From contig DYDB01000006.1 of NCBI GenBank assembly GCA_020718085.1, positions 8,510-72,509 on the forward strand: 64,000 bases of DNA. The letters are read 5' to 3'. This document shows, in pieces, positions 1 to 64,000 of this stretch. Origin of the DNA: Micavibrio sp. Lineage in GTDB: Bacteria > Patescibacteriota > Minisyncoccia > Moranbacterales > GCA-2747515. Under the pieces are notes generated by a model that was given only the letters and a program-made list of their open reading frames with translations, did no database searches and had not been told where the DNA came from. The position numbers and the translations under genes are program-made. The stretch's first letter is position 1, and each line of letters begins with the position of its first letter.

Positions 1-3000
1 TGGAATTCTGTGATGGCACAGATTGGGGCGCACTTGCAGCAGGAAGTGGAGGGGGAATTGATCAGCCGACGCTTTTGGAGGACTCATGGGTAAATACGAC
101 AGCAACTTTACCAACAACGCTATATCAATCTCAAACTGCAGTGATTGGTGATTATGTTTATCTTTTTGGAGGATATGGCGCTACTATAACGAATGCTATT
201 TATCGTGCCCCCATAACAAATCCAACTGCATGGGTCAACACAGGATCGGTGATCCCGAGCAATCTGTACAATTCTCAAATTGCAGTGATCGGTGATTATA
301 TCTATCTTTTTGGTGGACAAAATCCTTCTACGACCAATACTATTTTCCGGGCACCAATCTCAAATCCAACTGCATGGACAAACACGGGTGCGACATTACC
401 AGGCGCTTTGGACGGCTCTCAAGTTGCTGTCATCGGCAGCTACGTCTACCTCTTTGGTGGGTATAATGGGTCTGCATATACAAATGTCATCTATCGAGCC
501 CCTGTTTCCGATCCAACAGCGTGGGTGAATACAGGCAGTGTGCTCCCAAGCGCCTTGCGTGCCTCCCAAGTAGCAGTGATCGGCGACTACGTTTATCTTT
601 TCGGCGGACATAATGGTTCTGCTGTGGTTAGTACAATTTTCCGTGCACCAGTCTCCAATCCGACAGCATGGGTAAATACCAATGCTACACTCCCTGGAAT
701 AAATCATTGGGCGCAAGTGGCAATCATCGGCGACTATGTCTATCTCTTTGGCGGACATAATGGTGCAGCACTTAATTCCATTTTTCGTGCACCAGTCTCC
801 AGTCCGACATCATGGGTCAACACAACATCTGTTTTGCCGACGACAATGTATTATGCACAGCCGGTGACGATCATTGGCAACAATGTCTATCTCTTTGGTG
901 GTTATAATGCATCTGGTCCTACCAATCTCATCTACCGCGCAGAAATCAAATCAGACTACCCATCCCTCGCACAAAATCCAAGTTGGAAAACCAGATACTC
1001 CACAAACGGAAGTGGTTCCACCACATCCCTCAGTTCACTCTGGGATCTCGACAGTGATACAGGTATCCAAGTAGAAGAAAGTGCAGACGAAGACATGATC
1101 AGATTTGATACAAACGGTACAGAAAAAATGCGTATCGACTCACTCGGTAATCTCACACCATCCACAAACAACACAATCTCACTCGGTTCTTCCACAAACA
1201 GATGGAAAGACCTGTATCTAAACTCAAATTCTCTTCACATCGGCACAGACGGCAATGAAGTAACTTTAAGTTACAATGAGACCACACAAACTCTAGAAAC
1301 AAATCGTTCCATCAAAACACTGGGATCAATTCAATTAGGTGATGATGCATCAGCGTGCTCTATTACCAAAGAGGGTGCAATGAAATACAATAACTCTACG
1401 AAGGTCATGGAGTTCTGTGACGGCACGACATGGAGTGTGTTTGGCGGCGCAACAAGTAGTGGAGTAGAACAGCCAACATTGTTGGAGAGTTCTTTTGTGA
1501 GCGCAGGAACGACATTGCCGACTAATCTCGGCCAATCCCAAACTGCGGTCATCGGAGATTATATCTATCTCTTTGGTGGAAGAATTGCATCTGTATATAC
1601 AAATGTGATTTACCGTGCACCTGTTACGAATCCAACAGCATGGACAAATACTGGCGCGACACTTCCAGGAAATCTCGGAATTTCTCAAATAGCTGTCATC
1701 GGCGACTACGCCTATCTCTTTGGCGGGTACAACGGATCTGCTTTTACCAATGTGATCTACCGCGCTCCAATCACCAATCCACTTGCATGGACAAATACAG
1801 GGGCAACGATCCCAGGTAATTTGGCTTACTCTCAAATAGCTGTCATCGGCGACTACGCCTATCTCTTTGGCGGATATAATGGTTCTACTTATCTTAACGT
1901 GATCTATCGTGCACCTGTTACGAATCCAACAGCATGGACAAACACTGGCGCGACACTTCCAGGAAATCTCGGAACTTCTCAAATAGCTGTCATCGGCGAC
2001 TATGTCTATCTCTTTGGCGGGTACAACGGAACGGCTGTTACTAATGTTATTTATAAAGCGCCAATCTCAAATCCAACAGCATGGACAAACACTGGTTCAA
2101 CTCTTCCAATATCGGTACATGCACATGAAATGGCAGTTATTGGCAACTACATCTATCTCTATGGTGGTAACACGACAGCTGCAGTAAATACCATCTATCG
2201 CGCTTCAGTCAATAATCCAACCAACTGGACTGATACACGTGCAGTGCTTCCAGGTGTATTACACTATTCACAATCAGCGATCATCGGTAATTACATTTAT
2301 CTCTTTGGAGGCATCAATGCATCAGCTGATACAAATGTGATCTATCGCGCACAGATCAACAATAGCTACCCATCTCTCGCGCAAAATCCAGATTGGAAAA
2401 CCAGATATGCTACAAGCGGTAGTGGTAGTGAAAGCACGGTCTCCCTCACATCTCTGTGGGATGATAATGCAGATACAGGCATCCAAGTAGAAGAAAGTGC
2501 AGACGAGGATATGATCAGATTTGATACCAATGGCACTCAGCGTATGTTCATTAGTGAAATTGGTAATATCGGTATTGGCACAACTACACTGCCAACAACA
2601 GCAAAGCTCCAAATTACTAGCGCAGCAAGCAATGCATCAAACACACTGTTCACCACAAACGATTATGCACTCAACACTACGGGATCATCCCTCGCAATTG
2701 ATTTTGGTACAACCAGTGGTAACACCTACACACAACTCTCTGCAAAAAGCGCAGGTGGTTCAGCATGGAATAACCTCGTATTGCAAGGTGGTGGGGGAAA
2801 TGTGGGAATTGGAACAACGACACCATCAGCACTTCTCGACCTTCAGAAAGCAGGTACAGCAAAATCTAATCTCGATATTCTCGAACTCACCAACAGTGCC
2901 AATGCAGCAGATATGGACACAACACAAACATCGATCCTCTTCAATCAATATTACTATGATGCAACTACACCGGCAGTAGCAGACTCAGCACGTCTTACAG

Positions 3001-4334
3001 TTGGCGCAGAACAGGATTGGACATCTACCGCTACAACGCAGGATTCTTTCATGTCATTTGCTACTGCACTTGATGGGGCACTTAGTGAAAAGGTACGGAT
3101 TACGAGCGGGGGCAATATGGGGCTTGGAACGGGAACACCTGGGGCAACACTTGATATCGCAAGCCTAATAGGGTCCAATACTCCTGGTTTAAATCATAAG
3201 TTACGATTTTCATATGGAGGTACAGGCCTGTTTGGTTGGCGGGTAGATTCTGGTAATGCTACTTTAGTTTTGGATAGTTTCGATTATTCATCAGTGTGGA
3301 ATCCAACGATATCAGTTCTAAGAAATGTTGGTTATGTAGGTATTGGCACGGCATCACCCACCCAAAAACTAACCGTCTACAACGGATCCACAACAGGCAC
3401 CTACACCACAACAGGATGGGTCCACTCATCAGATGAAAGACTAAAAACCAACATCGCATCAATCGATGATCCACTACAAAAAGTCCTTCAACTCGATGAT
3501 GTCTATTTCAATTGGAAGGCAAATCCAAATAGCGACAGACAAATTGGGTTCATCGCACAAGATGTGCAAAAGATCATTCCGGAAGTTGTCGTAGGAAACG
3601 ACAAAGATGGCTATGGAATTTCTTATGGTAATATCACAGCACTTCTCGTGGGTGCAATGCAAGAACAAAACACACTCATCGAAACAAACACAAACGACCT
3701 TACCACAAAAGCCACAGCCACATCACTAGCAGACTTGCAAAATATGACAGATGCACAATTCACAGAAACATCTGAGATCCTGAAACAAGTTCAGGATGAC
3801 ACATTAGAACTCCAACAAGAAGCAAACACACAATCAAACATTCTCACACAAATTCAACTCGATCTCACAGAACTACAAGCAGGTATAGACATGCTCACAA
3901 CACTTGGCACAATAGATGCACTCAAGCTCAGTGAACTTCTCGCAATCGATCCAAACACACTTCTCATCGCAACAGAAGAAGGCGATCTCACAATTACAGG
4001 CATCATGACAACACAACAGATCATCACAGATGAAATTGAAACAAAAAAGTTCACGATCAATGATGATGTCACGACAAAAGACGAAAATGATGAAGAGATC
4101 AGCGCAGCATCTGTAGGCACAGCAACCATTCCCGCACATGAAACGGAAACAACTGTAGAAACAGCGGCAATTACAGATACTAGTAGGGTTTTTGTGACGG
4201 CGCGCGGAGATGAGGCTGTGGATGTTACGCTCACTGTTACAGATATAAAAGATGGTATGTGCACAGTGCGCATCCCTGAAGAAAAAGAGCAAGAAGTCAT
4301 CTTTGATTGGTTTGTGGTAAGTGGAAAGGAGTAG
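1..4334 (+). CDS. Giant surface/adhesin-like protein, 5'-partial (open frame continues to window start at pos 3). Two 6-bladed Kelch-like beta-propeller modules, linker modules, a beta-helix-like region, and a C-terminal peptidase S74 intramolecular-chaperone (tail-spike auto-chaperone) domain followed by a coiled-coil tail
   Basis: Frame 3 is open from position 3 and reads EFCDGTDW...QPTLLEDS, the same module that recurs internally (MEFCDGTTWSVFGGATSSGVEQPTLLESS). There are 12 repeats of the ~50-aa unit 'xNTGATLPxxLxxSQxAVIGDYxYLFGGYNGSxxTNVIYRAPxxNPTAW' (Kelch signature: GG doublet, Y, W). The linker module 'SYPSLAQNPxWKTRY...IQVEESADEDMIRFDTNGT' is duplicated. The C-terminal 'SSDERLKTNIASIDDPLQKVLQLDDVYFNWKANPNSDRQIGFIAQDVQKIIPEVV' matches the S74 chaperone consensus (DxRLKxNI ... 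GFIAQEV). Confidence 0.7.
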   Translation, partial: EFCDGTDWGALAAGSGGGIDQPTLLEDSWVNTTATLPTTLYQSQTAVIGDYVYLFGGYGATITNAIYRAPITNPTAWVNTGSVIPSNLYNSQIAVIGDYIYLFGGQNPSTTNTIFRAPISNPTAWTNTGATLPGALDGSQVAVIGSYVYLFGGYNGSAYTNVIYRAPVSDPTAWVNTGSVLPSALRASQVAVIGDYVYLFGGHNGSAVVSTIFRAPVSNPTAWVNTNATLPGINHWAQVAIIGDYVYLFGGHNGAALNSIFRAPVSSPTSWVNTTSVLPTTMYYAQPVTIIGNNVYLFGGYNASGPTNLIYRAEIKSDYPSLAQNPSWKTRYSTNGSGSTTSLSSLWDLDSDTGIQVEESADEDMIRFDTNGTEKMRIDSLGNLTPSTNNTISLGSSTNRWKDLYLNSNSLHIGTDGNEVTLSYNETTQTLETNRSIKTLGSIQLGDDASACSITKEGAMKYNNSTKVMEFCDGTTWSVFGGATSSGVEQPTLLESSFVSAGTTLPTNLGQSQTAVIGDYIYLFGGRIASVYTNVIYRAPVTNPTAWTNTGATLPGNLGISQIAVIGDYAYLFGGYNGSAFTNVIYRAPITNPLAWTNTGATIPGNLAYSQIAVIGDYAYLFGGYNGSTYLNVIYRAPVTNPTAWTNTGATLPGNLGTSQIAVIGDYVYLFGGYNGTAVTNVIYKAPISNPTAWTNTGSTLPISVHAHEMAVIGNYIYLYGGNTTAAVNTIYRASVNNPTNWTDTRAVLPGVLHYSQSAIIGNYIYLFGGINASADTNVIYRAQINNSYPSLAQNPDWKTRYATSGSGSESTVSLTSLWDDNADTGIQVEESADEDMIRFDTNGTQRMFISEIGNIGIGTTTLPTTAKLQITSAASNASNTLFTTNDYALNTTGSSLAIDFGTTSGNTYTQLSAKSAGGSAWNNLVLQGGGGNVGIGTTTPSALLDLQKAGTAKSNLDILELTNSANAADMDTTQTSILFNQYYYDATTPAVADSARLTVGAEQDWTSTATTQDSFMSFATALDGALSEKVRITSGGNMGLGTGTPGATLDIASLIGSNTPGLNHKLRFSYGGTGLFGWRVDSGNATLVLDSFDYSSVWNPTISVLRNVGYVGIGTASPTQKLTVYNGSTTGTYTTTGWVHSSDERLKTNIASIDDPLQKVLQLDDVYFNWKANPNSDRQIGFIAQDVQKIIPEVVVGNDKDGYGISYGNITALLVGAMQEQNTLIETNTNDLTTKATATSLADLQNMTDAQFTETSEILKQVQDDTLELQQEANTQSNILTQIQLDLTELQAGIDMLTTLGTIDALKLSELLAIDPNTLLIATEEGDLTITGIMTTQQIITDEIETKKFTINDDVTTKDENDEEISAASVGTATIPAHETETTVETAAITDTSRVFVTARGDEAVDVTLTVTDIKDGMCTVRIPEEKEQEVIFDWFVVSGKE

Positions 4335-4374
4335 TCATAGCTTCTGTAAAGCAAAGTTCAACATTCTGCTAGTA

Positions 4375-4410
4375 CCCTCACCCCAACCCTCTCCCAGAGG
4401 GAGAGGGGGC
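4375..4410. repeat. 36-nt hairpin-forming repeat, copy 1 (intergenic): ccctcaccccaaccctctcccagagggagagggggc. Perfect 9-bp stem ccctctccc/gggagaggg with a 3-nt loop
   Basis: 34/36 nt identical to a second copy at 34730..34765 (inside ileS). The palindrome was read directly from the sequence. Confidence 0.6.
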
Positions 4411-4604
4411 TAAAATAGGAGAACTTTTATATAGGGATCATACTAAATAGAAATGTAAAAATTAGGTCATTGCGAGTGAAATGTAATATAGCGAAGCAAT
4501 CTCCTAAAATTATCAATAATCTGTAATACAAAGAGACTACCAAGAATATTTTCGATGATCATCGAAAGTGTTCTTGCAATGACAATGTAGGGTCTTCCAG
4601 GAAA

Positions 4605-4631
4605 TTAGCACTCTCTTCAAGAGATTGCTAA
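4605..4631 (+). promoter_or_regulatory. CIRCE element (HrcA operator) upstream of dnaJ: TTAGCACTC-N9-GATTGCTAA
   Basis: Matches the CIRCE consensus TTAGCACTC-N9-GAGTGCTAA with 2 mismatches in the right arm. It lies 70 bp upstream of the dnaJ ATG, followed by an AT-rich -10-like region. Confidence 0.75.
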
Positions 4632-4700
4632 TTTTTATTTTACATGATAATATGTGTATTATATTGATCACAGATTACTCGTTACGTATTACGAAAAACT

Positions 4701-5783
4701 ATGTCAAAAAACTATTATGATATTCTTGGTGTGTCCAAAAGTGCTTCTGCAGCTGAAATTAAAAAGGCATATCGCACATTGGCACACAAACATCATCCCG
4801 ATAAAAATGGTGGGGATGAGGCAAAATTCAAAGAGGTAAATGAGGCATATCAAGTTTTGTCAAACAAAGAGAAGCGTGCGCAATATGATCAGTTCGGACA
4901 AACTTTCAACGGCACCAATGGCGGACAAAGCGGTTTTGGCGGATACGATTTTTCGCAGTTTCAACAAGGATTTGGCAGTCAAGGATTTGAATTTAATTTT
5001 GGAGGAGATGGCATGGGAGATATTTTTTCGGAAATGTTTGGCGGAGGGGGTCGTCGCAGTCGTCGTGGACGTGATGTGCAAGTGGATGTGGAGATCAGTT
5101 TTGCAGAAATGATCCATGGTGTGAAAAAGGAAATTACCATATTTAAATCTGTGCGGTGTGATCATTGTGATGGTAAGGGTGGTGAGCCGGGAAGTAATGC
5201 ACATACATGTGCCACTTGTCAGGGAAGCGGACATATGCAAAAACGCATGCAAACAATTCTTGGTACGATCGCGCAAACGGTCGTGTGTGATACATGTGGT
5301 GGAAGAGGAAAAACATTTGATAAAAAGTGTACAAAATGCAAAGGTGTGGGACACTATCGCGAAGAAGTGCGCGAAAGCATAGATATTCCCGCCGGCATTC
5401 ATGATGGACAGGCAATTGCGATATCTGGACGTGGTGAAGTTGGTGAAAGTGGTTCAATGGCAGGAGATCTTATTGTGTCAGTACATGTTGTACCGGATCA
5501 TCGATTTACACGAGATGGTAATGATATTCATACAAAAAAACACGTGTCTTTTTCGCAAGCTGCACTTGGAGATAAAGTAATGGTGGAAACGGTGGATGGT
5601 GAAGTAAAAATGAAAATCCCGGCAGGTACACAATCTGGAGAGATTTATCGCATGCGTGGGAAAGGTGTGCCAAAACTACAAAGCATCGGTCGCGGAGATC
5701 ATTTAGTGGAGATCATTGTGGATGTTCCGACAAAACTTTCTCGCGAAGCAAAAAAACTTATTGAACAGTTGCGCGAATTATAG
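4701..5783 (+). CDS. dnaJ: Molecular chaperone DnaJ (J domain, G/F-rich region, four CxxCxGxG zinc-finger repeats, C-terminal domain)
   Basis: [21 protein letters not shown]...HPDKN (HPD motif). A G/F linker is present. Four CxxCxGxG repeats: [32 protein letters not shown]. Confidence 0.95.
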
Positions 5784-5792
5784 AACTTTTTC

Positions 5793-6431
5793 ATGGAAAA
5801 AGAGATAGAAGAAATCATACGTGTCTTGAGTGGTGGCGGTATCGGCGTGATGCCAACGGATACGATCTATGGCCTTGTGGCAGGTGCACATGATGTACAA
5901 GCTGTGGAAAAAGTATATCAACTAAAGGGTCGAGCACCACAGCGACCGTTTCTTGTGCTTGTTGCACATATTGCACAAATTGAAGAATTTGACATTGTAT
6001 TGAGCGAACAGCAGAAAAATATTCTCACAGGGATTTGGACTGCTGAAAGTGGATATTACGCAAAAGTAGTGGATTTACAATATGCTGTTGTTGAAAGAAG
6101 CAATCGTCCGATCAGCGTAGTGATTCCATGCATGAGCGATAAATATTCCTATATTCATCGAGGGCAAAACTCAATCGGTTTTCGTCTTGTTGCCCAGCAA
6201 AATGAGATCTGTCACAGCATGTATGTGCATGAGATTCTGAAAAAGACTGGACCGATCATTGCAACGAGTGCGAATATTTCTGGTCAACCTTTTGCAAGAA
6301 CAATTGAGCAGGCACGTATATATTTTGGGGACGCATGTGATTTTTATGTAAAAAAAGTTCATAGTTTACATGCACAGCCGTCAGTTGTGGCATCTCTCAA
6401 TGATGATGCGCTTACAATTGTGCGTGCATAA
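5793..6431 (+). CDS. tsaC: L-threonylcarbamoyladenylate synthase, TsaC/YrdC/Sua5 family
   Basis: The N-terminal 'GGIGVMPTDTIYGLVAGAHDVQAVEKVYQLKGRAPQRPFLVLV' is the typical YrdC fold signature. Length 212 aa. Confidence 0.7.
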   Translation: MEKEIEEIIRVLSGGGIGVMPTDTIYGLVAGAHDVQAVEKVYQLKGRAPQRPFLVLVAHIAQIEEFDIVLSEQQKNILTGIWTAESGYYAKVVDLQYAVVERSNRPISVVIPCMSDKYSYIHRGQNSIGFRLVAQQNEICHSMYVHEILKKTGPIIATSANISGQPFARTIEQARIYFGDACDFYVKKVHSLHAQPSVVASLNDDALTIVRA

Positions 6432-6509
6432 GTGAGTTGTATATGATAAAATATGATCATTCTGATGCTCTCAGGATCTATATTTTTGATAATCTATAAA
6501 AATAAAAGA

Positions 6510-7190
6510 ATGAAAAAAGGAATCCTAAATGTTTGCGTGTGTTTTTTAATGAGTATTTTTTTCTTTATAAATGTTGCACACGCCGCAACTGTGGCTGTGC
6601 CGAATGTAAAGATCAAAAAACAAAAAGACACATCGGTTACTTTGCAGGTGATATCAACAGATCTTGCAAAAAAGGATGTAAAGATCAAAGTGAAAATTGA
6701 AAATCAAGACAATGACACGTCGACGACTAAAACATTCGATGTAAAATTGAAAAAGACCGGAAAGGTGGATGTAAAAATTGACGGACTCACAAAGGATCAG
6801 GAGTATTCTTTTAAGGCTATGATCAAGAAATCATCCGGTGGCAGTTATTCTGCATATTCTGATGCCGTGTCTATCAATGAAAGTGGCAACGATTCATATA
6901 GTGCAAAAATTGGTACATCGGATATTTCATCAAGTTCGTTTGTACTTAAAATGACATCTGCAACACTCAAGAAAAAAGATGTAAAGATCAAGGTGCGGAT
7001 TGAGAATGAGGATACAGATAAGACTGAGACGCGCATCTTTAGTGCAAAGTTAGATAAGAAAGGCAGCACAAAGGTGACTATTGATGGACTCACTGGTGAT
7101 ACGGAGTATAAAGTAAAAGCTGCGATCAAAAAGAAAAAAGATAATACATACTCATCATTTTCCGGTGAGAGATCAATCACCACAGATTAA
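6510..7190 (+). CDS. Secreted protein with two tandem Fn3/Ig-like ~95-aa repeats, K-rich. The ORF could alternatively start at the upstream ATG at 6453
   Basis: The signal-peptide-like N-terminus MKKGILNVCVCFLMSIFFFINVAHA begins at 6510. An internal duplication is visible: 'KKDVKIKVKIENQDNDTSTTKTFDVKLKKTGKVDVKIDGLTKDQEYSFKAMIKK' vs 'KKDVKIKVRIENEDTDKTETRIFSAKLDKKGSTKVTIDGLTGDTEYKVKAAIKK'. Confidence 0.6.
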   Translation: MKKGILNVCVCFLMSIFFFINVAHAATVAVPNVKIKKQKDTSVTLQVISTDLAKKDVKIKVKIENQDNDTSTTKTFDVKLKKTGKVDVKIDGLTKDQEYSFKAMIKKSSGGSYSAYSDAVSINESGNDSYSAKIGTSDISSSSFVLKMTSATLKKKDVKIKVRIENEDTDKTETRIFSAKLDKKGSTKVTIDGLTGDTEYKVKAAIKKKKDNTYSSFSGERSITTD

Positions 7191-7210
7191 TAGAAAATTC
7201 ATAAATATAA

Positions 7211-7236
7211 AAAGAGAGTGTGAACTCTCTTTTTTA
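7211..7236 (+). terminator. Rho-independent terminator (stem aaagagag/ctctcttt, loop tgtgaa, then T-run)
   Basis: Hairpin followed by TTTTT directly after the 7190 stop. Confidence 0.6.
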
Positions 7237-7262
7237 ATATGTTAGACAACCTTCATTATTGC

Positions 7263-7291
7263 TTAAAAAACATTGACTTTTTTAGGTTTTT
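7263..7291 (+). promoter_or_regulatory. Sigma70-like promoter: TTGACT-17-TAAAAT
   Basis: TTGACT at 7263-7268, a 17-nt spacer, and TAAAAT at 7286-7291. It lies about 75 bp upstream of the histidine-kinase gene, which has an AGGAGG RBS. Confidence 0.45.
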
Positions 7292-7365
7292 AATGTAAAA
7301 TGCAAAATCTCAGTTTTTTTAACAATAAAAGAAATCTATAACAATGTGATATAGGAGGATATATC

Positions 7366-9447
7366 ATGAAAATATGCGGATTTACGGTAATTTTTTTGGT
7401 GTATGGTGGTGTACTTCTGACAATACATACATACACAGATCACAGATTTACAGGAATCATCTTTTTCGGTTCATTGATCATTTGTGGCATAATTTTTGGC
7501 TACATGTGTGAAAAAAAGACGCGTGATCAAAAAAAGTATGAGAGCATCATCACGCAACTGCAACAAAATGTTGTTTCATGTGAGCAAAGACAATCAGATC
7601 TCTACTTTTCACGTTCGCCATTGGCAGTGATCGAGTGGAATACGGATTTTGTTGTGCGGTCATGGAATAAAAAAGCAGAGGAAGTTTTCGGTTATACGGC
7701 AGAAGAAATGATCGGTCAACATGCATCAAGAATCATACCAATGCAATATCAGGATAGGGCAATGGATGTAATGCGCGCTATTCTCATACATGATGAGAGC
7801 CAACAAAACATCTTTAAAAATTTTACCAAGGATGGTGAGGAGATCTATTGCGAATGGTTTAATACGCCGATTACAGATGTACATGGACATGTAACGGTGT
7901 ATTCACTTGTTCAAGATATTACGCAAAAAAAGCGAGCAGAGATCGCTTTGCGAGAAAACAAGAACAAGCTTGATGATATCTTCAACGCATTACATGATAT
8001 GGTATATGTCATTGAACCCGACGGATTTATAAGTTACGCAAATCCAAAATCCTATGATCTACTGGGGATTCCTGTGGAAGAATACGGCACTGTGCATTTT
8101 TCTCAACTTCTTGATGAGGAGGAGCAAATAATTGCACGTAAGAGGATCGCATTTCTATTGACGGAAAATGGCAGGATGACCACACCGCAAGTTTACCATT
8201 TGAAAAAAAGAGGAAATGATGATCAGCGGCTACCCGTTGAGATCATCACTGTGCCATTTAAAGAGAATGGAGTAAGAAAAGTTCTGGGGGTGGCAAGATT
8301 AATTTCAGAACGTCTGGAACTGGATCATGAGCGAGCGCGTAGCCAACGTATGCAGTCAATTAGTATTTTGGCCGGCGGCGTAGCACATGATTTTAACAAC
8401 TTGCTCATGGCAATTAGTGGCAATGTATCTCTTATGATGCATAATGGAAAAGATTCTGCTGAAAAATACTGTGAGAAAATCCTTGTTGCTGTAGAACGTG
8501 CAACAGGACTCACGCAACAGTTAAGTGCACTTGCAAAAGGAGGTGTTTCCATAAAGCAAGTGGCATTTATTTCCGATGTTGTGCAACAGACAGCAATGAT
8601 CATTGGTGATAGCACACAAAGTCGTTTCAGATTTGACTTTGAAGAAAGCTTAAAGCCGTGCTTCATTGATCAAAAAAAGATCGGTCAGGTATTTCAAAAT
8701 CTTTTCATCAATGCGAGTCACGCGATGCCCGGTGGGGGAATTATTCACGTTACCGGGGAAAACATAGATCTCGAAGAAGATAATCAATTTCTTCTGAAGT
8801 CTGGTAGTTACGTGCATGTTTCTGTGCGAGATTCTGGAACAGGCATTGCGGAGAAGTATCTATCGCGCATCTTTGAACCATATTTCACGACAAAGAGTGC
8901 GGGAGAAGGAACGGGATTGGGATTATATGTTGTATATTCTATTGTTGTAGAGCATGGTGGGCATATTGGTGTAAAATCAAAAGCTGATAAAGGAACAACA
9001 TTCCATATATATTTACCAGCAACTGAACTTATTGTAGAAAAAGAGCAAACGCTCGTGGAGGAAAAATTGCAAGGGAAAAAACTATCCATTCTTGCTGTGG
9101 ATGATATGGAAATGAATAGGGAGTTGCTTGCAGAAATGTCTCGTGCAATTGGACATGCATGTGATGTTGCAGCTGATGGCAGAGAAGGGTTAACTCTTTA
9201 TAAGAAGGCAATGGAGGCCAAAAAACCTTATGATCTGGTAATTACAGACCTGACAATTCCCGGCGGTATGGGTGGCGCGGAGTTTATTGAAGAGCTGCGA
9301 AAAATTCGTGAGAGTGTTATTGTGATCGTATCTTCTGGGTATTCAGATCATATGCCGGAGAATGTCGCTGGTTCTTTGCCAAAACCATTCAGCTTTCAAG
9401 CCATGCAAAAAGTGATTTATCGTGCCATGCAGTCTGACGTGACATGA
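7366..9447 (+). CDS. Hybrid sensor histidine kinase: 2 N-terminal TM helices, two PAS domains, HisKA, HATPase_c and a C-terminal receiver domain
   Basis: H-box 'ILAGGVAHDFNNLLMAISGNV'. ATPase G-box 'SGTGIAEKYLSRIFEPYFTTKSAGEGTGLGL'. Receiver 'LSILAVDDMEMNRELL...YDLVITDLTIPGGMGG'. AGGAGG RBS 6 nt upstream. Confidence 0.9.
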   Translation: MKICGFTVIFLVYGGVLLTIHTYTDHRFTGIIFFGSLIICGIIFGYMCEKKTRDQKKYESIITQLQQNVVSCEQRQSDLYFSRSPLAVIEWNTDFVVRSWNKKAEEVFGYTAEEMIGQHASRIIPMQYQDRAMDVMRAILIHDESQQNIFKNFTKDGEEIYCEWFNTPITDVHGHVTVYSLVQDITQKKRAEIALRENKNKLDDIFNALHDMVYVIEPDGFISYANPKSYDLLGIPVEEYGTVHFSQLLDEEEQIIARKRIAFLLTENGRMTTPQVYHLKKRGNDDQRLPVEIITVPFKENGVRKVLGVARLISERLELDHERARSQRMQSISILAGGVAHDFNNLLMAISGNVSLMMHNGKDSAEKYCEKILVAVERATGLTQQLSALAKGGVSIKQVAFISDVVQQTAMIIGDSTQSRFRFDFEESLKPCFIDQKKIGQVFQNLFINASHAMPGGGIIHVTGENIDLEEDNQFLLKSGSYVHVSVRDSGTGIAEKYLSRIFEPYFTTKSAGEGTGLGLYVVYSIVVEHGGHIGVKSKADKGTTFHIYLPATELIVEKEQTLVEEKLQGKKLSILAVDDMEMNRELLAEMSRAIGHACDVAADGREGLTLYKKAMEAKKPYDLVITDLTIPGGMGGAEFIEELRKIRESVIVIVSSGYSDHMPENVAGSLPKPFSFQAMQKVIYRAMQSDVT

Positions 9448-9468
9448 TAAACTGAAAAATATCAGACG

Positions 9469-9505
9469 CGGACCATTTCTTTTTAAAGAGATGGTCCGTT
9501 TTTAT
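9469..9505 (+). terminator. Rho-independent terminator (cggaccat...atggtccg stem + TTTTTAT)
   Basis: Long hairpin 9469-9498 followed by a T-run, 20 bp after the histidine-kinase stop. Confidence 0.7.
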
Positions 9506-9764
9506 ATAAAAGTTTTTTCACTATAGGGAAATAATAAAGGTATGCAAAATGTGGTCTTCTTAAATTTTTTTATATACTCTCTAAGGATAGCGGAATATGC
9601 AGATTTCTTTTTTTACCAAACGGAAGTATCGCCCTGAGAGAGTTTGGAACTTTAAGGTATTTACAAAATGCAAAAAGTATGGTAGAAAAAAGAGCTGACA
9701 ATGGGATCAGTTAGATTAAGGCAGTTCTTGAACAATTACATAATACAACAGAGAGGTGTTGGCG

Positions 9765-11825
9765 ATGAGAATAAAAAAGATGAAGTACACGACAAGACTG
9801 TTTATGGGAGTGATCGCAATCTGTGCCGCTTTGATTTTTGCGATTTCTACAAAATCAATCTATGACTCCACAGGTGGTTTATATAACCTCGGAGAAAAGG
9901 CAATTCAAGGATTTTTGCAATCGATGTACAATTCGTTGGTTCTGCAAGGTGATCTGACTAAAGAAAAACTATCTTCCGATAGTAGGGTGTTTTCTCGTGA
10001 GTTGGAATCGATGGGGAAAATCGGTCTTGCAGCAGATCAGGAAATATCTGTCACAATGACCGATCAAGATGACCCGCGTATATCAAAAACCGTGAAAATT
10101 CATCCTCTCAAAGTTGGTGAAAATATTCTCAACGGTGACGAGAAGCTTGTGGATAAAATACAAGAAATAATTGGCGGAAGAGCGACGGTCTTTCAGGTTG
10201 TAGACGGTGTGTTATTGCGTATTTCCACAAATGTCAAAAAGGCAGATGGAAAACGTGCTATTGACACGTACATTTCATCAAAAAGTCCTGTTACACAAGC
10301 TATCCTCAGTGGGCAACCTTTTGAAGGCAAACGGGCGACTGTCGTGGGGGAGCCGTATTTGGCGACATACATTCCGTTGCGTGATGAACAAAACGCTATA
10401 ATTGGTGCAATCTTTGTGGGACGTCCGATTCTTTCTGATAAAATACGAGCGTTCATCTCGAAAACGAAGCTTGGAAAAGGATATTTTTTCGTGTATGATA
10501 ATACGGAGAAGAAAACGGTAGTTCTCCATCCGTTGCTTGAGGGAAAAAGTCTCATTGAGGCTGTTAAAGATTTCAAGGGACATGAAGCCGGTCGTTTGGA
10601 ATACATCTTCAATGATGTATTGAAGGTGACCTACACTATCTACATTGAACAATGGGAGCTCAATCTCGGTTTTGGTTTGAATAAGATCGACATTGTTGAT
10701 GAACTGGATAAAAAAATGATGAAAAATAACATTGTCGTAGGATTGGTTGGGATATTGATTAGTTTATGTATGACATTGTTATTAGTGAGGTCAATCAACC
10801 GTCCTCTCAAAGAATTATCACAAAAAGTAGAACAAGTTGGGTCCGGTGATTTTACGGCTATGTTTGATACAAACATGCCTGATGATGAAATTGGCAAAGT
10901 TGCAAGATCAACATCGACTATGGTTGAAAAAATGAGGAAAATGATCGGAGAGATCACTTTATCTGCTCAGTCACTTTCTGCGTCGTCCACAGAACTTTCC
11001 GCAATTTCAAAACAGATGGAAAATGGTGCGGGGGTAACCGCAAAAATTTCCGAAGAAGTCTCAGAGGATTCCACGAAAGTTGCAGCGAATATGGATGCTG
11101 TGGCTGCTGCCATGGAACAATCAACGACCAGCCATCATCTTATTGCATCTGCAACGGAAGAGATGACTGCGACAACACGCGATATCGCACAGAATGGCGC
11201 AAGAGCAAGCGCAATCACACAAAAAGCTGTTGAAAGTGCAACGCGTTCGCAAAAAAGTGTTGATCAACTTGGTAAAGAAGCAAAGGAAATCGGAAATATC
11301 GTAGAAGAAATCAAAGATATTTCTGATCAAACCAACTTACTTGCACTTAACGCGACAATTGAAGCTGCGCGTGCTGGCGAAGCTGGTAAAGGGTTTGCAG
11401 TTGTTGCCAATGAGATCAAAGAATTGGCGCGACAAACCGCGTCTGCAACCGGACACATTAAAGCATCAATTGAATCGATTCAAAAAAAGACGGAAGAAAC
11501 AGTATGTGATATTGCATCTGTTACAGCAGTGATCGGCGACGTGAATGATATTGTTGCGTCAATTGCAACAGCGGTTGAAGAACAATCCGTAACAACCGGT
11601 GAAATCGGACAAAATTTAACGCAAGCATCGCAGGGCATTGGTGAGATCAATGAAAAAATTGCTGATAGCTCGCAGATGGTGCAGGATGTGTCGATAAAAA
11701 TTGAAAAAGTTTTGGGACACGCACAAGAGGTGAACGAAGGCAGTAGCCATGTGACGATTGCTTCAACAGAGTTATCACAAATGGCAGAGAAGTTAAATTC
11801 TCTTGTGGCACAATTCAAGATCTGA
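9765..11825 (+). CDS. Methyl-accepting chemotaxis protein with a periplasmic Cache-like sensor domain, HAMP and an MCP signalling domain. ATG at 9765 preferred over the GTG at 9756
   Basis: TM1 '[16 protein letters not shown]', a ~290-aa periplasmic domain, TM2 '[19 protein letters not shown]'. Highly conserved MCP signalling motif '[35 protein letters not shown]'. GAGAGG RBS 8 nt before the ATG. Confidence 0.9.
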
Positions 11826-11843
11826 CATGTAGAATGTCAGGAG

Positions 11844-11879
11844 GCGGAGGAAGAAACTATTTCTTTCCTCCGCTTTTTA
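11844..11879 (+). terminator. Rho-independent terminator (gcggaggaagaaa/tttctttcctccgc + TTTTT)
   Basis: 13-bp GC-containing stem and T-run immediately after the MCP stop. Confidence 0.8.
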
Positions 11880-11910
11880 ATTTACCTTGACAACCTTAGA
11901 TGGTGTGCTA

Positions 11911-11945
11911 ATATATCTATACCTATGGTATAGGTATAGATATAT
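11911..11945. promoter_or_regulatory. Perfect 16-3-16 inverted repeat ATATATCTATACCTAT-GGT-ATAGGTATAGATATAT. Candidate operator for the downstream CsoR/RcnR-family repressor and RND efflux operon
   Basis: The reverse complement of the 35-mer equals itself except for the 3 central nt. It lies 20 bp upstream of the 11965 ATG, with a TATAAT-like 'cataat' between them. Confidence 0.6.
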
Positions 11946-11964
11946 TTAGCATAATAAAATTTAT

Positions 11965-12252
11965 ATGAATGATAAGAAAATGAAGATCGCAATTGCACTC
12001 AAAAAAGCGCGCACGAGTATTGATAAAATTTTATATGCCATGGATTCTTCGCAGGATAAAAAATGTTTTGATATTATTCAACAAAATCTTGCAGTGATCG
12101 GACTTCTTAAATCTGCAAATATCTTGATGCTTGAAACGCATCTGGACGTATCTATAGAAAGTGTAAAGAACATGACGCCGTCGGAAAAGAAAAAGATGAA
12201 ACAAATTCGTGATGAGGTTGTGCGTATTGTGCAAACAGCACAAAATAAGTAA
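11965..12252 (+). CDS. CsoR/RcnR/FrmR-family (DUF156) metal/stress-sensing transcriptional repressor with an atypical ligand set
   Basis: 'LKKARTSIDKILYAMDSSQDKKCFDIIQQNLAVIGLLKSANILMLETHLD' aligns with RcnR/CsoR '[51 protein letters not shown]'. Cys at the X position and His at Y are conserved. The Z position (i+4 from His) is Ser, and there is no N-terminal His. Confidence 0.7.
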   Translation: MNDKKMKIAIALKKARTSIDKILYAMDSSQDKKCFDIIQQNLAVIGLLKSANILMLETHLDVSIESVKNMTPSEKKKMKQIRDEVVRIVQTAQNK

Positions 12253-12255
12253 TTT

Positions 12256-13365
12256 ATGCATATGCAAAAAAAACATAAGATCATTCTCGCCATATCTATC
12301 GTACCCGTGATCATTGCAGGATCTATTTTAGTTTTCTTTACTAAAAGGAGCATGGCGGCGCAAGGAGCAGAAGAAAAAAGATATCCTGTTAAGACGATTG
12401 CTGTGCAACCTGGCGTATTTGTGCCATTTGGTGAATATGGAGGATTTGTCCAAGGAAAAGATCAATCGATTGTATCTTCAAAGATCAATGGTCGTTTAGT
12501 TGAAATGAAAAAATATGATGGGGATATCGTACACAAAGGGGATGTGATTGCTGTGATCAATGCTGATGAATTAGCACAACAAGTTGTAAATGCACAAAAA
12601 ATGATCTCGTCCTTGGAAGACACGCTTCAGGATACAAAAAAATATTATGAACAAAAAGTTGATGAAGCAAAAGATGATGACGCAAGTAAAGAGGTTGTTT
12701 CCAGTGCGAAAAAATTGCGTTCATTGCAGGTGCAAAGTGTGCAAAATAGCATTGTAGAGGCGCAAGGAAATCTGCAATTGGCACAAAGTTTCGCCAAAGA
12801 AACAATCGTGAGAGCGCCATTTGATGGGGTGATTGTACGCACATTTCAAGAAAGCAGCCAAATTGTTGGTCCAGCGACACCACTTTTTGAAATTGCTGAT
12901 ATGTCGGAATTACAGGTTGAATTGTTTGTTGCGAAAGATGCTATGTTGGAACTTCCTGTAAATGCACGCGTTGATATTTTGATTGGTGAATCAAAAAAAG
13001 TTTTGGTTGGCACAGTGACATCTGTTGGGAAGCGTGCACAGAGCAGTGCACAACAGGCACGTATAACAGTAAAAATTGAAGAAAAAACAAATGTGCAAAT
13101 TGGACAATATGTGACAGTGCAATTGCCACACAATGTGATCTACGATGATGCAATTGTCATTCCAGAAGATGCGATTTTACAAAAATATGATGAAACTTTT
13201 GTATTTGTCGTAGAAAATGATCGTGCGATTATGCGTAAAATAGATCTTGGTGTGATATATGACGGAAAAGCGGCTGTGACCTCCGGCATTTCTTCCGGAG
13301 AACATGTCATTGTAGAGGGCATGCACACAGTGAGAGATCGATATTATGTAAAAGTCTATGATTGA
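12256..13365 (+). CDS. Efflux RND transporter periplasmic adaptor subunit (membrane fusion protein, HlyD family)
   Basis: N-terminal TM anchor, coiled-coil region, beta-barrel/lipoyl-like motifs (VTVQLPHNVIYDDAIVIPEDAI), ~369 aa. It begins 4 nt after the regulator stop. Confidence 0.8.
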   Translation: MHMQKKHKIILAISIVPVIIAGSILVFFTKRSMAAQGAEEKRYPVKTIAVQPGVFVPFGEYGGFVQGKDQSIVSSKINGRLVEMKKYDGDIVHKGDVIAVINADELAQQVVNAQKMISSLEDTLQDTKKYYEQKVDEAKDDDASKEVVSSAKKLRSLQVQSVQNSIVEAQGNLQLAQSFAKETIVRAPFDGVIVRTFQESSQIVGPATPLFEIADMSELQVELFVAKDAMLELPVNARVDILIGESKKVLVGTVTSVGKRAQSSAQQARITVKIEEKTNVQIGQYVTVQLPHNVIYDDAIVIPEDAILQKYDETFVFVVENDRAIMRKIDLGVIYDGKAAVTSGISSGEHVIVEGMHTVRDRYYVKVYD

Positions 13366-16300
13366 TATGAAAAAATTGCCAAAAACGGATCTTGGAATTG
13401 CAGGAAAATTGACATATTTTTTCCTTCATAATACAGTTTTTTCCGTTCTCTTGATCATCATTATTGTTGTGTGGGGTGTAATATCTTTTGTTGTGATGCC
13501 GAAGCAATACAATCCAGAGATCGTTGCACCGGCTTTTGTGATCACAACGGACTATCCATATGCAACGAGTCGTGAAATATATGAACAGATCACGCGACCA
13601 ATGGAAGATAAAATATCGGAGTTGCAAAATATTGATGGTATTATGTCACAAAGCATTCCTGGCGGACGCAGTATCGTAACAGTAAAATTCGAAATTGGTT
13701 CAGATCAAGAGGATGCAAAAGTATTGCTCAATCAAAAAATGCAGGATAATATGGCGCTCAAACCAATTGGCGCACAAGATCCTCTCATTCGTTCAATTGA
13801 CCCTGATGATGTTCCAATCATGGATGTCGGCATTTCTTCGCAGATATATAGCGAAAGCTCTTTGCGTAAAATGGCATTTGATATTGCCGATGAATTAAAA
13901 AAAGTGGAGGGTGTATCAAAATTTGACGTAATTGGTGGACGTACAAAACAACTCTCTGTGAAGCCTCGTAGTGCACAGCTTTCGGCATATGATATCTCAT
14001 TGCAAGAAATTATGTCAGTAATAGCGTCGGTAAATGGTGTGTATACTTCTGACATGATCTCAAGTGATGCACGAAATTTTATCGTGAACATATCACAATC
14101 TATTTCATCACCAGAAGAGGCTGGGCAACTTATTGTGCGTGAAGAAAATGGCGCGTTTGTGCGTTTGGGTGATATCGCAGACATTTCATACGATGAAGGA
14201 GAGATCACGCATTATGTAGATATCACAGACAAAAATGGTGATGAAAAACCTGTTGTGCACATAGCATTTGCAAAGATCAAGGGAACAAATGCCACAACTG
14301 TATCAAAGGGCATAGAAGAAAAGCTTGAGGTGTTGCATGGTTCACTGATCCCTTCAGATGTTTCTGTAACGATCTTGCGAGATGAAGGCGAAGTGGCGCA
14401 AAATGAGATTGGTAAATTAACGTATGATCTTATAAAGTCAATTATAATTGTTGCAGCATTGCTCATGATCTTTTTGGGCATGCGTAATTCTATGGTTGCT
14501 GCAGTATCTATTCCGCTTGTCCTGCTTGTGGTCTTTGGTATCGGATTGCTCTTTGGACACACGGTAAATCGCATCACGCTTTTCGCACTCATTTTATCTT
14601 TGGGACTTTTGGTAGATGATGCAATTGTTGTGATTGAAAACATTGCGCGGTATTTTCGGATGTATCCACAAGAAAATAAAAAGAAGGTGATCGTTTTTGC
14701 AGTAAATGAAGTTGGTTCGGCATTATCATTATCAACAGTGACAATGGCATTGGCATTTGTGCCTATGGCATTTGTAACAGGCATGATGGGTCCGTATATG
14801 GGTCCAATCCCATTTTTTGTACCAGTTGCTCTTTTAGCATCACTCGTTCTTTCCGTAACGATCAATCCGTTTCTTGCGCTGATTTTTACAAAACAAACAC
14901 AACGATCGCAAAATATTTTTTTGCGGTGGTTTGGCATTATAGAGGAAAAGTATGCACATGGCGTAGATTACCTGCTCGCAGAAAAGAAACGTTATCGCAT
15001 GACAATCATGGTCGTGATGATCATTTTTGTGTTTTCGGTTATTTTGCCATTTACACCGCTCGTGCCGTTTCGCATGCTTCCAAAAGCGGATCGTGATCAG
15101 TTTTATGTGTACCTTGATCTGCCAAGTGATACCACAAGTGAAAAAATGCGAACTGTTGCACGTACGGTCACAAAGTCACTTGCACAAGATCAATATGTCA
15201 CAAGTGTGGAAAGTTTTGTCGGTACGGCGCCAGTGGAGGATTTTAATGGATTATTTCGCGGAAGTGGGCAGCGTATATATGAAAATCAGGCAACAATAAA
15301 AATAAACCTCACTTCACATGAATTGCGTAATTATAAGTCAGAGGATATTGCACAGGAATTTCGCTTGCGGTCACGAGATGTCATTGCACAGCATCCAGAT
15401 CTTACAATACGCATTGTGGAGGATCCGCCGGGACCACCTGTTCTTGCAACATTTTTGATAAAAGTTACGGGGAAGGATGATGTTATGCGTGAGCAGATCG
15501 CAGAAGATGTTCTATTGCGCGTGCAGAATATTTCCGGCGTTGACGATATTGATATTTCATCGCCAAATCATGTGCTTCATCAGACATATAAGATCAATAC
15601 AGAAAAAGCACAGCAGCTCGGTGTATCGCCAAAAATGATCGCACAGACATTGCATACAGCGCTATCGGGTTCCATTGCTGGGATCTATCATCACGATGAT
15701 ATACGATCATCACGATACGCTGAACAAGAATATATCATTGTACAATTATCGCATGATGATCGTGATGCTGCAGATGTGCTTTCAACGCTATCCGTCACAA
15801 CATCGCATGGTGTGCAAATTGGTATTGGGGAATTTTTGGAAAAAACAAATACATCTTTTGATATGCCGATCATTACAGATGCACGAAATGTCGTAACATA
15901 TATTTCCGGGGAAATGGTAGGACGTAGTGTCGTGTATGCAGCAATCGAACTTTTGTCGCAATTACGTACATATAATATTCCGAACAGCGAAGGTCAATTA
16001 GTACACTGGTCACTTTTTGGTGCGGAATATGAAGATATGGCTAGCGGGCAAAAATATGAGGTCTTGATCGATGGAGAATGGAAGTTAACATTGGAAATCT
16101 TTCGTGATCTAGGTATTGCGATGGGCATTGCAATTTTTATGATCTATTTTGTACTTGCTGGAAAAATAAAATCGTTTTTTGTACCACTGTTGATCATGGT
16201 GAGCATTCCACTTGGTTTTATCGGTGTATTTTTTGGGTTTGCGATACTTTTTGCGATCAAGGGAACGTATTTTAATGCAACATCAATGATTGGGATCATT

Positions 16301-16609
16301 GCACTTGCTGGGCTATCTGTAAAAAATGCTGTGATCTTTTTGGAATATCTTGAGCCACTGCACTCTGTCGGATATGATTTGCGCAGAGCATTGGTGGAAA
16401 CAGGGCGTATTCGTCTGTTGCCGATCGTGCTCACATCTCTTACGGCGATACTTGGGTCACTAACGATCATTTCCGATCCTGTGTGGGAAGGTTTGGCATG
16501 GGCTCTCATTTTTGGCTTGACGGTGTCAACTGTCTTAACTTTGGTTATTTTTCCACTTATGTATTACGCCTTCATGAAGGATCGATGGAATGATAAAATA
16601 AAAAAATAA
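13358..16609 (+). CDS. Efflux RND transporter permease subunit (AcrB/CzcA/HAE family), 12 TM with two large periplasmic loops
   Basis: 1083 aa. Typical layout of TM1, a large loop, then a TM cluster 'ALLMIFLGMRNSMVAAVSIPLVLLVVFGIGLLFGHTVNRITLFALILSLGLLVDDAIVVIEN' carrying the conserved D-D in TM4, repeated in the C-terminal half. It overlaps the adaptor-subunit stop by 8 nt (translational coupling). Confidence 0.9.
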   Translation: MIDMKKLPKTDLGIAGKLTYFFLHNTVFSVLLIIIIVVWGVISFVVMPKQYNPEIVAPAFVITTDYPYATSREIYEQITRPMEDKISELQNIDGIMSQSIPGGRSIVTVKFEIGSDQEDAKVLLNQKMQDNMALKPIGAQDPLIRSIDPDDVPIMDVGISSQIYSESSLRKMAFDIADELKKVEGVSKFDVIGGRTKQLSVKPRSAQLSAYDISLQEIMSVIASVNGVYTSDMISSDARNFIVNISQSISSPEEAGQLIVREENGAFVRLGDIADISYDEGEITHYVDITDKNGDEKPVVHIAFAKIKGTNATTVSKGIEEKLEVLHGSLIPSDVSVTILRDEGEVAQNEIGKLTYDLIKSIIIVAALLMIFLGMRNSMVAAVSIPLVLLVVFGIGLLFGHTVNRITLFALILSLGLLVDDAIVVIENIARYFRMYPQENKKKVIVFAVNEVGSALSLSTVTMALAFVPMAFVTGMMGPYMGPIPFFVPVALLASLVLSVTINPFLALIFTKQTQRSQNIFLRWFGIIEEKYAHGVDYLLAEKKRYRMTIMVVMIIFVFSVILPFTPLVPFRMLPKADRDQFYVYLDLPSDTTSEKMRTVARTVTKSLAQDQYVTSVESFVGTAPVEDFNGLFRGSGQRIYENQATIKINLTSHELRNYKSEDIAQEFRLRSRDVIAQHPDLTIRIVEDPPGPPVLATFLIKVTGKDDVMREQIAEDVLLRVQNISGVDDIDISSPNHVLHQTYKINTEKAQQLGVSPKMIAQTLHTALSGSIAGIYHHDDIRSSRYAEQEYIIVQLSHDDRDAADVLSTLSVTTSHGVQIGIGEFLEKTNTSFDMPIITDARNVVTYISGEMVGRSVVYAAIELLSQLRTYNIPNSEGQLVHWSLFGAEYEDMASGQKYEVLIDGEWKLTLEIFRDLGIAMGIAIFMIYFVLAGKIKSFFVPLLIMVSIPLGFIGVFFGFAILFAIKGTYFNATSMIGIIALAGLSVKNAVIFLEYLEPLHSVGYDLRRALVETGRIRLLPIVLTSLTAILGSLTIISDPVWEGLAWALIFGLTVSTVLTLVIFPLMYYAFMKDRWNDKIKK

Positions 16610-16678
16610 TTTATGTGAATTGAGATAGTGACGTATTTGTGTTATAGTGGTGCATAGATTTTAATTGTGACTATATTT

Positions 16679-17323
16679 ATGGGAATTATTGATTTTATCT
16701 TGCATGTTGATGTTCATCTGGGAGAGTTGATCGCGCAATACGGCAGTGTGACATATGGTATTCTATTTACAATTATTTTTGCGGAGACGGGATTGGTATT
16801 CACACCTTTTTTGCCGGGAGATTCACTTTTGTTCGCGGCGGGCATGTTCGCGGCAAATGGGGCGTTTGATCCAATCTTTTTAGCGGTAATTTTGATGATT
16901 GCAACGCTTTTGGGAGACAATGTGAACTATTGGATCGGGCATTATTTTGGCAAAAAGATCGTGAATAATACAATGATCCCGATCAAGCAAAAACACATCG
17001 ACAAAACAGAATTGTTCATGAAAAAATATGGGGGAAAAACAATTTTCCTCGCGCGTTTTATGCCGATCGTACGCACATTTGCACCGTTTGTTGCAGGAAC
17101 AGGGAGAATGGATTATCGCAAGTTTTTGATCTTTAGCATTGCAGGATGTGTAACGTGGGTATGGGGATTTATCTTCGCAGGATATTTTTTCGGTAATATT
17201 CCAATTGTGCGTGATAATTTTTCTCTGGTTGTTATGGGCATTATCGCGATCTCTGTCGCACCTGCATTTTGGGAATTTGCAAAAAAGATATTCCATAAAT
17301 ATCATGCAAAATATTCTGCGTGA
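16679..17323 (+). CDS. DedA/SNARE-associated (VTT domain) family membrane protein (ORF track starts at the GTG at 16667)
   Basis: 'FAETGLVFTPFLPGDSLLFAAGMFAA' is the DedA hallmark. ~215 aa, multi-TM. Confidence 0.8.
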   Translation: MGIIDFILHVDVHLGELIAQYGSVTYGILFTIIFAETGLVFTPFLPGDSLLFAAGMFAANGAFDPIFLAVILMIATLLGDNVNYWIGHYFGKKIVNNTMIPIKQKHIDKTELFMKKYGGKTIFLARFMPIVRTFAPFVAGTGRMDYRKFLIFSIAGCVTWVWGFIFAGYFFGNIPIVRDNFSLVVMGIIAISVAPAFWEFAKKIFHKYHAKYSA

Positions 17324-17361
17324 TATAATAAAGGAGTGGTGTAATTACTAAAATAAATTTT

Positions 17362-17598
17362 ATGATAGAGCAAAAGCAAAAGCATTATCGCATGTGTGTG
17401 GGATATTGGCATATTCCGCGTGCGATCTATTTGATCGGTGGTTTCTTGATCTTTGCATCCGTTTTTCTTGCTCTGATGTTTGATGAAAAATGGCTATATC
17501 TCACCCTCTTTATAGGATTTATGTTCATGAGTTTTGCGTTTACGGGGTATTGTCCGATGGCAATTCTCTTGGATAAGATTGGATTGCGACGAGAGTGA
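17362..17598 (+). CDS. DUF2892 (YgaP C-terminal-like) small membrane protein, rhodanese-associated
   Basis: 78 aa with two TM helices. 'GFMFMSFAFTGYCPMAILLDKIG' matches the DUF2892 GxCPxxxxLG motif. The same domain is fused to a rhodanese at 19537..20067. Confidence 0.6.
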   Translation: MIEQKQKHYRMCVGYWHIPRAIYLIGGFLIFASVFLALMFDEKWLYLTLFIGFMFMSFAFTGYCPMAILLDKIGLRRE

Positions 17599-17784
17599 AA
17601 AATATTTTTCAGAACAGCGGAGGAGTACGCTAAATTCTGACATGATCATGAGGATCGTCGAAAAATTCTTGGCATATCATACGTATGAGAAGAACCCTCA
17701 TCCAAAAGTTCTGTTGGGGGGAGGTCGTTTACGCGTTTATTGTTTGTATATTTTGTGATATTCTGTAAGAGAAAAGAAAAATAT

Positions 17785-19152
17785 ATGAAAAAAAAATCGA
17801 CAATTACATTTTATGGTGGTGCGGGGTTTGTGACGGGAGCAAATTTTTTATTTGACACGGGTGGACGAAAGATCCTCATCGATTGCGGTTTGGAGCAGGA
17901 GGGAGCGGGTTGTTATATGAAAGACAATGAGTTTCACTATGATCCGGCAACAGTTCATGCACTTATTGTGACACATGCACATGCGGATCACATAGGAAAG
18001 ATACCCAAGCTCGTGAAAGATGGATTTCAGGGCACAATTTATTCTACATCTGCAACTAAAGATCTTTCGGCTGTGATGCTGGATGATGCTTTGAAAATCC
18101 TCACTGAGGAGGCGGATGAATTTGGTTGTGCACCTCTTTACGATCGTGTGGATATTGCACACGCATTGTCAAAATGGCGCACAATTGAGTATCATCATCC
18201 TTTTACGGTTGGTGATGGTGTTATGATTGAGTTTCTTGATGCGGGTCATATTTTAGGTAGTGCAATGGTGCAATGTGAACGAGAAGGGCGCAGAATCATC
18301 TTTACGGGGGATCTGGGAAATTCTCCGGAGCTTATTTTGCCGGATACGGAGAAAATTCATGATGCGAATTACTTGCTCATGGAAAGCGTCTACGGCGATC
18401 GTAATCATGAAAGTCGTCGAGATCGCACAGAGCGTTTAGCTCAGGCAATTCGCGATAATTATAAGCGCGGTGGCACACTACTTATCCCGACATTTGCACT
18501 GCAACGTGCTCAAATCCTTCTTTATGAGATCAATAAGCTTGTGGAACATAAACGCGTCCCGGAAATGCCGGTATATTTTGATGCACCACTCGCACAACGT
18601 GTCACGGAAATATTCCGTCGTTATAAAAAGCTATATAACACAAGAGTGCAAACAGAGATTTCTCGTGGGGATGATATTTTTGATTTTCCACACTTTGTAA
18701 GTGTAAAGACCATCACAGAATCTTTGATGTTGGATAAAAAAAATGGCCCAAAAATTGTCATCGCAAGCTCTGGCATGTCCAATGGCGGACGCATTCGGTT
18801 GCATGAGAAAAAGCTTTTGGAAGACAAAAAAAATACGATACTTTTTGTGGGCTATCAGGCATTTGGCACCTTGGGGAGAGAGATCTCAGAACGTAAGAAA
18901 AAGAAGGTGTATATTGATGGGGTGTGGGTGCGCATGCGTGCAAAAATTGACATTATTCAAGGATATTCAGGGCATAAAGACAGTAATGGTCTCATTGATT
19001 TTGTAGGAAGTAGTGCGCAGACACTTGAAAAAATTTTTGTTGCGATGGGGGAACCGGCATCTGCACAGCATTTAGCACAAAAATTGCGTGATAAATATCA
19101 TATTGATACAAAAACGCCACATGAAGATGATGTAGAGGAAATCGATTTTTGA
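17785..19152 (+). CDS. Beta-CASP family MBL-fold ribonuclease (CPSF73/RNase J-like RNA-metabolising metallo-beta-lactamase)
   Basis: HxHxDH 'HAHADHIG'. 'DAGHILGSA'. Beta-CASP motif A 'ESVYGDRNH' immediately followed by 'RGGTLLIPTFALQRAQILLYEI' (CPSF-type signature). Motifs B/C 'GYSGHKD'. The ATG at 17785 (MKKKSTITFYGGAG) is preferred over the far-upstream GTG. Confidence 0.8.
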   Translation: MKKKSTITFYGGAGFVTGANFLFDTGGRKILIDCGLEQEGAGCYMKDNEFHYDPATVHALIVTHAHADHIGKIPKLVKDGFQGTIYSTSATKDLSAVMLDDALKILTEEADEFGCAPLYDRVDIAHALSKWRTIEYHHPFTVGDGVMIEFLDAGHILGSAMVQCEREGRRIIFTGDLGNSPELILPDTEKIHDANYLLMESVYGDRNHESRRDRTERLAQAIRDNYKRGGTLLIPTFALQRAQILLYEINKLVEHKRVPEMPVYFDAPLAQRVTEIFRRYKKLYNTRVQTEISRGDDIFDFPHFVSVKTITESLMLDKKNGPKIVIASSGMSNGGRIRLHEKKLLEDKKNTILFVGYQAFGTLGREISERKKKKVYIDGVWVRMRAKIDIIQGYSGHKDSNGLIDFVGSSAQTLEKIFVAMGEPASAQHLAQKLRDKYHIDTKTPHEDDVEEIDF

Positions 19153-19161
19153 TAAGAAAAC

Positions 19162-19199
19162 AACACAGCCTCTCAAGAAAATGAAAGGCTGTGTTTTTT
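19162..19199 (+). terminator. Rho-independent terminator (aacacagcc...ggctgtgtt + TTTTTT)
   Basis: 9-bp stem and T-run 10 bp after the stop. Confidence 0.75.
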
Positions 19200-19536
19200 G
19201 ATGCTTTATGTGACATGTTGTACGATCTCTTTTGCACAGACAGTATTTTGTATGTGTATATGTTTGTGTATTTTAGTGCCTGTGTGTGCAATTCAGTTAG
19301 CAAACCCCGCATATTTTTAACATAAGTTGTATGAGAATATGCGAGTCTATCTTTTGTTTGTCGTAACAGAAATTCACAATGTGGAAATCTATTTTTTTTA
19401 TATTGTATTTTTAAAGCACATAAAGCATACATTGGTTGTACCAAACAATATTTTTTTTGTCAAAGTTTTGCTGTGGATAACATATCGGTGTAAAATGGAA
19501 ATAGGGAAAGTTTAGATCCAGAATAATATAAGACAC

Positions 19537-20067
19537 ATGGCACAAAAAATTATTGCGCAAGATTTTTATAAAATACTAAAAGAAAATTTCGAACACGAAA
19601 GAGTGTGTGTAGATGTCCGTACAGAAGCAGAACATGATAGTGAGTGTATTGCAAATTCAATGAACATTCCTGTCGATCAGTTGCGTAGTCATCTAGATAT
19701 TCTGAGATCTTTTGAAAGCGTGTATGTATATTGTGCAAGTGGTAATCGATCAGCGATGGCATGTGAAATTCTTGAGAATAATGGCTTTAAAAAAGTATAT
19801 GATCTGCAAGATGGTCTAAATGGGTGGAAACTTGAAAAATTGCCAACAATTTGTAAAGAAAAAAATCGTTTACCGTTGATGCAGCAAGTACTAATTGTTG
19901 TGGGTGCGATCGTTTTTGGAAGTATTATTTTAGGGTATACGGTGTATGAGCTATTTTTTATCTTGCCGCTTCTTTTGAGCATTGGACTTTTGTATGCCGG
20001 TTTTAGTGGCAATTGTCTTTTGACAAAAGTTCTCATCAGAATGCCATGGAATCAACATAAAAAATAA
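19537..20067 (+). CDS. Rhodanese-domain sulfurtransferase fused to a C-terminal DUF2892 membrane domain (YgaP-like)
   Basis: Active-site loop 'YVYCASGNRSAMACEIL'. C-terminal TM region 'LPLLLSIGLLYAGFSGNCLLTKVLIRMPW'. Confidence 0.8.
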   Translation: MAQKIIAQDFYKILKENFEHERVCVDVRTEAEHDSECIANSMNIPVDQLRSHLDILRSFESVYVYCASGNRSAMACEILENNGFKKVYDLQDGLNGWKLEKLPTICKEKNRLPLMQQVLIVVGAIVFGSIILGYTVYELFFILPLLLSIGLLYAGFSGNCLLTKVLIRMPWNQHKK

Positions 20068-20085
20068 TTTTTTAACATAATTATT

Positions 20086-20403
20086 ATGGTCATTTCTTCA
20101 GTGTCTCCTGTGGAAGCAAAAGAAATTATGGACGCCAGTGGTACTGATGCGATCCTTTTGGATGTGCGTACAGAAGGAGAATATCAACGCGTGCACATTC
20201 CTGGATCGATCCTGATTCCTGTTGATGAGCTACAAAAACGTTATAGCGAACTGGATCGTAAAAAAAGGATCGTCGTGTACTGTGCAAGTGGCAATCGATC
20301 ACAAACAGCTTGTCGCATTCTTGAACAGGAAGGATTCAGTGAGTGCATAAATATGGCTGGAGGAATAGGTGCATGGATCACGCATGGACTGGTCGTGGAA
20401 TGA
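20086..20403 (+). CDS. Single-domain rhodanese-like sulfurtransferase
   Basis: 'VVYCASGNRSQTACRILEQEGF', 105 aa. Confidence 0.85.
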   Translation: MVISSVSPVEAKEIMDASGTDAILLDVRTEGEYQRVHIPGSILIPVDELQKRYSELDRKKRIVVYCASGNRSQTACRILEQEGFSECINMAGGIGAWITHGLVVE

Positions 20404-20432
20404 TCTATAAGTAAAATATACTAAAAAAATAA

Positions 20433-23400
20433 ATGAATATGAAAAGGTTGTTACAATATGTGTTGCTATTTTTTATGTCATCACTTTTGATATGTCACAC
20501 GACTTACGCAGCGGATGGTGATAGAGATCCCGATTTTTTAAGTGGTATAAACGGTGCTAATGGTGATATTTATACAACAATACTGCAACCAGATGGTAAA
20601 ATTATTATTGGAGGAGATTTTACCATTTATGGAGGAATAAATAGTCGTAATCATATTGCTCGTCTCAATGTCGATGGTTCTCTGGATATGAGTTTTGATC
20701 CGGGCAGTGGAGCTAACGATTATGTTCGCATCGCCGCTGTTCAATCCGATGGAAAAATCATTATTGGGGGAAATTTCACTACATACAATGGCATAGGCTC
20801 AAATCGCATTATTCGACTCAATGCTGACGGTTCACTAGACTCCTCATTTACCATAGGCACTGGAGCAAATAATAGTGTGACAGAAATTTCTTTTCAGTCC
20901 GATGGAAAAATCGTTATCGGTGGCAATTTCACCACATATAATGGTATATCTAGGAGTCGTATTGCTCGTCTCAATACTGACGGCACATTAGATGCGAGTT
21001 TTAATCCAGGAACGGGATTCAATGCTTCTGTGGCGGGTGTTGATATTCAATCCGATGGAAAAATTGTTGTCGGAGGTGTTTTTACCAGTTATAACAGTAT
21101 CGGCCAGAATCGCATCGCACGCCTTAATGCCGATGGCTCGTTAGACACGAGTTTCATCGTTGGTACGGGAGCAGATAGTTCTGTCCTTGCAACCGGCATG
21201 CAGACTGATGGAAAAATTATCATCGCTGGACGATTTGCCAGCTACAATGGCATTAGTATTAATGATGTTGCACGTCTCAATACTGATGGCTCGCTGGATA
21301 CAAGTTTTGATCCTGGAACGGGAACAACGGGTGATGTGGAGCAGGTTAATATGCAAACTGATGGAAAAATTGTCATTTCTGGTTATTTTAGTACATATAA
21401 TGGTACAGCAAGAAAATATATAGCTCGTCTCAATTCTGATGGTTCAGTAGATGCAAGTTTTGATCCGGGAACAGGAATTGGTGGTGAAAATCTTATTATT
21501 TTTAGTACAGCCATTCAAACAGATAACAAAATTGTTATTGGCGGAAGTTTTGATAACTATGGCGGCGTTTCTCGCAATCACATTGCACGTCTCAATGCTG
21601 ATGGCATACTCGATAATGTATTCAACATAGGTAATGGAGCGGGAACAAGCGGTGATGTCAGAGGTACGGCAACACAGTCCGATGGAAAGGTTGTTATTGT
21701 GGGAAACTTTGATAGCTATAATGGCGTTAACAGTAACTATATTGCTCGCATTAACGTTGATGGTACATTGGATACCACGTTTGATGTTGGTGCGGGGGCA
21801 AATAACTATATTTATGATGTGGGTATTCAGTCAGACGGCAAAGTTATCATTGCAGGAAGTTTCAGCGCATATAATGGCACGGCGATCAATCGTATTGCTC
21901 GTCTTAATACTGATGGAAGTCTAGATACTACTTTCAATAGCGGTTCAGCAGCAAATAATGTTATTTTTGCTATTGATATTCAGCAAAATGATAAAATTAT
22001 TATTGGTGGTAATTTCACTGCATACAACGGCACAACCAGAAACCGTATCGCGCAGCTCAATGTGGATGGTACGTTAGATGCGAACTTTTCTACAGGGGCT
22101 GGAGCGAATAATTCCATCTACAATATAGGAGTTCAATCAGATGGCAAGATTATTATTGCAGGTAACTTCACTGCATACAATGGCACAACCAGAAACCGTA
22201 TTGCGCGCGTGAATGTCGACGGCACACTAGATACAGAATTTACAGTAGGGACAGGAGCAAATAATATTATTTATACTACCATTATCCAGCCTGATGATAA
22301 GATCGTTATTGGTGGTAATTTTACCACATACAACGGTACAACCAGAAACCGTATTGCTCGCCTTGATGCCAATGGCACATTAGATGCGGCATTTACTATA
22401 GGAACAGGTGCAAATAATTATGTCTATGATATGGATATTCAATTTGACAATAAAATTGTTATTGGTGGCAACTTCACTACATACAACGGGATAATGAGAA
22501 ATTATATCGCGCGTCTTAATACTGATGGCACATTAGATACGAGTTTTGATCCGGGCTCAGGTGCAGATAGCGAGGTTAGCAGTATTGAGCTTCAGTCTGA
22601 TGGAAAAATTATGGCTGGAGGATGGTTTGAAATTTATGATAATACACATGCTGAATATGTAACAAGGATTTTATCTGATTTTCAAACTATAAGTCCAACA
22701 GTTTTTACTGGTCGAGTAAGTAACAATGCAGACGCAAGTGCTACTATGGAGGGTATCATTACGGGTACAGGCGGTGAGAATCCGGAACGTATTATCGAAT
22801 GGGGAACGGAAAGTAGTAATTATAATAACTTTTGTACGGCTGGTGTGGGAGGTATTGGGGGTTATGCATGTTCTATGACAGGGCTTACACTGAACGATAC
22901 ATATTTCATTCGAGCAAAGGCTACAAATAGTATCGGAACAAGCTATGGTCAAGAGATAACATATACACATTTTGAGTCTCTTGCGGAGACCATTGTTCCC
23001 AATGAATTTATTGGAGGAGGTGTCAGTCAAGGGTGGCAGGATGATGAAATGACGTGGGCATATACACTTCCGTTTGATTTTTCATTTTACGGTGAATTAT
23101 ATGTTGCAGGAACGTCAATTGGCATCACATCAAACGGACAAATTTGCTTGGAGGATGATTCAACTTGTGTGGATTATGAAAATAATATTACATCACAATT
23201 GCATGGACCATTTATTGCGCCATTGTGGACAGATTTAAATTCCACAAATACAGGTGGCATTTTCATTACGGAAACACCGGAATATATCGTTATCAGATGG
23301 GAAACGGAAGAATATGATGTCCCGGGAGAGGTGTTGAATTTTGAAGTCGTGCTCTATTCTAATGGTAACATTAAATTTAATTATGATACGCAAACTGCTC

Positions 23401-24089
23401 CATTGGAAAATGTTGTCGCCACGGTTGGAATTTCGAAGGGCGATGGCACATACGTTGCATCGATTTATGATGGTCATACAGACTTTAATCAAATCGACAC
23501 ATCCGCGTGGGGTGACTTCAATGCTGGCGGAAGCGCAGCACAAACTCACTCCCAATCCCTCTCCGCCACTATCCAAGAAAACCTCACTCTCACCTGCGGA
23601 GGAGATATAGACTTAGACAATAATACAACCCTCATCCCGGGCATCCCGCAATCAAATATCACAACCTGCACCGTAACCACAAATGATGCAGAAGGGTACG
23701 ATCTCCAACTCACAGATGATAGAGGATCGAATAATACACTCCAACACACAATACACGGAACAACAACGGATGGACAAATACAAGACAAAACTCCTTGGAA
23801 TCTCACATCTCCCAATGCCACAAGTTACACAGGAGAAGGACTTGCATTCGGCATCCTAAACTCCACCGCAACAAAAAACACCACCTGGTGGGGCACAGGA
23901 AATACATGCGATGATACAAATCAATTCTATGCAGGAATCCCGCAAACAGACACTACAATCATGGGACACACAACATACTCCAATACACAAACAGACACAG
24001 AGATCTGTTATCGCATAAACGTTCCATCCACACAAATCTCCGGAGAGTATACGGGGTCGGTGACGTATACGGCAACAGGGAGGCCGTAA
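20433..24089 (+). CDS. Giant secreted repeat protein: signal peptide, ~17 tandem ~55-aa 'delta-60'/beta-propeller-type repeats, and C-terminal beta-sandwich (Fn3-like) domains
   Basis: Signal peptide MKRLLQYVLLFFMSSLLICHTTYA. Repeat unit 'DGKIIIGGNFTTYNGxxRNRIARLNxDGSLDTSFxxGTGAN'. The nucleotide repeats are near-identical (e.g. 'acaaccagaaaccgtattgc' x3 at ~22030, 22185, 22340). Confidence 0.75.
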   Translation: MNMKRLLQYVLLFFMSSLLICHTTYAADGDRDPDFLSGINGANGDIYTTILQPDGKIIIGGDFTIYGGINSRNHIARLNVDGSLDMSFDPGSGANDYVRIAAVQSDGKIIIGGNFTTYNGIGSNRIIRLNADGSLDSSFTIGTGANNSVTEISFQSDGKIVIGGNFTTYNGISRSRIARLNTDGTLDASFNPGTGFNASVAGVDIQSDGKIVVGGVFTSYNSIGQNRIARLNADGSLDTSFIVGTGADSSVLATGMQTDGKIIIAGRFASYNGISINDVARLNTDGSLDTSFDPGTGTTGDVEQVNMQTDGKIVISGYFSTYNGTARKYIARLNSDGSVDASFDPGTGIGGENLIIFSTAIQTDNKIVIGGSFDNYGGVSRNHIARLNADGILDNVFNIGNGAGTSGDVRGTATQSDGKVVIVGNFDSYNGVNSNYIARINVDGTLDTTFDVGAGANNYIYDVGIQSDGKVIIAGSFSAYNGTAINRIARLNTDGSLDTTFNSGSAANNVIFAIDIQQNDKIIIGGNFTAYNGTTRNRIAQLNVDGTLDANFSTGAGANNSIYNIGVQSDGKIIIAGNFTAYNGTTRNRIARVNVDGTLDTEFTVGTGANNIIYTTIIQPDDKIVIGGNFTTYNGTTRNRIARLDANGTLDAAFTIGTGANNYVYDMDIQFDNKIVIGGNFTTYNGIMRNYIARLNTDGTLDTSFDPGSGADSEVSSIELQSDGKIMAGGWFEIYDNTHAEYVTRILSDFQTISPTVFTGRVSNNADASATMEGIITGTGGENPERIIEWGTESSNYNNFCTAGVGGIGGYACSMTGLTLNDTYFIRAKATNSIGTSYGQEITYTHFESLAETIVPNEFIGGGVSQGWQDDEMTWAYTLPFDFSFYGELYVAGTSIGITSNGQICLEDDSTCVDYENNITSQLHGPFIAPLWTDLNSTNTGGIFITETPEYIVIRWETEEYDVPGEVLNFEVVLYSNGNIKFNYDTQTAPLENVVATVGISKGDGTYVASIYDGHTDFNQIDTSAWGDFNAGGSAAQTHSQSLSATIQENLTLTCGGDIDLDNNTTLIPGIPQSNITTCTVTTNDAEGYDLQLTDDRGSNNTLQHTIHGTTTDGQIQDKTPWNLTSPNATSYTGEGLAFGILNSTATKNTTWWGTGNTCDDTNQFYAGIPQTDTTIMGHTTYSNTQTDTEICYRINVPSTQISGEYTGSVTYTATGRP

Positions 24090-24108
24090 AACAAAACACA
24101 TGTGCATA

Positions 24109-24143
24109 AAAAACCATGTAACATAAAGTTATATGGTTTTTTA
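24109..24143 (+). terminator. Probable Rho-independent terminator (aaaaccat...atggtttt + TTTT), AT-rich stem
   Basis: Hairpin plus T-run 20 bp after the stop. The stem is weak. Confidence 0.45.
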
Positions 24144-24420
24144 GATTGCTTCTCCGCCCGAGGTGGATCGCAATGACATCCTTATATTTTAGAGAGGTCT
24201 AGTATGAGATAATACAGATTTTAAAAACAAAAAATAGCATCTTTTCAGAATGCTGTTTCTTAAGAAGTAATAAGCAAAAAATAGATTAAAAATAAACTAT
24301 TTATTGTGTTTTGTGAGTGCAAAATTGTTTTATATTTTTATATTTTTTTGATCACATAAAAGCTTTCTTTTTTGTTTTTGGCATGTTAGAGTGTGAGTGT
24401 ATCAGTTAAGTTATGGATGT

Positions 24421-26124
24421 ATGAGAAAAGAGATCGAAAGTGTCGTTTTGAATGCAATCTCGCGTCTTCAGGAGAAATCTAAATGGACTGTTTTTGATGT
24501 GCCAACAGTAAGTATTGATAGGCCGAAGGATAATGCACATGGTGATTGGGTGACGAATGTCTCATTTGCAATTGCAAAAATGTTAAAAAAAACACCGGTT
24601 GTTGTGGCGGAAGAGTTGGCAACAGAGATCAATACTGCAGTTAGTGAGAACATTTCGCATGCTGATGGTATTGCGCCGGGATTTGTGAATTTTTCTTTGC
24701 ATAGAAAAGCAGTGATAGGGGAAGTGCAAAAAATTGTAAATGAAAAAGATGATTTTGGGAAAAATACAGTTCTAACAGGGCAAAAGATCATGGTGGAATA
24801 CACACAGCCAAATCCCTTTAAACCATTTCATATCGGACATCTCATGAGCAATACGATCGGGGAATCGATCTCACGCATTGTGGAATTTTGTGGAGCCAAT
24901 GTTGTGCGTGCAAATTATCAAGGTGATGTGGGGCCACATGTGGCAAAGTCGTTGTGGGCGATCCAGAAATTCGGTTATGACATCACAAACATTGATGAGA
25001 TCGGTAAGGCATATGCAAAAGGCCATGAAGCATATGAGGCAGATGAAAAGGCAAAGGAGGAAATTCATGCGATCAATAAGGCGGTATATATGTGTAGCGA
25101 CGATGCATTGATGCGATTGTATGCGATCGGGCGACAAAAAACATTGGAGCGCTTTGAAGAGATCTATGCAATTCTCGGTACGAAATTTGATGCATATTAT
25201 TTTGAAAGTGAAACATGGAAGCGTGGAGCACAAGTTGTGCGTGAGCACATGGGAGATATTTTTGAGGAAAGTGATGGTGCCGTGATCTTTGATGGAGAAG
25301 AATACAATTTGCATAAACGCGTATTCATCACATCGCAGGGACTGCCTACATATGAGGCAAAAGAGATTGGTCTTGCTCTACTCAAAAAAGAGACTAATCC
25401 TTCCGATCTGTACATGATGACCACTGCCGTAGAACAGGAGGAATATTTTAAAGTGGTGATGAAGGCAATTGAACTTGTTGATGCGACATTTGCGGGAAAG
25501 ATCATACATATTCCACATGGCATGATGATGCTCACAACCGGAAAAATGTCATCGCGCAAAGGAAATGTGATCACAGGAGAAACATTAATTGCTGATGCAC
25601 AAGAGGTTGCCAGACATAAAATGAGTGAGCGGGCAATTGATCACTCGAGGGAGTCTACGGTGAATATGATCGCTGTTGCCGGAATTAAATTTGGCATTCT
25701 CAGGCAATTTATCGGTAAGAACATTGCCTATGACACAGAATCCGCGATGTCTTTTGATGGAGATAGCGGACCATATTTGCAATATACGTATGCACGGTGT
25801 CAGTCGGTAATTGCAAAGGCACAAGAAAAAGGTATCATGAGTTCTTTTGCACATCCATGTGAAGGATCAATATTGTTGGAGCGACTTCTTGTGCAATTTC
25901 CAGAAATTGTTGTGCGTGCAAATGCAGAACGTGCACCACATCAGATTGCAACATATATAATCAAATGTGCACGAGAATTCAATGCATATTATGCAAAAAA
26001 TGTTTTGATCGATGACAGGGATCGTGAACTTTCCGCATATCGTATTGCTGTGGCACAAGCAACGGCGCAAGTTGTTAAAAATGGTCTTTTTCTCCTCGGT
26101 ATTTCAACACCAGAAAAAATGTAA
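24421..26124 (+). CDS. argS: Arginine--tRNA ligase
   Basis: Class I HIGH motif 'PFHIGHLMSNTIGESISRI'. Typical ArgRS Add1 N-terminal domain and C-terminal DALR domain. The ORF track starts at the GTG at 24397; the first in-frame ATG is at 24421. Confidence 0.9.
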   Translation: MRKEIESVVLNAISRLQEKSKWTVFDVPTVSIDRPKDNAHGDWVTNVSFAIAKMLKKTPVVVAEELATEINTAVSENISHADGIAPGFVNFSLHRKAVIGEVQKIVNEKDDFGKNTVLTGQKIMVEYTQPNPFKPFHIGHLMSNTIGESISRIVEFCGANVVRANYQGDVGPHVAKSLWAIQKFGYDITNIDEIGKAYAKGHEAYEADEKAKEEIHAINKAVYMCSDDALMRLYAIGRQKTLERFEEIYAILGTKFDAYYFESETWKRGAQVVREHMGDIFEESDGAVIFDGEEYNLHKRVFITSQGLPTYEAKEIGLALLKKETNPSDLYMMTTAVEQEEYFKVVMKAIELVDATFAGKIIHIPHGMMMLTTGKMSSRKGNVITGETLIADAQEVARHKMSERAIDHSRESTVNMIAVAGIKFGILRQFIGKNIAYDTESAMSFDGDSGPYLQYTYARCQSVIAKAQEKGIMSSFAHPCEGSILLERLLVQFPEIVVRANAERAPHQIATYIIKCAREFNAYYAKNVLIDDRDRELSAYRIAVAQATAQVVKNGLFLLGISTPEKM

Positions 26125-26142
26125 TTTGTAAAATATACATAT

Positions 26143-27309
26143 ATGCGTATAGGAATTGATGCACGTATGATCCTTAATCCAAAAAAAGGAGATGCGATCG
26201 GTGTTGGTCATTATACATATCAATTGATCCGCCATTTGCTCATAATTGATAAAGAAAATGAGTACGTATTGTTTTTTGATGCACGTGTACGACAAAAAGA
26301 TGTACGTAAATTTTCGCAACCAAATGTAAAGATCGTCTTTTATCCTTTCTCGGATTATAAAAAATATCTTCCTGGCGCATATAATGAAATTTTGACAGCA
26401 GCAATATTGGCACGGGAACATTTGGATGTAGTGCATGTTACATCGGCGGAAATTCGTATTCCGTCCACATACCGTGGAAAAATTATCGTGACATTGCATG
26501 ATCTAGGTATTTATTCCAGTCCAGAGTATTACAAAAACACACATCGCTTGCGTGCAAAAGTGGTCCACCACTTCATGTTGCGCAAAGCACATCATGTAAT
26601 TGCCGTATCACAGAAGATCAAAGATGATGCGCAGAAGATCAATGATCATATTTCGGAAAAAACAAGTGTAATACATTCAGGGTTGGACGAACGATTCTTT
26701 AACAGTGAACCGGAAAATGGGCATATCATTCCGAAAAAATTTGGTATCACAAAAAAATATATTTTGTTTTTAGGCACAATTGAACCAATTAAAAATGTCA
26801 CACGTCTTTTACATGCATTTTCAATTTTTAAAGAAATGCGTGCAAAAAATAATCGAGAAGAAAAATGTGATTATCAGCTTTTGATCGCAGGAAAGCCCGG
26901 ATGGCTTGCGCAAGATATAAAAAACTTTGTGCATGATCTGCAATTGACCAAAGATGTCCGTTTTACGGGATATGTTATTGGTGATGAACTTGTGCCACTT
27001 TTCACACATGCGGAATTCTTTGTTCTTCCGTCGTTATATGAAGGGTTTGGCACGACTGTATTAGAAGCATTTGCGACAGGGACACCTGTGATCGCAAGTA
27101 ATGTTGGTTCAATTCCTGAAATCGTGAAGGATGCCGCATATCTTATCGATCCAATTGATACAAAGGGAATCGCAGAGGCAATGACGACATTTGCCAGTGA
27201 TGCAATATTGCGTGATGCATACCGTGCAAAAGGGCGTGAACGTGCAAAAGATTTTAGCTGGCACAAAACTGCACAAGAAACGCTTGCGCTGTATTGTACG
27301 ATTTTATAA
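26143..27309 (+). CDS. Glycosyltransferase family 4 (GT-B, retaining)
   Basis: 'FVLPSLYEGFGTTVLEAFATGTPVIASNVGSIPEIV' is the GT4 E-x7-E motif region. 388 aa. Confidence 0.85.
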   Translation: MRIGIDARMILNPKKGDAIGVGHYTYQLIRHLLIIDKENEYVLFFDARVRQKDVRKFSQPNVKIVFYPFSDYKKYLPGAYNEILTAAILAREHLDVVHVTSAEIRIPSTYRGKIIVTLHDLGIYSSPEYYKNTHRLRAKVVHHFMLRKAHHVIAVSQKIKDDAQKINDHISEKTSVIHSGLDERFFNSEPENGHIIPKKFGITKKYILFLGTIEPIKNVTRLLHAFSIFKEMRAKNNREEKCDYQLLIAGKPGWLAQDIKNFVHDLQLTKDVRFTGYVIGDELVPLFTHAEFFVLPSLYEGFGTTVLEAFATGTPVIASNVGSIPEIVKDAAYLIDPIDTKGIAEAMTTFASDAILRDAYRAKGRERAKDFSWHKTAQETLALYCTIL

Positions 27310-27329
27310 CTTCAGAATTTATCAAAATT

Positions 27330-28283
27330 TCAGTTTGCTACCGGTAAGTCTCCTGCTTGGCGTAGTTCACGTATGGAGAGGTAGAGGAATACGCCAAGGA
27401 TGATAATCGTATTGAGTGGAGCGAGCCAATAAGGGAAATGTTCTCCAAATGCTTCCAATATCATGATGCCTCCAAGCACGCCAATGGAATACATAGCACC
27501 ATTTTTGAGATATTCATATTTTGCAATGCGATCTATGCCTTTGACCGTCAGTTCACGTACAACAAATGCACCAATGCCGTTGCCAATCAAAATGAGCGGA
27601 ATGGATAACGTGAAAGCAAAGGCGCCAATTACGCCATCGATGGAAAAGCTGGTATCTAATACTTCGAGGTAAATAATTTTTGACCATGCGGACACATTGC
27701 TTTTTGTCTGCAATTCTTTCTCTTTCTCTTCTGCGTTTTTTTTGAAACCGTCTGTGATGAAGAATGCAGAAACACCGATGCTTGCTGCAAGCGCAAGATG
27801 CGGAATTTCTTGGTATGAAAGCGCCTTATATACGATAAGGGTGGTGACGATAGATGAAATCGCATAAAACCACACGCTTTGACGATGAAGAAATCCTTCA
27901 ACCAAAAATGCATATTTCTTTTCTTCCATAAAAAGCCATGCGAGAAAGACAAAAAAAAGATAGACACCGCCTGCCAAAAGAAGAAGAGGTTTTGAACGTT
28001 CCAAGGATTCAACAACAGCGCTGTCTTGTGAAAATGCAGCTGTAAAAACCTGTACGATCGAAAGATCCGGATTGGCGATCCAAATGATCACAAACGGGAG
28101 TAGCCCGCGAACAATAAAGACAGCAAAAAGAATACCCCAAAAAAGAAAGATCTTTCGATATTTTTGTGGCAATGTACGCAAAACATGTGCATTTACGATC
28201 GCATTGTCAATTGAAGAAATAATTTCAAAAACAACCAAACCAATAATGATGACAACGGCAGAAAAAAACATATTTTGTAACAT
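27330..28283 (-). CDS. TerC/DUF475-family integral membrane protein
   Basis: The N-terminal 'FEIISSIDNAIVNA' resembles the TerC E..LS.DN motif. Multi-TM, 317 aa. Confidence 0.5.
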   Translation of the reverse strand: MLQNMFFSAVVIIIGLVVFEIISSIDNAIVNAHVLRTLPQKYRKIFLFWGILFAVFIVRGLLPFVIIWIANPDLSIVQVFTAAFSQDSAVVESLERSKPLLLLAGGVYLFFVFLAWLFMEEKKYAFLVEGFLHRQSVWFYAISSIVTTLIVYKALSYQEIPHLALAASIGVSAFFITDGFKKNAEEKEKELQTKSNVSAWSKIIYLEVLDTSFSIDGVIGAFAFTLSIPLILIGNGIGAFVVRELTVKGIDRIAKYEYLKNGAMYSIGVLGGIMILEAFGEHFPYWLAPLNTIIILGVFLYLSIRELRQAGDLPVAN

Positions 28284-28473
28284 TTCTAATTATGAACATG
28301 GTGTATGGTAGCATAAATTTCTTTTTGCGTAAAACCTGTCTACATAGTCGTATGAGAATCTTTAGATGATCACCAAAAGATCTATTTGACAAATATATGT
28401 GATAAATTACCATAATGGGTAGGGGAAGAATGCCACGGAAAATCAAAAAACACAAAATCACGGAGGAATCTCT

Positions 28474-28890
28474 ATGAAAAAAAATGATGATCGTCACGTG
28501 ATCATTTCATTGTGTATGCACTGTAGAAAAGTCTATGGATGCAAGGTGACTGGGTTAAGCGGGCAAAAAGATAAAACATGTAGGCAGTGTGAAGAGAAAA
28601 GAGTGTGTGCGTGGCGTCATTTTAATGTGTCGCAAGTTGGCAAACAGGAAATCTCCATTTCCCATGGATATTGTTCGAACATCTGTATACTTGTAAATGG
28701 AGACAATGTGGAAAATTTCACCACTGATGAAATTATAAACATGCTTACCACGCAGTCTGGATTTCACGGGAATCCGGCTTTGCTCCGACAACAGATGAAA
28801 ACAGTTGAACATAACGTGCAGTCGAAGCTCATCAGTGAAGAAAATGGTCTTCGGAAGAAAAAAGATATTATTTTGAGGATGTTGTTATGA
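28474..28890 (+). CDS. Hypothetical Cys-rich small protein (possible zinc-ribbon)
   Basis: 'CMHCRKVYGCKVTGLSGQKDKTCRQCEEKRVCAW'. GGAGG RBS 7 nt upstream. No family recognised. Confidence 0.5.
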   Translation: MKKNDDRHVIISLCMHCRKVYGCKVTGLSGQKDKTCRQCEEKRVCAWRHFNVSQVGKQEISISHGYCSNICILVNGDNVENFTTDEIINMLTTQSGFHGNPALLRQQMKTVEHNVQSKLISEENGLRKKKDIILRMLL

Positions 28891-29014
28891 GAGCGTTTTT
28901 GGTGAATACCAAGGCGCTCTTTCTCATTTTTATTGTGAACTTCATATAATGCAGACACATAGTGGTATAATATACATATTACGTTTATATAAATTTTGTA
29001 ATAGACATAACATT

Positions 29015-29863
29015 ATGCACGCGCAAGATCTATATGCACAATTGGAAAAAGATTTCATTACAAAAGACATGAGTGATGAATGGGCGGAATATATGGAGGA
29101 TGTCAAAATGTATCTGTCGGAAAATTTCAAGACACGATCCATGGGAGTTGTGTGTGATTTTGCAAAAAATATCACATGTGCATATACGGCAGTTTTTCCA
29201 TCCGATCGTGTCATGCAATACATGATCGACCGTGATGTATCTGATGCCGTGTTGTTCTTACATCATCCGGAAATTTGGGATGTTCGTCACATGCCTCCGT
29301 TTTATAATATAAATAGTTTTTTTCTTGACATCTTTCGTGAAAGGAACATTGCAATTTATAATTTGCATGTGCCGTTGGATCAATTCAATCCATATGGCAC
29401 AAGCGTCAACCTTGCAAATGCACTTGATCTTACGATCGAACGTCCATTTGCACCATATCTTGGTGCGATGGCGGGCGTGATCGCGACAAGTAATGTACAA
29501 ACGATTGAAGAATTACAAAAGAATTTTGCACATGCGGTTGGCCATGATGTTGCATTATATACATACGGCGACAAGGATATGCATGAGCAAAAGATTGCGC
29601 TTGTTGCAGGAGGCGGTTTGGGGGAAACGATCGGAGAGGTGTATGAAGCGGGCGCAACCATATTCGTGACGGGTGTATCATCCGTAATTTTGCCAGAGTA
29701 TCAAAAAGCACATGATTTTGCCAAAGAAAAAAAGATCAGTATTTTGGGAGGCACGCATTATTCAACGGAAAAATTTGCATGTCAGAAGATGGTTGCATAC
29801 TTTACAGAAAAGGGATTGTCGGCAGAATTCATCGCAGATGATCCACTTATGGAGGATCTATAA
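29015..29863 (+). CDS. Nif3-family dinuclear metal-centre protein (YqfO/YbgI-like)
   Basis: 'FLHHPEIWD', 'IYNLHVPLDQ...GTSVNLANAL', C-terminal 'GGTHYSTEKFA' (Nif3 HHP / H.PLD / GHY.TE motifs). The ORF track begins at an upstream ATG at 28949; the Nif3-like N-terminus starts at 29015. Confidence 0.6.
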   Translation: MHAQDLYAQLEKDFITKDMSDEWAEYMEDVKMYLSENFKTRSMGVVCDFAKNITCAYTAVFPSDRVMQYMIDRDVSDAVLFLHHPEIWDVRHMPPFYNINSFFLDIFRERNIAIYNLHVPLDQFNPYGTSVNLANALDLTIERPFAPYLGAMAGVIATSNVQTIEELQKNFAHAVGHDVALYTYGDKDMHEQKIALVAGGGLGETIGEVYEAGATIFVTGVSSVILPEYQKAHDFAKEKKISILGGTHYSTEKFACQKMVAYFTEKGLSAEFIADDPLMEDL

Positions 29864-29885
29864 ACTCACACAACCATAAAAAGTA

Positions 29886-29925
29886 AAACGAGATCAGAGG
29901 GCATTGCCTCAGATCTCGTTTTCAT
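29886..29925. terminator. Bidirectional terminator hairpin between convergent genes (aaacgagatc...gatctcgttt)
   Basis: ~10-bp outer stem plus inner gagg/cctc stem. T-run on the + strand and A-run on the - strand. Confidence 0.7.
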
Positions 29926-29927
29926 TT

Positions 29928-30386
29928 TTAGAGTTTTTCTTGTATCCATGATCGCGCGATCTCAAACGCATGAGGAATCGGCATATCCGGTTTGATGTTG
30001 CCAATCAGACGGATCTTTTTTGGTTCATGGTCAGGACGTTCCAATAATTTTCTATGGGAACTTTCATAAGGTGTGATCACCAGGTCGAACGCGGAAAGAT
30101 CACGAATCTTCGTGAGGTGTGTTTGATTGTGGACGATAGCAATAATTTCTGTTTCAGAATTTTTTGCATTAAGTTTTTTTTGCAGTGCAGGATCGCGACA
30201 GATCAGAAATCCCAATTGCGCGGCAATTTCACGTACGGATGTTTTGATCTCGAGACCGCGATGTGCGTATCGATCTGTCCCGGCACTTTGTACAGTATCA
30301 ACACCGAATTTTTTCATGAGCAAAAGCTTTATGAGTAAATTCAGCTCGTTATCAAATAAACCAACACATAGGATCTTTTTGTACAT
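29928..30386 (-). CDS. LMW phosphotyrosine-phosphatase/ArsC-fold-like protein with a degenerate active site (possible pseudo-phosphatase)
   Basis: 'KKILCVGLFDNELN...VDTVQSAGTD' aligns with LMW-PTP 'VLFVCLGNICRSP...V.SAGT'. The CX4CR P-loop has lost the Arg and second Cys, and the DPYY loop is replaced by 'TPYE'. Confidence 0.35.
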   Translation of the reverse strand: MYKKILCVGLFDNELNLLIKLLLMKKFGVDTVQSAGTDRYAHRGLEIKTSVREIAAQLGFLICRDPALQKKLNAKNSETEIIAIVHNQTHLTKIRDLSAFDLVITPYESSHRKLLERPDHEPKKIRLIGNIKPDMPIPHAFEIARSWIQEKL

Positions 30387-30499
30387 CTCTACCTCCTTTT
30401 GATGAATTTTTCAACGTTTCCATGTTGCATATACTAGACGAAGTATGGCAACTCTGTCAATTATTAAGGGGTCTTTTTTGGGAAAGAATCTCGCAAACA

Positions 30500-30528
30500 T
30501 TGACAATTTGTAAAAAATATGATATAAT
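30500..30528 (+). promoter_or_regulatory. Near-consensus sigma70 promoter TTGACA-17-TATAAT
   Basis: TTGACA 30500-30505, 17-nt spacer, TATAAT 30523-30528. A second 'ttgacaatttg' copy lies 50 bp downstream. Confidence 0.6.
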
Positions 30529-30594
30529 CCGATATTAGTATCGTTTTTTGACAATTTGAAAGATTTTCAAAAATTACAAAATTGAAGTTACTGA

Positions 30595-30768
30595 ATGCAA
30601 GAAAATGATGTCATTGTAAGTGCAAGAGCGCTTGCAAAAGTATGGGAAATTGTGCGTGAAAAATTGCGCACAGAAGATCTTGTGCGATTTGCGCGCACAG
30701 AAAAAGGTATTTATGCTATGTGGGTGCAAAACGAGCTTAACCGCCGTAAAGTAGGCGGTCACACATGA
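30595..30768 (+). CDS. Small ORF (57 aa) in its own promoter-to-terminator unit: MQENDVIVSARALAKVWEIVREKLRTEDLVRFARTEKGIYAMWVQNELNRRKVGGHT
   Basis: Not in the ORF track (<60 aa). Balanced composition, a strong promoter upstream and an intrinsic terminator downstream. No obvious SD sequence. Confidence 0.35.
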   Translation: MQENDVIVSARALAKVWEIVREKLRTEDLVRFARTEKGIYAMWVQNELNRRKVGGHT

Positions 30769-30793
30769 CAAGATATGAACAGAAACAAAAAAG

Positions 30794-30830
30794 AACGACG
30801 TGTATGTAAGAACATACCGTCGTTTTTCAT
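30794..30830 (+). terminator. Rho-independent terminator (aacgacg-t-gtatgt...acatac-cgtcgtt + TTTTT)
   Basis: Long interrupted hairpin and T-run 25 bp after the small ORF stop. Confidence 0.7.
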
Positions 30831-30949
30831 TTTTACTTAAGCCGATCACACTTGTCTTCCAACTATTTTAATGCTGTATGGGAAAAGATGGGTAGTTCTA
30901 AAAAATTGCAAAAAAATGGCTTTTGATATACGATTGAAACATAAAAGTA

Positions 30950-31160
30950 ACATCCTTTGACGACATGATCACTGTCGGAATCTGCTCTCTCGGGCGATGG
31001 GATATGAGAAGAAATCACTCATGTACGTGTGAAAATAGAACTCATCGGGTAAGCCCGTAAGCGCTGTAGTTGAGAGTGGTCAGTCATTGGCTACTGAATT
31101 AAGGTGGTACCACGTTTATGATCTGTGAACGTCCTTAAAAGATTTTTAAGGATTTTTTTG
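30950..31160 (+). ncRNA. Candidate structured RNA leader (riboswitch-like or small RNA). A GC-enriched segment with nested stems, ending in the intrinsic terminator at 31132..31160, just upstream of the membrane glycosyltransferase-like gene
   Basis: Local GC content is clearly above the flanking intergenic DNA. Stems such as cgggcgatg...catcgggtaagcccg are visible. The segment terminates in tccttaaaa-gat-ttttaagga + TTTTTTT. No class could be assigned. Confidence 0.3.
31132..31160 (+). terminator. Intrinsic terminator/attenuator hairpin (tccttaaaa/ttttaagga, loop gat, T7 run)
   Basis: Perfect 9-bp stem plus a T-run, located immediately 5' of the first in-frame ATG (31170) of the next gene. 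Confidence 0.5.
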
Positions 31161-31169
31161 TTTCATCAA

Positions 31170-32297
31170 ATGATCATGCGGACATCTTTTTTCAAAAACA
31201 GGGCAGTTATCTTGGCATTATTATGGTTTGTTTTGGTAAATGTGATCGGACTGGTTGCCAATAACCGTGTTGATCTTGATGCAGATACAGCATATTCATG
31301 GATGCCTGTGGAAAAATATGACCAGGATCAGTCATGGTATATTGTGGATTTACATGCGCGCTGGGATTCCAACTGGTATGTGGATATCGTGAAAAATGGA
31401 TATCAGCGAAAAGCAGATGACACGCTTTCTAATCTTGTGTTTTTCCCATTGTATCCATTTTTGGTGAAGGTTGTTTCATTTTTTACACAGGGACATATTG
31501 AATTGGCTGGCTGGATCGTGAGTGGCACATTCATGATCTTGAGTTGCATGATCCTTCTGAAATTAGTAAAAGAATTTCATCAGGGTATTGCAGAACCACT
31601 TTATGCAGTTTTTCTCCTTCTTATTTTTCCGACGGCGTTTTTTCTCAATGCGGTGTATACAGAATCACTATTCTTATTTTTGTCACTCTCGACTTTTTAT
31701 TGGGCGTTCAGGCGAAATTATGTGTTGGTTGGGATCTTTGGTTTTTTGGCAGCAATAACGCGTGTGACCGGTGTGTTGCTTTTTGTGCCACTCGTGATCC
31801 ATATGTGGATGTTGTGGAGAACTGATGGTGAATCGGTAAAAAAAGCGTGGGCACTGGTTCTCATCCCATGTGGCACAGCAGTATTTTTTCTCTATCATTG
31901 GATTTTTTATGGAGATCCATTACTGTTTTTTACTATAGAGAGCGCATGGGGACGGTCGTTTGCCGTTAATAAAGATCATTTTATCTTTCTCACACATGCT
32001 TCTCGGGCAAATTTTTTCTTGGATGTATCTTATCTCGTATTCGGACTTGGCGTGGCAGCATATTTAATGAGAATCAAACAATATGCGTATAGCGTATATA
32101 TGTTTAGTACGATCGGTGTAGCTGTGGCAAGTGGTACACTGATGAGTATCGGACGGTATATTCTTGTGCTGTTTCCCATATACATTGTCGGTGCGATGAT
32201 CAAAAATGATGTGATAAGATATGTGTGGATCCTTACATCAACAATGCTGATGGCACTCAATACATATTTATTTGTGAACTGGTATTGGGCGGGGTAA
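31170..32297 (+). CDS. Polytopic membrane protein, GT-C-fold glycosyltransferase-like (PIG-V/DUF2029-type mannosyltransferase-like)
   Basis: 'WDSNWYVDIVKNGYQRKADDTLSNLVFFPLYPFLVK' resembles the PIG-V/GT-C 'W..WD..WY..IA..GY...FFPLYP' loop. About 10 TM helices. The ORF-track GTG at 31125 overlaps the terminator hairpin, so the ATG at 31170 is preferred. Confidence 0.45.
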   Translation: MIMRTSFFKNRAVILALLWFVLVNVIGLVANNRVDLDADTAYSWMPVEKYDQDQSWYIVDLHARWDSNWYVDIVKNGYQRKADDTLSNLVFFPLYPFLVKVVSFFTQGHIELAGWIVSGTFMILSCMILLKLVKEFHQGIAEPLYAVFLLLIFPTAFFLNAVYTESLFLFLSLSTFYWAFRRNYVLVGIFGFLAAITRVTGVLLFVPLVIHMWMLWRTDGESVKKAWALVLIPCGTAVFFLYHWIFYGDPLLFFTIESAWGRSFAVNKDHFIFLTHASRANFFLDVSYLVFGLGVAAYLMRIKQYAYSVYMFSTIGVAVASGTLMSIGRYILVLFPIYIVGAMIKNDVIRYVWILTSTMLMALNTYLFVNWYWAG

Positions 32298-32342
32298 AAC
32301 ACGTGTAAATTTTTACTATAATAATTATTATATAAAGATCAT

Positions 32343-35300
32343 ATGAAAAATTTTAAAGAAGTGGAACAAGGTAAAAAGTACGCAGAGATGGAACATGATG
32401 TGATGCAGTTTTGGCATGAGGACAAAACATTTGAAAAATCTGTAGATGGGCGCAGTGCGGAAAATACCTATGTGTTTTATGACGGTCCGCCGTTCATCAC
32501 GGGCGTACCGCATTACGGGACATTGCTCTCATCGATCATCAAAGATGTTGTTCCACGGTATTGGACGATGAAAGGCAAGCGTGTGGAGCGTCGCTGGGGG
32601 TGGGATTGTCATGGGCTTCCTGCAGAGAATTTGGTGGAAAAGCAACTTGGCATCAAAGATAAGCGCGATGTGGCGAAAGTGGGATTGGAAAAATATATTG
32701 AGACATGTCACGCTGCGATGGTGCAAGGTAGTGATGCATGGGAAAGCACGGTAGAGCGTATCGGGCGGTGGGTGAATTTCAAGGGCGCCTACAAAACGAT
32801 GGACCGTGACTATATGGAAAGTGTATGGTGGGCATTCAAAACACTCTATGATAAGAAAAAGATCTATGAGGGAGAAAAAGTGCTTTTGTATTGTCCGCGT
32901 TGTGCAACGCCAATTTCCAAAGCGGAAGTGTCGATGGATAACAGCTATCGTGATGTAACTGATCCATCGGTGTATGTGAAATTTGCACTGATTGAAGAAG
33001 ATCAAAAAAATGTCATCCCGACCGAAGTGGAGGGATCTCTCGACAAGCTCGAGATGACACCACAGACATATTTTTTGGCATGGACGACAACACCATGGAC
33101 ATTGTCGGCAAATGTGGCATTGGCAATCAATACAAAATTGACATACGTGAAGGTCCTAATTGGTGGTGAAACGTTTATTATGGCGGAAGACCTTGTATCA
33201 AAAGTGTTGGTTGATGAAAAAAAGATGTCATTGGAGCATGTTGTAATGGAAAAAAAAAGTGGAGCAGATCTTGTGAATAAAAAATACAAACCACTTTTCG
33301 ATGATCATGGTGAACATGCACATCGTATTGTTGCGGCGGATTTTGTGACGACGGAAGATGGTACGGGCATTGTGCATATTGCACCCGCGTTTGGTGAAGA
33401 TGATTATGCGCTCGCAAAGAAAGAGAATTTACCACTTGTGAACACGGTGGATGATAATGGCTTGTATAAAGATGGGCGATGGGCTGGTCAGCATGTGTGG
33501 GAGATCAATAAGGAAATCGCGAAGACGCTTCTGCGTGAAGGCGTGGTGTTTAAAATTGAGTATATTCAACATGAGTACCCGCATTGTCACAGATGTGATA
33601 CGAAGCTTATGTATCGTGCACATCCGAGTTGGTTCATGGATATTGATGGACAGCGATCTGAAATGCTTGCAAAAAATGAGAATATCAACTGGTTTCCAAC
33701 GCATATCAAACAGAAGCGTTTTCGCAATACGGTGGAGACGGCACCAGATTGGAATTTGAGTCGTGACCGTTTCTGGGCGACGCCGCTTCCTGTGTGGCGC
33801 GGAACCAAAGAAGATGGCACGATGGTGGAAAAAGTGATCGGCAGTTATGCGGAACTTAAAGAATTATCGGGAAAGGAACTTCCGGATTATCATTTGCCGT
33901 ACGTGGACGCCGTGACATTTGAGTGGGAGGGGGTTACGATGAAGCGCATTGATAAGGTTATGGATTGTTGGTTTGAGTCCGGCTCAATGCCGTTTGCACA
34001 ATTTCATTATCCGTTTGAGAACAAAGAAAAATTTGAGGCAAATTTCCCCGGTGATTTCATCGCAGAATATGTGGGACAGGTACGTGCGTGGTTTTATTAT
34101 ATGCATGCAATTTCCGTGGGCATCTTTGGTGAAGAGGCATTCAAAAATGTGATCGTGACGGGAACGATCGCGGGTAATGATGGGCGCAAGATGTCCAAAT
34201 CATATGGAAATTATACAGCGCCGGAGATCTTATTGGAAAAATACAGCGCCGATGCACTCCGATATTTACTTGTAAGCTCACCACTTCTTAATGGTGAGGA
34301 TTTTGCGCTTGTGGATAAAGATGTTGCGGATGTGCAAAGAAAGCTCGGAACACTGTGGAATAGCTATTCATTTTTTGTCATGTACGCCAATGTAGATGGA
34401 TGGAAACCATCAGAAAGCAAAGGGGCACCAAAAAGTGAAAATGTATTGGATCAATGGATCGTTTCACAGTTGCATACACTAATTGCTCAAGTGGACGCTG
34501 ATATGCAAAGGTACGATCTGCCAAATGCATCAAAGCCGATCATAAAATTCATCGATGATCTGTCAAATTGGTACATTCGTCGTTCTCGTAAGCGATTTTG
34601 GAAAAGTGAAAATGATGGTGACAAAAACAATGCATATGCAACACTGCATTATGTGCTTGTGGAATTATCCAAGGTAATGGCACCATTCACACCATTTATT
34701 GCGGAAGAGATCTATGGGAATCTCACTTGCCCTCACCCCAAGCCTCTCCCAAAGGGAGAGGGGGCAGCTGCTTCTGTACATTTGACCGATTTTCCTAAGG
34801 GTGATGTAGGTTTGATCAATGAAGATTTGAATATGCAAATGCAAAGAACGCGTGATGTGATCAGTGAAGGGCTTAAACTGCGCGCACGTACACAGCTCAA
34901 GGTACGTCAACCACTACAAAAGTTAATGGTGGTGAGTGAAAAATGGCATGTTTCACAAGAGATGGAAGATATTGTGTGTGAAGAGTTAAATGTCAAAGAA
35001 GTTGTCGATGTAGAAAAAATTGATGGTGAGCAGAAAAATATTGGAGAGATCGATGGTATAAAGATCGAACTTGATATCGTAGTAACGGATGCATTGAAAT
35101 TGGAGGGACAGGCCAGAGAGGCTATTCGCTACATCCAACAATTGCGCAAAAAAGCCGACTATAATGTGGATGATCGCATCGCCGTAGGAATTGACGGTAT
35201 GGCAGATGTTTTTACTGCGCACAAAGATGATATAGCACATGAAGTATTGGCACAGACGATCGTGCAAGGGGTTGTGGAAGATCATGATATCACAGAGGAG

Positions 35301-35345
35301 TGTGAGATCGATGGGAAAAAAGTGACGATTTCTTTAAAGAAGTAA
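32343..35345 (+). CDS. ileS: Isoleucine--tRNA ligase (type 2, eukaryote/archaeal-like), carrying a 12-aa in-frame insertion encoded by a hairpin repeat
   Basis: HIGH-region 'PPFITGVPHYGTLLS', 'WDCHGLP', editing (CP1) domain, KMSKS 'RKMSKSYGNY'. 1000 aa. The insertion 'CPHPKPLPKGEG' at 34730..34765 corresponds to repeat copy 2. Confidence 0.9.
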   Translation: MKNFKEVEQGKKYAEMEHDVMQFWHEDKTFEKSVDGRSAENTYVFYDGPPFITGVPHYGTLLSSIIKDVVPRYWTMKGKRVERRWGWDCHGLPAENLVEKQLGIKDKRDVAKVGLEKYIETCHAAMVQGSDAWESTVERIGRWVNFKGAYKTMDRDYMESVWWAFKTLYDKKKIYEGEKVLLYCPRCATPISKAEVSMDNSYRDVTDPSVYVKFALIEEDQKNVIPTEVEGSLDKLEMTPQTYFLAWTTTPWTLSANVALAINTKLTYVKVLIGGETFIMAEDLVSKVLVDEKKMSLEHVVMEKKSGADLVNKKYKPLFDDHGEHAHRIVAADFVTTEDGTGIVHIAPAFGEDDYALAKKENLPLVNTVDDNGLYKDGRWAGQHVWEINKEIAKTLLREGVVFKIEYIQHEYPHCHRCDTKLMYRAHPSWFMDIDGQRSEMLAKNENINWFPTHIKQKRFRNTVETAPDWNLSRDRFWATPLPVWRGTKEDGTMVEKVIGSYAELKELSGKELPDYHLPYVDAVTFEWEGVTMKRIDKVMDCWFESGSMPFAQFHYPFENKEKFEANFPGDFIAEYVGQVRAWFYYMHAISVGIFGEEAFKNVIVTGTIAGNDGRKMSKSYGNYTAPEILLEKYSADALRYLLVSSPLLNGEDFALVDKDVADVQRKLGTLWNSYSFFVMYANVDGWKPSESKGAPKSENVLDQWIVSQLHTLIAQVDADMQRYDLPNASKPIIKFIDDLSNWYIRRSRKRFWKSENDGDKNNAYATLHYVLVELSKVMAPFTPFIAEEIYGNLTCPHPKPLPKGEGAAASVHLTDFPKGDVGLINEDLNMQMQRTRDVISEGLKLRARTQLKVRQPLQKLMVVSEKWHVSQEMEDIVCEELNVKEVVDVEKIDGEQKNIGEIDGIKIELDIVVTDALKLEGQAREAIRYIQQLRKKADYNVDDRIAVGIDGMADVFTAHKDDIAHEVLAQTIVQGVVEDHDITEECEIDGKKVTISLKK
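34730..34765. repeat. 36-nt hairpin repeat, copy 2, inserted in-frame within ileS: ccctcaccccaagcctctcccaaagggagagggggc
   Basis: 34/36 identity with the intergenic copy at 4375..4410. It lies in the ileS reading frame (codon phase checked: C-P-H-P-K-P-L-P-K-G-E-G). Confidence 0.6.
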
Positions 35346-35356
35346 AATATTTCTTC

Positions 35357-36091
35357 GTGAAACAAAATTATCATGCAATTGCATTGGATAAAAAGGATAC
35401 TGGTGAGATGGACCGTCTCTACACATTTTACACGCGGGAAAATGGTTTGATACGCGTGCCTGCAAAATCCATTCGTAAAAGTGAGGCAAAACTTGCGGCG
35501 CAGGTGGAGGATTTTGTATTGGCGCATATCACAGTTGTGAAAAATTATGGTCGCGGAACGCTTGCTGGTGCTGTGGCAGAAGAATATTTTGATGGATTAC
35601 ATATGCATTATGTTGCATTGTCTTGTGTCGATCATGTACGAAAAGTTTTTTTGACCGTTGTGCAAGAGCAAGAGCGAGACGAACAAGTTTTTGGATTGCT
35701 TTTGGCATATTTGCGAAAGATCGAAGAGTTGTCTGATATAAAAGATCATGTACAAAATGATGAGCAAATAAAATGGATCACGTATGCATTTTTGATCAAA
35801 TTATTTGGGATTCAGGGGTATGTGTTCGATGTAAAGAAATGTGTGGCATGTGATGTTTTACCAACAGCACAAACACATACTGTTTTTGATGTACATAATG
35901 GAGGAATGATATGTGGACGTTGTGCACAAAAAACGATCAATGTTTGTGCAATGGATGTTGACACGATCAAATCACTGCGTGCGATCTACAGTAATCATTT
36001 GCCCATGCTTTCCAAAATTGTGGTGCATCAAACTGTAAATAAACAATTGCAAAATATTGTGACACAGATCGAAAAATGGATCATGCGGTAG
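35357..36091 (+). CDS. recO: DNA repair protein RecO (GTG start)
   Basis: N-terminal OB-fold 'AIALDKKDTGEMDRLYTFYTRENGLIRVPAKSIRKSEAKL' (RecO GIVL...GEsD..v.lfT...G motif). C-terminal zinc finger 'CVACDV...CGRCAQ'. Confidence 0.75.
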   Translation: MKQNYHAIALDKKDTGEMDRLYTFYTRENGLIRVPAKSIRKSEAKLAAQVEDFVLAHITVVKNYGRGTLAGAVAEEYFDGLHMHYVALSCVDHVRKVFLTVVQEQERDEQVFGLLLAYLRKIEELSDIKDHVQNDEQIKWITYAFLIKLFGIQGYVFDVKKCVACDVLPTAQTHTVFDVHNGGMICGRCAQKTINVCAMDVDTIKSLRAIYSNHLPMLSKIVVHQTVNKQLQNIVTQIEKWIMR

Positions 36092-36169
36092 TTTGATGAA
36101 AATCTGATATAATACAAAGGAGAGGTAAGAGATGAATATGATCATCTTTTTAACCGTTAACACAAAAAT

Positions 36170-38041
36170 ATGTCTTTACGAGAAATAGAGAAAGATATTC
36201 AAAAACATGAATCAGAAATAATTAAGCGTGAACACGATACAACTGCATATGATGTGTGGAGATCACAGGAAAAAATCCAAGAAGATGTTGGTCCGAGCAA
36301 TTGGCAAAAGATCAAGGATCGTTTAATTGGTGTACGCATCAGAGGCATTGTTTTGGGGGGTATAGTATTACTTGGCATTACGATCATTACACTGTCCGTG
36401 GTTTCTTTTGTATATTTTCAAAAAGGTTTTTTTGCGCAAGAGCGTGTGACACTATCCATAGAAGCGAGTCAAGCGATTGACAGCAATAAACTAACGGAAG
36501 TGACTTTTATATATGATAATAACAATCGTGCCACACTAAGTAATGCAGAAATTGCAGTCGGTTTTGGTGATCATTTCGTTCCTGCGGGAGAACAAGATGA
36601 CTTTACACAAGTAAGTGACAGTCAGGGTGTGATTCGCATTGGAAAGATCGGCGGTCATGATAAAGGGAAATTTGTTCTTACGGGATATTTTGCAGGACCG
36701 CAGAATTCTACCAATTCAATTTCCGGTATATTGCGATACACACCGGAAAAAACAAATGCACGCTATGAAACAAATGCGCGCGCTGCTACGACGATCACCT
36801 CATCACCCGTGGTTATTGATGTAGAATCTCCACTTAGTATTGTCAGTGGAAATCTCATGAACATTGTTTTCAAGATTAAAAACACCAGCGATAGCGACTT
36901 ATCGCAACTGAGATTTTCTGTAGAAATGCCAGATACATTCTCTCTCTATAATTCGTCCCCACTTCCTAATTATGGCAATACCTGGTTGCTTGATGGCATA
37001 AAGGCAAAATCTGAAACTGCAATTGTCATACGTGGCGGTATCGGTGCGGCAGTTGGCACAAAGCAAAGTTTTACCGGACGTGTATTTTCTCAAGGATCAA
37101 CGAATGACATTGTAGAATATGCAAATGTAACGTATACGCCAAGCATGATCCAATCTCCGATCACTGTTCAACAAAAGCTTGTGGGTGATAGCGATGTCGT
37201 CTATGCAAATGAACGTTTGTCGTACATCGTAAAATTTGTCAATAATAGCGACGTGCCTTTGCGTGACGCGATCATAACAGTTAATTTGGACAGTGCTGTT
37301 TTGGATTATGAAAAATTGGAGTTATTGGATGGTGGTGATTATGATCAAGAAAATAGACGTATTGTCTGGAAAGCTGCAGATGTTCCTGCCCTCAAAATTT
37401 TTGAACCGCAAAAATCGGGAGAGGTGCGATTTATTGTGCCAGTTTTGGAAAATTTGCCTGTGAACAATGATCAAGATTATCATTTTTCCACATCGTCCAT
37501 TGCTTCGATTGACAGTGAGGATATCCCTTCAGAATTGAGAGAAAACAAGACAGTACTTAGTAATATATTAACTATTCCTGTGGGAGCAAAAGTATTGTAT
37601 GAACCAAAGATCGTATTTAAATCAGGAGCAAGGAAATTAAAAGTTGGAGAAGAAACAATTTATACGGTCACGGTAAAGCTGGGTAGTGTGAATAATGATC
37701 TGGACAATGTAAAAGTTTTTCTCCCTTTGCCAACGCATACAAAATATGAAGGCAATGCAGACAAGGACGGGATGGAATACAATGAGCGTAGTAATGAATT
37801 GGTGTGGAATATCGGAAAAATGACACATGGCACGGGTATCATAAGTGATGCGAGGGAAATTTCTTTTGAATTGAGCATCAAACCAAGCGTTGATCAATTG
37901 GGAACATATGTTCCGATCATAAAAGATCAAAAAATAGCTGGTATGGATGTATTTGCAAAAAGGAATTTTGAGTTCAACAGGGATATGCTCACAACAGCGC
38001 ATAGTGATCAGGATTTCACAGAAAAAACTGTGCAACCTTAG
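36170..38041 (+). CDS. Membrane-anchored extracellular protein with DUF11/CARDB-like repeat domains
   Basis: Cytoplasmic N-terminus, single TM 'IVLGGIVLLGITIITLSVVSFVYF', then ~540 aa of beta-rich repeats (..NNSDVPLRDAIITVNLD.. / ..KNTSDSDLSQLRFSVEMPD..). Confidence 0.4.
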   Translation: MSLREIEKDIQKHESEIIKREHDTTAYDVWRSQEKIQEDVGPSNWQKIKDRLIGVRIRGIVLGGIVLLGITIITLSVVSFVYFQKGFFAQERVTLSIEASQAIDSNKLTEVTFIYDNNNRATLSNAEIAVGFGDHFVPAGEQDDFTQVSDSQGVIRIGKIGGHDKGKFVLTGYFAGPQNSTNSISGILRYTPEKTNARYETNARAATTITSSPVVIDVESPLSIVSGNLMNIVFKIKNTSDSDLSQLRFSVEMPDTFSLYNSSPLPNYGNTWLLDGIKAKSETAIVIRGGIGAAVGTKQSFTGRVFSQGSTNDIVEYANVTYTPSMIQSPITVQQKLVGDSDVVYANERLSYIVKFVNNSDVPLRDAIITVNLDSAVLDYEKLELLDGGDYDQENRRIVWKAADVPALKIFEPQKSGEVRFIVPVLENLPVNNDQDYHFSTSSIASIDSEDIPSELRENKTVLSNILTIPVGAKVLYEPKIVFKSGARKLKVGEETIYTVTVKLGSVNNDLDNVKVFLPLPTHTKYEGNADKDGMEYNERSNELVWNIGKMTHGTGIISDAREISFELSIKPSVDQLGTYVPIIKDQKIAGMDVFAKRNFEFNRDMLTTAHSDQDFTEKTVQP

Positions 38042-38062
38042 TAATTCTTTTGAAGTGTACAT

Positions 38063-40234
38063 ATGCAATATGCCATTCTATGTGTGATCATGTTTTTTTG
38101 TCCATATATTGTTTTGGCTGTGGAAACTGAACGATCGATCGATATCATAGTGGACGAGCAAGAAATTTCTGAGTTGTATATTGAGCATGCTACTGGAAGT
38201 GCATATCAAAAGATTTTACATATTCACAACAATGGGGAAAGTGTGCAGAAAATTATTATTTCCATAGAAGATGAAAAAGAACAACGTGCGGAAAATATAG
38301 CCACACAGAGTCTGGTGTCGCTTACAAGATTTCATACAACCACCCTTGCAGACGAACTTCGAGAGATCTTGGAAAAAAATGATTACGATATCAATGCATT
38401 TTGTAAAAAAAACATCGATGTTGCAAAGAAATGGTGTGATGGTGAAACTGTTGCATCTATCGAAATTGCACCACAGGGCACAAGTGATGTTCCTGTGACC
38501 TTTTATTTTGATGATGATGAAACTGATCATCGGGCATATATGGTCTTTAAAGACAATAGCAATGCAGAACAAGATGAAATTCAACGAATGTTGGTGACAT
38601 ATCATGTGCCTGATAAAAATATTGTACAGATGAAACTGAGGAACTTTAACTTGGAAAAGGAGTTTCCATTTGGTGATTTTGGCATGTGGTTACGATCCGG
38701 CATGCGTGATGATTATGTTGCACAAATTGGCAGCGAGAATAATGGAACCGAAAATGTGCGATACACGTATTTTACAGAAGTGGAATCGGTATGGATCGGA
38801 GAAAAGCTGTTTTTTAGTGAAGAAAATGATAGTGTGAGCGGTTCAGTACAGAGTGATCATGTGCACGTAACGATGCCACGCTTTGGAAAAATGCGCATAA
38901 CGGGTGGTGTTTCTTATATTGATCAAAACCAAAAAATAATTGAGCACAGGAGTGATCCGATAAATTTGATCGTGTGGCCGGTGCATTTTGTAATTATTTT
39001 TTCTCTTGGGAGTTGTTTTTGTGGGATTTGTGTTTTATTATATAAGTATATAAGAAAAAATATGTTTGGATTTAGAAAAAATAAAAAAAATAATACACAA
39101 TTTACAGGTACATATATTGTGCAAGATACGGATAATATTATCTCTATTGCACAAATGTTTGGTGTGCCGTGGAAAGAGCTTGCAGAATACAATAAGATCG
39201 ACGCACCGTATATCCTGATCTCAGGGGAAACAATCAGTGTGCCAGGTCCACAAACTGCTGTTGTTGAGAATGTGCAAGAGGATATGCAAGAGCAAAATGT
39301 TTTGGAACAAAATCATGTAGAGCAAGAGAATGTCGGTATGAAAAACAGTGAACCTGCAATGCAAAAAATTCCAACAATTGCCGAGCAAAGAGGAGAAATG
39401 AAATATGTTGCACAGCGTGATGTGCAGCGCACAAAACAAGATATACAGCATGTCGAGAAGAGAGATCCTCTGACGGTGCCGGGACAAGACCATGGTCCGA
39501 TCAAGAGAAAGGTAACATTTGCTGCGCCACAAAGTATGCTAGCGCAACCAGCTTCAGAGCCGACAACAAGAGCAATTGATATTGAATGGATGCGTGATGA
39601 TGAAGAGGCTTATAATGAGGAAATGGAGTTTCAGCGAAAAAGTGTGAATAAGCGATTGAGCATAGTTGTCGCTGTTGGCGTGTGTGCAATTGGCGGTGTT
39701 ATTGTATGGGGTGCCATGCAATGGATGCAACGCGATGCCGAGAAAAAAGTTTCTGTAGAAACCTTAATTGAAGAGGATACTTCAGTAAAAAATGACGAGA
39801 ATACAACAGCATTGTCGTCAGAAGATGTTGCACAAGACAGTGCTTCTGATGAACAGGGTGATGATGTTGTTGCAGATAATGGTGAAAATCAGAATATAGA
39901 TGAGGAAAAATTAAAGGAACAAGAAACACAGGCAACAACAGAGCAAAAAATGCCAAGTGAGATCACTGTACAAGTATTGAATGCAGGTGCCGCAACCGGC
40001 GCAGCAGGAGCAGTTTCGGCAGAGATCAAAAATAAGGGCTACAAGATAAATTCTGCTCAAAATGCGCAAAGCTCTTATGAAGATGTGATGATTTACTATA
40101 CATCGGAGATGAAGGAATATGTGGATGTACTTGCACAAACTGTCGATGCAAAGTATGGCAGTCAGAAAAAAGAAGAATCTACTGATGTGCCTGGGAAATA
40201 TAAGGCGGATATTGTTATCGTACTTGGAACATAG
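38063..40234 (+). CDS. Secreted/membrane protein with a LysM domain and a C-terminal LytR_cpsA_psr C-terminal (LytR_C) domain
   Basis: Signal peptide MQYAILCVIMFFCPYIVLAV. TM 'LIVWPVHFVIIFSLGSCFCGICVLLY'. LysM 'YIVQDTDNIISIAQMFGVPWKELAEYNKIDAPYILISGETISVP'. LytR_C 'ITVQVLNAGAATGAAGAVSAEIKNKGYKIN...DVMIYY...ADIVIVLG'. Confidence 0.6.
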   Translation: MQYAILCVIMFFCPYIVLAVETERSIDIIVDEQEISELYIEHATGSAYQKILHIHNNGESVQKIIISIEDEKEQRAENIATQSLVSLTRFHTTTLADELREILEKNDYDINAFCKKNIDVAKKWCDGETVASIEIAPQGTSDVPVTFYFDDDETDHRAYMVFKDNSNAEQDEIQRMLVTYHVPDKNIVQMKLRNFNLEKEFPFGDFGMWLRSGMRDDYVAQIGSENNGTENVRYTYFTEVESVWIGEKLFFSEENDSVSGSVQSDHVHVTMPRFGKMRITGGVSYIDQNQKIIEHRSDPINLIVWPVHFVIIFSLGSCFCGICVLLYKYIRKNMFGFRKNKKNNTQFTGTYIVQDTDNIISIAQMFGVPWKELAEYNKIDAPYILISGETISVPGPQTAVVENVQEDMQEQNVLEQNHVEQENVGMKNSEPAMQKIPTIAEQRGEMKYVAQRDVQRTKQDIQHVEKRDPLTVPGQDHGPIKRKVTFAAPQSMLAQPASEPTTRAIDIEWMRDDEEAYNEEMEFQRKSVNKRLSIVVAVGVCAIGGVIVWGAMQWMQRDAEKKVSVETLIEEDTSVKNDENTTALSSEDVAQDSASDEQGDDVVADNGENQNIDEEKLKEQETQATTEQKMPSEITVQVLNAGAATGAAGAVSAEIKNKGYKINSAQNAQSSYEDVMIYYTSEMKEYVDVLAQTVDAKYGSQKKEESTDVPGKYKADIVIVLGT

Positions 40235-40285
40235 CTGTGCATGATGCGCAATTGAAAAATACAAAAAACACAAATATAAATTTAT

Positions 40286-42979
40286 ATGAAAAAGTTTGCA
40301 CAGAGACCATATCACACCATGTCGTCTAGTGCGTCACTTCTGCATCTGCAAACATCTGAAAAGGGATTGAGTGATTTTGATGCCGCAGGACGTATCAATG
40401 CCTTTGGAAAGAACTCTTTGCCAATGCAAAAAAAGTTATCGCGAACACGTCTTTTTTTGCGACAATTTCACAATCCATTGATCTATATTGTGATCATCGC
40501 TGCGGTGGTTTCCTTTGCAATTGATCATGTTGTAGATGCATTTTTTATTCTTTTTGTGATCGTTCTCAATGCCGTTGTGGGATTTGTGCAAGAGAATAAA
40601 GCGGAGAGATCCCTTGAAAAATTGCGTGAGAGCATAAAACAATATGTACGAGTGATCCGCTCTGGACGTAAGAAAAAGGTGTTATCAGAGGATGTTGCTG
40701 TTGGGGACGTTGTGGATCTCATTGCGGGTGACCGCATTTCTGCAGATGGACGATTGTTCATGATAGCTGATTTTTATGTGAATGAATCCACCTTGACCGG
40801 TGAATGGCACGATGTGGAGAAAAACATTGATATTATCGATGAAAATATCATCACTTCCGATCAAAAGAACATGGTTTTTGCTGGTACAAATGTAACACAA
40901 GGTCATGCACTTTATGTCGTAACTGCAACAGGAGTGGATTCTGAGCTTGGTAAAATTTCTCATTTTGTACAGAGCACGGAGCAGGCGAAGACGCCTCTGC
41001 AAAAAAGATTTGCACAGCTTTCTGTGATCATAGGTTTTGCAATTTTTGTTGCGATTCTCGGATTCGCTTTTGTGGGTGTTTGGCGAGGACAAGATGTGAA
41101 AGATATCTTTATTGCAGCTACAGCCCTTACCGTAAGTGCAATTCCAGAAGGATTACTTCCTGCCGTGACGATCGTGCTGATTTTTGGCATGCGTCGATTG
41201 GCACGACAATACGCATTGGTGAGGAAATTAAATGCGAGTGAAACAATGGGTGCGATCACAACTATTTGCACAGATAAAACAGGCACGTTAACGGAAGGGA
41301 AAATGGGTGTTAGTCACATTCTTACTGGAGCAAATGAACTGTTGGACTTCAATGATGGTGGAATTACAACACATGCAAAACATAAGGATTTTTCTGGACA
41401 TATCAAAGCCTTGACAATTGCATCTGTCGTTAATGATGCATATGTGGAAAATTTACAAGATGAACTATCACAACCAATCGTGCATGGCAGACCGACTGAT
41501 CGGGCACTTTTGATGGCTGCGATACAGGTTGGAATCGATGTGGAGGCATTTCAATATGAATATCCATTAGTGGATCAAGAGTTTTTCAAATCGGAGAGCA
41601 AATATGCAGTTCGTATTCATCAGTGGGGTAAGGATAAAATGCGTATTATGATGTTGGGAGCACCAGAACAAGTGCTGTCCAAAGCTTCTTTTATTGATGT
41701 TCATGGAGTGCGCATGCCAATCAATTCAATTGAGGGGGATCGGCTCAAAGAAACATTTGAAGATCTCACGCGAAAAGGTTTGCGTGTTTTAGCGTGCAGT
41801 GAGCGTGTCTTGACGAATGAAACATTTCAGAGATTGTCAAAAGAAGAAAGATATGAGTCAATGTCCCTCGTTGGCTTCATCGCTCTCAAAGATCCTTTGC
41901 GTTATGATGTAGAAGAATCGTTGCATGTTGCAGAGCGGGCGGGCATTCGCCTTGTCGTTATTACGGGAGACCATGCTGTAACCGCAAGATCTGTGATGGC
42001 GGAATTAGGACATAATGTATCTGAACAAAATATCTGTCTTGGAACAGAAATGGATCATATGTCTGACGCACAATTACAAGAACGTGTAAAATATGTGCAG
42101 ATCTTTGCACGTGTTTTGCCGGAACATAAAATTAGGATCGTGCGTGCATTGCAAAATAATGGAGAAGTTGTGGCAATGGTGGGGGATGGTATCAATGATG
42201 CACCGGCAATTAAAGCATCAGATGTTGGCATCAGCATTGGAGAGGGTGCGGATATTGCAAGAGAAGTGTCGGACATTGTTCTTCTTAATAGTAGTTTTAC
42301 GACGATTATCAAGGCAATTGAGCAAGGGCGTGTGATCTATGAAAATATTCGCAGGGTTCTTATTTATCTTGTGGCGGATGATTTTTCTGAGATTTTTATT
42401 TTTTTTGTTGCAATGTTCTTTGGTTGGCCATTACCTCTTTTGCCTCTGCAGATATTATGGATCAATATGATCGAAGATAGTTTTCCAAATATTGCACTAA
42501 CGACAGAATATGACAGTAAGAATTTAATGAAGGAGCCACCACGTAGTCCACACGAACCGATCATCTCCTCCGCATATAAAAAATTTATGAGCATCGTTTT
42601 TATCGTATCCGGACTTGCTGCAACATTTATTTTTTGGGTAACGCGAGAGATCACACAGGATATTGATACGGCGCGCACAGCTGCTTTTGTACTCATTTCC
42701 CTAGATTCCTTGATCTTTGTGTATGTCATCAGAAGCATGCGACAATATATTGTACGTCATGATATTTTTGATAATAAGTATGTGAATTATGCAGTGTTAT
42801 TATCATTTGTGATCCTTCTGGCAGGTTTATATATCCCATTATTTGCGCAATTTTTGGGCACTGTGCCATTATCTGGTGACATGTGGATCGTAATTGCGCT
42901 CATAACGATCATTGAAGTGGTGATATTTGAGGCAAGTAAAGGCATGTTATTTATACGACAAACGCAAGCGAAAATGTAA
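40286..42979 (+). CDS. Cation-transporting P-type ATPase (type II, Ca2+/Mg2+-ATPase-like)
   Basis: Phosphorylation motif 'ICTDKTGTLTEGKM'. 'TGD' hinge. 'VAMVGDGINDAPAIKASDVGISIG'. 10 TM. 897 aa. Confidence 0.9.
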   Translation: MKKFAQRPYHTMSSSASLLHLQTSEKGLSDFDAAGRINAFGKNSLPMQKKLSRTRLFLRQFHNPLIYIVIIAAVVSFAIDHVVDAFFILFVIVLNAVVGFVQENKAERSLEKLRESIKQYVRVIRSGRKKKVLSEDVAVGDVVDLIAGDRISADGRLFMIADFYVNESTLTGEWHDVEKNIDIIDENIITSDQKNMVFAGTNVTQGHALYVVTATGVDSELGKISHFVQSTEQAKTPLQKRFAQLSVIIGFAIFVAILGFAFVGVWRGQDVKDIFIAATALTVSAIPEGLLPAVTIVLIFGMRRLARQYALVRKLNASETMGAITTICTDKTGTLTEGKMGVSHILTGANELLDFNDGGITTHAKHKDFSGHIKALTIASVVNDAYVENLQDELSQPIVHGRPTDRALLMAAIQVGIDVEAFQYEYPLVDQEFFKSESKYAVRIHQWGKDKMRIMMLGAPEQVLSKASFIDVHGVRMPINSIEGDRLKETFEDLTRKGLRVLACSERVLTNETFQRLSKEERYESMSLVGFIALKDPLRYDVEESLHVAERAGIRLVVITGDHAVTARSVMAELGHNVSEQNICLGTEMDHMSDAQLQERVKYVQIFARVLPEHKIRIVRALQNNGEVVAMVGDGINDAPAIKASDVGISIGEGADIAREVSDIVLLNSSFTTIIKAIEQGRVIYENIRRVLIYLVADDFSEIFIFFVAMFFGWPLPLLPLQILWINMIEDSFPNIALTTEYDSKNLMKEPPRSPHEPIISSAYKKFMSIVFIVSGLAATFIFWVTREITQDIDTARTAAFVLISLDSLIFVYVIRSMRQYIVRHDIFDNKYVNYAVLLSFVILLAGLYIPLFAQFLGTVPLSGDMWIVIALITIIEVVIFEASKGMLFIRQTQAKM

Positions 42980-43027
42980 GGATAAAAAAACGCGCACTTT
43001 CATTTTTTTGGGAAGACTGTTACAGTA

Positions 43028-44113
43028 ATGATATGTAAAAATAGTATGATGCATAACGATATGATCCTCAAAAATCTCAATATTTATTTCTTTCTGGCAC
43101 TTCTGATAGGTGGTTCTATCGCGGGGTTTTTACTTGTCAAACCATTTCTTGGAGCTATATTCATTGCCGCGCTTTTTGCCGTACTTTTTAATAGACCTTA
43201 TGAGTATATAAGTGCAAAAATGCACAGTCCGGCGATCGCATCTGCGATCATGCTTTGTATTGTGGTCATCACGATCATTTTGCCGATCATATTTATTTCT
43301 GGATTGGTAGTTAGTGAAGTGTCGCAAGTGATTGCCGAGGCTACAATAGAAGATTCTGGTATGCGAAAATCTGTGGATGCGGTTGTAGAAAAGGTCTCAC
43401 AATTGCCATTTTCAGAAAAAGTGCTACATAACATAACACTGGACAGCATTAATGAAGAACAAGTTGTGAGAGTGTTAAAAAATACCGCATCATTCTTTCA
43501 AGCCGCATATCAAAGTGTTGTTAATGGTGTGATCGGATTTTTTGTGATGCTTTTTACGTTATTTTATTTCTTTATTGACGGACGACGTTTTGTGCACTAT
43601 GGAATGCAACTGAGTCCGCTACAGGATAGACATGAAGTGAAATTGATCCAGGAATTTATCTCCATGACACGCGCAACATTAAAAGGCACTGTTGTAATTG
43701 GATGTATTCAAGGAATCATCGGTGGTATTGCATTTGCAATTGCAGGAGTTGTTTCACCAATTTTTTGGATGGTTGTAATGATCGTCTTTAGTATTATTCC
43801 TGCTGTGGGAGCAGGTTTTGTGATCTTTCCTACAGCGATTGTGATGCTTCTCTTGGGGCATGTGTGGCAAGCGATCTTCCTGATCGTGGTCGGAACACTT
43901 GTATCAATTATTGACAATATTTTGCGACCAAAACTAGTCGGAAATGATACCCAGATGCATAGCTTGGCAGTATTCTTCGCAACGCTTGGCGGACTAAAGC
44001 TTTTTGGATTCATTGGATTTGTCGTTGGTCCGATCATTATGGCGCTCATGCTTGCAATGTGGAAGATCTACGCTGTTGAATTCAAAAAAGATCTGGAGCG
44101 ATTTAACGCATAG
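43028..44113 (+). CDS. AI-2E family transporter (UPF0118/PerM-like)
   Basis: 8 TM. C-terminal 'LVSIIDNILRPKLVGNDTQMHSLAVFFATLGGLKLFGFIGFVVGPIIMAL' is the AI-2E signature. Confidence 0.7.
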   Translation: MICKNSMMHNDMILKNLNIYFFLALLIGGSIAGFLLVKPFLGAIFIAALFAVLFNRPYEYISAKMHSPAIASAIMLCIVVITIILPIIFISGLVVSEVSQVIAEATIEDSGMRKSVDAVVEKVSQLPFSEKVLHNITLDSINEEQVVRVLKNTASFFQAAYQSVVNGVIGFFVMLFTLFYFFIDGRRFVHYGMQLSPLQDRHEVKLIQEFISMTRATLKGTVVIGCIQGIIGGIAFAIAGVVSPIFWMVVMIVFSIIPAVGAGFVIFPTAIVMLLLGHVWQAIFLIVVGTLVSIIDNILRPKLVGNDTQMHSLAVFFATLGGLKLFGFIGFVVGPIIMALMLAMWKIYAVEFKKDLERFNA

Positions 44114-44115
44114 CT

Positions 44116-44946
44116 ATGCAGGAATTTTGGCAACATCTTCCCGAATATTTTGATCCGATCGCATTTTCGATTGGAGAATTTTCGGTTTTTTGGTATTCGC
44201 TTATGTGGCTTACGGCATTTGCTGTGTGTTATGGCATGTTGGTATACCGTATGAGAAACAAAGAAATTGCATATGATAGGGAGTTAATTCAAGATGTCAT
44301 AACCAATGCACTTTTTGGTGCGTTGGTGGGAGGGCGATTGGGGTACGTGTTTTTCTATGATCTGTCATACTACGTTACAAATCCACTATCTATAATTTCT
44401 CCATACGACTTTAATTTGGGAGAATGGGTTGGCATCTATGGCATGAGCTATCATGGGGGTGTGATTGGTGTGGCGATTGCCATTTTTTTAATAGCACACA
44501 AAAAGAATATACGTGTGTTGAAGCTTTATGATCTCATAGTACCTGTTGTGCCATTCGGTTATATGTTCGGGCGTATTGGAAATTTTCTCAATCAGGAGTT
44601 AGTGGGGCGTATCACAACATCGCCTGTAGGCATGTATTTCAATGAGGAATCAGTACTGCGTCATCCATCGCAATTATATGAAGCTTTTTTCGAAGGCTTG
44701 GTATTATTTGGGATCATGTGGCAATTGCGCAATAAAGAGTTTTCGACAGGAACGCTTTCGGCGCTTTATCTCATGCTATATTCATTTTTTCGGTTTGTGA
44801 TCGAATTTTACCGTGCGCCTGATGAGCATCTTGGTCTCATTGTCGGCAATCTCACAATGGGACAGTTATTGTCGATTGGCGCCATCATTCTAAGTACGGG
44901 ATTTTTAATATATCGGAGAATGCATCGTGATCAAAAATTCTCATAA
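44116..44946 (+). CDS. lgt: Prolipoprotein diacylglyceryl transferase
   Basis: 'GGRLGYVFFY', 'YHGGVIG', Lgt signature 'GRIGNFLNQELVGR'. 276 aa. Confidence 0.9.
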   Translation: MQEFWQHLPEYFDPIAFSIGEFSVFWYSLMWLTAFAVCYGMLVYRMRNKEIAYDRELIQDVITNALFGALVGGRLGYVFFYDLSYYVTNPLSIISPYDFNLGEWVGIYGMSYHGGVIGVAIAIFLIAHKKNIRVLKLYDLIVPVVPFGYMFGRIGNFLNQELVGRITTSPVGMYFNEESVLRHPSQLYEAFFEGLVLFGIMWQLRNKEFSTGTLSALYLMLYSFFRFVIEFYRAPDEHLGLIVGNLTMGQLLSIGAIILSTGFLIYRRMHRDQKFS

Positions 44947-44996
44947 TGGTCAATAATCAGAAAAAATCTAAATATTTTTTATTATAGTTTAATCAC

Positions 44997-45839
44997 ATGG
45001 AGCATGTTTCCGCATTTATTTTTGCAACGTTTCAGGAAGCATTTGAGTATATGCATCCATATCTTTCCAATTATCAAAAATTTTCCAGATCTTTATCAAA
45101 ACAGATCAAGGTCAAAGAAAATGATAATATTCAATACAGCTTTGATGTGAAACTGGATCAGATGATCAAAAATAAAATTGAAGAATTTGGTATTACTGGA
45201 AAGATATTTTCAGAAGAAAGCGGATTTTTTGAATGTGGAAAAAATGTCTACAGAGTTGTCTATGATCCATTTTGTAACAGTTCTCTAGCAACGCGCACTT
45301 TTCAAGAAGCAGCTATCGGCATTTCTGTTTTTAGTTATGACTATGAATTTATCACTTCCGCCATTATGGATTTTCAAACTGGCATTGTGGGAATCGTGCA
45401 AGATGGAAAAAGTAATTTTTATCAAATTCAATCAAAAGAACAACTTATTTTTGATTATGTTAAAAATGAAACTCTTGAAGATTCTTGGGCTGTGATTACG
45501 TTGGAAAATCGTGAGGAAAGAAAAAATGTAGATGAAATTTTTGACATATTGAAAAAAACAAAAAGGATCATTGTCAGTAGTGGTCATATATACTGGCTAA
45601 AATTGGCAACTGGTATGATAGATATCTATGCTGACCCTTTTGGTGGAGAAAAGTTATATGAAATGTTCGCATGTACCGTGGCTCAGAAAAATGGTTGCAT
45701 TGTTACTGATAAGGATGGAAAATATTTTGATCCGGTTGAAAATTTGAAAATATTTGAGAACGATCAAAATCATATATATTATCCTGTTGCTACAACAAAT
45801 GAGGCTTTACATAAAGAGATTCTTAAACATATAAAATAA
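44997..45839 (+). CDS. Inositol-monophosphatase/FBPase-fold protein with degenerate catalytic motifs
   Basis: 'KIFSEESGFFECGKNVYRVVYDPFCNSSLATRTFQEAAIGISV' aligns with the IMPase 'sEE....wviDPiDGTtnF..g.p.faVsIal' region (DPxDGT becomes DPFCNS). 'IDIYADPFGGEKLYEMFACTVAQKNGCIVTDKDGKYFD' aligns with the C-terminal 'gkldgy.e..lkpWD.aAg.li..EAGG.vtd..G' region. Confidence 0.45.
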   Translation: MEHVSAFIFATFQEAFEYMHPYLSNYQKFSRSLSKQIKVKENDNIQYSFDVKLDQMIKNKIEEFGITGKIFSEESGFFECGKNVYRVVYDPFCNSSLATRTFQEAAIGISVFSYDYEFITSAIMDFQTGIVGIVQDGKSNFYQIQSKEQLIFDYVKNETLEDSWAVITLENREERKNVDEIFDILKKTKRIIVSSGHIYWLKLATGMIDIYADPFGGEKLYEMFACTVAQKNGCIVTDKDGKYFDPVENLKIFENDQNHIYYPVATTNEALHKEILKHIK

Positions 45840-45873
45840 GAAAGATCCAAATAATGAGAGAAACTTTAAATTT

Positions 45874-46302
45874 ATGAATACAGAATTTGAGGTTAAAATA
45901 TTGGCAATTGATATTGATGAGATCATTGTGAAATTGGCAGAATTGGGAGCAGAAAAAATTGGTGAAAAACAGCAAAGAAGGTTTGTGTATGATCTCATGC
46001 CAAAAAAAGAAAATTTATGGATCAGATTGAGAACGGATGGACAAAAGACAACAATGACCCTCAAAGAAATTCAAAATGATAAGATCGATGGCACGAAAGA
46101 AATCGAAATTCTTGTCGATGATTTTGATAAAACAAAAATTTTTCTGGAAAAATTGGGATATGAACATAAGAGTTATCAAGAAAATAGGCGTACAAGCTAT
46201 ATTCTGGATGGCGTGGAAATAGAAATTGATCTTTGGCCTCTTATTCCGCCATATGTGGAAATCGAAGGAAAGTCTGTTGATATGAAGTTGAACGAATGGT
46301 GA
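45874..46302 (+). CDS. CYTH-domain protein (class IV adenylyl cyclase / triphosphatase-like), apparently C-terminally truncated by a frameshift
   Basis: N-terminal ExExK signature 'EFEVKI'. 'WIRLRTDGQKTTMTLKE', 'VEIEIDLWP'. Only 142 aa; CYTH proteins are usually ~180 aa. The missing C-terminal part is found in the -1 frame at 46296..46436. Confidence 0.6.
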   Translation: MNTEFEVKILAIDIDEIIVKLAELGAEKIGEKQQRRFVYDLMPKKENLWIRLRTDGQKTTMTLKEIQNDKIDGTKEIEILVDDFDKTKIFLEKLGYEHKSYQENRRTSYILDGVEIEIDLWPLIPPYVEIEGKSVDMKLNEW

Positions 46303-46436
46303 AATTACTCGGATGTGAATCGTCACAAACAACGTCGATGAGCGTGAGTGATGTTTATAAAAAATACGGCATAGATATTGCTTCTATGAAAGAGTTGAAA
46401 TTTGGATCAAAAAACAAAGATGCAAATGTGACATGA
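46296..46436 (+). other. Out-of-frame ORF (46 aa) likely encoding the displaced C-terminus of the CYTH protein (frameshift or pseudogenisation)
   Basis: Frame 0 ORF MVKLLGCESSQTTSMSVSDVYKKYGIDIASMKELKFGSKNKDANVT overlaps the CYTH stop by 7 nt. Combined length is ~188 aa. Confidence 0.3.
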
Positions 46437-46481
46437 AATGTATCTCACACTTTTTTCAAAAATGTGGTATACTGTCTTGGT

Positions 46482-47795
46482 ATGGATATAGGTGAAGATT
46501 ATTCGCATCTATATGCGGGTGAAATAAAAAAACGGAAAAAGAAAATATATACAGACGGTTTAAAAGTTGTCGCGAAGAAACTCTGCGTTGATGCAGTGCG
46601 CGCACAAATGGGAGAACGTCATAATAATATTTCTGCCTTACTTCTACGGGGTGAGCGCACGAGTTTTTTTGTTACTGAAGATTCTGGTAAATATATCACT
46701 CCACTTGCACAACAAAAATACATGCAGAGCTATGAGCGCATCAACGCTGGGATGCGTTTTGATAGTGTGCATATTCGCTATCAAAAAAAATATACTGTCG
46801 GTGAAATGCATGTAAAACAATTGTCGGTTTATACAGATCGTTTCTTCAACACGGTGGAAAATTATCGCGCAGCCCTGCGTATTACGATGTCGCCTGTGCG
46901 TATGTACCAAGTTTCACTTGGAGGTGCGATGATATTTGGCATGGTTTCCATGAGCATGATCTATCAGAACCTTGGTCCCAGTGTATTTGCTGAGGGATTA
47001 GAAAATGTTATGAATAAAAATGATGATGCAAAAGAGGTTGTGCGCGTGATCGAAAATGTTGCCGATGAAAAAGAGCTTGTACAAGAAGAAAAAGTAGATG
47101 AAGGAAATGAAGATGTAAAAGAAGACGTGCAGGAAGAGATTAAGAGGACTGATGAAGTTTCTAAAGAAGAGGGACAGATCAAAAATGAAGATGAAAATAT
47201 ACAAAAGTCGGAACCGGTGATCATGTCGGATATTGTACCAAAGAATACGGAAGCGACTTCGCAGGAAAAACAAACGTCCGAAGAAAATAAAATGCAGGTT
47301 GTAACAAAATCAGTTGATAGTGTTGTCAAAAAGGAAGATGTGACAGAATCTGAAAGCATATCGGAAAAAACTCTTGAAGAATTGGCATATGAAACAGTAA
47401 AAGGACATCCAATTGAAAAGATGTTGCCATACATTCTCGAGCAGGATCCTGAAGTGGCAAAATATTTTATTGCCATTTCAAAACAAGAAAGCGGTTTTGG
47501 TGAACATGTGCCGGTTCTTAACGGACAGGATTGCTATAACTATCTTGGGTATCGTGGAAAGCGCAAGTTGATGGGAACGGGTGGACATACATGTTTTAAT
47601 AGCCGTAAGGATGCAGTGGAAACGATCAGTAAGCGTATCAAAACATTGATCTATGATCAGGATCAGAACACAGCACGAAAGCTTGTGGGTACATGGAAAT
47701 GTGGTAGCAAGGATTGTGCCGGACACTCAAAAGAGAGTGTCGATCGATGGGTGGGTTCTGTGGGGTCAACATATGATCAATTATCTGGAAAATGA
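46482..47795 (+). CDS. Membrane-anchored protein with an acidic E/K-rich linker and a C-terminal Cys-rich transglycosylase-like (QES motif) domain. Paralog of the 58718..59536 gene
   Basis: TM 'GGAMIFGMVSMSMIY'. ~130-aa low-complexity E/K region. C-terminal domain 'GHPIEKM...AISKQESGFGEHVP...DCYNYLGY...C...AVE...KR...WKCGSKDCAGHSKESVDRWVGSV'. The ORF track starts at the GTG at 46464. Confidence 0.55.
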   Translation: MDIGEDYSHLYAGEIKKRKKKIYTDGLKVVAKKLCVDAVRAQMGERHNNISALLLRGERTSFFVTEDSGKYITPLAQQKYMQSYERINAGMRFDSVHIRYQKKYTVGEMHVKQLSVYTDRFFNTVENYRAALRITMSPVRMYQVSLGGAMIFGMVSMSMIYQNLGPSVFAEGLENVMNKNDDAKEVVRVIENVADEKELVQEEKVDEGNEDVKEDVQEEIKRTDEVSKEEGQIKNEDENIQKSEPVIMSDIVPKNTEATSQEKQTSEENKMQVVTKSVDSVVKKEDVTESESISEKTLEELAYETVKGHPIEKMLPYILEQDPEVAKYFIAISKQESGFGEHVPVLNGQDCYNYLGYRGKRKLMGTGGHTCFNSRKDAVETISKRIKTLIYDQDQNTARKLVGTWKCGSKDCAGHSKESVDRWVGSVGSTYDQLSGK

Positions 47796-47916
47796 TCATG
47801 ACTCTGTGAAAAGGCGTAATAAACGCCTTTTTTGTGTAGTTGCTAAGAACTTGTCAGATATTATTTTACTGGTAATATTGTAATTGTTTTGATTTTTATA
47901 AAAAATAATTTGCATA

Positions 47917-48099
47917 ATAAGTAACTGTCTAGTATCTCACCGTCATAAAATGATTTGTCGATTGAAATGCAAAAATTTCGGCTGCAAAACATTCAGATCT
48001 CGTCATGTTACCTATGGGTAGCGTTCTCTCGATCTTCATGTTTTTCGCTCGAAATTTTAGAATTTCAATTCGACATGAGATATTAGACAGTTACTAAGC
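47917..48099. repeat. Pair of 21-bp inverted repeats (taagtaactgtctagtatctc ... gagatattagacagttactaa, 19/21 complementary) flanking a ~133-bp AT-rich segment immediately upstream of the Nuo-like operon. Candidate MITE-like element or large regulatory hairpin
   Basis: Read directly from the sequence: left arm 47917-47940, right arm 48074-48099. Confidence 0.45.
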
Positions 48100-48105
48100 A
48101 TTTCT

Positions 48106-49137
48106 ATGGAAAAGAGCAAAAGGATGTTGATCGCACTCAATAAAAAGCATTCCGAAATGTTTCAAAGTCAGAGGTTGGAACGGGAGTTGTATCTTTCACA
48201 GCATCCTACAAATGTGATCGTTTTTAAATGTATGGATGGACGCATTCACATGCCGACAGTAACACGTACTCCGCTTGGTATTATGCAACCATTTCGCAAC
48301 ATCGGAGGAAGGTTTGATTTAGGATGGCCGATGCTGAATGAGTCTTTTGATCAACATATCAAAAAAGCGGTGTCGAAAGGTAATCGTACACTCGTTTTGG
48401 TTACATATCATTTTTCCGCCGGTGATGAACATCGTGGTTGTGCAGGATTTAATTATGATTGCGAAGAATCGAAAAGATTCACAGAAAACTTTCGCAAACA
48501 AATTTTGCGTACATATGGAAAAGATAATGGTGTTGTCTACCCGATCCTTGTGGGCTTGGAAACTGATAAAGATGCGCTGATATTTCATGGGGAGCGTGGA
48601 CGCATTTTGGATGTGTCACAAATCGTTGATGCATCATTTGAATCATTATTTGTGTCATTTCATAAATTATATCCATCAATGCCGGAACGTATCCTACATG
48701 ATCTGATCCCATTGGTACAGGGTAATGTGCAATGTATTAAAGAAACAATGAACATGGGCAAGCCGCTCAAGCAAATGGTGCATGGTGAATGGATATTAGC
48801 TGTTGGAAAAGGTTTTGATTGGTTACATACGCCGAACATCGCTCTTATCGTAGGACCGTATGATCCGAATATTGGAGAACCGATCAAAAAAGCGGTAGGG
48901 ATCATCAAATCAAATTTACATACAAAAAAGACGAAAGACGGGTTTGTTCTCTTGTCATCAGCAGTATATTCTGACGCTGCGGAAAAAAACCGAGCAAAAG
49001 AACGCACGACATATCTTAGCAATTTAACACAAGAGATCATTGCGCAGCATTATGCGGATATGATTGCACGTACACATGTAATGTCTGTGATCATCAATGC
49101 ACAAACAATGGAAATGGAAATGATCAATCGAAAATAA
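48106..49137 (+). CDS. Beta-carbonic-anhydrase-like protein (internally duplicated; N-terminal half retains the zinc-site motif), first gene of the Nuo/Ehr-like cluster
   Basis: N-terminal half: 'KCMDGRI' (C-x-D-x-R), 'FRNIGG' (beta-CA RNxGN-like), 'YHFSAGDEHRGCAGF' (H-x-x-C-[AG]). The C-terminal half repeats the fold with ligands lost ('VQCIKETMNMG', 'FVLLSSAVYSDAAE'). Confidence 0.45.
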   Translation: MEKSKRMLIALNKKHSEMFQSQRLERELYLSQHPTNVIVFKCMDGRIHMPTVTRTPLGIMQPFRNIGGRFDLGWPMLNESFDQHIKKAVSKGNRTLVLVTYHFSAGDEHRGCAGFNYDCEESKRFTENFRKQILRTYGKDNGVVYPILVGLETDKDALIFHGERGRILDVSQIVDASFESLFVSFHKLYPSMPERILHDLIPLVQGNVQCIKETMNMGKPLKQMVHGEWILAVGKGFDWLHTPNIALIVGPYDPNIGEPIKKAVGIIKSNLHTKKTKDGFVLLSSAVYSDAAEKNRAKERTTYLSNLTQEIIAQHYADMIARTHVMSVIINAQTMEMEMINRK

Positions 49138-49241
49138 GATATTTGACAGGCACACCGGAGGAGAGTACCATATAGTCTATAAAAAAGCACAAATTGGCAT
49201 CAAAGAGTGACATGCCATGTTTTATAGTGTGAAAAAACTTT

Positions 49242-49787
49242 ATGAAAATTTTTAAGCTGATCTACCTATTGGTTTTTGGAAAAAAAGTAACGGAAAAACG
49301 AAAAAAATTCGAAGAAAAAAACCAGAGCGGAAAAGAATTTGATGTCATTGGTGCAGAGGTGCAACAAATCATCAAAAAATTGTACAATGGTCGATCCTTA
49401 CGCATTCGCGCTGTTGATGCTGGTTCAACCAATGCGGAAGAAATCGAGCTGACAGCATTAAATAATGCATATTATGACATTGATCGCTTTGGCTTGAGTT
49501 TTGTTGCATCGCCGCGTCATGCGGACATGCTCTTTGTAACAGGTCCGGTTACGAGAAATTTGGAAAACGCTCTTCGTACGACATATGAGGCTGCACCACA
49601 GCCGTGTATTGTGGTTGCTGTTGGAGATGGTGCATGTACGGGGGGAATATGGAAAGATTCATATGCTGTAGTTGGTGCCGTGGATCAGGTGATACCAGTG
49701 CATGTGCGTATTCCGGGAGACCCGCCAACCCCAACAGAGATCTTGCGGGGCATATTAACAGCGCTGAAAACAAATAACTCACAATAA
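49242..49787 (+). CDS. NuoB/HycG-like small subunit lacking 3 of 4 N2 [4Fe-4S] cysteine ligands
   Basis: 'SFVASPRHADMLFVTGPVTRNLENALRTTYEAAPQPCIVVAVGDGACTGG...PVHVRIPGDPPTPTE' aligns with NuoB 'ASPRQADVMIVAG...GACA.SGG...PGCPPRPE'. The CCxxE motif is replaced by 'DAGSTNAEEIE' and 'PGCPP' has become 'PGDPP'. Confidence 0.8.
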   Translation: MKIFKLIYLLVFGKKVTEKRKKFEEKNQSGKEFDVIGAEVQQIIKKLYNGRSLRIRAVDAGSTNAEEIELTALNNAYYDIDRFGLSFVASPRHADMLFVTGPVTRNLENALRTTYEAAPQPCIVVAVGDGACTGGIWKDSYAVVGAVDQVIPVHVRIPGDPPTPTEILRGILTALKTNNSQ

Positions 49788-49796
49788 TTCATATTT

Positions 49797-51797
49797 ATGT
49801 TAGGACAATATATTGTTTTTGGGATCATATTCTATTTTTTGAGCTTATTTCTATCTGGCGTTCTGGTGTTTATTGACCGTACGTTCATCAATGCAGCATG
49901 GCTTTTCGTTGTCTCTAACATTGTGGGATTTATTTCGGGTGTCTTGTATTTTGTTGGTTTTTTTGGATATAATATTACAATCGCGCATTTTGATTGGTTT
50001 TTTCAATTTTCACCACATATCGCATCTCTTTCTGCGATCTTTTTTACATTGATCAGCGGGGTTTCCGCGGTTGTGGGTGTGTATAGTGTGCGATATTTGA
50101 CCATCTACGAAAAAACGTATGATCCGCGGTCTGTACTGTTTTTGATGGCATTTTTTGTATTGGGCATGCAGGGAGTGATTGTCGCCAATAATGCATTTTC
50201 ATTTTTATTCTTTTGGGAATTGATGTCCATCTCATCATTTTTTCTTGTTCTTGTTGATCGTACGCAAAAATCAATTTCAGCAGCGTTTTTATATTTCATC
50301 ATGACGCATCTGGGAGCGTCAGCAATCTTGGGTGGATTCTTGATCTTGGGAAACGGTTCTTTTCTTTTTGAACTTTCAGGCATGTATGATGCAGCACAGA
50401 CATTGTCACCAGCGCTTCGCAATACGGCATTTCTTCTTTTCATTTTTGGATTTGGTTCAAAGGCTGGACTCGTACCATTTCACATCTGGCTCCCGGAGGC
50501 GCATCCTCAGGCACCAAGTAATATTTCTGCACTGATGAGCGGGCTGATGTTGAAGATCGCAATATACGGTTTTACAATGATCATACTCGCAATGGGGCAG
50601 ATGCCCGTATGGATCGCTCTGATCGTGTTATTTTTGGGAATGTTGTCCAGTATCGTGGGAGCACTTTATGCTGTTGTCGAGAGGGATATGAAACGTGCAT
50701 TTGCATACAGCAGTATTGAAAACATGGGAATTATCTTTTCCATGTTTGGACTGGCGTTGTATTTCTTTGCACAAGATGCTTCGATGGCTACATTAATGAT
50801 CGGAGTGAGCATAATTGCATTTGCTCTATTTCATGCAGTAAGTCACGCGCTTTTTAAAACGGCGCTCTTTCTTAGCAGTGGTGTTGTGATCAGTCGTACG
50901 CATACGAAGAGTCTTGATGCGATGGGAGGACTTGCAAAAATCATGCCGATTTTCACTGTTGGCTTTCTTGTGGTGACATTGAGCGCTTTGCCAATCCCTC
51001 CATTTGGTACATTTTACGGAGAATGGGGTTTTGTGCAGAATATCATTTTTGCAATGCGAGATATGATCATGGAACCAAAGACAATTGTGTTGCTACTTGG
51101 CACATTGATCGTGACAGGTCTGGTAAGTGGTTTGGCAATTTTTGCGATGATCCGTATTTTTAGCTTGTCGATGCTCGGGTTATCACATGATCCACGAAGA
51201 CCACATCGTGATGAAAGAATGGATCATCTTCTCATTATGCCAATTATCGTTTTGGGCATTACTGTTCTTGTGTGTGGTTTTTTTGCGAGCACGATCGTTG
51301 ATACATTGACTTTTGCGGTATATACAACTGGTGGATATGCGCGAGATATAACAGTAAATATAGCGCCGCATATGGACATGATGGTTGGTGTGGGGACAGT
51401 TTTGTGTTTTTTTGTGGGAGCGGCAATTTATATGTGGATCAAAAAAAATACACGAATGCGTGCATACCATACATGGGATTGTGGACAACCGATTGACGCG
51501 ACAATGCAATACAGTGCAACTGCGTTTTGTGCCCCGATCAGATTTTTTTTCCTTACATTTATCGGGCGTAAAAAGGTCATGTCTTCACAACCAATCATAC
51601 AATCGAACCCGTGGATCGTAAAGAATACATTTGCGTTATCCATACGATCGAAATGGAGTGATATATTCTATGATCCAATTGCAAAAATTCTGCTTTTCAT
51701 TGCTGATCGGATTCGTTTTGTACAAAATGGACGTATTCAATATTACATTCTTTTTCTCTTTCTTGCGTTAATTCTTACTCTTATATTTGTGTTATGA
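49797..51797 (+). CDS. NuoL/MrpA/HyfB-like antiporter-type membrane subunit (666 aa)
   Basis: 'GLVPFHIWLPEAHPQAPSNISALMSG' is the WLPDAxxxxPTPVSAL antiporter-module motif. About 16-18 TM. Confidence 0.85.
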   Translation: MLGQYIVFGIIFYFLSLFLSGVLVFIDRTFINAAWLFVVSNIVGFISGVLYFVGFFGYNITIAHFDWFFQFSPHIASLSAIFFTLISGVSAVVGVYSVRYLTIYEKTYDPRSVLFLMAFFVLGMQGVIVANNAFSFLFFWELMSISSFFLVLVDRTQKSISAAFLYFIMTHLGASAILGGFLILGNGSFLFELSGMYDAAQTLSPALRNTAFLLFIFGFGSKAGLVPFHIWLPEAHPQAPSNISALMSGLMLKIAIYGFTMIILAMGQMPVWIALIVLFLGMLSSIVGALYAVVERDMKRAFAYSSIENMGIIFSMFGLALYFFAQDASMATLMIGVSIIAFALFHAVSHALFKTALFLSSGVVISRTHTKSLDAMGGLAKIMPIFTVGFLVVTLSALPIPPFGTFYGEWGFVQNIIFAMRDMIMEPKTIVLLLGTLIVTGLVSGLAIFAMIRIFSLSMLGLSHDPRRPHRDERMDHLLIMPIIVLGITVLVCGFFASTIVDTLTFAVYTTGGYARDITVNIAPHMDMMVGVGTVLCFFVGAAIYMWIKKNTRMRAYHTWDCGQPIDATMQYSATAFCAPIRFFFLTFIGRKKVMSSQPIIQSNPWIVKNTFALSIRSKWSDIFYDPIAKILLFIADRIRFVQNGRIQYYILFLFLALILTLIFVL

Positions 51798-53395
51798 ATT
51801 CCTTAATAGCCATTTCTATACAGATCATATTTGTTTTGTTGGTTGCACCGTTTGCATCTGGTATGGTTCGGTTTGTAAAAGCGCGCTTACAAGGAAGGCA
51901 TGGTGCGTCACCATTTCTTCCATATATAACATTATTAACTTTGATGCGTAAAGAGATGGTTGTATCATCTGCAACATCGTGGATATTTCACGTTGTGCCA
52001 TTTGTGGTTTTGGGAAGCACATTTGCTTTAGCGTGTATTGTGCCAACGATCTTTGTAGGAACATCAGTTGCAAATGTGAGTGATTTTTTGGTTGTGGCAG
52101 GCATACTGATCATTGGCTCAGTTTTCTTGGTCATGGGTGGTTTGGATACGGGAAGTGCGTTCGGTGGTATGGGCTCAAGTCGTGAGATGACAATTGCCGC
52201 GTTGTTGGAACCAGTGATCATTATGGTTTTTGCGACACTGAGTTTTGTAACGGGAACGTCAACAATTGATGGTATGTTACAACAACAATTGAGTTTTGCG
52301 GATCCGTATTTGTTTTTAATTATTGGCGCTCTTGGACTTGTTGCATTGGCGGAAAACGCACGATATCCTGTAGATAATCCTGCAACACATTTGGAATTAA
52401 CAATGGTACATGAGGCAATGATCTTGGAATATTCCGGTGCGTATCTGGCTTTGTTGGAGTATGCAGCAGCAATTAAGTTAACAATCTTTTCTCTCCTTAT
52501 TGCAAACTTTGCTTTTCCTCAGACGATGCTCAGTGGTTCTTTGGAGGGTGGTATCGCAGCTGTTGGTGTGGGAATGGTTTATGCCACAGTAAAGATCATT
52601 GTAGTGATGATCGGTTTGGCTTTTGTAGAATCTTTACTGGTAAAAATGCGATTCTATCGTATGTCTGAATATTTTTCTATTGCTTTTGTTGTAGCATTGT
52701 TGGGCATGATCGTTGCTCTTTTTTCCCAACATGCCGGAGTATCGATGCAATATCATGTGCTTTTCTCGCTGTGTACGATCATTTGCATCGTCTTATTATT
52801 TGGACGCGTGCGTCTCAAGGCTATGTTGCGATACTATGCAATCTCTTCTTTTGCGATTGCAGGTATCGCGTGGGGATTATTACCACTTGTAGTGGAGGAA
52901 GAAAGGATTCATTTGTGGATATTTGCTCTTTTCACAATTGTGACAAAAACATTCGCAGTACCATATGTGATCAATCATGCGGGGCATGTGAAGAAAAGTC
53001 TCACAAACCTCCCATCGTTTTTACGACCGGGGAAAAGTTATTTTCTAGCGGTTATTCTTCTTATGATCACATACTTTGTTTTGAATGAAGTGTCTATTAC
53101 GGGTCTCATTAAATGGAATTCTTTACTTTATGCATCTGTTGCCTCAATTGTTCTTGGCATTGCTCTGATGATCATTAAGAGAAATATTTTTTCGCAAATC
53201 ATCGGATTATTGATCATAGAAAATGGAATCGCAATTTTTGTGTTGGCAACAGTTGGTTCATTGCCAGTGATGATCGAATTTGGCATTTTTGCCGTGACAG
53301 TGGCAACTGCATACATTTTGGCATTGTTGAGTGCACAGATCAATGAACTGTATGGTAGTACTGATACGGAAGACCTGCGAGAACTGATCGAGTAA
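51794..53395 (+). CDS. Fusion of a NuoH/HycD-like subunit with a NuoK/HyfE-like C-terminal module (533 aa)
   Basis: N-terminal 'KARLQGRHGASPFLPYITLLTLMRKE' matches NuoH/HycD 'R.QxRxGPxxLQPxxDxLKLxxKE'. C-terminal 'IIGLLIIENGIAIFVLATVGSLPVMIEFGIFAVTVATAYIL' is NuoK/HyfE-like with a membrane-embedded Glu. The start overlaps the upstream stop (ATGA). Confidence 0.7.
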   Translation: MNSLIAISIQIIFVLLVAPFASGMVRFVKARLQGRHGASPFLPYITLLTLMRKEMVVSSATSWIFHVVPFVVLGSTFALACIVPTIFVGTSVANVSDFLVVAGILIIGSVFLVMGGLDTGSAFGGMGSSREMTIAALLEPVIIMVFATLSFVTGTSTIDGMLQQQLSFADPYLFLIIGALGLVALAENARYPVDNPATHLELTMVHEAMILEYSGAYLALLEYAAAIKLTIFSLLIANFAFPQTMLSGSLEGGIAAVGVGMVYATVKIIVVMIGLAFVESLLVKMRFYRMSEYFSIAFVVALLGMIVALFSQHAGVSMQYHVLFSLCTIICIVLLFGRVRLKAMLRYYAISSFAIAGIAWGLLPLVVEEERIHLWIFALFTIVTKTFAVPYVINHAGHVKKSLTNLPSFLRPGKSYFLAVILLMITYFVLNEVSITGLIKWNSLLYASVASIVLGIALMIIKRNIFSQIIGLLIIENGIAIFVLATVGSLPVMIEFGIFAVTVATAYILALLSAQINELYGSTDTEDLRELIE

Positions 53396-53414
53396 TTTCT
53401 TATCTTATTTTATT

Positions 53415-54890
53415 ATGATCATTATATTATTAACATTGTTCATTCTCACAGCAATTGGTGCGTGGTTTGGACGTAATGCAAAAAATGTGCGCACTGTCAG
53501 TGTATTTTTAGCCGCGTTAAGTAGCATTATGCTCGTACTGGCTGCATGGTCACCAGTAATGTATGGACAGATCGCGCGATATGGATCATGGTGGACGATT
53601 GATGGTTTTTCGGGTCTCATGATCATATTGATCGCATGCGTATACATGGCCACTGTTGCGATTAGCGTGCGATATATCGGTCATGAATTGGCAAGTCAAA
53701 TCATTTCTTTCAATCAGTATCGGTTGTATTTTACATTACTTCCGATCTTTGCTTTGTGTATGGTGATCACTGTACTTACCAATAACTCTCTGGTGTTATG
53801 GCTTGCATTGGAAGGAACAACACTTTTTTCAACATTTCTTGTAGGTCTGTACCGTAAAAAAACAAGCATTGAAGCAGCATGGAAATACATGATCCTTTGC
53901 TCAACGGGCATTAGTATTGGTTTAGTTGGTATTTTGTTATTGAGCTATGGTGTGCATGACAGCGAAATTCGTGGAGGTGAAATGTTCTTGATCAGCACAT
54001 TAGTGGAACATGCACAACTGATCCCAGAAAATATTATAAAACTTTCTTTCGTCCTGCTCTTTATTGGTTTTGGAACAAAGGTGGGTCTGGTTCCAATGCA
54101 TACATGGTTACCCGATGCACATAGTAAAGCACCATCTCCAATTTCTGCTATTTTTTCGGCGGTATTGCTCAATGTTGCACTTTATGCAATTATCCGTTTC
54201 AAATACATTGCGGATGTATCCTTTGGAAATGCAGAATGGACGAGTCAGTTATTTGTGATATTTGGATGCATCTCAGTATTTTTGGCTGCACTTATGATGC
54301 TCATTCAACAAAATTATAAACGCATGTTGGCATATTCCAGTATTGAACACATGGGACTTATACTTTTTGCGATCGGACTTTCTCCATTTGGCGCAATTGC
54401 TGCTGTGATGCATATGATCGGACACACATTTGCTAAGTCAGCACTTTTTTTTGGTGCTGGTGAGATCCTGATCCGTTGGAAAACGACAAAGATCCCAAAA
54501 ATTGCCAATATGTATGTGCAAGCGCCGTATACAAGCATTCTTTTTATCATTGCAATCTTGGGCATTATTGCAATCCCACCATCAGCACTTTTTGTGAGTG
54601 AGTACGGTATGTTTGCGCAGGCGATCATCATGTATCCAAAAACTACATTAGCACTTTTTGTTGCTCTGGCTGTGATCGCTTATGCGATGCTCTCTCTCAC
54701 GATCACGATGGTCTTTCATGAGGATGAGAGTAAGATAAATGGAAGTATCAAGAAGGAGTCATGGAATATTACACATACAGTGATCGTGATCGAACTGGTC
54801 ATAATTGTGATCTTTGCAATGTGGTTTACAACAACACAGGGTTCTGACGTGATCAACAATATCGTTAATAGTTTTTTGTTTATAAAATAA
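53415..54890 (+). CDS. NuoM/NuoN/MrpD/HyfF-like antiporter-type membrane subunit
   Basis: 'GLVPMHTWLPDAHSKAPSPISAIFSAVLLNVALYAIIRF' is the canonical antiporter-module motif. 491 aa, ~14 TM. Confidence 0.85.
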   Translation: MIIILLTLFILTAIGAWFGRNAKNVRTVSVFLAALSSIMLVLAAWSPVMYGQIARYGSWWTIDGFSGLMIILIACVYMATVAISVRYIGHELASQIISFNQYRLYFTLLPIFALCMVITVLTNNSLVLWLALEGTTLFSTFLVGLYRKKTSIEAAWKYMILCSTGISIGLVGILLLSYGVHDSEIRGGEMFLISTLVEHAQLIPENIIKLSFVLLFIGFGTKVGLVPMHTWLPDAHSKAPSPISAIFSAVLLNVALYAIIRFKYIADVSFGNAEWTSQLFVIFGCISVFLAALMMLIQQNYKRMLAYSSIEHMGLILFAIGLSPFGAIAAVMHMIGHTFAKSALFFGAGEILIRWKTTKIPKIANMYVQAPYTSILFIIAILGIIAIPPSALFVSEYGMFAQAIIMYPKTTLALFVALAVIAYAMLSLTITMVFHEDESKINGSIKKESWNITHTVIVIELVIIVIFAMWFTTTQGSDVINNIVNSFLFIK

Positions 54891-54908
54891 GTGGGATGCA
54901 TGTGATCT

Positions 54909-56489
54909 ATGATCATGCACAATAAGAATATGGATATCAAAGAAATCAGCAATCGTTTTCAAAACATGACAATAGTTTCTGTGGATGAAAGTCTCATGTG
55001 TGTTCGTGTCTCACGTGAGGATCTTGCACATGTCATCACATCTCTTGTAGAAGAAGGTCAGGCGCAACTATCATCTCTTTTTGCCACAGACGATCGACAA
55101 GAACAAGGTGTATTTGGTGTACATGCGATTTGCAGCATATACGATGTACCTCAGCGAATGATGATCTCTATTTCCATTCCTGCTGATGATCCACAATATC
55201 CATCGATCACACAAACGGTTATGGCTGCGCATTGGTATGAACGTTATATGAGGGATATGTTTGGTATTGAACCTGTTGGACATCCAGATTTGCGACGATT
55301 GGTGCATCATGAAAATGTGCCAGAAAATATTCATCCACTCAGAAAAGATTTTGCATGGAATACGAAAATGCCAAAAGCAAACATCGCATATCCGATGCAC
55401 CATATAAAGGGAGAGGGTATATTTGAAATTCCTGTCGGACCGATTCATGCAGGTATCATTGAGCCGGGACACTTTCGTTTCAATGTGGCAGGGGAACGCA
55501 TTCTTACACTAGAGGGCAAGTTATTTTTTACACACAAGGGTGTAGAAAAATTGGTGGAAAACAAGAAACCTATTGATGCGTTACCCTTTATTGAAAGATT
55601 GTCTGGAGACATGAGTGCTGCACATGCACTTGCATATGTGGAGGCTGTGGAAAAGATCGGGCAATGTCATGTATCAAAACGAGCACAGATGTTGCGTGCG
55701 ATCATCACGGAATGTGAGCGTATCACAATGCATATACATGACCTTGCAAATATCGGCGGCATGGGAACAGGATACAGTTTTATTGCGGCGAATGGATTTC
55801 GTATCAAAGAACGTATGATGCGTTTGTCAGATGAGCTATGTGGTAATCGTTTTTGGCGGGGCGTTATCACAATTGGCGGCATGACAAGGGATTGGACTAC
55901 AGATGAACTTGATCATGTAGTTGCGACCTCTTATGAAGCATGGCAAGAAATTGCACATATTGTATCTTTGGCATTGGACAGTGAAGGATTCCTGGATCGT
56001 TTACAGTATACGGGGGAATTGCCATACGAGGCGGCGCAGGCGTTTGGGGCTGTTGGATTACCTGCACGTGCTTCTGGTGTGGATCGTGATGTGCGCAGAG
56101 ATTATCCATATGCATCATATACAGACTTTCCGGTAACGGTGATCAAAAAGAAAAGTAGCGATGTGTTTGCGCGATACCGTATGCGTATCTTAGAAATTGA
56201 ACAATCTATTGCGTTGATTAAAACACTTGTAGCAGAAATTGCGGACGGAGAGGTTATGACATCATGTGAACCGAAAAATGGCCTTGCTATTGGTTCAGTG
56301 GAGTCATGGAGGGGTGAAATTATTTGTGTGGTACGCATAAATAATGGCGTGATCGACAGATGTTTTCCACGTGATCCGTCTTTTTGTAATTGGGCGCTTT
56401 TTGGTATTATGGGGCCTGGTAATATTGTGCCGGATTTTCCACTAATTAATAAAAGTTTAAATCTCTCCTATTCGGGAACGGATCTATAG
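54909..56489 (+). CDS. Fused NuoC-like + NuoD/[NiFe]-hydrogenase-large-subunit-like protein lacking all four NiFe-binding cysteines
   Basis: N-terminal NuoC-like 'AAHWYERYMRDMFGIEPVGHPDLRRL'. The large-subunit region where hydrogenases carry RxCGxCxxxH reads 'ERLSGDMSAAHALAYVEAVE'. The C-terminal 'VESWRGEI...RDPSFCNWALFGIM...SLNLSYSGTDL' lacks the DPCxxCxxH motif. Confidence 0.8.
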   Translation: MIMHNKNMDIKEISNRFQNMTIVSVDESLMCVRVSREDLAHVITSLVEEGQAQLSSLFATDDRQEQGVFGVHAICSIYDVPQRMMISISIPADDPQYPSITQTVMAAHWYERYMRDMFGIEPVGHPDLRRLVHHENVPENIHPLRKDFAWNTKMPKANIAYPMHHIKGEGIFEIPVGPIHAGIIEPGHFRFNVAGERILTLEGKLFFTHKGVEKLVENKKPIDALPFIERLSGDMSAAHALAYVEAVEKIGQCHVSKRAQMLRAIITECERITMHIHDLANIGGMGTGYSFIAANGFRIKERMMRLSDELCGNRFWRGVITIGGMTRDWTTDELDHVVATSYEAWQEIAHIVSLALDSEGFLDRLQYTGELPYEAAQAFGAVGLPARASGVDRDVRRDYPYASYTDFPVTVIKKKSSDVFARYRMRILEIEQSIALIKTLVAEIADGEVMTSCEPKNGLAIGSVESWRGEIICVVRINNGVIDRCFPRDPSFCNWALFGIMGPGNIVPDFPLINKSLNLSYSGTDL

Positions 56490-56584
56490 TTTTTCGTGCG
56501 TAAGCACATTAGTAGGGCGTGTATAGTTCTTTATCATGGCAATAAGTAGTTCATTAAAATATATACAACAGCGAGGATTGATTC

Positions 56585-57496
56585 ATGTATGATCAAAATG
56601 GAAAAAAAATTGTGGCTACGGTACCTTTTTTTGATGGTGAATGTAATGCAATTGTTGCAATGCCGATCAGTTTTAATTTTATGGATGAAATGATTGGTTG
56701 TACACGAGTTGCATTGGGTATGAAGAGATTTGATCTCTTGGGTATCCCTGGATTTTCCAAGAGAGTATCTCTTGATAGTAAAACTGTTTTGGATACGATC
56801 ACACTCGCAGTTACAAAACACCTTGTTCGTGACATTGTGATATTTCAGCACATGGATTTTCACAATGATGGTAATTCGACACGATTTGTGAGTAGGCTTG
56901 ATGAGGACTATTATCATAAAAGGATCCTTATTGATGCAGCACAGAAGATCAAAACGCTATATCCAGAAATAAATGTGGCATTGATCTATGCAAGGATTGT
57001 AAAAAGCAAGAGCGAGATTGAGTTTTCCAAGATCTTCCAAAGTGGTAATGAAGAAGTGTGTCTGCGCACTCCGTTTCTTTTTGGGAAGGTGAATACATGT
57101 GGAAATACGGTTATACAATGTTTGGATTATCGATTCAGGGCAGAAACACGACAATGTATTCAAAATGCCTTTGGCGTCGAACATTTCAATATCATCGGTC
57201 TTCCTGGATCTACAAAATCGTTTTTGGAGGGAAGCATGACTGCGTGGAAGGGAATTAAAATGTCCTATGAAAAACATGGTTGTCGGAGGTTTTTCATCGT
57301 TCATCATGAGGATTGTGGTGCATATGGAAGTTCCAGATCTTTTGTCAATCCTGAAAAGGAAGAAGCCTTTCACAATGTACAATTGTGTGCAATGAGAGAT
57401 CGACTTGTAAAAATGTACACAGATGTTGACGTTATACTGATCTATGCAAAGCTCATTGGCACAACAAATCGAATGATCCAATTCATTGTTGTATGA
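56585..57496 (+). CDS. Beta-carbonic-anhydrase-like protein (internally duplicated pseudo-dimer; C-terminal half retains the complete zinc-site motif), last gene of the cluster
   Basis: C-terminal half: 'VIQCLDYRFRAE' (C-x-D-x-R), 'FNIIGLPGSTKSF', 'FFIVHHEDCGAYG' (H-x-x-C-G-A, cf. beta-CA HSDCGA/HTNCGG). N-terminal half is the degenerate repeat: 'AIVAMPISFNFMDE', 'FDLLGIPGFSKRV', 'IVIFQHMDFHNDG'. Confidence 0.5.
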   Translation: MYDQNGKKIVATVPFFDGECNAIVAMPISFNFMDEMIGCTRVALGMKRFDLLGIPGFSKRVSLDSKTVLDTITLAVTKHLVRDIVIFQHMDFHNDGNSTRFVSRLDEDYYHKRILIDAAQKIKTLYPEINVALIYARIVKSKSEIEFSKIFQSGNEEVCLRTPFLFGKVNTCGNTVIQCLDYRFRAETRQCIQNAFGVEHFNIIGLPGSTKSFLEGSMTAWKGIKMSYEKHGCRRFFIVHHEDCGAYGSSRSFVNPEKEEAFHNVQLCAMRDRLVKMYTDVDVILIYAKLIGTTNRMIQFIVV

Positions 57497-57519
57497 TACA
57501 TGTGTTACAATAGGAGATC

Positions 57520-57550
57520 TCTAATTTAGAGATCTCCTATCTTCATATAT
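57520..57550. promoter_or_regulatory. Perfect 13-bp inverted repeat ATAGGAGATCTCT-aattt-AGAGATCTCCTAT: terminator-like hairpin or operator
   Basis: Located 24 bp after the 57496 stop. Not followed by a T-run. A TATAAT-like box follows at ~57565. Confidence 0.4.
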
Positions 57551-57633
57551 TCTTATTTGATCGCATGCGGTATAATCAATAGGGTATGAAGATGTTGCGA
57601 TGGTTTTTTGTATGAATTTAAACAATACGTATT

Positions 57634-58098
57634 ATGTTTACAATTGGTGCATTCGGTGTGATCATTAACAAAAATAATGAAGTTCTTTTGTGTCACCGGC
57701 GAGATAAGGACATCTGGGATATTCCTGGTGGTATGGTGGAACGCGGTGAATCTCCATGGGAGGGTGCTGTGAGAGAGATAAAAGAAGAGGTTGGGCTTGA
57801 TATTGAGATCGTGCGATTGGTTGGTGTGTATAGCAAAAAAAAGAAAAATGATGTGATATTTTCTTTTTTATGCAAAATTTGTGGTGGTGAGATCTCGTTA
57901 ACAGATGAGGCAGATGAGATCGCGTATTTTTCCATAGATGATCTGCCAAAAAATTTATCACCAAAACATGTAGAGCGAATTATGGATGCGACACAAGGTG
58001 CTGCACGCACTCTTTTGAAAATACAAAGTGATTTATCCGGATGGGATTTAGTGCAACGTGCATATAAAAAAGAAAAAAGTGATATAGGTTCTATATGA
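57634..58098 (+). CDS. NUDIX hydrolase
   Basis: Nudix box 'GGMVERGESPWEGAVREIKEEVGLDIEI' (GX5EX7REUXEEXGU). Confidence 0.9.
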   Translation: MFTIGAFGVIINKNNEVLLCHRRDKDIWDIPGGMVERGESPWEGAVREIKEEVGLDIEIVRLVGVYSKKKKNDVIFSFLCKICGGEISLTDEADEIAYFSIDDLPKNLSPKHVERIMDATQGAARTLLKIQSDLSGWDLVQRAYKKEKSDIGSI

Positions 58099-58400
58099 GC
58101 AAAAATCATCGCAGCGGTGGAAAAATGGGTGGAAGGCACACAACGGTAATTGATGCGTCAAAACCGATTATTGATCATCTTCTCAAAAATCCTTATGTTA
58201 CAAATATTATTGCAGGGCGCATTAAAACTGGGATTGGAGCTGCTCCTCAAAGACTTAAATTACGCGAGGAATCGGGATGCTTGTTGATCACTGTTCGTGG
58301 TAGCGCAAGTATGCAAGAAATACGAGTCTTCTCTACAGAAATGCAGAAAGTTATTAATGATCTGCAAAATGAGTTCACGAAACTATGCAAGAAAAAATGA
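58095..58400 (+). CDS. Hypothetical protein (101 aa). Its start overlaps the NUDIX stop (ATGA)
   Basis: Translationally coupled ORF. No family recognised. Confidence 0.4.
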   Translation: MSKNHRSGGKMGGRHTTVIDASKPIIDHLLKNPYVTNIIAGRIKTGIGAAPQRLKLREESGCLLITVRGSASMQEIRVFSTEMQKVINDLQNEFTKLCKKK

Positions 58401-58717
58401 TCTGTTATGGATAAAATATTCGTCACGGGTGCTTTTTTTGATGGTACATGATTGCAAGATCCATTAAAATGGTATAAATATTTGATGGATGCTTTAGCAA
58501 TATTTTATTCGTGACAATGTCCATTTGGAGGTGTTCTTGAAGAGGTGAAAAAATAGAAAAAACCATTAATTCAAGCCATTTTTTGGCATTTGTGCATAAC
58601 TTTTCATTGACTTTTTCGCTCATTTTAGTATACTTGGTTCTGCGTGTGTTTTTTATAGACACACTTCTTTGTTTCTTAGCAAGGAGCGAAGTGGGGGTTT
58701 TATTCGTAAAACAACTT

Positions 58718-59536
58718 ATGGTTATTAATGAAGAACCATCACTGATCAAGCGTCTACGTGTGGGGACGCTCAAGATGCTTAAAGCATCACTACATACAGT
58801 TCGTTTATATACAACAAAATATGCATATTTTGTGCTCACAGGTGTTACATTCATGATTGCCGGAAGTTTTTTTGTGTTTAATCACAGCACGGAGGCAATT
58901 GGTGATGAAATGCCTATCGCAGATCAAGAATTGCAACAGTACACAGCATGTGTTTTTAGCAAAAGTCTTATGGACACAGATGCAAATCAAGGCATAACTG
59001 TGGGTATTGATGAGGAATGTAAAAAGGCTAGTGCAAATGATGTGTTCGTTGAAACGGAAGAGGATTGGTTTGAGCAAGAGTTGAATGATATGCTCGCCGG
59101 TCACCCAATGGAGATCATGGCAGGATCGATCGCACAACAGGATAAAAAGGTTGCCGGTTTGATCGTGGGTATTGCAAGACAAGAAAGCCAATGGGGTATG
59201 CATGCACCATCAAAGGGCGGCGTGGATTGTTATAATTATTGGGGCTATAAATCTACAGGTACACGTGGGCAATCAATGGGATATGCGTGCTTTGGATCAC
59301 CTCAGGAAGCTGTGGAGGTTGTGGCAAAACGATTGGATCATTTTGTGTACGATGCACATCGTGATACACCAGCAAAGATGGTAACGCCATGGAAATGTGG
59401 CAATAGTTGCGCATCACATTCGCCGGAAAGTGTGCAAAGATGGGTGGGTACAGTGAGTACATATTTCAATCAAATTGTTGCATTGGATGTGCAAGACACA
59501 CAAATACAAAATACATTATTATCTTTCAATAAATAG
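58718..59536 (+). CDS. Membrane-anchored Cys-rich transglycosylase-like (QES motif) domain protein. Paralog of the 46482..47795 gene
   Basis: TM 'YAYFVLTGVTFMIAGSFFVF'. C-terminal domain 'GHPMEIM...IARQESQWGMHAP...DCYNYWGY...C...AVE...KR...WKCGNSCASHSPESVQRWVGTV' aligns along its length with the 46482 protein. The start is uncertain: the ORF track begins at a TTG at 58583, and the first in-frame ATG is 58718. Confidence 0.5.
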   Translation: MVINEEPSLIKRLRVGTLKMLKASLHTVRLYTTKYAYFVLTGVTFMIAGSFFVFNHSTEAIGDEMPIADQELQQYTACVFSKSLMDTDANQGITVGIDEECKKASANDVFVETEEDWFEQELNDMLAGHPMEIMAGSIAQQDKKVAGLIVGIARQESQWGMHAPSKGGVDCYNYWGYKSTGTRGQSMGYACFGSPQEAVEVVAKRLDHFVYDAHRDTPAKMVTPWKCGNSCASHSPESVQRWVGTVSTYFNQIVALDVQDTQIQNTLLSFNK

Positions 59537-59545
59537 AATTTAAAA

Positions 59546-59576
59546 AAAGATGCTCTTTCGAGCATCTTTTTTGTTT
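59546..59576 (+). terminator. Rho-independent terminator (aaagatgctc...gagcatcttt + TTTTTGTTTT)
   Basis: 10-bp stem plus T-run 10 bp after the stop. Confidence 0.8.
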
Positions 59577-59836
59577 TGTATATTTGGACGAAGATCAAAA
59601 AAAATATACAATAGAGATAAGACATAAGGAGATAGCGAGGAAAATAGTCTGAAATAATTATTTAATGATCAATTTTCAATTTACAATGAATTTTCAATGT
59701 CTTAATTATTCAATATGGTGAAACTTGTGAAAATGGGATATTGATTGTAAATTTATCATTGGAAATTAAATTATGTTAGACAGAGTACTATTTTCAAATG
59801 TGATGTCTGTGGAAGTTAATACATTAATGGGCAACA

Positions 59837-61030
59837 TTGCAATATATGTTTGAACGAACAAAAAATCTCAATTTATCCGTGATCAAGCAGATGGAGATTC
59901 GTGCGCATAAATACCCGGATATGATCTCTTTGGCACAGGGAGTGCCGAATTTTGACACGCCATCATGTATTAAAAGGCGTGTAGAACTGGCTCTGCAAAA
60001 AGGCGTTGTGGCGAAATATTCACTCTCACCAGGCTTGGCAGAGTTGCGTGAATTGATCGAAATCACCTTGGCAAAAGATCATATGTTCTATGATTGGGAA
60101 AAAGAAATTATTGTCACAGCAGGATCGATCGAGGGAATTACTGCTACGATTCTTGCGATTGCAAATCCTGGGGACGAGATCATTATTCCTGAGCCGACAT
60201 ATACATCGTACAGGGAAGTGATCATTCTTGCGGGATGTGTTCCAGTTTTTGTGCCTCTCGATGAGGAAAATGGATGGGCATTTGATTGTAAAAAATTTGC
60301 TGCGGCGATTACACCAAAAACAAAAGCGATCTTTTATTGTAACCCAAATAATCCTACGGGAACGATCTACTCAAGGGAGCAATTGATGGAGCTGGCAAAA
60401 TTGGCAGAAACACATGACTTGTTTTTGATCTCAGATGAGGTTTATAAGGATTTTCTTTTTGAAGAGGGGCAACATATTTTCAGTTTGGCGGAAGTTGCAA
60501 AATATCGAAAACGTGTGATCCGTTTATTTAGTTTTTCAAAATCTTATGCAATGACAGGATGGCGCGTGGGATATGTGCATACAGACGAAAGTGTTGCACA
60601 GGAAATCATCAAAGTACATGATGCCTTGGTAACATGTGCGCCTGTTATTTCGCAGTATGCTGCAATGGGCGCGCTTGAGATGGGAGAATCTGACGTGCGC
60701 ATGATGAATCAGGCATACAAGAGACGTCGTGATGTAATCTGTGCGCATCTGGATGATCTATCACATATTTTTTCCTATGTACGACCGGAGAGTTCATATT
60801 ATGTTTTTCCGAAAATTCTTTGCGATGTGCCACATCATGCATCAGACGTGCATAATGACAGTGTGTCTTGGCGTTTTGCTTTGTGGATGCTGGAACAAAC
60901 ACAGGTGGTGATGGTGCCGGGTGTCGCGTTCGGTCCGAATGGTGAGGATCATGTGCGATTTAGTTTTGGACGAAGCACGAAAGATATTAATATTGCTTTT
61001 GCGCGAATAAAAAAGTTCTTTGAGAAATGA
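59837..61030 (+). CDS. Class I/II PLP-dependent aminotransferase (aspartate/aromatic aminotransferase-like)
   Basis: PLP-lysine motif 'FSFSKSYAMTGWRVGY'. 'NPNNPTG'. 397 aa. Confidence 0.85.
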   Translation: MQYMFERTKNLNLSVIKQMEIRAHKYPDMISLAQGVPNFDTPSCIKRRVELALQKGVVAKYSLSPGLAELRELIEITLAKDHMFYDWEKEIIVTAGSIEGITATILAIANPGDEIIIPEPTYTSYREVIILAGCVPVFVPLDEENGWAFDCKKFAAAITPKTKAIFYCNPNNPTGTIYSREQLMELAKLAETHDLFLISDEVYKDFLFEEGQHIFSLAEVAKYRKRVIRLFSFSKSYAMTGWRVGYVHTDESVAQEIIKVHDALVTCAPVISQYAAMGALEMGESDVRMMNQAYKRRRDVICAHLDDLSHIFSYVRPESSYYVFPKILCDVPHHASDVHNDSVSWRFALWMLEQTQVVMVPGVAFGPNGEDHVRFSFGRSTKDINIAFARIKKFFEK

Positions 61031-61058
61031 TATATAAATTTAATTTTTCACGTATTAT

Positions 61059-61823
61059 ATGATGAGGGTTCTATGTAAAATTATTCTCCAATATTATTTG
61101 AAGGTCATAACGAAGATCGTTCTTTTTGTACATCACCCTATGATCATTGTGATTGCCGGTAGTGTTAACAAAACATTTGTGCGTGATGAGGTGAAGCGAG
61201 TTTTGCATACAAGAGAATATCGTGTGCGCTCAAATCCCAAAAACTTCAATACGGAAATTGGATTACCTTTGGCGATATTAAATATTGAGAGTGGATATAA
61301 TTCTTATAAGCGCTGGGTTCCTGCAATATGTGCAGCTATGCGTGCTGTTTTTCAAAAAGATTTTCCAGAATGTTTAGTATTGGAATTAGGTGTTGCAAAA
61401 AAAGGAGACATGCGATATTTACTCTCCCTTGTATCACCGCATATCACCATTATTACTGATATCACGCAACGATACATAGAATCATTCTCTGGTATGGATC
61501 GATTGGTAAATGAGTATGCGTATCTTGTAAAAAAAACACCGCAAAATGGAAAAGTGATATTGAATTGGGATAATGAGCGCGTTCGTGCATTGCAAGATGT
61601 TGCAACTGCGCCAGTTACTTTTTTTGGATTTGCGGTGGAAAACATGGGTGAACATGGCAAAATTGAAGAAATTAGTAAAGATTCCAATGGCATAAATGTT
61701 TCTATGTGCTATAAAGGTGAGAAAAAAAACATACACATCCCGCGATTTGGCACGCATCACGCAGTTGCTTTTTTGGTGGGGTGGATCGTATTGACAGAGA
61801 TCAATAATGTGCGCACGAAATGA
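61059..61823 (+). CDS. Mur-ligase-family protein, MurF-like central domain only: truncated (no C-terminal domain) with a degenerate P-loop. Possible gene remnant
   Basis: 'IVIAGSVNKTF' stands in for GSNGKTT. 'NFNTEIGLPLAILNI' matches MurF 'NLNNEIGVPLTLL'. 'LVLELGVAKKGDMRYLLSLVSPHITIITDI' matches 'AVIELGANHPGEIAYL..LARPDVALVTNV'. The ORF ends at 61823, overlapping the next gene start, where a MurF C-terminal domain (~130 aa) would be expected. Confidence 0.5.
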   Translation: MMRVLCKIILQYYLKVITKIVLFVHHPMIIVIAGSVNKTFVRDEVKRVLHTREYRVRSNPKNFNTEIGLPLAILNIESGYNSYKRWVPAICAAMRAVFQKDFPECLVLELGVAKKGDMRYLLSLVSPHITIITDITQRYIESFSGMDRLVNEYAYLVKKTPQNGKVILNWDNERVRALQDVATAPVTFFGFAVENMGEHGKIEEISKDSNGINVSMCYKGEKKNIHIPRFGTHHAVAFLVGWIVLTEINNVRTK

Positions 61824-63004
61824 ATAAGGTAAAAGATCAATTTTTATGGGGCGTTGTTAATATTGGCACGCAGACAGCAGGGAATGATCATTATAGCAAT
61901 TGGTCTGCGTGGGCACGACGTGGTCTCGTGCCAAAAATTGGTGTGGCAAATGCATACGAACGACGATATCGTGAAGATCATGATCTCGCGGAGGAGTTGG
62001 GATGTAATAGTATGCGCATTACAATTGAATGGTCACGCATCGAACCACGAGAAAATTTTTTTGATGACGAAGCACTTAAATATTATGAGAACATTTTATA
62101 TGATCTCAAGAAACGAAATATAAAAACAGTTGTCGGTTTGTGGCACTGGAGCATCCCATTGTGGTGTGAGGAATTTTATGGCATGCACGATCGATGTGTT
62201 GTAAAAAAATTTGAAAGATTTGTACAACATGTCTGTACACATCTTGGACACATGATCGATTATGTAGTTGTGATCAATGAACCGACTGTATATGTGCAGT
62301 CAAGTTATATTAGCAGGTTGCGTCCACCTTTTTTAAAAAACTATACGAAAGCATATTGTGTCTCCAAGAATCTGATTGCAATGCATAAAAATGTATATAG
62401 GTTGTGGAAAAGTGCATATCCACATACGTTGATCGGGTCAACATATTTATGGAATGACGAATGTGGTGCACAAAGTACGATCATACAAAAAATATATTTT
62501 GTGATAAAGAAATATTTTGCCGTGACGTTCTTTATAAGAGCCTTACTTTCTTGCAGTGATTTCATCGGGATTAATTATTATACAAGTAATCGATTTTTCT
62601 TTGGAAAAAGCGGAAAGAGTTGGGGTGTGCATGGCACAAATGATTGGCATGATCCGGATGTATGGCGGACATTTCCAGAGGGCTTGTATGCTGTGCTCAT
62701 GCAGGTAAAAAAATATCACAAGCCGATCATTGTTTTGGAAAACGGAAAACCAACAAATAGTGGCACACAAGATCTTGATCGACAAATATTTCTTGAACAA
62801 TCTGTTATGTATGTAAAAAAAGCGAAAATAGATGGTGCGGACGTGCAAGGATATTTTCACTATTGTCTTTGTGACAGTTACGAATGGGACAGCGGTTATA
62901 ATTTCAAATTTGGACTCGTGGAGATCGATCGTGCAACTGGTGGGCGTATGCGAAGAGATAGTTTTGAAACGTACAAAAATATTATTGCACAGGACCGTGA
63001 ATAA
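61820..63004 (+). CDS. Glycoside hydrolase family 1 (beta-glucosidase-like)
   Basis: 'FLWGVVNIGTQTAGND' (GH1 N-terminal signature). Acid/base 'VVINEPTVY'. Nucleophile 'IVLENGK'. 'YCLCDSYEWDSGYNFKFGLVEID'. Confidence 0.75.
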   Translation: MNKVKDQFLWGVVNIGTQTAGNDHYSNWSAWARRGLVPKIGVANAYERRYREDHDLAEELGCNSMRITIEWSRIEPRENFFDDEALKYYENILYDLKKRNIKTVVGLWHWSIPLWCEEFYGMHDRCVVKKFERFVQHVCTHLGHMIDYVVVINEPTVYVQSSYISRLRPPFLKNYTKAYCVSKNLIAMHKNVYRLWKSAYPHTLIGSTYLWNDECGAQSTIIQKIYFVIKKYFAVTFFIRALLSCSDFIGINYYTSNRFFFGKSGKSWGVHGTNDWHDPDVWRTFPEGLYAVLMQVKKYHKPIIVLENGKPTNSGTQDLDRQIFLEQSVMYVKKAKIDGADVQGYFHYCLCDSYEWDSGYNFKFGLVEIDRATGGRMRRDSFETYKNIIAQDRE

Positions 63005-63040
63005 TTGGTTTTTTTCGATAAAATGGTATAACATAAAGCA

Positions 63041-63472
63041 ATGAAAATGATGATCGTGACAATTGGACAGCCGAAACTTTCTTTTGCAAAAGAAGGTTTT
63101 GCAGAGTATATAAAAAGATTGTCGGGATTTCACAAAATGGAAGTTACGCATCTTAGTGATAAAGTGACGGATGATAAATTGTTGCAAGTAATTGACAATC
63201 ATTTTTGTATTGTTTTGGATGAACATGGTGTTGAATATACGAGTAGAGAATTTGCGCGATTTTTAGATGAAAAGTCAGTGAATGGTGTGAGTGAAATTGT
63301 TTTTGTAATTGGTGGTCCGGAAGGGCATAGTGAAAAAATAAAAAAGCATGCGAATGTATTATGGAGCATGAGCAAGCTTACATTTCCGCATGATCTGGCG
63401 ATGATGATCTTGGCAGAGACTTTATATCGTTCAAGTACGATCAATGCGGGACATCCATATCATAGAGAATAG
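63041..63472 (+). CDS. rlmH: 23S rRNA (pseudouridine1915-N3)-methyltransferase RlmH (SPOUT)
   Basis: 'VFVIGGPEGHSEKI', 'LSMSKLTFPHDLAMMILAETLYRSSTINAGHPYHRE' is the RlmH C-terminal signature. Confidence 0.85.
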   Translation: MKMMIVTIGQPKLSFAKEGFAEYIKRLSGFHKMEVTHLSDKVTDDKLLQVIDNHFCIVLDEHGVEYTSREFARFLDEKSVNGVSEIVFVIGGPEGHSEKIKKHANVLWSMSKLTFPHDLAMMILAETLYRSSTINAGHPYHRE

Positions 63473-63492
63473 ATATTTATCATATTTTATAT

Positions 63493-64000
63493 ATGCAAGA
63501 ACAATACAGAGAGTTATATCAAAAATCTAAAAAAGGTCAGGCGGATACGGTGGTCATTGAGGGAATGCATGCATTTAAACATGCGGCACGTTTTGGTGCG
63601 GAATTTGTAGATGTGATAACTGATGATAAAAAGGCTGCCATAGAGCTTATGCAGCGTATTGCTACGACACAAGATGTGGAACACGTGGAACAATTTGCGC
63701 GGGAGATCGACTCTGTGCAATTTCGTGACATTGCCTCATCATCACTGCGCACGGGTATTGTGGCAATCGCCAAAAAACCGGTCTATACAATTGCAGATGC
63801 AAAAGATAAACAAGTTATTTTTATCGAAAATCCACACGATATCAATAATGTTGGTGCAGTGGTGCGTGTTGCTGCAGGTTATGGTGTAGGGGCCGTGGCG
63901 ATCGTGGGAGAGATCAGTCCGTGGCACATGTTGGCAATTCGTGCTGGCGCGGGATTGCAATGGGCAGTGCCAATGTTACATGTTGGCTCTATTGCAGATG
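63493..64000 (+). CDS. SpoU/TrmH-family RNA 2'-O-methyltransferase, 3'-partial (runs off the window end); not in the ORF track
   Basis: ATG at 63493, open frame to 64000. Motif 1 'IFIENPHDINNVGAVVRVAAGYGVGAVAIVGE' (SpoU ENPxDPxNLGAIxRTAxAFG-like). Confidence 0.65.
   Translation, partial: MQEQYRELYQKSKKGQADTVVIEGMHAFKHAARFGAEFVDVITDDKKAAIELMQRIATTQDVEHVEQFAREIDSVQFRDIASSSLRTGIVAIAKKPVYTIADAKDKQVIFIENPHDINNVGAVVRVAAGYGVGAVAIVGEISPWHMLAIRAGAGLQWAVPMLHVGSIAD

Follow-up and report, generated by a model that had tools for sequence, protein, structure and literature searches.

The locus considered here belongs to a groundwater genome of the Moranbacteria (CPR), of which we analysed one stretch of 64 kb, hereafter called the window. 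The ORF reading of this window gives seven tightly packed ORFs on the + strand at 48106-57496, namely:

48106..49137, + strand: CA1, a CsoSCA2-type beta-carbonic anhydrase (beta-CA), 343 aa (Pfam CsoSCA_cat PF20686, 29.6 bits; cutoff 21.5)
49242..49787, + strand: NuoB/HyfI/HycG-like small subunit without Fe-S ligands, 181 aa (Oxidored_q6 PF01058, E=2.5e-24)
49797..51797, + strand: HyfB/NuoL-like antiporter-type subunit, 666 aa (NCBIfam hydrogenase 4 subunit B, E=6.5e-133; PF00361)
51794..53395, + strand: membrane subunit, a fusion of NuoH/HyfC-like and HyfE/NuoK-like parts, 533 aa (PF00146, NF008556, PF00420)
53415..54890, + strand: HyfF/NuoM-like antiporter-type subunit, 491 aa (hydrogenase 4 subunit F, E=5e-99; PF00361)
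54909..56489, + strand: large subunit, NuoC+NuoD or HyfG/HycE-like, 526 aa (PF00329 Complex1_30kDa, PF00346 Complex1_49kDa and PF00374 NiFeSe_Hases)
56585..57496, + strand: CA2, a tandem beta-CA of the Pro_CA_2 family, 303 aa (PF20393, E=1.6e-19, in two stretches)

The family assignments of all seven proteins are far beyond chance, and every ORF of the closely packed, co-directional series described in the first-pass annotation is present. The genes are separated, in order, by 104, 9, -4 (an overlap), 19, 18, and 95 bp, with a gap of 310 bp before the cluster and one of 137 bp after it. They probably form an operon and would then be co-transcribed; a promoter and terminator scan found a sigma70-like site between the CA1 and NuoB genes. 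The 64 kb contain no ATP synthase genes, nor any RuBisCO, carboxylase, cso, or cbb genes. Upstream of the cluster, at a distance of 5 kb, is a gene for a P-type cation ATPase.

The five central proteins resemble membrane-bound hydrogenases that have lost their cofactors. The best solved relative of the large subunit is HycE (7z0s_E, E=3e-69), and the alignment to it places RLSGDMSAAH and NLSYSGTD where HycE has RVCGICGFAH and DPCYSCTD, with all four NiFe cysteines replaced (CGIC by SGDM, CYSC by SYSG). The SGD and NLSYSG motifs are common to ~80 Ehr large subunits and invariant across clades; true hydrogenases in the same search (L092, L141-L144, L153, and L158) keep CG[VA]C and CYSC. The small subunit, with HycG and MbhJ as solved relatives (E~1e-27), aligns VDAGSTNAEEIE and IPGDPP to positions where these two have cysteines and lacks three of the four Fe-S cysteines, C132 being its sole remaining Cys. 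The VDAGSTNAEEIE/IPGDPP state is common to the entire CPR Ehr clade, whereas almost all of the other Ehr clades in the sample keep CNGC...CPP; a second NuoB-first clade is also without the last Cys. These [4Fe-4S] (N2-type) ligands of the small subunit are presumably no part of the original Ehr definition. A NuoI/HycF-like ferredoxin gene is absent from the cluster as well. A functional group-4 [NiFe] hydrogenase (Hyf/Hyc/Mbh/Ech) is ruled out, as there are no CxxC pairs and no proximal Fe-S ligands.

The sequence of the HyfB-like subunit carries the channel motifs FFWELMS, GFGSKAGLVPFHIWLPEAH, DMKRAFAYSS, HAVSHALFKTALF, and FYGEWG. Its HyfF-like counterpart conserves the TM5 Glu, TM7 Lys, TM8 Lys, His-His-Lys, and TM12 Glu in an alignment to MbhH (a solved relative, E=3e-30), MbsH, and NuoL. 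The fusion subunit matches NADHdh (PF00146) over residues 9-307, the hydrogenase 4 membrane subunit HyfE (NF008556) over 327-531, and Oxidored_q2 (PF00420) over 444-531. The earlier picture of a complex with antiporter-type pumping subunits and without redox-cofactor ligands thus holds on both counts: canonical channel residues are kept, NiFe and Fe-S cysteines are replaced, and no NuoI-like gene is present.

A group-4/NuoD-like large subunit free of NiFe cysteines, encoded together with NuoB, NuoH, and two PF00361 homologs, makes this complex an Ehr, a name reportedly introduced by Marreiros et al. in 2013. The large subunit of the window clusters with other CPR sequences. This CPR clade differs from other Ehr clades not only in its missing NuoB Fe-S ligands but also in having NuoB first in gene order and NuoH fused to HyfE/NuoK, parts that are separate genes in betaproteobacterial Ehr. 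The complex is no vestige, since its ORFs are intact and 61-79% identical over >120 CPR clusters. Jaffe et al. 2020 (PMC7304191) noted the CPR clade with function unknown, and Ehr function was still termed unknown in 2023 (PMC10284858; likewise PMC6349859).

Both flanking proteins had been proposed to be beta-CA-like, and their CsoSCA_cat and Pro_CA_2 matches and intact zinc sites agree with this. They had also been called 'duplicated', but they are not duplicates of one another, as they fall into separate beta-CA subfamilies (CsoSCA2 and tandem Pro_CA_2). The AF2 model of CA1 (pLDDT 93.3) finds its best Foldseek matches in CsoSCA (8thm/9g4t/2fgy, E~1e-16, TMq 0.72-0.75, ~350 columns) and predicts a two-domain fold made of a catalytic domain and its defunct duplicate. 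The residues C42/D44/R46/H102/C112 align with CsoSCA C173/D175/R177/H242/C253, giving the zinc ligands C42/H102/C112 and the Asp-Arg dyad D44-R46, all conserved in 87/87 family members. The zinc site put forward for CA1 is thus intact, but its His ligand is H102 with the CsoSCA spacing H-x9-C and not the unconserved H109 of an apparent H-x-x-C. H226, invariant in 87 homologs, is the equivalent of CsoSCA H397, a free proton shuttle or bicarbonate H-bond residue that is Leu in DabA (preprint 10.64898/2026.05.01.722082).

Since the N-terminal RuBisCO-binding domain is missing (the CsoSCA match begins at the catalytic domain) and the window holds no cso or cbb genes, CA1 is, judged by its sequence, a CsoSCA2 and not a carboxysomal CsoSCA. 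This family of non-carboxysomal CsoSCA homologs was named in 2022 ('Atypical Carboxysome Loci: JEEPs or Junk?', PMC9164163) from Moranbacteria, Falkowbacteria, Nitrospira, and others, flagged as unstudied, and handled there as 'csoSCA alone'; that paper makes no connection to Ehr, DabA, SulP, or ATP synthase. CA1 resembles its members in being compact (~340 aa), in pairing an active with a defunct domain, and in keeping the full set of active-site residues. CA2 combines a beta-CA fold with the invariant zinc motif C179-x-D181-x-R183 ... H241-x-x-C244, which is confined to the C-terminal half, the N-terminal half being degenerate. Sequence inspection revealed no hydrophobic membrane-inserting segment in either protein. 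CA1 is predicted to be a cytoplasmic CO2-hydrating enzyme and CA2 a cytoplasmic, tandem-duplicated beta-CA with a zinc site. COS and CS2 hydrolases have the beta-CA fold too.

Several known systems share parts of this architecture. The closest solved relatives of the core are E. coli Hyf (hydrogenase-4/FHL-2), Hyc (FHL-1), and P. furiosus MBH, and the gene set corresponds to HyfB, C, E, F, G, and I; unlike these, the complex of the window has no NiFe site, Fe-S cluster, or HyfA/HyfH/HycF ferredoxins, and neither a formate dehydrogenase partner nor hyp/maturation genes are found near the cluster. An Mrp antiporter is ruled out by the presence of NuoB, NuoCD, and NuoH and by hydrogenase-4 models matching better than Mrp models; the only Mrp-type parts are MrpA/D-like (PF00361) and NuoK-like. 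With DAB, the locus shares a CsoSCA-lineage zinc protein of the beta-CA fold, NuoL-like proton-conducting subunit(s), and no need for redox input, as DabA has its nearest structural relative in CsoSCA and DabB resembles NuoL (preprint 10.64898/2026.05.01.722082). CA1, however, is without the membrane 'finger' of DabA and keeps the His that DabA has as Leu, and the place of a single DabB is taken by a Hyf-like membrane module of five proteins that carries a peripheral cap. DabAB itself is ruled out, since none of the seven proteins matches PF10070 (DUF2309) and neither CA has a hydrophobic segment; a true DabA was easily recognised in L059 (PF10070, E=4.5e-229).

Cyanobacterial NDH-1MS/MS' (NdhD3/F3-CupA/CupS) likewise sets a complex-I-family membrane arm beside a zinc protein that hydrates CO2, there in a vectorial manner (PMC6981117). 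NDH-1MS takes its energy from ferredoxin/plastoquinone redox chemistry and has a full Fe-S chain, whereas the complex described here lacks redox cofactors, and the CupA fold is unrelated to the beta- or gamma-CAs. This system is ruled out too, with no Cup/Chp match (CupA/CupB, ChpY/ChpX), no Fe-S/NiFe ligands, and no NuoI-like gene.

The pairing of CA and Ehr is repeated in related genomes and in further phyla, a check that the first-pass annotation had proposed for the whole cluster in related genomes; the exact seven-gene order is found only in the window's own genome, and the closest relative (L175) already lacks CA2. Nine CPR-type Ehr loci were ascertained via the large subunit alone (L089, L090, and L169-L175). 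A CA gene is directly adjacent in six of them, and the other three (L089, L174, and L170) have no recognisable CA alongside. Given at most one or two CA genes per ~1000-gene genome, this linkage is far beyond chance. CsoSCA2 lies upstream of Ehr in the window, L001, L010, L012, L014, L169, and L175 and downstream in L171 and L173; tandem Pro_CA_2 sits beside Ehr in the window, L086, L087, and L090, and a Cam/CcmM-type gamma-CA in L172 and L014 (NCBIfam CcmM, E=1.6e-46; PDB 3kwc, E=1.3e-32). L014 thereby forms a bracket with a different second CA (CsoSCA2-Ehr-gammaCA). Altogether, three unrelated CA types were placed exactly at the Ehr boundary at least four times independently, and such non-orthologous displacement indicates that CA activity itself is under selection. 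Stand-alone CAs of the CsoSCA2, CA2, or Cam type also occur (L002-L007, L081, and L088).

A second link leads to the F-ATP synthase. Ehr lies directly behind its operon or inside it at 9/16 CPR loci, right after atpC or within the atp operon (L086, L087, L089, L090, and L170-L174). CsoSCA2 follows atpC directly in L010-L013, L015, L016, L018, and L019, and in L011, L013, L015, L016, L018, and L019 it does so without Ehr. Elsewhere, CsoSCA2 is found tail-to-tail with Ehr in Betaproteobacteria (n=8), behind Ehr-SulP on Nitrospira-like contigs, and adjoining DabA operons in Thiodiazotropha and Rhodocyclaceae; about 70 of 80 non-CPR Ehr loci are without a CA. The literature searched contains no mention of Ehr being linked to carbonic anhydrases or the ATP synthase operon. 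The arrangement had not been recognised as a described system. Its parts are on record, namely Ehr with its CPR clade (PMC7304191) and CsoSCA2 (PMC9164163), and the CA-Ehr linkage is apparently new.

Tentatively, we favour the reading that the CAs and Ehr form an ion-gradient-coupled CO2/HCO3-/H+ module, which we regard as quite possible, though short of probable. CPR bacteria have no respiratory chains, yet keep F-ATP synthases. The host cell would be fermentative, with an H+ (or Na+) gradient kept by its F-type ATP synthase/ATPase. Ehr, as a relative of hydrogenase-4 and complex I that has lost its NiFe site, Fe-S cluster, and any electron-input subunit but retained two proton/cation-channel subunits, the NuoH/K connecting module, and the cytoplasmic NuoB-NuoCD cap, may act as a redox-independent user or converter of this gradient. 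On the cytoplasmic side of Ehr, the CAs would catalyse CO2 + H2O <-> HCO3- + H+. The proton of this reaction, released or consumed, might pass to or from the Ehr channels, so that CO2, whether it enters the cell or is made there, could be turned into bicarbonate in step with ion flow, following the logic of DabAB and NDH-1MS/CupA. By this analogy, vectorial CO2 hydration of the DAB/Cup kind appears plausible; any such coupling between CA and Ehr, be it physical or kinetic, is inferred, as are the choice of ion and the reaction direction.

That CAs often stand alone, and that one class takes the place of another, suggests generic CA activity and not a docked, dedicated subunit. Such exchange between unrelated folds disfavours a specific docking interface and, together with the retained H226, the lack of membrane segments in CA1 and CA2, and the solitary occurrence, favours autonomous soluble CAs. 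The three CA-free Ehr loci, the window without ATP synthase, and the kept CsoSCA H397 equivalent count against a coupled module. The need for bicarbonate accumulation is also doubtful, as we know of no autotrophs among CPR bacteria and the window encodes no RuBisCO or carboxylase.

The locus might instead serve proton supply and pH homeostasis, which we judge possible, if on the unlikely side. Ehr would then be an Mrp-like cation/proton antiporter beside an ATP-hydrolysing F-ATPase, and ordinary soluble CAs would rapidly provide or buffer H+ for these pumps, with the HCO3- they make as a mobile counter-ion and no energy-coupled CO2 hydration, much as CA II serves H+-ATPases in the acid-secreting cells of animals. 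Such a role fits CsoSCA2 behind atpC even without Ehr, three interchangeable CA classes, autonomous-looking CAs, antiporter-type subunits with intact channel residues, and the P-type cation ATPase upstream. It leaves unexplained, however, the strongly conserved NuoB-NuoCD-NuoH cap, which Mrp antiporters do without, and the DabA and SulP neighbours of CsoSCA2 in autotrophs, which point to inorganic-carbon acquisition; we know of no bacterial precedent for a CA/pump module of this kind.

It is improbable that there is no functional link at all, either because independent housekeeping CA genes were repeatedly inserted at operon boundaries of streamlined CPR genomes, or because the beta-CA-fold proteins act on COS/CS2 or regulate, while Ehr is vestigial or serves an unrelated purpose. 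CA genes are indeed quickly gained and lost (as in L175), missing at a third of the CPR Ehr loci and most non-CPR ones, and COS and CS2 hydrolases have the same fold. Against this stand the repeated, independent arrivals of three CA classes at the very edge of Ehr, the independently conserved, convergent linkage in Betaproteobacteria, the catalytic residues typical of CAs, strictly conserved with the Asp-Arg dyad among them, and the intact Ehr ORFs. Highly improbable, finally, is an energy-conserving direction, in which CO2/HCO3-/H+ chemistry in or close to the former NiFe/quinone pocket would drive ion export via Ehr and the adjacent ATP synthase would make ATP (a non-redox chemical pump): the tight Ehr-ATP synthase operon linkage, the ex-catalytic pocket motifs conserved despite loss of the metals, and the general knowledge that MBH and complex I are driven by proton-consuming chemistry at the corresponding pocket speak for it, but the CO2/HCO3- disequilibrium offers little free energy by our own estimate, soluble CAs would dissipate it, and no metal or substrate ligands were identified in the pocket.

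Returning to the coupled module, Ehr is spread over many phyla (CPR, Nitrospira, Betaproteobacteria, Margulisbacteria, and Melainabacteria), and its recurrent partnership with CAs, along with SulP/DabA-type systems in autotrophs, gives it a concrete, testable function in CO2/bicarbonate/proton handling while providing genomic context for CsoSCA2, a widespread CA family. A cofactor-less complex-I relative with a CA in the atp operon would be central to ion-gradient, pH, and CO2 management in ultra-small CPR cells, and a gradient-driven CO2 trap, if true, would be a new compact candidate for engineered inorganic-carbon uptake. A far-reaching extension, distinctly unlikely in our view, is that the whole Ehr family, beyond CPR too, consists of non-redox ion translocators working by CO2/HCO3-/H+ interconversion. 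Ehr would then join NDH-1MS and DAB as a third inorganic-carbon system of complex-I descent with a much wider distribution, hard-wired in CPR to the F-ATP synthase operon as the core of membrane energetics, and might even be a chemically driven pump feeding ATP synthesis. In plants and protists, mitochondrial complex I carries a gamma-CA domain, which is a precedent for the attachment of CA-fold proteins to a membrane arm of this family; the CPR gamma-CA (Cam/CcmM type) shows no more than weak similarity to the subunit of plant complex I (6x89_G2, E~1e-5), and the window itself encodes beta-CAs.

The cluster comprises seven ORFs at 48106-57496, all on the + strand and separated by 104, 9, -4, 19, 18, and 95 bp in that order, with 310 bp of free space before and 137 bp after it.

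Products of the seven-gene cluster in gene order, as assigned by profile search
48106-49137, + strand: CsoSCA-type beta-carbonic anhydrase (CA1), 343 aa, PF20686 above the gathering score
Second gene, + strand: NuoB/HyfI-like protein, 181 aa
Third gene, + strand: HyfB/NuoL-like protein, 666 aa, hydrogenase-4 subunit B, E=6.5e-133
Fourth gene, + strand: NuoH/HyfC fused to HyfE/NuoK, 533 aa
Fifth gene, + strand: HyfF/NuoM-like protein, 491 aa
Sixth gene, + strand: NuoC+NuoD/HyfG-like protein, 526 aa
56585-57496, + strand: Pro_CA_2 protein with two repeats (CA2), 303 aa

The nearest homologs of the window's proteins belong to Candidatus Moranbacteria/Parcubacteria (CPR/Patescibacteria), and the genes flanking the cluster are housekeeping genes. 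No ATP synthase, RuBisCO, or carboxysome genes occur within the 64-kb window, and an Rfam scan of it gave 0 matches. Between 47400 and 58300, promoter-like sites are rarer than in shuffles, and neither end of the cluster shows a convincing terminator. The best sigma70-like match of this region (TTGACA-17-TACCAT, 49143-49171), from a scan that overall stays below shuffle expectation, falls within the 104 bp that separate CA1 from NuoB, so that CA1 may be transcribed separately from the genes behind it.

From its sequence, the five-gene central module is a member of the Ehr family of hydrogenase-related, group-4-like complexes, with E. coli FHL HycE (E=3e-69) and HycG and P. furiosus MbhJ and MbhH as its best solved relatives. 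The first-pass annotation had described a complex devoid of redox cofactor ligands, and this holds: the large subunit has other residues in place of all four NiFe cysteines (RLSGDMSAAH; NLSYSGTD), the small subunit in place of three of its four Fe-S cysteines (VDAGSTNAEEIE; IPGDPP), and the cluster has no NuoI/HycF/HyfA-type ferredoxin gene. Judged by these losses, the complex cannot perform redox chemistry as its relatives do. The missing ligands rule out a hydrogenase, and the subunit content rules out both a member of the DAB (DabA/DabB) CO2-uptake complexes and an Mrp antiporter. The antiporter-like subunits retain the TM5 Glu, TM7 Lys, TM8 Lys, His-His-Lys motif, and TM12 Glu, and the Ehr genes are intact, with 61-79% identity over more than 120 CPR protein clusters. 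Given these conserved genes and channel residues, the complex is evidently under selection, and ion translocation is plausible.

Jaffe et al. 2020 (PMC7304191) had already recorded CPR Ehr sequences lacking the cysteines as a monophyletic clade, and the function of Ehr is still termed unknown (PMC10284858, PMC6349859). Across 94 large subunits surveyed by tree and motif, the SGD and NLSYSG motifs are general for Ehr; almost every other Ehr clade in the sample retains the NuoB Fe-S ligands that the CPR clade has additionally lost. A second NuoB-first clade (IPGNPP/IPGDPP; loci L093, L099, L100, L103, L107, and L112) likewise lacks the last Fe-S Cys, and one of its loci, L100, also comes after an ATP synthase operon. 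No CA adjoins Ehr in L100 or L107; a faint CA2-like tblastn match after NuoCD in L100 was rejected, having no supporting ORF and being followed by a gene on the opposite strand.

The predicted structure of CA1 (pLDDT 93.3, pTM 0.91) bears out the beta-CA fold proposed for it: its sole strong structural matches, over the whole length, are the carboxysomal CsoSCA structures 8thm, 9g4t, and 2fgy (E~1e-16, TMq 0.72-0.75). In the profile-to-PDB alignment, CsoSCA C173/D175/R177/H242/C253 correspond to CA1 C42/D44/R46/H102/C112 and H397 to H226, and each of the six CA1 residues is kept by all 87 family members compared, which come from CPR, Nitrospira, and Beta-, Gamma-, and Deltaproteobacteria. The zinc pattern first read as C-x-D-x-R...H-x-x-C thus stands in its zinc-site residues but not in its apparent H-x-x-C, as H109 is not conserved among the 87 and H102 aligns instead. 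The N-terminal domain of CsoSCA is missing from CA1. This family was named CsoSCA2 in 2022 and called widespread (including Moranbacteria and Falkowbacteria) and unstudied, with no functional context offered (PMC9164163). CA1 and CA2 do not duplicate one another, one being CsoSCA-type and the other Pro_CA_2. The tandem Pro_CA_2 form is rare (~20 clusters at 50% identity), and single-domain relatives of ~145 aa are common. Neither CA sequence contains a signal peptide or hydrophobic segment.

The pairing of CA and Ehr recurs in relatives. Among loci ascertained through CA1 in 80 species-representative genomes, Ehr adjoins CsoSCA2 in 12: four from Moranbacteria, co-directional and ordered as in the window, and eight from Betaproteobacteria, where the two consistently meet tail to tail, in several loci with just 7-60 bp between them. 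The same set contains a DabA operon in 10 loci and a SulP anion transporter immediately upstream in 9-10. When loci were ascertained through CA2, Ehr lay directly upstream in two of three, both behind or inside an ATP synthase operon. Ascertainment via the Ehr large subunit alone, which is unbiased for CA, yielded nine CPR loci (L089, L090, L169-L175), six of which have a directly adjacent CA gene: CsoSCA2 upstream of Ehr (L169, L175) or downstream (L171, L173), CA2 downstream (L090), or a gamma-CA downstream (L172). The latter is of the Cam/CcmM type with conserved catalytic motifs (NCBIfam CcmM gamma-CA domain, E=1.6e-46; PDB CcmM 3kwc, E=1.3e-32; Cam, E=5e-29). A copy 57% identical to it follows NuoCD in locus L014, whose order CsoSCA2-Ehr-gammaCA repeats the bracketing seen in the window, the second CA being of another kind. 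In L170, a 185-aa ORF directly after NuoCD (11640-12197) carries the strings C-G-D-G-D and H-Y-P-C, which resemble a beta-CA site, yet was rejected as a CA, with no Pfam or NCBIfam match and hhalign probabilities <2% against both CA profiles.

As for the seven-gene synteny itself, the CsoSCA2-Ehr part recurs in the four Moranbacteria, but the window's closest relative, L175 (79% large-subunit identity), shares the flanks and CsoSCA2-Ehr and lacks CA2. The full form is therefore specific to the window's lineage, with CA genes coming and going at this position. On at least four separate occasions a CA gene, of one of three unrelated types, has come to lie at the edge of one module, which argues that CA activity itself is what selection acts on there. 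Chance cannot be the explanation on gene content, since these genomes hold one or two CA genes per ~1000 genes. Among more distant Ehr loci, ~70 of 80 are without CA, and when the neighbors of these large-subunit-ascertained metagenome loci were clustered, no conserved partner dominated, no family being shared by more than 8 of 80 loci; the link to CA is thus clade-specific rather than universal for Ehr. The exception is a Nitrospira-like arrangement of Ehr, SulP, CsoSCA2, and a sigma54 regulator.

A second linkage, to the ATP synthase, connects the module with the one obvious ion-motive machine of the cell. Nine of 16 CPR Ehr loci (L086, L087, L089, L090, L170-L174) either start tens to a few hundred bp after atpC (11 bp in L171 and L173) or lie inside the atp operon. 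Two further CPR loci, L010 and L012, have the order atp-CsoSCA2-Ehr, and among CA1-ascertained loci the F-ATP synthase operon ends 40-130 bp before CsoSCA2 in eight CPR loci.

We tentatively take a coupled inorganic carbon/H+ module with DAB-like logic as the best-supported reading. Ehr would be a redox-independent ion-translocating complex working with one or more CAs on CO2/HCO3-/H+, coupled to the gradient that the F-ATPase maintains. A DAB/Cup-like version, in which CO2 is trapped as bicarbonate at the expense of that gradient, has known precedents; moreover, CsoSCA is DabA's closest structural relative (preprint 10.64898/2026.05.01.722082), and in autotrophs CsoSCA2 adjoins Ehr, Dab, or SulP, as if these were alternatives in one functional slot. 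However, the CAs look autonomous and are often solitary, their classes are interchangeable, they lack the membrane finger, CA1 retains H226 where DabA has Leu, and a carbon-concentrating mechanism meets no obvious need in CPR. The main rival, a proton-supply or pH module in which the CAs, as ordinary soluble enzymes, would provide or buffer H+ and bicarbonate for the ATPase plus an Mrp-like antiporter, is possible though rather unlikely. That the neighbors share no functional link, or act on another substrate, seems improbable. The more radical energy-conserving direction, a CO2/HCO3--driven pump feeding ATP synthesis, is energetically doubtful by our own estimate and very improbable.

Ehr, its CPR clade, CsoSCA2, Pro_CA_2, and Cam-type CA are known parts. 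In the openly searchable full-text literature, neither the Ehr-CA association, nor the swap of one CA class for another beside Ehr, nor the embedding of Ehr in the ATP synthase operon is described. The pairing groups with NDH-1MS and DAB as complex-I-family modules partnered with CA, and makes one testable system of two families labeled 'function unknown'.

Several further observations concern the surroundings. Paralogous proteins without a Pfam family stand on each side of the window's cluster (46464-47795, 443 aa; 58583-59536, 317 aa; 38% identity across the C-terminal 176 aa, E=5e-38), the upstream one ending 310 bp before CA1 and the downstream one following NUDIX and DUF2103; the pair also brackets the cluster in L175 and L083. 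At 40286-44946, a P-type (type II) cation ATPase (897 aa) precedes an AI-2E-family transporter and LGT, a pair also found directly before CsoSCA2-Ehr in L169 and before a solitary CA2 in L088. The window further encodes two very large repeat proteins, at 75-4334 and 20433-24089, one of 1419 aa with Kelch repeats and a Peptidase_S74 (endosialidase chaperone) domain and one of 1218 aa with 13 DUF5122 beta-propeller repeats.

In the Moraniibacteriota contig L086, the Ehr-CA2 block lies inside an F-ATP synthase operon in which subunits a, c, and b each occur in two different copies (780-2501 and 11439-13040; 32-49% identical), which might reflect two ion specificities or a hybrid rotor. CPR loci repeatedly carry a DUF4349 protein right behind the CA slot or the atp operon (L087 11101-12042; L172 12532-13458; L086 18552-19559; L011 about 11150-11626). 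The Nitrospira-like metagenome contigs L094 (4500-19557) and L102 encode, in this order, Ehr, SulP, CsoSCA2, a sigma54 response regulator, and a PAS/CHASE3 histidine kinase; their Ehr retains the Fe-S ligands, and SulP is directly upstream of CsoSCA2 in at least nine Nitrospira loci. Finally, L059 of Ca. Thiodiazotropha endolucinida (11387-20766) has an operon that joins a DabA of 1123 aa (PF10070, E=4.5e-229) to four PF00361 antiporter-like subunits and converges with a CsoSCA2 gene. This DAB-type module is much larger than the described DabAB or DabABC, and similar operons occur in L044, L052, L053, L068, and L076.

Follow-up and report, generated by a model that had tools for sequence, protein, structure and literature searches.

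The host of the locus is a groundwater ultra-small (CPR) bacterium that carries a hydrogenase/complex-I-like membrane machine. Positions 49242-56489 of the window, meaning here the whole 64-kb stretch of DNA that was analysed, are exactly filled by five co-directional open reading frames, whose products are NuoB/HyfI-, HyfB-, HyfC+HyfE- (fused), HyfF- and NuoC+D/HyfG-like (Table 1). The gene of the 533-aa fusion protein overlaps that of the 666-aa subunit by 4 nt; residues ~1-310 of the fusion form the NuoH/HycD/HyfC-like part and residues ~327-531 the HyfE/NuoK-like part. Two beta-carbonic anhydrases (CA) flank the operon, a CsoSCA-type protein (CA1) and a tandem Pro_CA_2 protein (CA2). A terminator-like hairpin, which was not called by the consensus scan, closes off the preceding gene and is the probable 5' limit of the unit. 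The best sigma-70-like match of the region lies between CA1 and the small-subunit gene; it is a consensus match only, and promoter-like sites were not enriched over shuffled sequences.

Table 1. Genes and sequence features of the operon and its flanks (positions in the window).
Feature	Position	Strand	Evidence
Terminator-like hairpin and T-run	47810..47835	+	'aaaggcgtaataaacgccttttttg', read directly from sequence
CA1, CsoSCA-type beta-carbonic anhydrase, 343 aa	48106..49137	+	Pfam CsoSCA_cat 5.8e-7
Sigma-70-like match, TTGACA-17-TACCAT	49143..49171	+	consensus match only
Small subunit, NuoB/HyfI-like, 181 aa, without Fe-S ligands	49242..49787	+	Pfam Oxidored_q6 2.5e-24
HyfB/NuoL-like antiporter-like subunit, 666 aa	49797..51797	+	NCBIfam 'hydrogenase 4 subunit B' 6.5e-133, full length; PF00361
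NuoH/HycD/HyfC-like + HyfE/NuoK-like fusion, 533 aa	51794..53395	+	Pfam NADHdh 1.2e-27, Oxidored_q2 5e-7; NCBIfam HyfE 2.3e-15
HyfF/NuoM-like antiporter-like subunit, 491 aa	53415..54890	+	NCBIfam 'hydrogenase 4 subunit F' 5.2e-99
Fused NuoC+NuoD/HycE/HyfG-like large subunit, 526 aa	54909..56489	+	Pfam Complex1_30kDa, Complex1_49kDa, NiFeSe_Hases
CA2, tandem (pseudo-dimeric) beta-carbonic anhydrase, Pro_CA_2, 303 aa	56585..57496	+	

When the large subunit was aligned to E. coli HycE (7z0s_E, 3e-69), the HycE motif 'RVCGICGFAH' corresponded to 'RLSGDMSAAH' and 'SLDPCYSCTD' to 'SLNLSYSGTD' near the C-terminus, where the protein ends without a C-terminal processing extension. The four [NiFe] cysteine positions are thus occupied by S232, M235, S520 and G523, which bears out the first-pass annotation that every [NiFe] ligand is replaced. 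Across 25 CPR homologues with a mean column identity of 70%, S232, G233, D234, S516, L517, L519, S520, Y521, S522, G523 and D525 are invariant, as are the motifs SGD and SLNLSYSGTD(L/M). At the quinone site of complex I, Tyr87 and His38 of Nqo4 have Gly and Ile as their counterparts in the window protein.

The small subunit matched HycG (8e-28) and MbhJ (8.7e-28) in the PDB. In these alignments 'VDCGGCNGCEIE' corresponds to 'VDAGSTNAEEIE' and 'PGCPP' has become 'PGDPP', and the four Fe-S ligand positions are occupied by T, E, G and D. It was previously stated that one of the four cluster cysteines is kept, in 'GDGACTGG'. This cysteine, one of two in the whole protein, falls two residues past the canonical ligand position, which is itself Gly, and in many clade members it is replaced by Ile ('GDGAIDGG'), so that none of the Fe-S ligands is conserved.

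Since the NuoB/NuoCD cap has neither a [NiFe] site nor a proximal [4Fe-4S] cluster, electron passage through it would be impossible. No NuoE/F/G/I or hyp family was detected among the 29 ORFs family-scanned between 24.4 and 63.5 kb (the first-pass annotation had noted the lack of NuoI/HycF ferredoxin, NuoE/F/G and maturation genes for the operon), and no ORF of at least 50 aa in the whole window carries the ferredoxin motif CxxCxxCxxxC[PGA]. The earlier statement that the complex cannot carry electrons has all the support that sequence can give: NiFe and Fe-S ligands, a ferredoxin-like subunit and the quinone residues are lacking. Ehr complexes are usually assumed to be redox enzymes, and here an unlinked partner (for example a formate dehydrogenase, a ferredoxin-dependent enzyme or a flavoprotein) might dock on the cap and pass electrons to an unspecified acceptor via a non-canonical cofactor site. 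FDH-Ehr or oxidoreductase-coupled roles have been proposed (PMC6349859; 10.1101/765248), the four small-subunit Fe-S cysteines are kept in most Ehr of other phyla, and the large subunit has conserved cysteines (C485, C493). We nevertheless regard this as highly improbable for a clade in which all eight ligands are lost, where one of the two small-subunit cysteines is variable and the quinone-site Tyr and His are missing; no ferredoxin-like ORF occurs in the 64 kb of the window, and no recurrent oxidoreductase neighbour was found in about 40 CPR loci. Moreover, quinones and respiratory chains are generally missing in CPR (PMC11665869; PMC4508563).

The subunit composition is that of E. coli Hyf minus HyfA, HyfD and HyfH. 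HyfB, HyfE and HyfF of hydrogenase 4 (HyfABCDEFGHI) are the best-scoring curated families for the window proteins, the best solved relatives are HycE, HycG and HycD of FHL-1 (Hyc), and the large subunit unites NuoC and NuoD in one chain, like HycE/HyfG. Unlike Hyf and Hyc, the complex lacks HyfA, the HyfH/HycF ferredoxins, a third antiporter-like subunit (HyfD), the NiFe and Fe-S ligands and the C-terminal extension for HycI-type cleavage, and neither formate dehydrogenase nor hyp genes are present nearby.

In contrast to the cofactor sites, the pumping machinery of the complex is conserved, as judged from its sequence. The operon encodes two antiporter-like subunits with PF00361, of 666 aa and 491 aa, and no more; the three counted previously were a miscount, the 533-aa protein being the NuoH/HycD and HyfE/NuoK-like fusion. 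Both antiporter-like subunits retain the TM5 Glu, TM7 Lys and TM12 Lys. Conservation in at least 95% of 28 clade members was found for E141, K222, K253 and K354 of the 666-aa subunit; in the 491-aa subunit E133, K222 and K341 are conserved, and in the alignment to MbhH (6cfw_H) the TM8 Lys is changed to Asn. The fusion protein aligned to HycD (7z0s_D, 1.9e-26) and retains the HycD-type loop 'GLDTGS.F...G.SRE' with its Glu residues, and two Glu are retained in the HyfE/NuoK-like part. The earlier interpretation as a non-redox ion-translocating or conformational-coupling complex is supported by this combination of lost ligands and conserved pump residues.

About 120 CPR homologues are 60-79% identical and share invariant replacement motifs, and strong purifying selection acts on the cap, on the coupling loops of NuoH type and on the Lys/Glu chains in both antiporter-like subunits. 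The loss of cofactors is not decay, as follows from the invariant residues and the column identity in the 25 CPR homologues. If the cluster were instead the non-functional, decaying remains of a group-4 hydrogenase acquired by lateral transfer, this would fit the complete cofactor loss and the apparent deletion of the cluster in at least one lineage (L121, probably L120), where the 3' end of the large-subunit gene is left beside CA1. This is almost certainly not the explanation, since the ORFs are intact and translationally coupled, more than 100 homologues retain motifs and pump residues, and synteny with atp and CA genes is stable in genomes under strong reduction.

The complex is best explained as a non-redox representative of Ehr, a branch within the group-4-hydrogenase/complex-I superfamily. 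Ehr is defined as group-4 relatives without Ni-Fe ligands (PMC4758237; PMC6349859), and, as in Ehr, NuoB-, NuoC/D-, NuoH- and NuoL/M/N-like genes are clustered and the CxxC Ni-Fe ligands are missing from the large subunit. The replacement motif SGD[MSTEN]...NLSYSG is common to dozens of Cys-less large subunits from Bacteria and Archaea, including Ehr of Nitrospirota, Thaumarchaeota, Actinomycetes, Rokubacteria and others. The label 'Ehr-type' given in the first-pass annotation was thus right. Whereas the small subunit still has its four Fe-S cysteines in most of the Ehr sampled, the Patescibacteria clade has none of them, as is the case in a few other Ehr clades. The fusion of the NuoH-like and HyfE-like parts is a further difference.

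The flanking CA genes and the ATP-synthase/CA synteny in relatives, the most informative evidence on the locus, had been missed in the first-pass annotation. CA1 and CA2 have a validated beta-CA fold with an intact Cys/His/Cys (+Asp/Arg) motif. CA1 lacks the carboxysome N-terminal domain; its family profile matched CsoSCA (2fgy, 7.9e-11), and its AF2 model (pLDDT 90.7) retrieved 8thm and 2fgy CsoSCA as top Foldseek hits (E ~1e-16 to 5e-17, TM 0.72). C42, D44, G45, R46, H102 and C112 are invariant in 30 CA1 homologues, and in CA2 the C-terminal half retains the Zn-site motif. In 36 non-identical related CPR loci, 22 CA-like genes were found, belonging to four families in six family/position configurations: CsoSCA-like, Pro_CA_2, 'X185' (with a beta-CA-like Cys/His/Cys motif) and a Cam/CcmM-type gamma-CA (PDB match 1.3e-32, three His kept). 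All 22 immediately adjoin the cluster, compared with 0/236 among other flanking genes (Fisher p = 3e-18, for loci that are not phylogenetically independent). An adjacent CA is absent in about one third of the CPR loci with both flanks visible (L005, L006, L089-L093, L095, L096) and in most non-CPR Ehr loci. The F1Fo atp operon (atpA-G-D-C) lies directly upstream of the cluster in ~20 loci. Two Patescibacteria loci found via CA1 homologues carry a full atpIBEFHAGDC operon with a CA directly after it, and the ~9 kb retrieved to each side contain no Ehr cluster. In the phylogenetically distant Thiobacillus Ehr clade, one locus has a gamma-CA directly upstream. Another has a SulP/STAS transporter at the second gene upstream and, on the downstream side, a CsoSCA-like CA at the second gene with a LysR regulator beyond it; the anion-transporter genes are SulP/STAS in L083 and TauE/SafE in L074. 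The linkage of Ehr clusters to carbonic anhydrases and the atp operon is new, and no description of it was found in the literature searched.

Linkage to CA and ATP synthase points to a non-redox role in proton and CO2/bicarbonate handling. From gene context only, we give an even chance to a non-redox ion translocator that works together with CO2/HCO3-/H+ interconversion and the F-ATPase. The complex would translocate H+, possibly in exchange with Na+, and this movement would be coupled to CO2 + H2O <-> HCO3- + H+ via the adjacent CA(s). By analogy with DabAB and cyanobacterial NDH-1MS, its function might be that of a vectorial carbonic anhydrase or of a module supplying protons, powered by an ion gradient that the F-ATPase would build from fermentative ATP instead of by electron transfer. 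Either the gradient could drive CO2 hydration or a CO2/HCO3- disequilibrium could drive ion movement; the latter, 'pmf-generating' direction is thermodynamically tight, since CO2 hydration alone yields little free energy.

Precedents exist for such a coupling. In DAB2/MpsAB, a NuoL-like and a beta-CA-like subunit are gradient-coupled (bioRxiv 10.64898/2026.03.13.711513). DAB (DabA/DabB) and MpsAB, which are also present in heterotrophs, likewise encode a proton-conducting PF00361 subunit of complex-I type together with a Zn enzyme of beta-CA fold and are gradient- rather than redox-coupled. However, DabA is a PF10070 protein with a transmembrane 'finger' inserted into DabB, whereas the Ehr-linked CAs are soluble CsoSCA-type, Pro_CA_2, X185 and gamma-class proteins, and the membrane part in the window belongs to a five-protein Hyf-like complex including a NuoB/CD cap and NuoH. 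NDH-1MS, a second precedent, is a complex-I-family machine tied to CO2 hydration via antiporter-like subunits (PMC6981117). Unlike the window complex, NDH-1MS/MS' (CupA/CupB) is driven by ferredoxin-to-plastoquinone electron transfer with Fe-S clusters kept, and CupA is unrelated to the CAs at Ehr loci.

Several observations speak against coupling to CO2 hydration: the missing CA neighbours in CPR and non-CPR loci, the lack of an adjacent atp operon in the window, and the highly conserved, empty NuoB/CD cap, for which this reading does not account. With CA freely active in the cytosol, a bicarbonate pump of the DAB type would be short-circuited. That the CA classes are unrelated and interchangeable argues against a specific docking interface and fits a looser metabolic connection, for instance through buffering or the supply of protons. 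Such a link, which the absence of a CA from about one third of loci also fits, is what a plain Mrp-like Na+/H+ (cation/proton) antiporter predicts, in which the NuoB/CD/H cap is a structural or regulatory relic and CO2 hydration is not coupled; CA would buffer the cytoplasm of a tiny cell while ATPase and antiporter move protons, linked via pH/ion homeostasis only. The complex shares with Mrp and the Mbh/Mbx membrane module two MrpA/D-like subunits and a NuoK-like part with a conserved Glu/Lys chain. Its nearest solved relatives in Mbh, with MbhH closest to the 491-aa subunit, combine H+ and Na+ transport, a Na+/Ca2+ exchanger adjoins the cluster in some loci, and the CPR ATP synthase may run in reverse for antiporters or pH homeostasis (review, PMC11665869). 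We consider this antiporter unlikely, at roughly half the weight of the CO2-linked translocator. The soluble cap is the most conserved part of the complex, and the residues that surround the former active site are invariant; a relic in genomes of ~1 Mb would hardly be expected to look like this. Equivalents of MrpB/E/F/G are missing, Mrp lacks NuoB/C/D/H while Mbh and Mbx keep redox cofactors, and the CA genes sit right beside the cluster in all 22 cases, a pattern seen again in Thiobacillus next to the anion-transporter genes.

Plant and protist mitochondrial complex I also ties gamma-CA proteins to a complex-I-family membrane arm. There, the gamma-CAs serve as structural subunits in a complex that is redox-active, while the Ehr-CA association is known from genomes alone and the window CAs are beta-type. 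The gamma-CA found beside some CPR Ehr clusters weakly matches the mitochondrial complex I subunits (PDB 6x89_G2, 7a23_q).

The cluster comprises five closely packed open reading frames in the same direction, whose coordinates and assignments are listed in the table together with those of its neighbours and of the related loci fetched for comparison. The nearest solved structures were HycG, HycE and HycD of the E. coli formate hydrogenlyase and the Mbh subunits of P. furiosus, and full-length PDB alignments were obtained with HycG, HycE, HycD and MbhH. Best family scores were divided between the Hyf and NuoD models. E. coli Hyf has the same set of subunits, apart from HyfA, HyfD and HyfH, which the cluster lacks. 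Three antiporter-like subunits had been counted in the first-pass annotation, but only two PF00361 proteins were found. In the Parcubacteria-type clade, i.e. the window cluster and its close relatives, the NuoH-like and HyfE-like parts are fused (530-aa protein), whereas in deeper branches of the Patescibacteria (CPR; loci L005, L006 and L109-L115) and in non-CPR Ehr they form two proteins of ~315 aa and ~220 aa. A promoter and terminator scan gave no enrichment over shuffled sequences, and the operon boundaries are therefore tentative.

Features of the window and of related loci (coordinates of related loci refer to the respective fetched sequence)
Feature	Position	Strand	Length	Remarks
TerC-family membrane protein	27330-28283	minus		upstream of cluster
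P-type (E1-E2) cation-transporting ATPase	40286-42979			upstream of cluster
AI-2E-family transporter	43028-44113			upstream of cluster
Paralogous ORF	46464-47795		443 aa
CA1, CsoSCA-type beta-carbonic anhydrase	48106-49137	plus	343 aa	Pfam CsoSCA_cat
Ehr cluster	49242-56489			five ORFs
NuoB/HyfI-like small subunit			181 aa	Pfam/NCBIfam
HyfB/NuoL-like protein			666 aa	Pfam/NCBIfam
NuoH/HycD-like and HyfE/NuoK-like fusion	51794-53395		533 aa	4-nt overlap with preceding gene
HyfF/NuoM-like protein			491 aa	Pfam/NCBIfam
NuoC+NuoD/HycE-like large subunit			526 aa	Pfam/NCBIfam
CA2, tandem Pro_CA_2	56585-57496	plus	303 aa	Pfam Pro_CA_2, 1.6e-19
NUDIX hydrolase and DUF2103 genes	57634-58400	plus		DUF2103: predicted metal-binding
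Paralogous ORF	58583-59536		317 aa
L074, Thiobacillus clade	2776-4537			TauE/SafE exporter, gamma-CA
L083, Thiobacillus clade	2582-13344			SulP/STAS, Ehr cluster, CsoSCA-like CA
L120	359-1537			large-subunit fragment, exchanger
L121	8749-10198			CA1 gene, large-subunit fragment, exchanger
L123, Patescibacteria	2237-10071			atp operon, CsoSCA-like CA
L125, Patescibacteria	2211-10065			atp operon, CsoSCA-like CA

In the alignment to HycE, 'RLSGDMSAAH' stands opposite 'RVCGICGFAH' and the C-terminal 'SLNLSYSGTD' opposite 'SLDPCYSCTD', and the four [NiFe] cysteine positions are therefore S232, M235, S520 and G523. Thus the L1 (RxCGxCxxxH) and L2 (DPCxxCxxH/R) motifs of group 4 [NiFe]-hydrogenases are absent ('RLSGDMSAAH' and 'NLSYSGTDL' in the window), as had been read from the sequence before, and the alignment further shows that the C-terminal processing extension is missing. 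The small subunit lacks the ligands of the proximal [4Fe-4S] cluster (CxxC...C...GCPP) as well: HycG and MbhJ align with 'CNGC' opposite 'TNAE' and 'PGCPP' opposite 'PGDPP', and the four positions are occupied by T, E, G and D. One of the four N2 cysteines had been regarded as retained, but this did not hold. The third ligand position is a glycine and Cys132 ('GDGACTGG'), one of two cysteines in the whole protein, lies two residues downstream and is replaced by isoleucine in many close relatives ('GDGAIDGG'), so that the number of conserved Fe-S ligands is zero. Neither ungapped nor MAFFT alignments with HycG, MbhJ, NDUFS7 and 100+ homologues revealed compensating cysteines at shifted positions. 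Compared with respiratory complex I, the N2 ligands are likewise absent (NDUFS7/Nqo6 alignment; the cysteine of 'GSCANGGG' is Gly, 'PGCPP' is 'PGDPP'). In the Nqo4 alignment 'RLSG' is found opposite 'RMDY', and the second His of 'GPQHPSTHG' is Ile in 'GPIHAGIIE'; Tyr87 and His38 of the complex I quinone site (numbered as in Nqo4 of T. thermophilus) are accordingly Gly and Ile. NuoA, NuoI and NuoJ as well as, for the use of NADH, NuoE, NuoF and NuoG are missing from the cluster and the scanned part of the window. The first-pass statement that the operon encodes no NuoI/HycF ferredoxin, NuoE/F/G or hyp proteins agreed with the family scan, in which neither NuoE/F/G/I nor hyp families were detected in the operon or in 29 screened ORFs between 24.4 and 63.5 kb, and no ORF of the 64-kb window contains a CxxCxxCxxxC 4Fe-4S ferredoxin motif. 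The complex is thus unable to bind either the canonical NiFe cofactor or the proximal Fe-S cluster.

Ehr complexes have been defined as group 4 relatives without Ni-Fe ligands (PMC4758237). The window cluster combines NuoB, NuoC/D, NuoH-like and NuoL/M/N antiporter-like genes with a large subunit devoid of Ni/Fe-coordinating cysteines and fits this definition; the earlier label 'Ehr-type' was thus correct. Ehr without NiFe ligands is, as such, a known phenomenon. A scan limited to one genome per species gave 80 loci, 67 of them with Cys-less large subunits sharing SGD[MSTEN]...NLSYSG and 13 with true CCCC hydrogenases; the SxxS/G pattern of the window was counted at 69 other loci. The Cys-less loci stem from Nitrospirota, Rokubacteria, Actinomycetes, Acidobacteriota, Thaumarchaeota, Methanosarcinales, Methanomassiliicoccales, Acetobacterium, Thiobacillus, Gallionella and others. 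A rough NJ tree, built without NuoD outgroup or support values, placed the CPR clade among Ehr and group 4 sequences.

Small subunits were then compared for Fe-S ligands at all loci, with crude ORF calling in those of high GC content. Nearly all non-CPR Ehr small subunits keep the four Fe-S cysteines, whereas throughout the Parcubacteria-type clade these positions are occupied by T/S/N, E, G and D/N/E/S. A redox role is usually presumed for Ehr, whose function has repeatedly been called unknown up to 2023 (PMC6349859; PMC10432482; PMC10284858; 10.1101/765248); for this clade, which possesses neither set of ligands, a hidden redox function is unlikely. Among the best 150 small-subunit representatives at 50% identity from a library of 1.8 billion proteins, four cysteines were present in 87 and none in about 17-20. 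Thus, the window harbors a minority Ehr variant that is doubly cofactor-free. Parallel losses of the small-subunit cysteines are seen elsewhere among Ehr, namely in the Methanosarcinales MAGs L067 and L070 ('DTDN'/'DPDN') and in a sister group with loci from MAGs labelled Daviesbacteria, Saccharibacteria, Thermoleophilia and Bdellovibrionales (L008, L012, L015, L017 and L022; 'TCDD'/'DCGD'/'SEGD'); no CA neighbour was noted at these seven loci. In the Chloroflexota MAG L051 a CCCC large subunit adjoins a small subunit with E, C, E and D at the Fe-S positions, a mismatch for which either crude ORF calling or a truly unusual hydrogenase may be responsible.

About 120 close homologues of the large subunit were found (60-79% identity), and all those with a source name belong to Patescibacteria (Moranbacteria, Falkowbacteria, 'Parcubacteria group'). 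Across 25 of them mean column identity was 70%, and S232, G233, D234, S516, L517, L519, S520, Y521, S522, G523 and D525 were invariant. Conservation of the putative pump residues was assessed in 26-34 clade members with a threshold of at least 95% of the sequences. Residues conserved at this level were the TM5 Glu, TM7 Lys and TM12 Lys of each antiporter-like subunit, two Glu of the HyfE/NuoK-like part and, in the NuoH-like part, several Glu along with the HycD-type 'LDTGS..G.SRE' loop. Hence the ion-translocation residues and coupling loops of the complex are conserved, as is, to a high degree, the empty NuoB/CD cap, and it is unlikely for this clade that the cluster, despite its lost ligands, represents a pseudogene. 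Two loci differ in their layout: in L121 only the final ~66 codons of the large-subunit gene (80% identity with window residues 461-526) remain behind a CA1 gene, with a Na+/Ca2+ exchanger gene coming next, and L120, a contig that begins only ~360 nt upstream, has the same fragment and exchanger. Here, the Ehr cluster looks to have been deleted with the carbonic anhydrase left behind.

Carbonic anhydrase genes, unmentioned in the first-pass annotation, lie on both sides of the operon (Pfam accessions PF20686 and PF20393). The family profile of CA1 finds CsoSCA 2fgy (7.9e-11), and its AF2 model (pLDDT 90.7) matches CsoSCA structures with E values of about 1e-16 to 5e-17 and a TM score of 0.72. 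C42-x-D44-G-R46, H102 and C112 are invariant in CA1, as are C179, D181, R183, H241 and C244 in CA2, and both proteins have the beta-CA fold with Cys-His-Cys zinc ligands and the Asp(/Arg) dyad. No kinship between CA1 and CA2 was detectable by profile comparison. In related CPR loci a CA again adjoins the cluster, with variable class: CsoSCA-like proteins (upstream or downstream), Pro_CA_2, bona fide Cam/CcmM-type gamma-CAs (PDB 3kwc, 1.3e-32; all three His ligands kept) and X185, a family of 170-250 aa with a conserved Cys...His-x-x-Cys and weak beta-CA similarity. Since X185 gave Pfam Pro_CA 0.007 in one member and an hhalign E value of 0.0027 to CA2 (probability 11%), its assignment as a beta-CA is tentative despite the motif.

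In 36 non-identical CPR loci, CA-like genes occupied 22 of 56 adjacent slots vs none of the remaining 236 flanking genes (Fisher p = 3e-18; the loci are interrelated and represent six distinct family/position configurations). In about 20 loci the cluster follows directly on the end of the atp operon. At L123 and L125, which were found from the CA1 side, a complete atpIBEFHAGDC is directly followed by a CsoSCA-like CA, and no Ehr cluster is present within the ~9 kb fetched on each side. All three pairwise links, Ehr-CA, Ehr-atp and atp-CA, therefore occur, and the cluster is linked at the genome level with carbonic anhydrases and, among its relatives, with F1Fo. The c-subunits of L123 and L125 ('AFAEAVAIYALV') lack the Gln/Ser/Thr Na+ motif and look H+-type, which in two relatives tells little on the window genome. 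In the literature searched, which extended to CsoSCA in CPR and to CO2 hydration by hydrogenase-like complexes in Patescibacteria but not to the founding Ehr paper, neither Fe-S cluster loss in a conserved CPR Ehr clade nor a CA/ATP-synthase synteny of Ehr was described.

Carbonic anhydrase is not a universal partner of Ehr, as Pfam screening of 107 genes next to non-CPR Ehr clusters revealed none that recurred, the commonest neighbours being ArsR-type regulators (7/107). Outside CPR the link was restricted to the Thiobacillus clade, which keeps the Fe-S cysteines and is distant from the CPR clade in the rough NJ tree without support values. In L074 the gene immediately upstream of the cluster encodes a gamma-CA, and a TauE/SafE exporter is encoded upstream as well. 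In L083 a SulP/STAS transporter is encoded two genes upstream; on the downstream side the second gene encodes a CsoSCA-like CA, separated from the cluster by an ORF on the opposite strand, and a LysR regulator is found beyond it. An inorganic-carbon role of Ehr in an autotroph is suggested by these neighbours.

Based on sequence, predicted structure and gene neighbourhood, we infer that the complex is a non-redox ion translocator with an activity linked to CO2 + H2O <-> HCO3- + H+. The F-ATPase would build an ion gradient from fermentative ATP, and the Ehr module with its CA would use this gradient to drive or exploit CO2 hydration, acting as a vectorial CA or as a proton-supply device in a cell so small that free protons limit. 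A looser coupling is favoured because unrelated CA classes interchange and roughly one third of the CPR loci have no adjoining CA. A plain Mrp-like antiporter with a role in pH homeostasis, to which the same two observations are congenial, is therefore retained as a serious rival; Mrp itself consists of seven subunits (MrpA-G) without NuoB/C/D, and the window cluster shares only MrpA/D-like and NuoK-like parts with it and, unlike Mrp, has NuoB, NuoCD and NuoH homologues. The linked ion translocator has two closest functional precedents. DabAB/MpsAB combines NuoL-like and beta-CA-like subunits, is gradient-driven and occurs in heterotrophs too (bioRxiv 10.64898/2026.03.13.711513); it has DabA (PF10070/DUF2309) and a single PF00361 subunit, whereas no PF10070 match was found in the window. 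The other is cyanobacterial NDH-1MS (PMC6981117). That CPR Ehr is a third, independently evolved vectorial CA, in which CO2 hydration/HCO3- dehydration replaces redox in ion-translocation coupling, is conceivable but rather doubtful; in that case the reaction would take place either at the former NiFe/N2 pocket or on a CA docked to the complex.

Ehr is spread over many phyla, among them nitrifiers, methanogens, actinomycetes and CPR, and a strongly conserved clade without any redox ligand shows that the complex I/hydrogenase scaffold can function when no electrons are transferred. Four CA families have been recruited repeatedly, which together with the ATP-synthase synteny provides a concrete, testable hypothesis on the coupling partner. 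The F-type ATP synthase of Patescibacteria without respiratory chain has been regarded as surprising, and competing explanations have been listed (PMC11665869). The Ehr gene cluster is a candidate for its missing partner. If the vectorial-CA reading were true, CPR Ehr and the co-encoded F1Fo ATPase would be at the heart of how Patescibacteria lacking a respiratory chain energise their membrane, which would account for the retention of ATP synthase by these fermenters, and if the CA coupling were real, the DAB/NDH-1MS principle of a complex I module driving CO2 hydration would reach non-autotrophic symbionts.

The P-type ATPase, AI-2E transporter and TerC genes are further ion-handling genes nearby, neighbours by position alone. 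The block CA1-Ehr-CA2-NUDIX-DUF2103 is bracketed by the two paralogous ORFs, which have in common a ~130-aa C-terminal domain ('QES..G.H.P...DCYNY.GY...WKCG...H S.ESV.RWVG') and both lack Pfam matches. The NUDIX and DUF2103 genes follow CA2 on the same strand, with no terminator called in between by the scan. This arrangement recurs in the identical MAG contig L126, and a groundwater MAG contig carries an identical copy of the gene downstream of the cluster.
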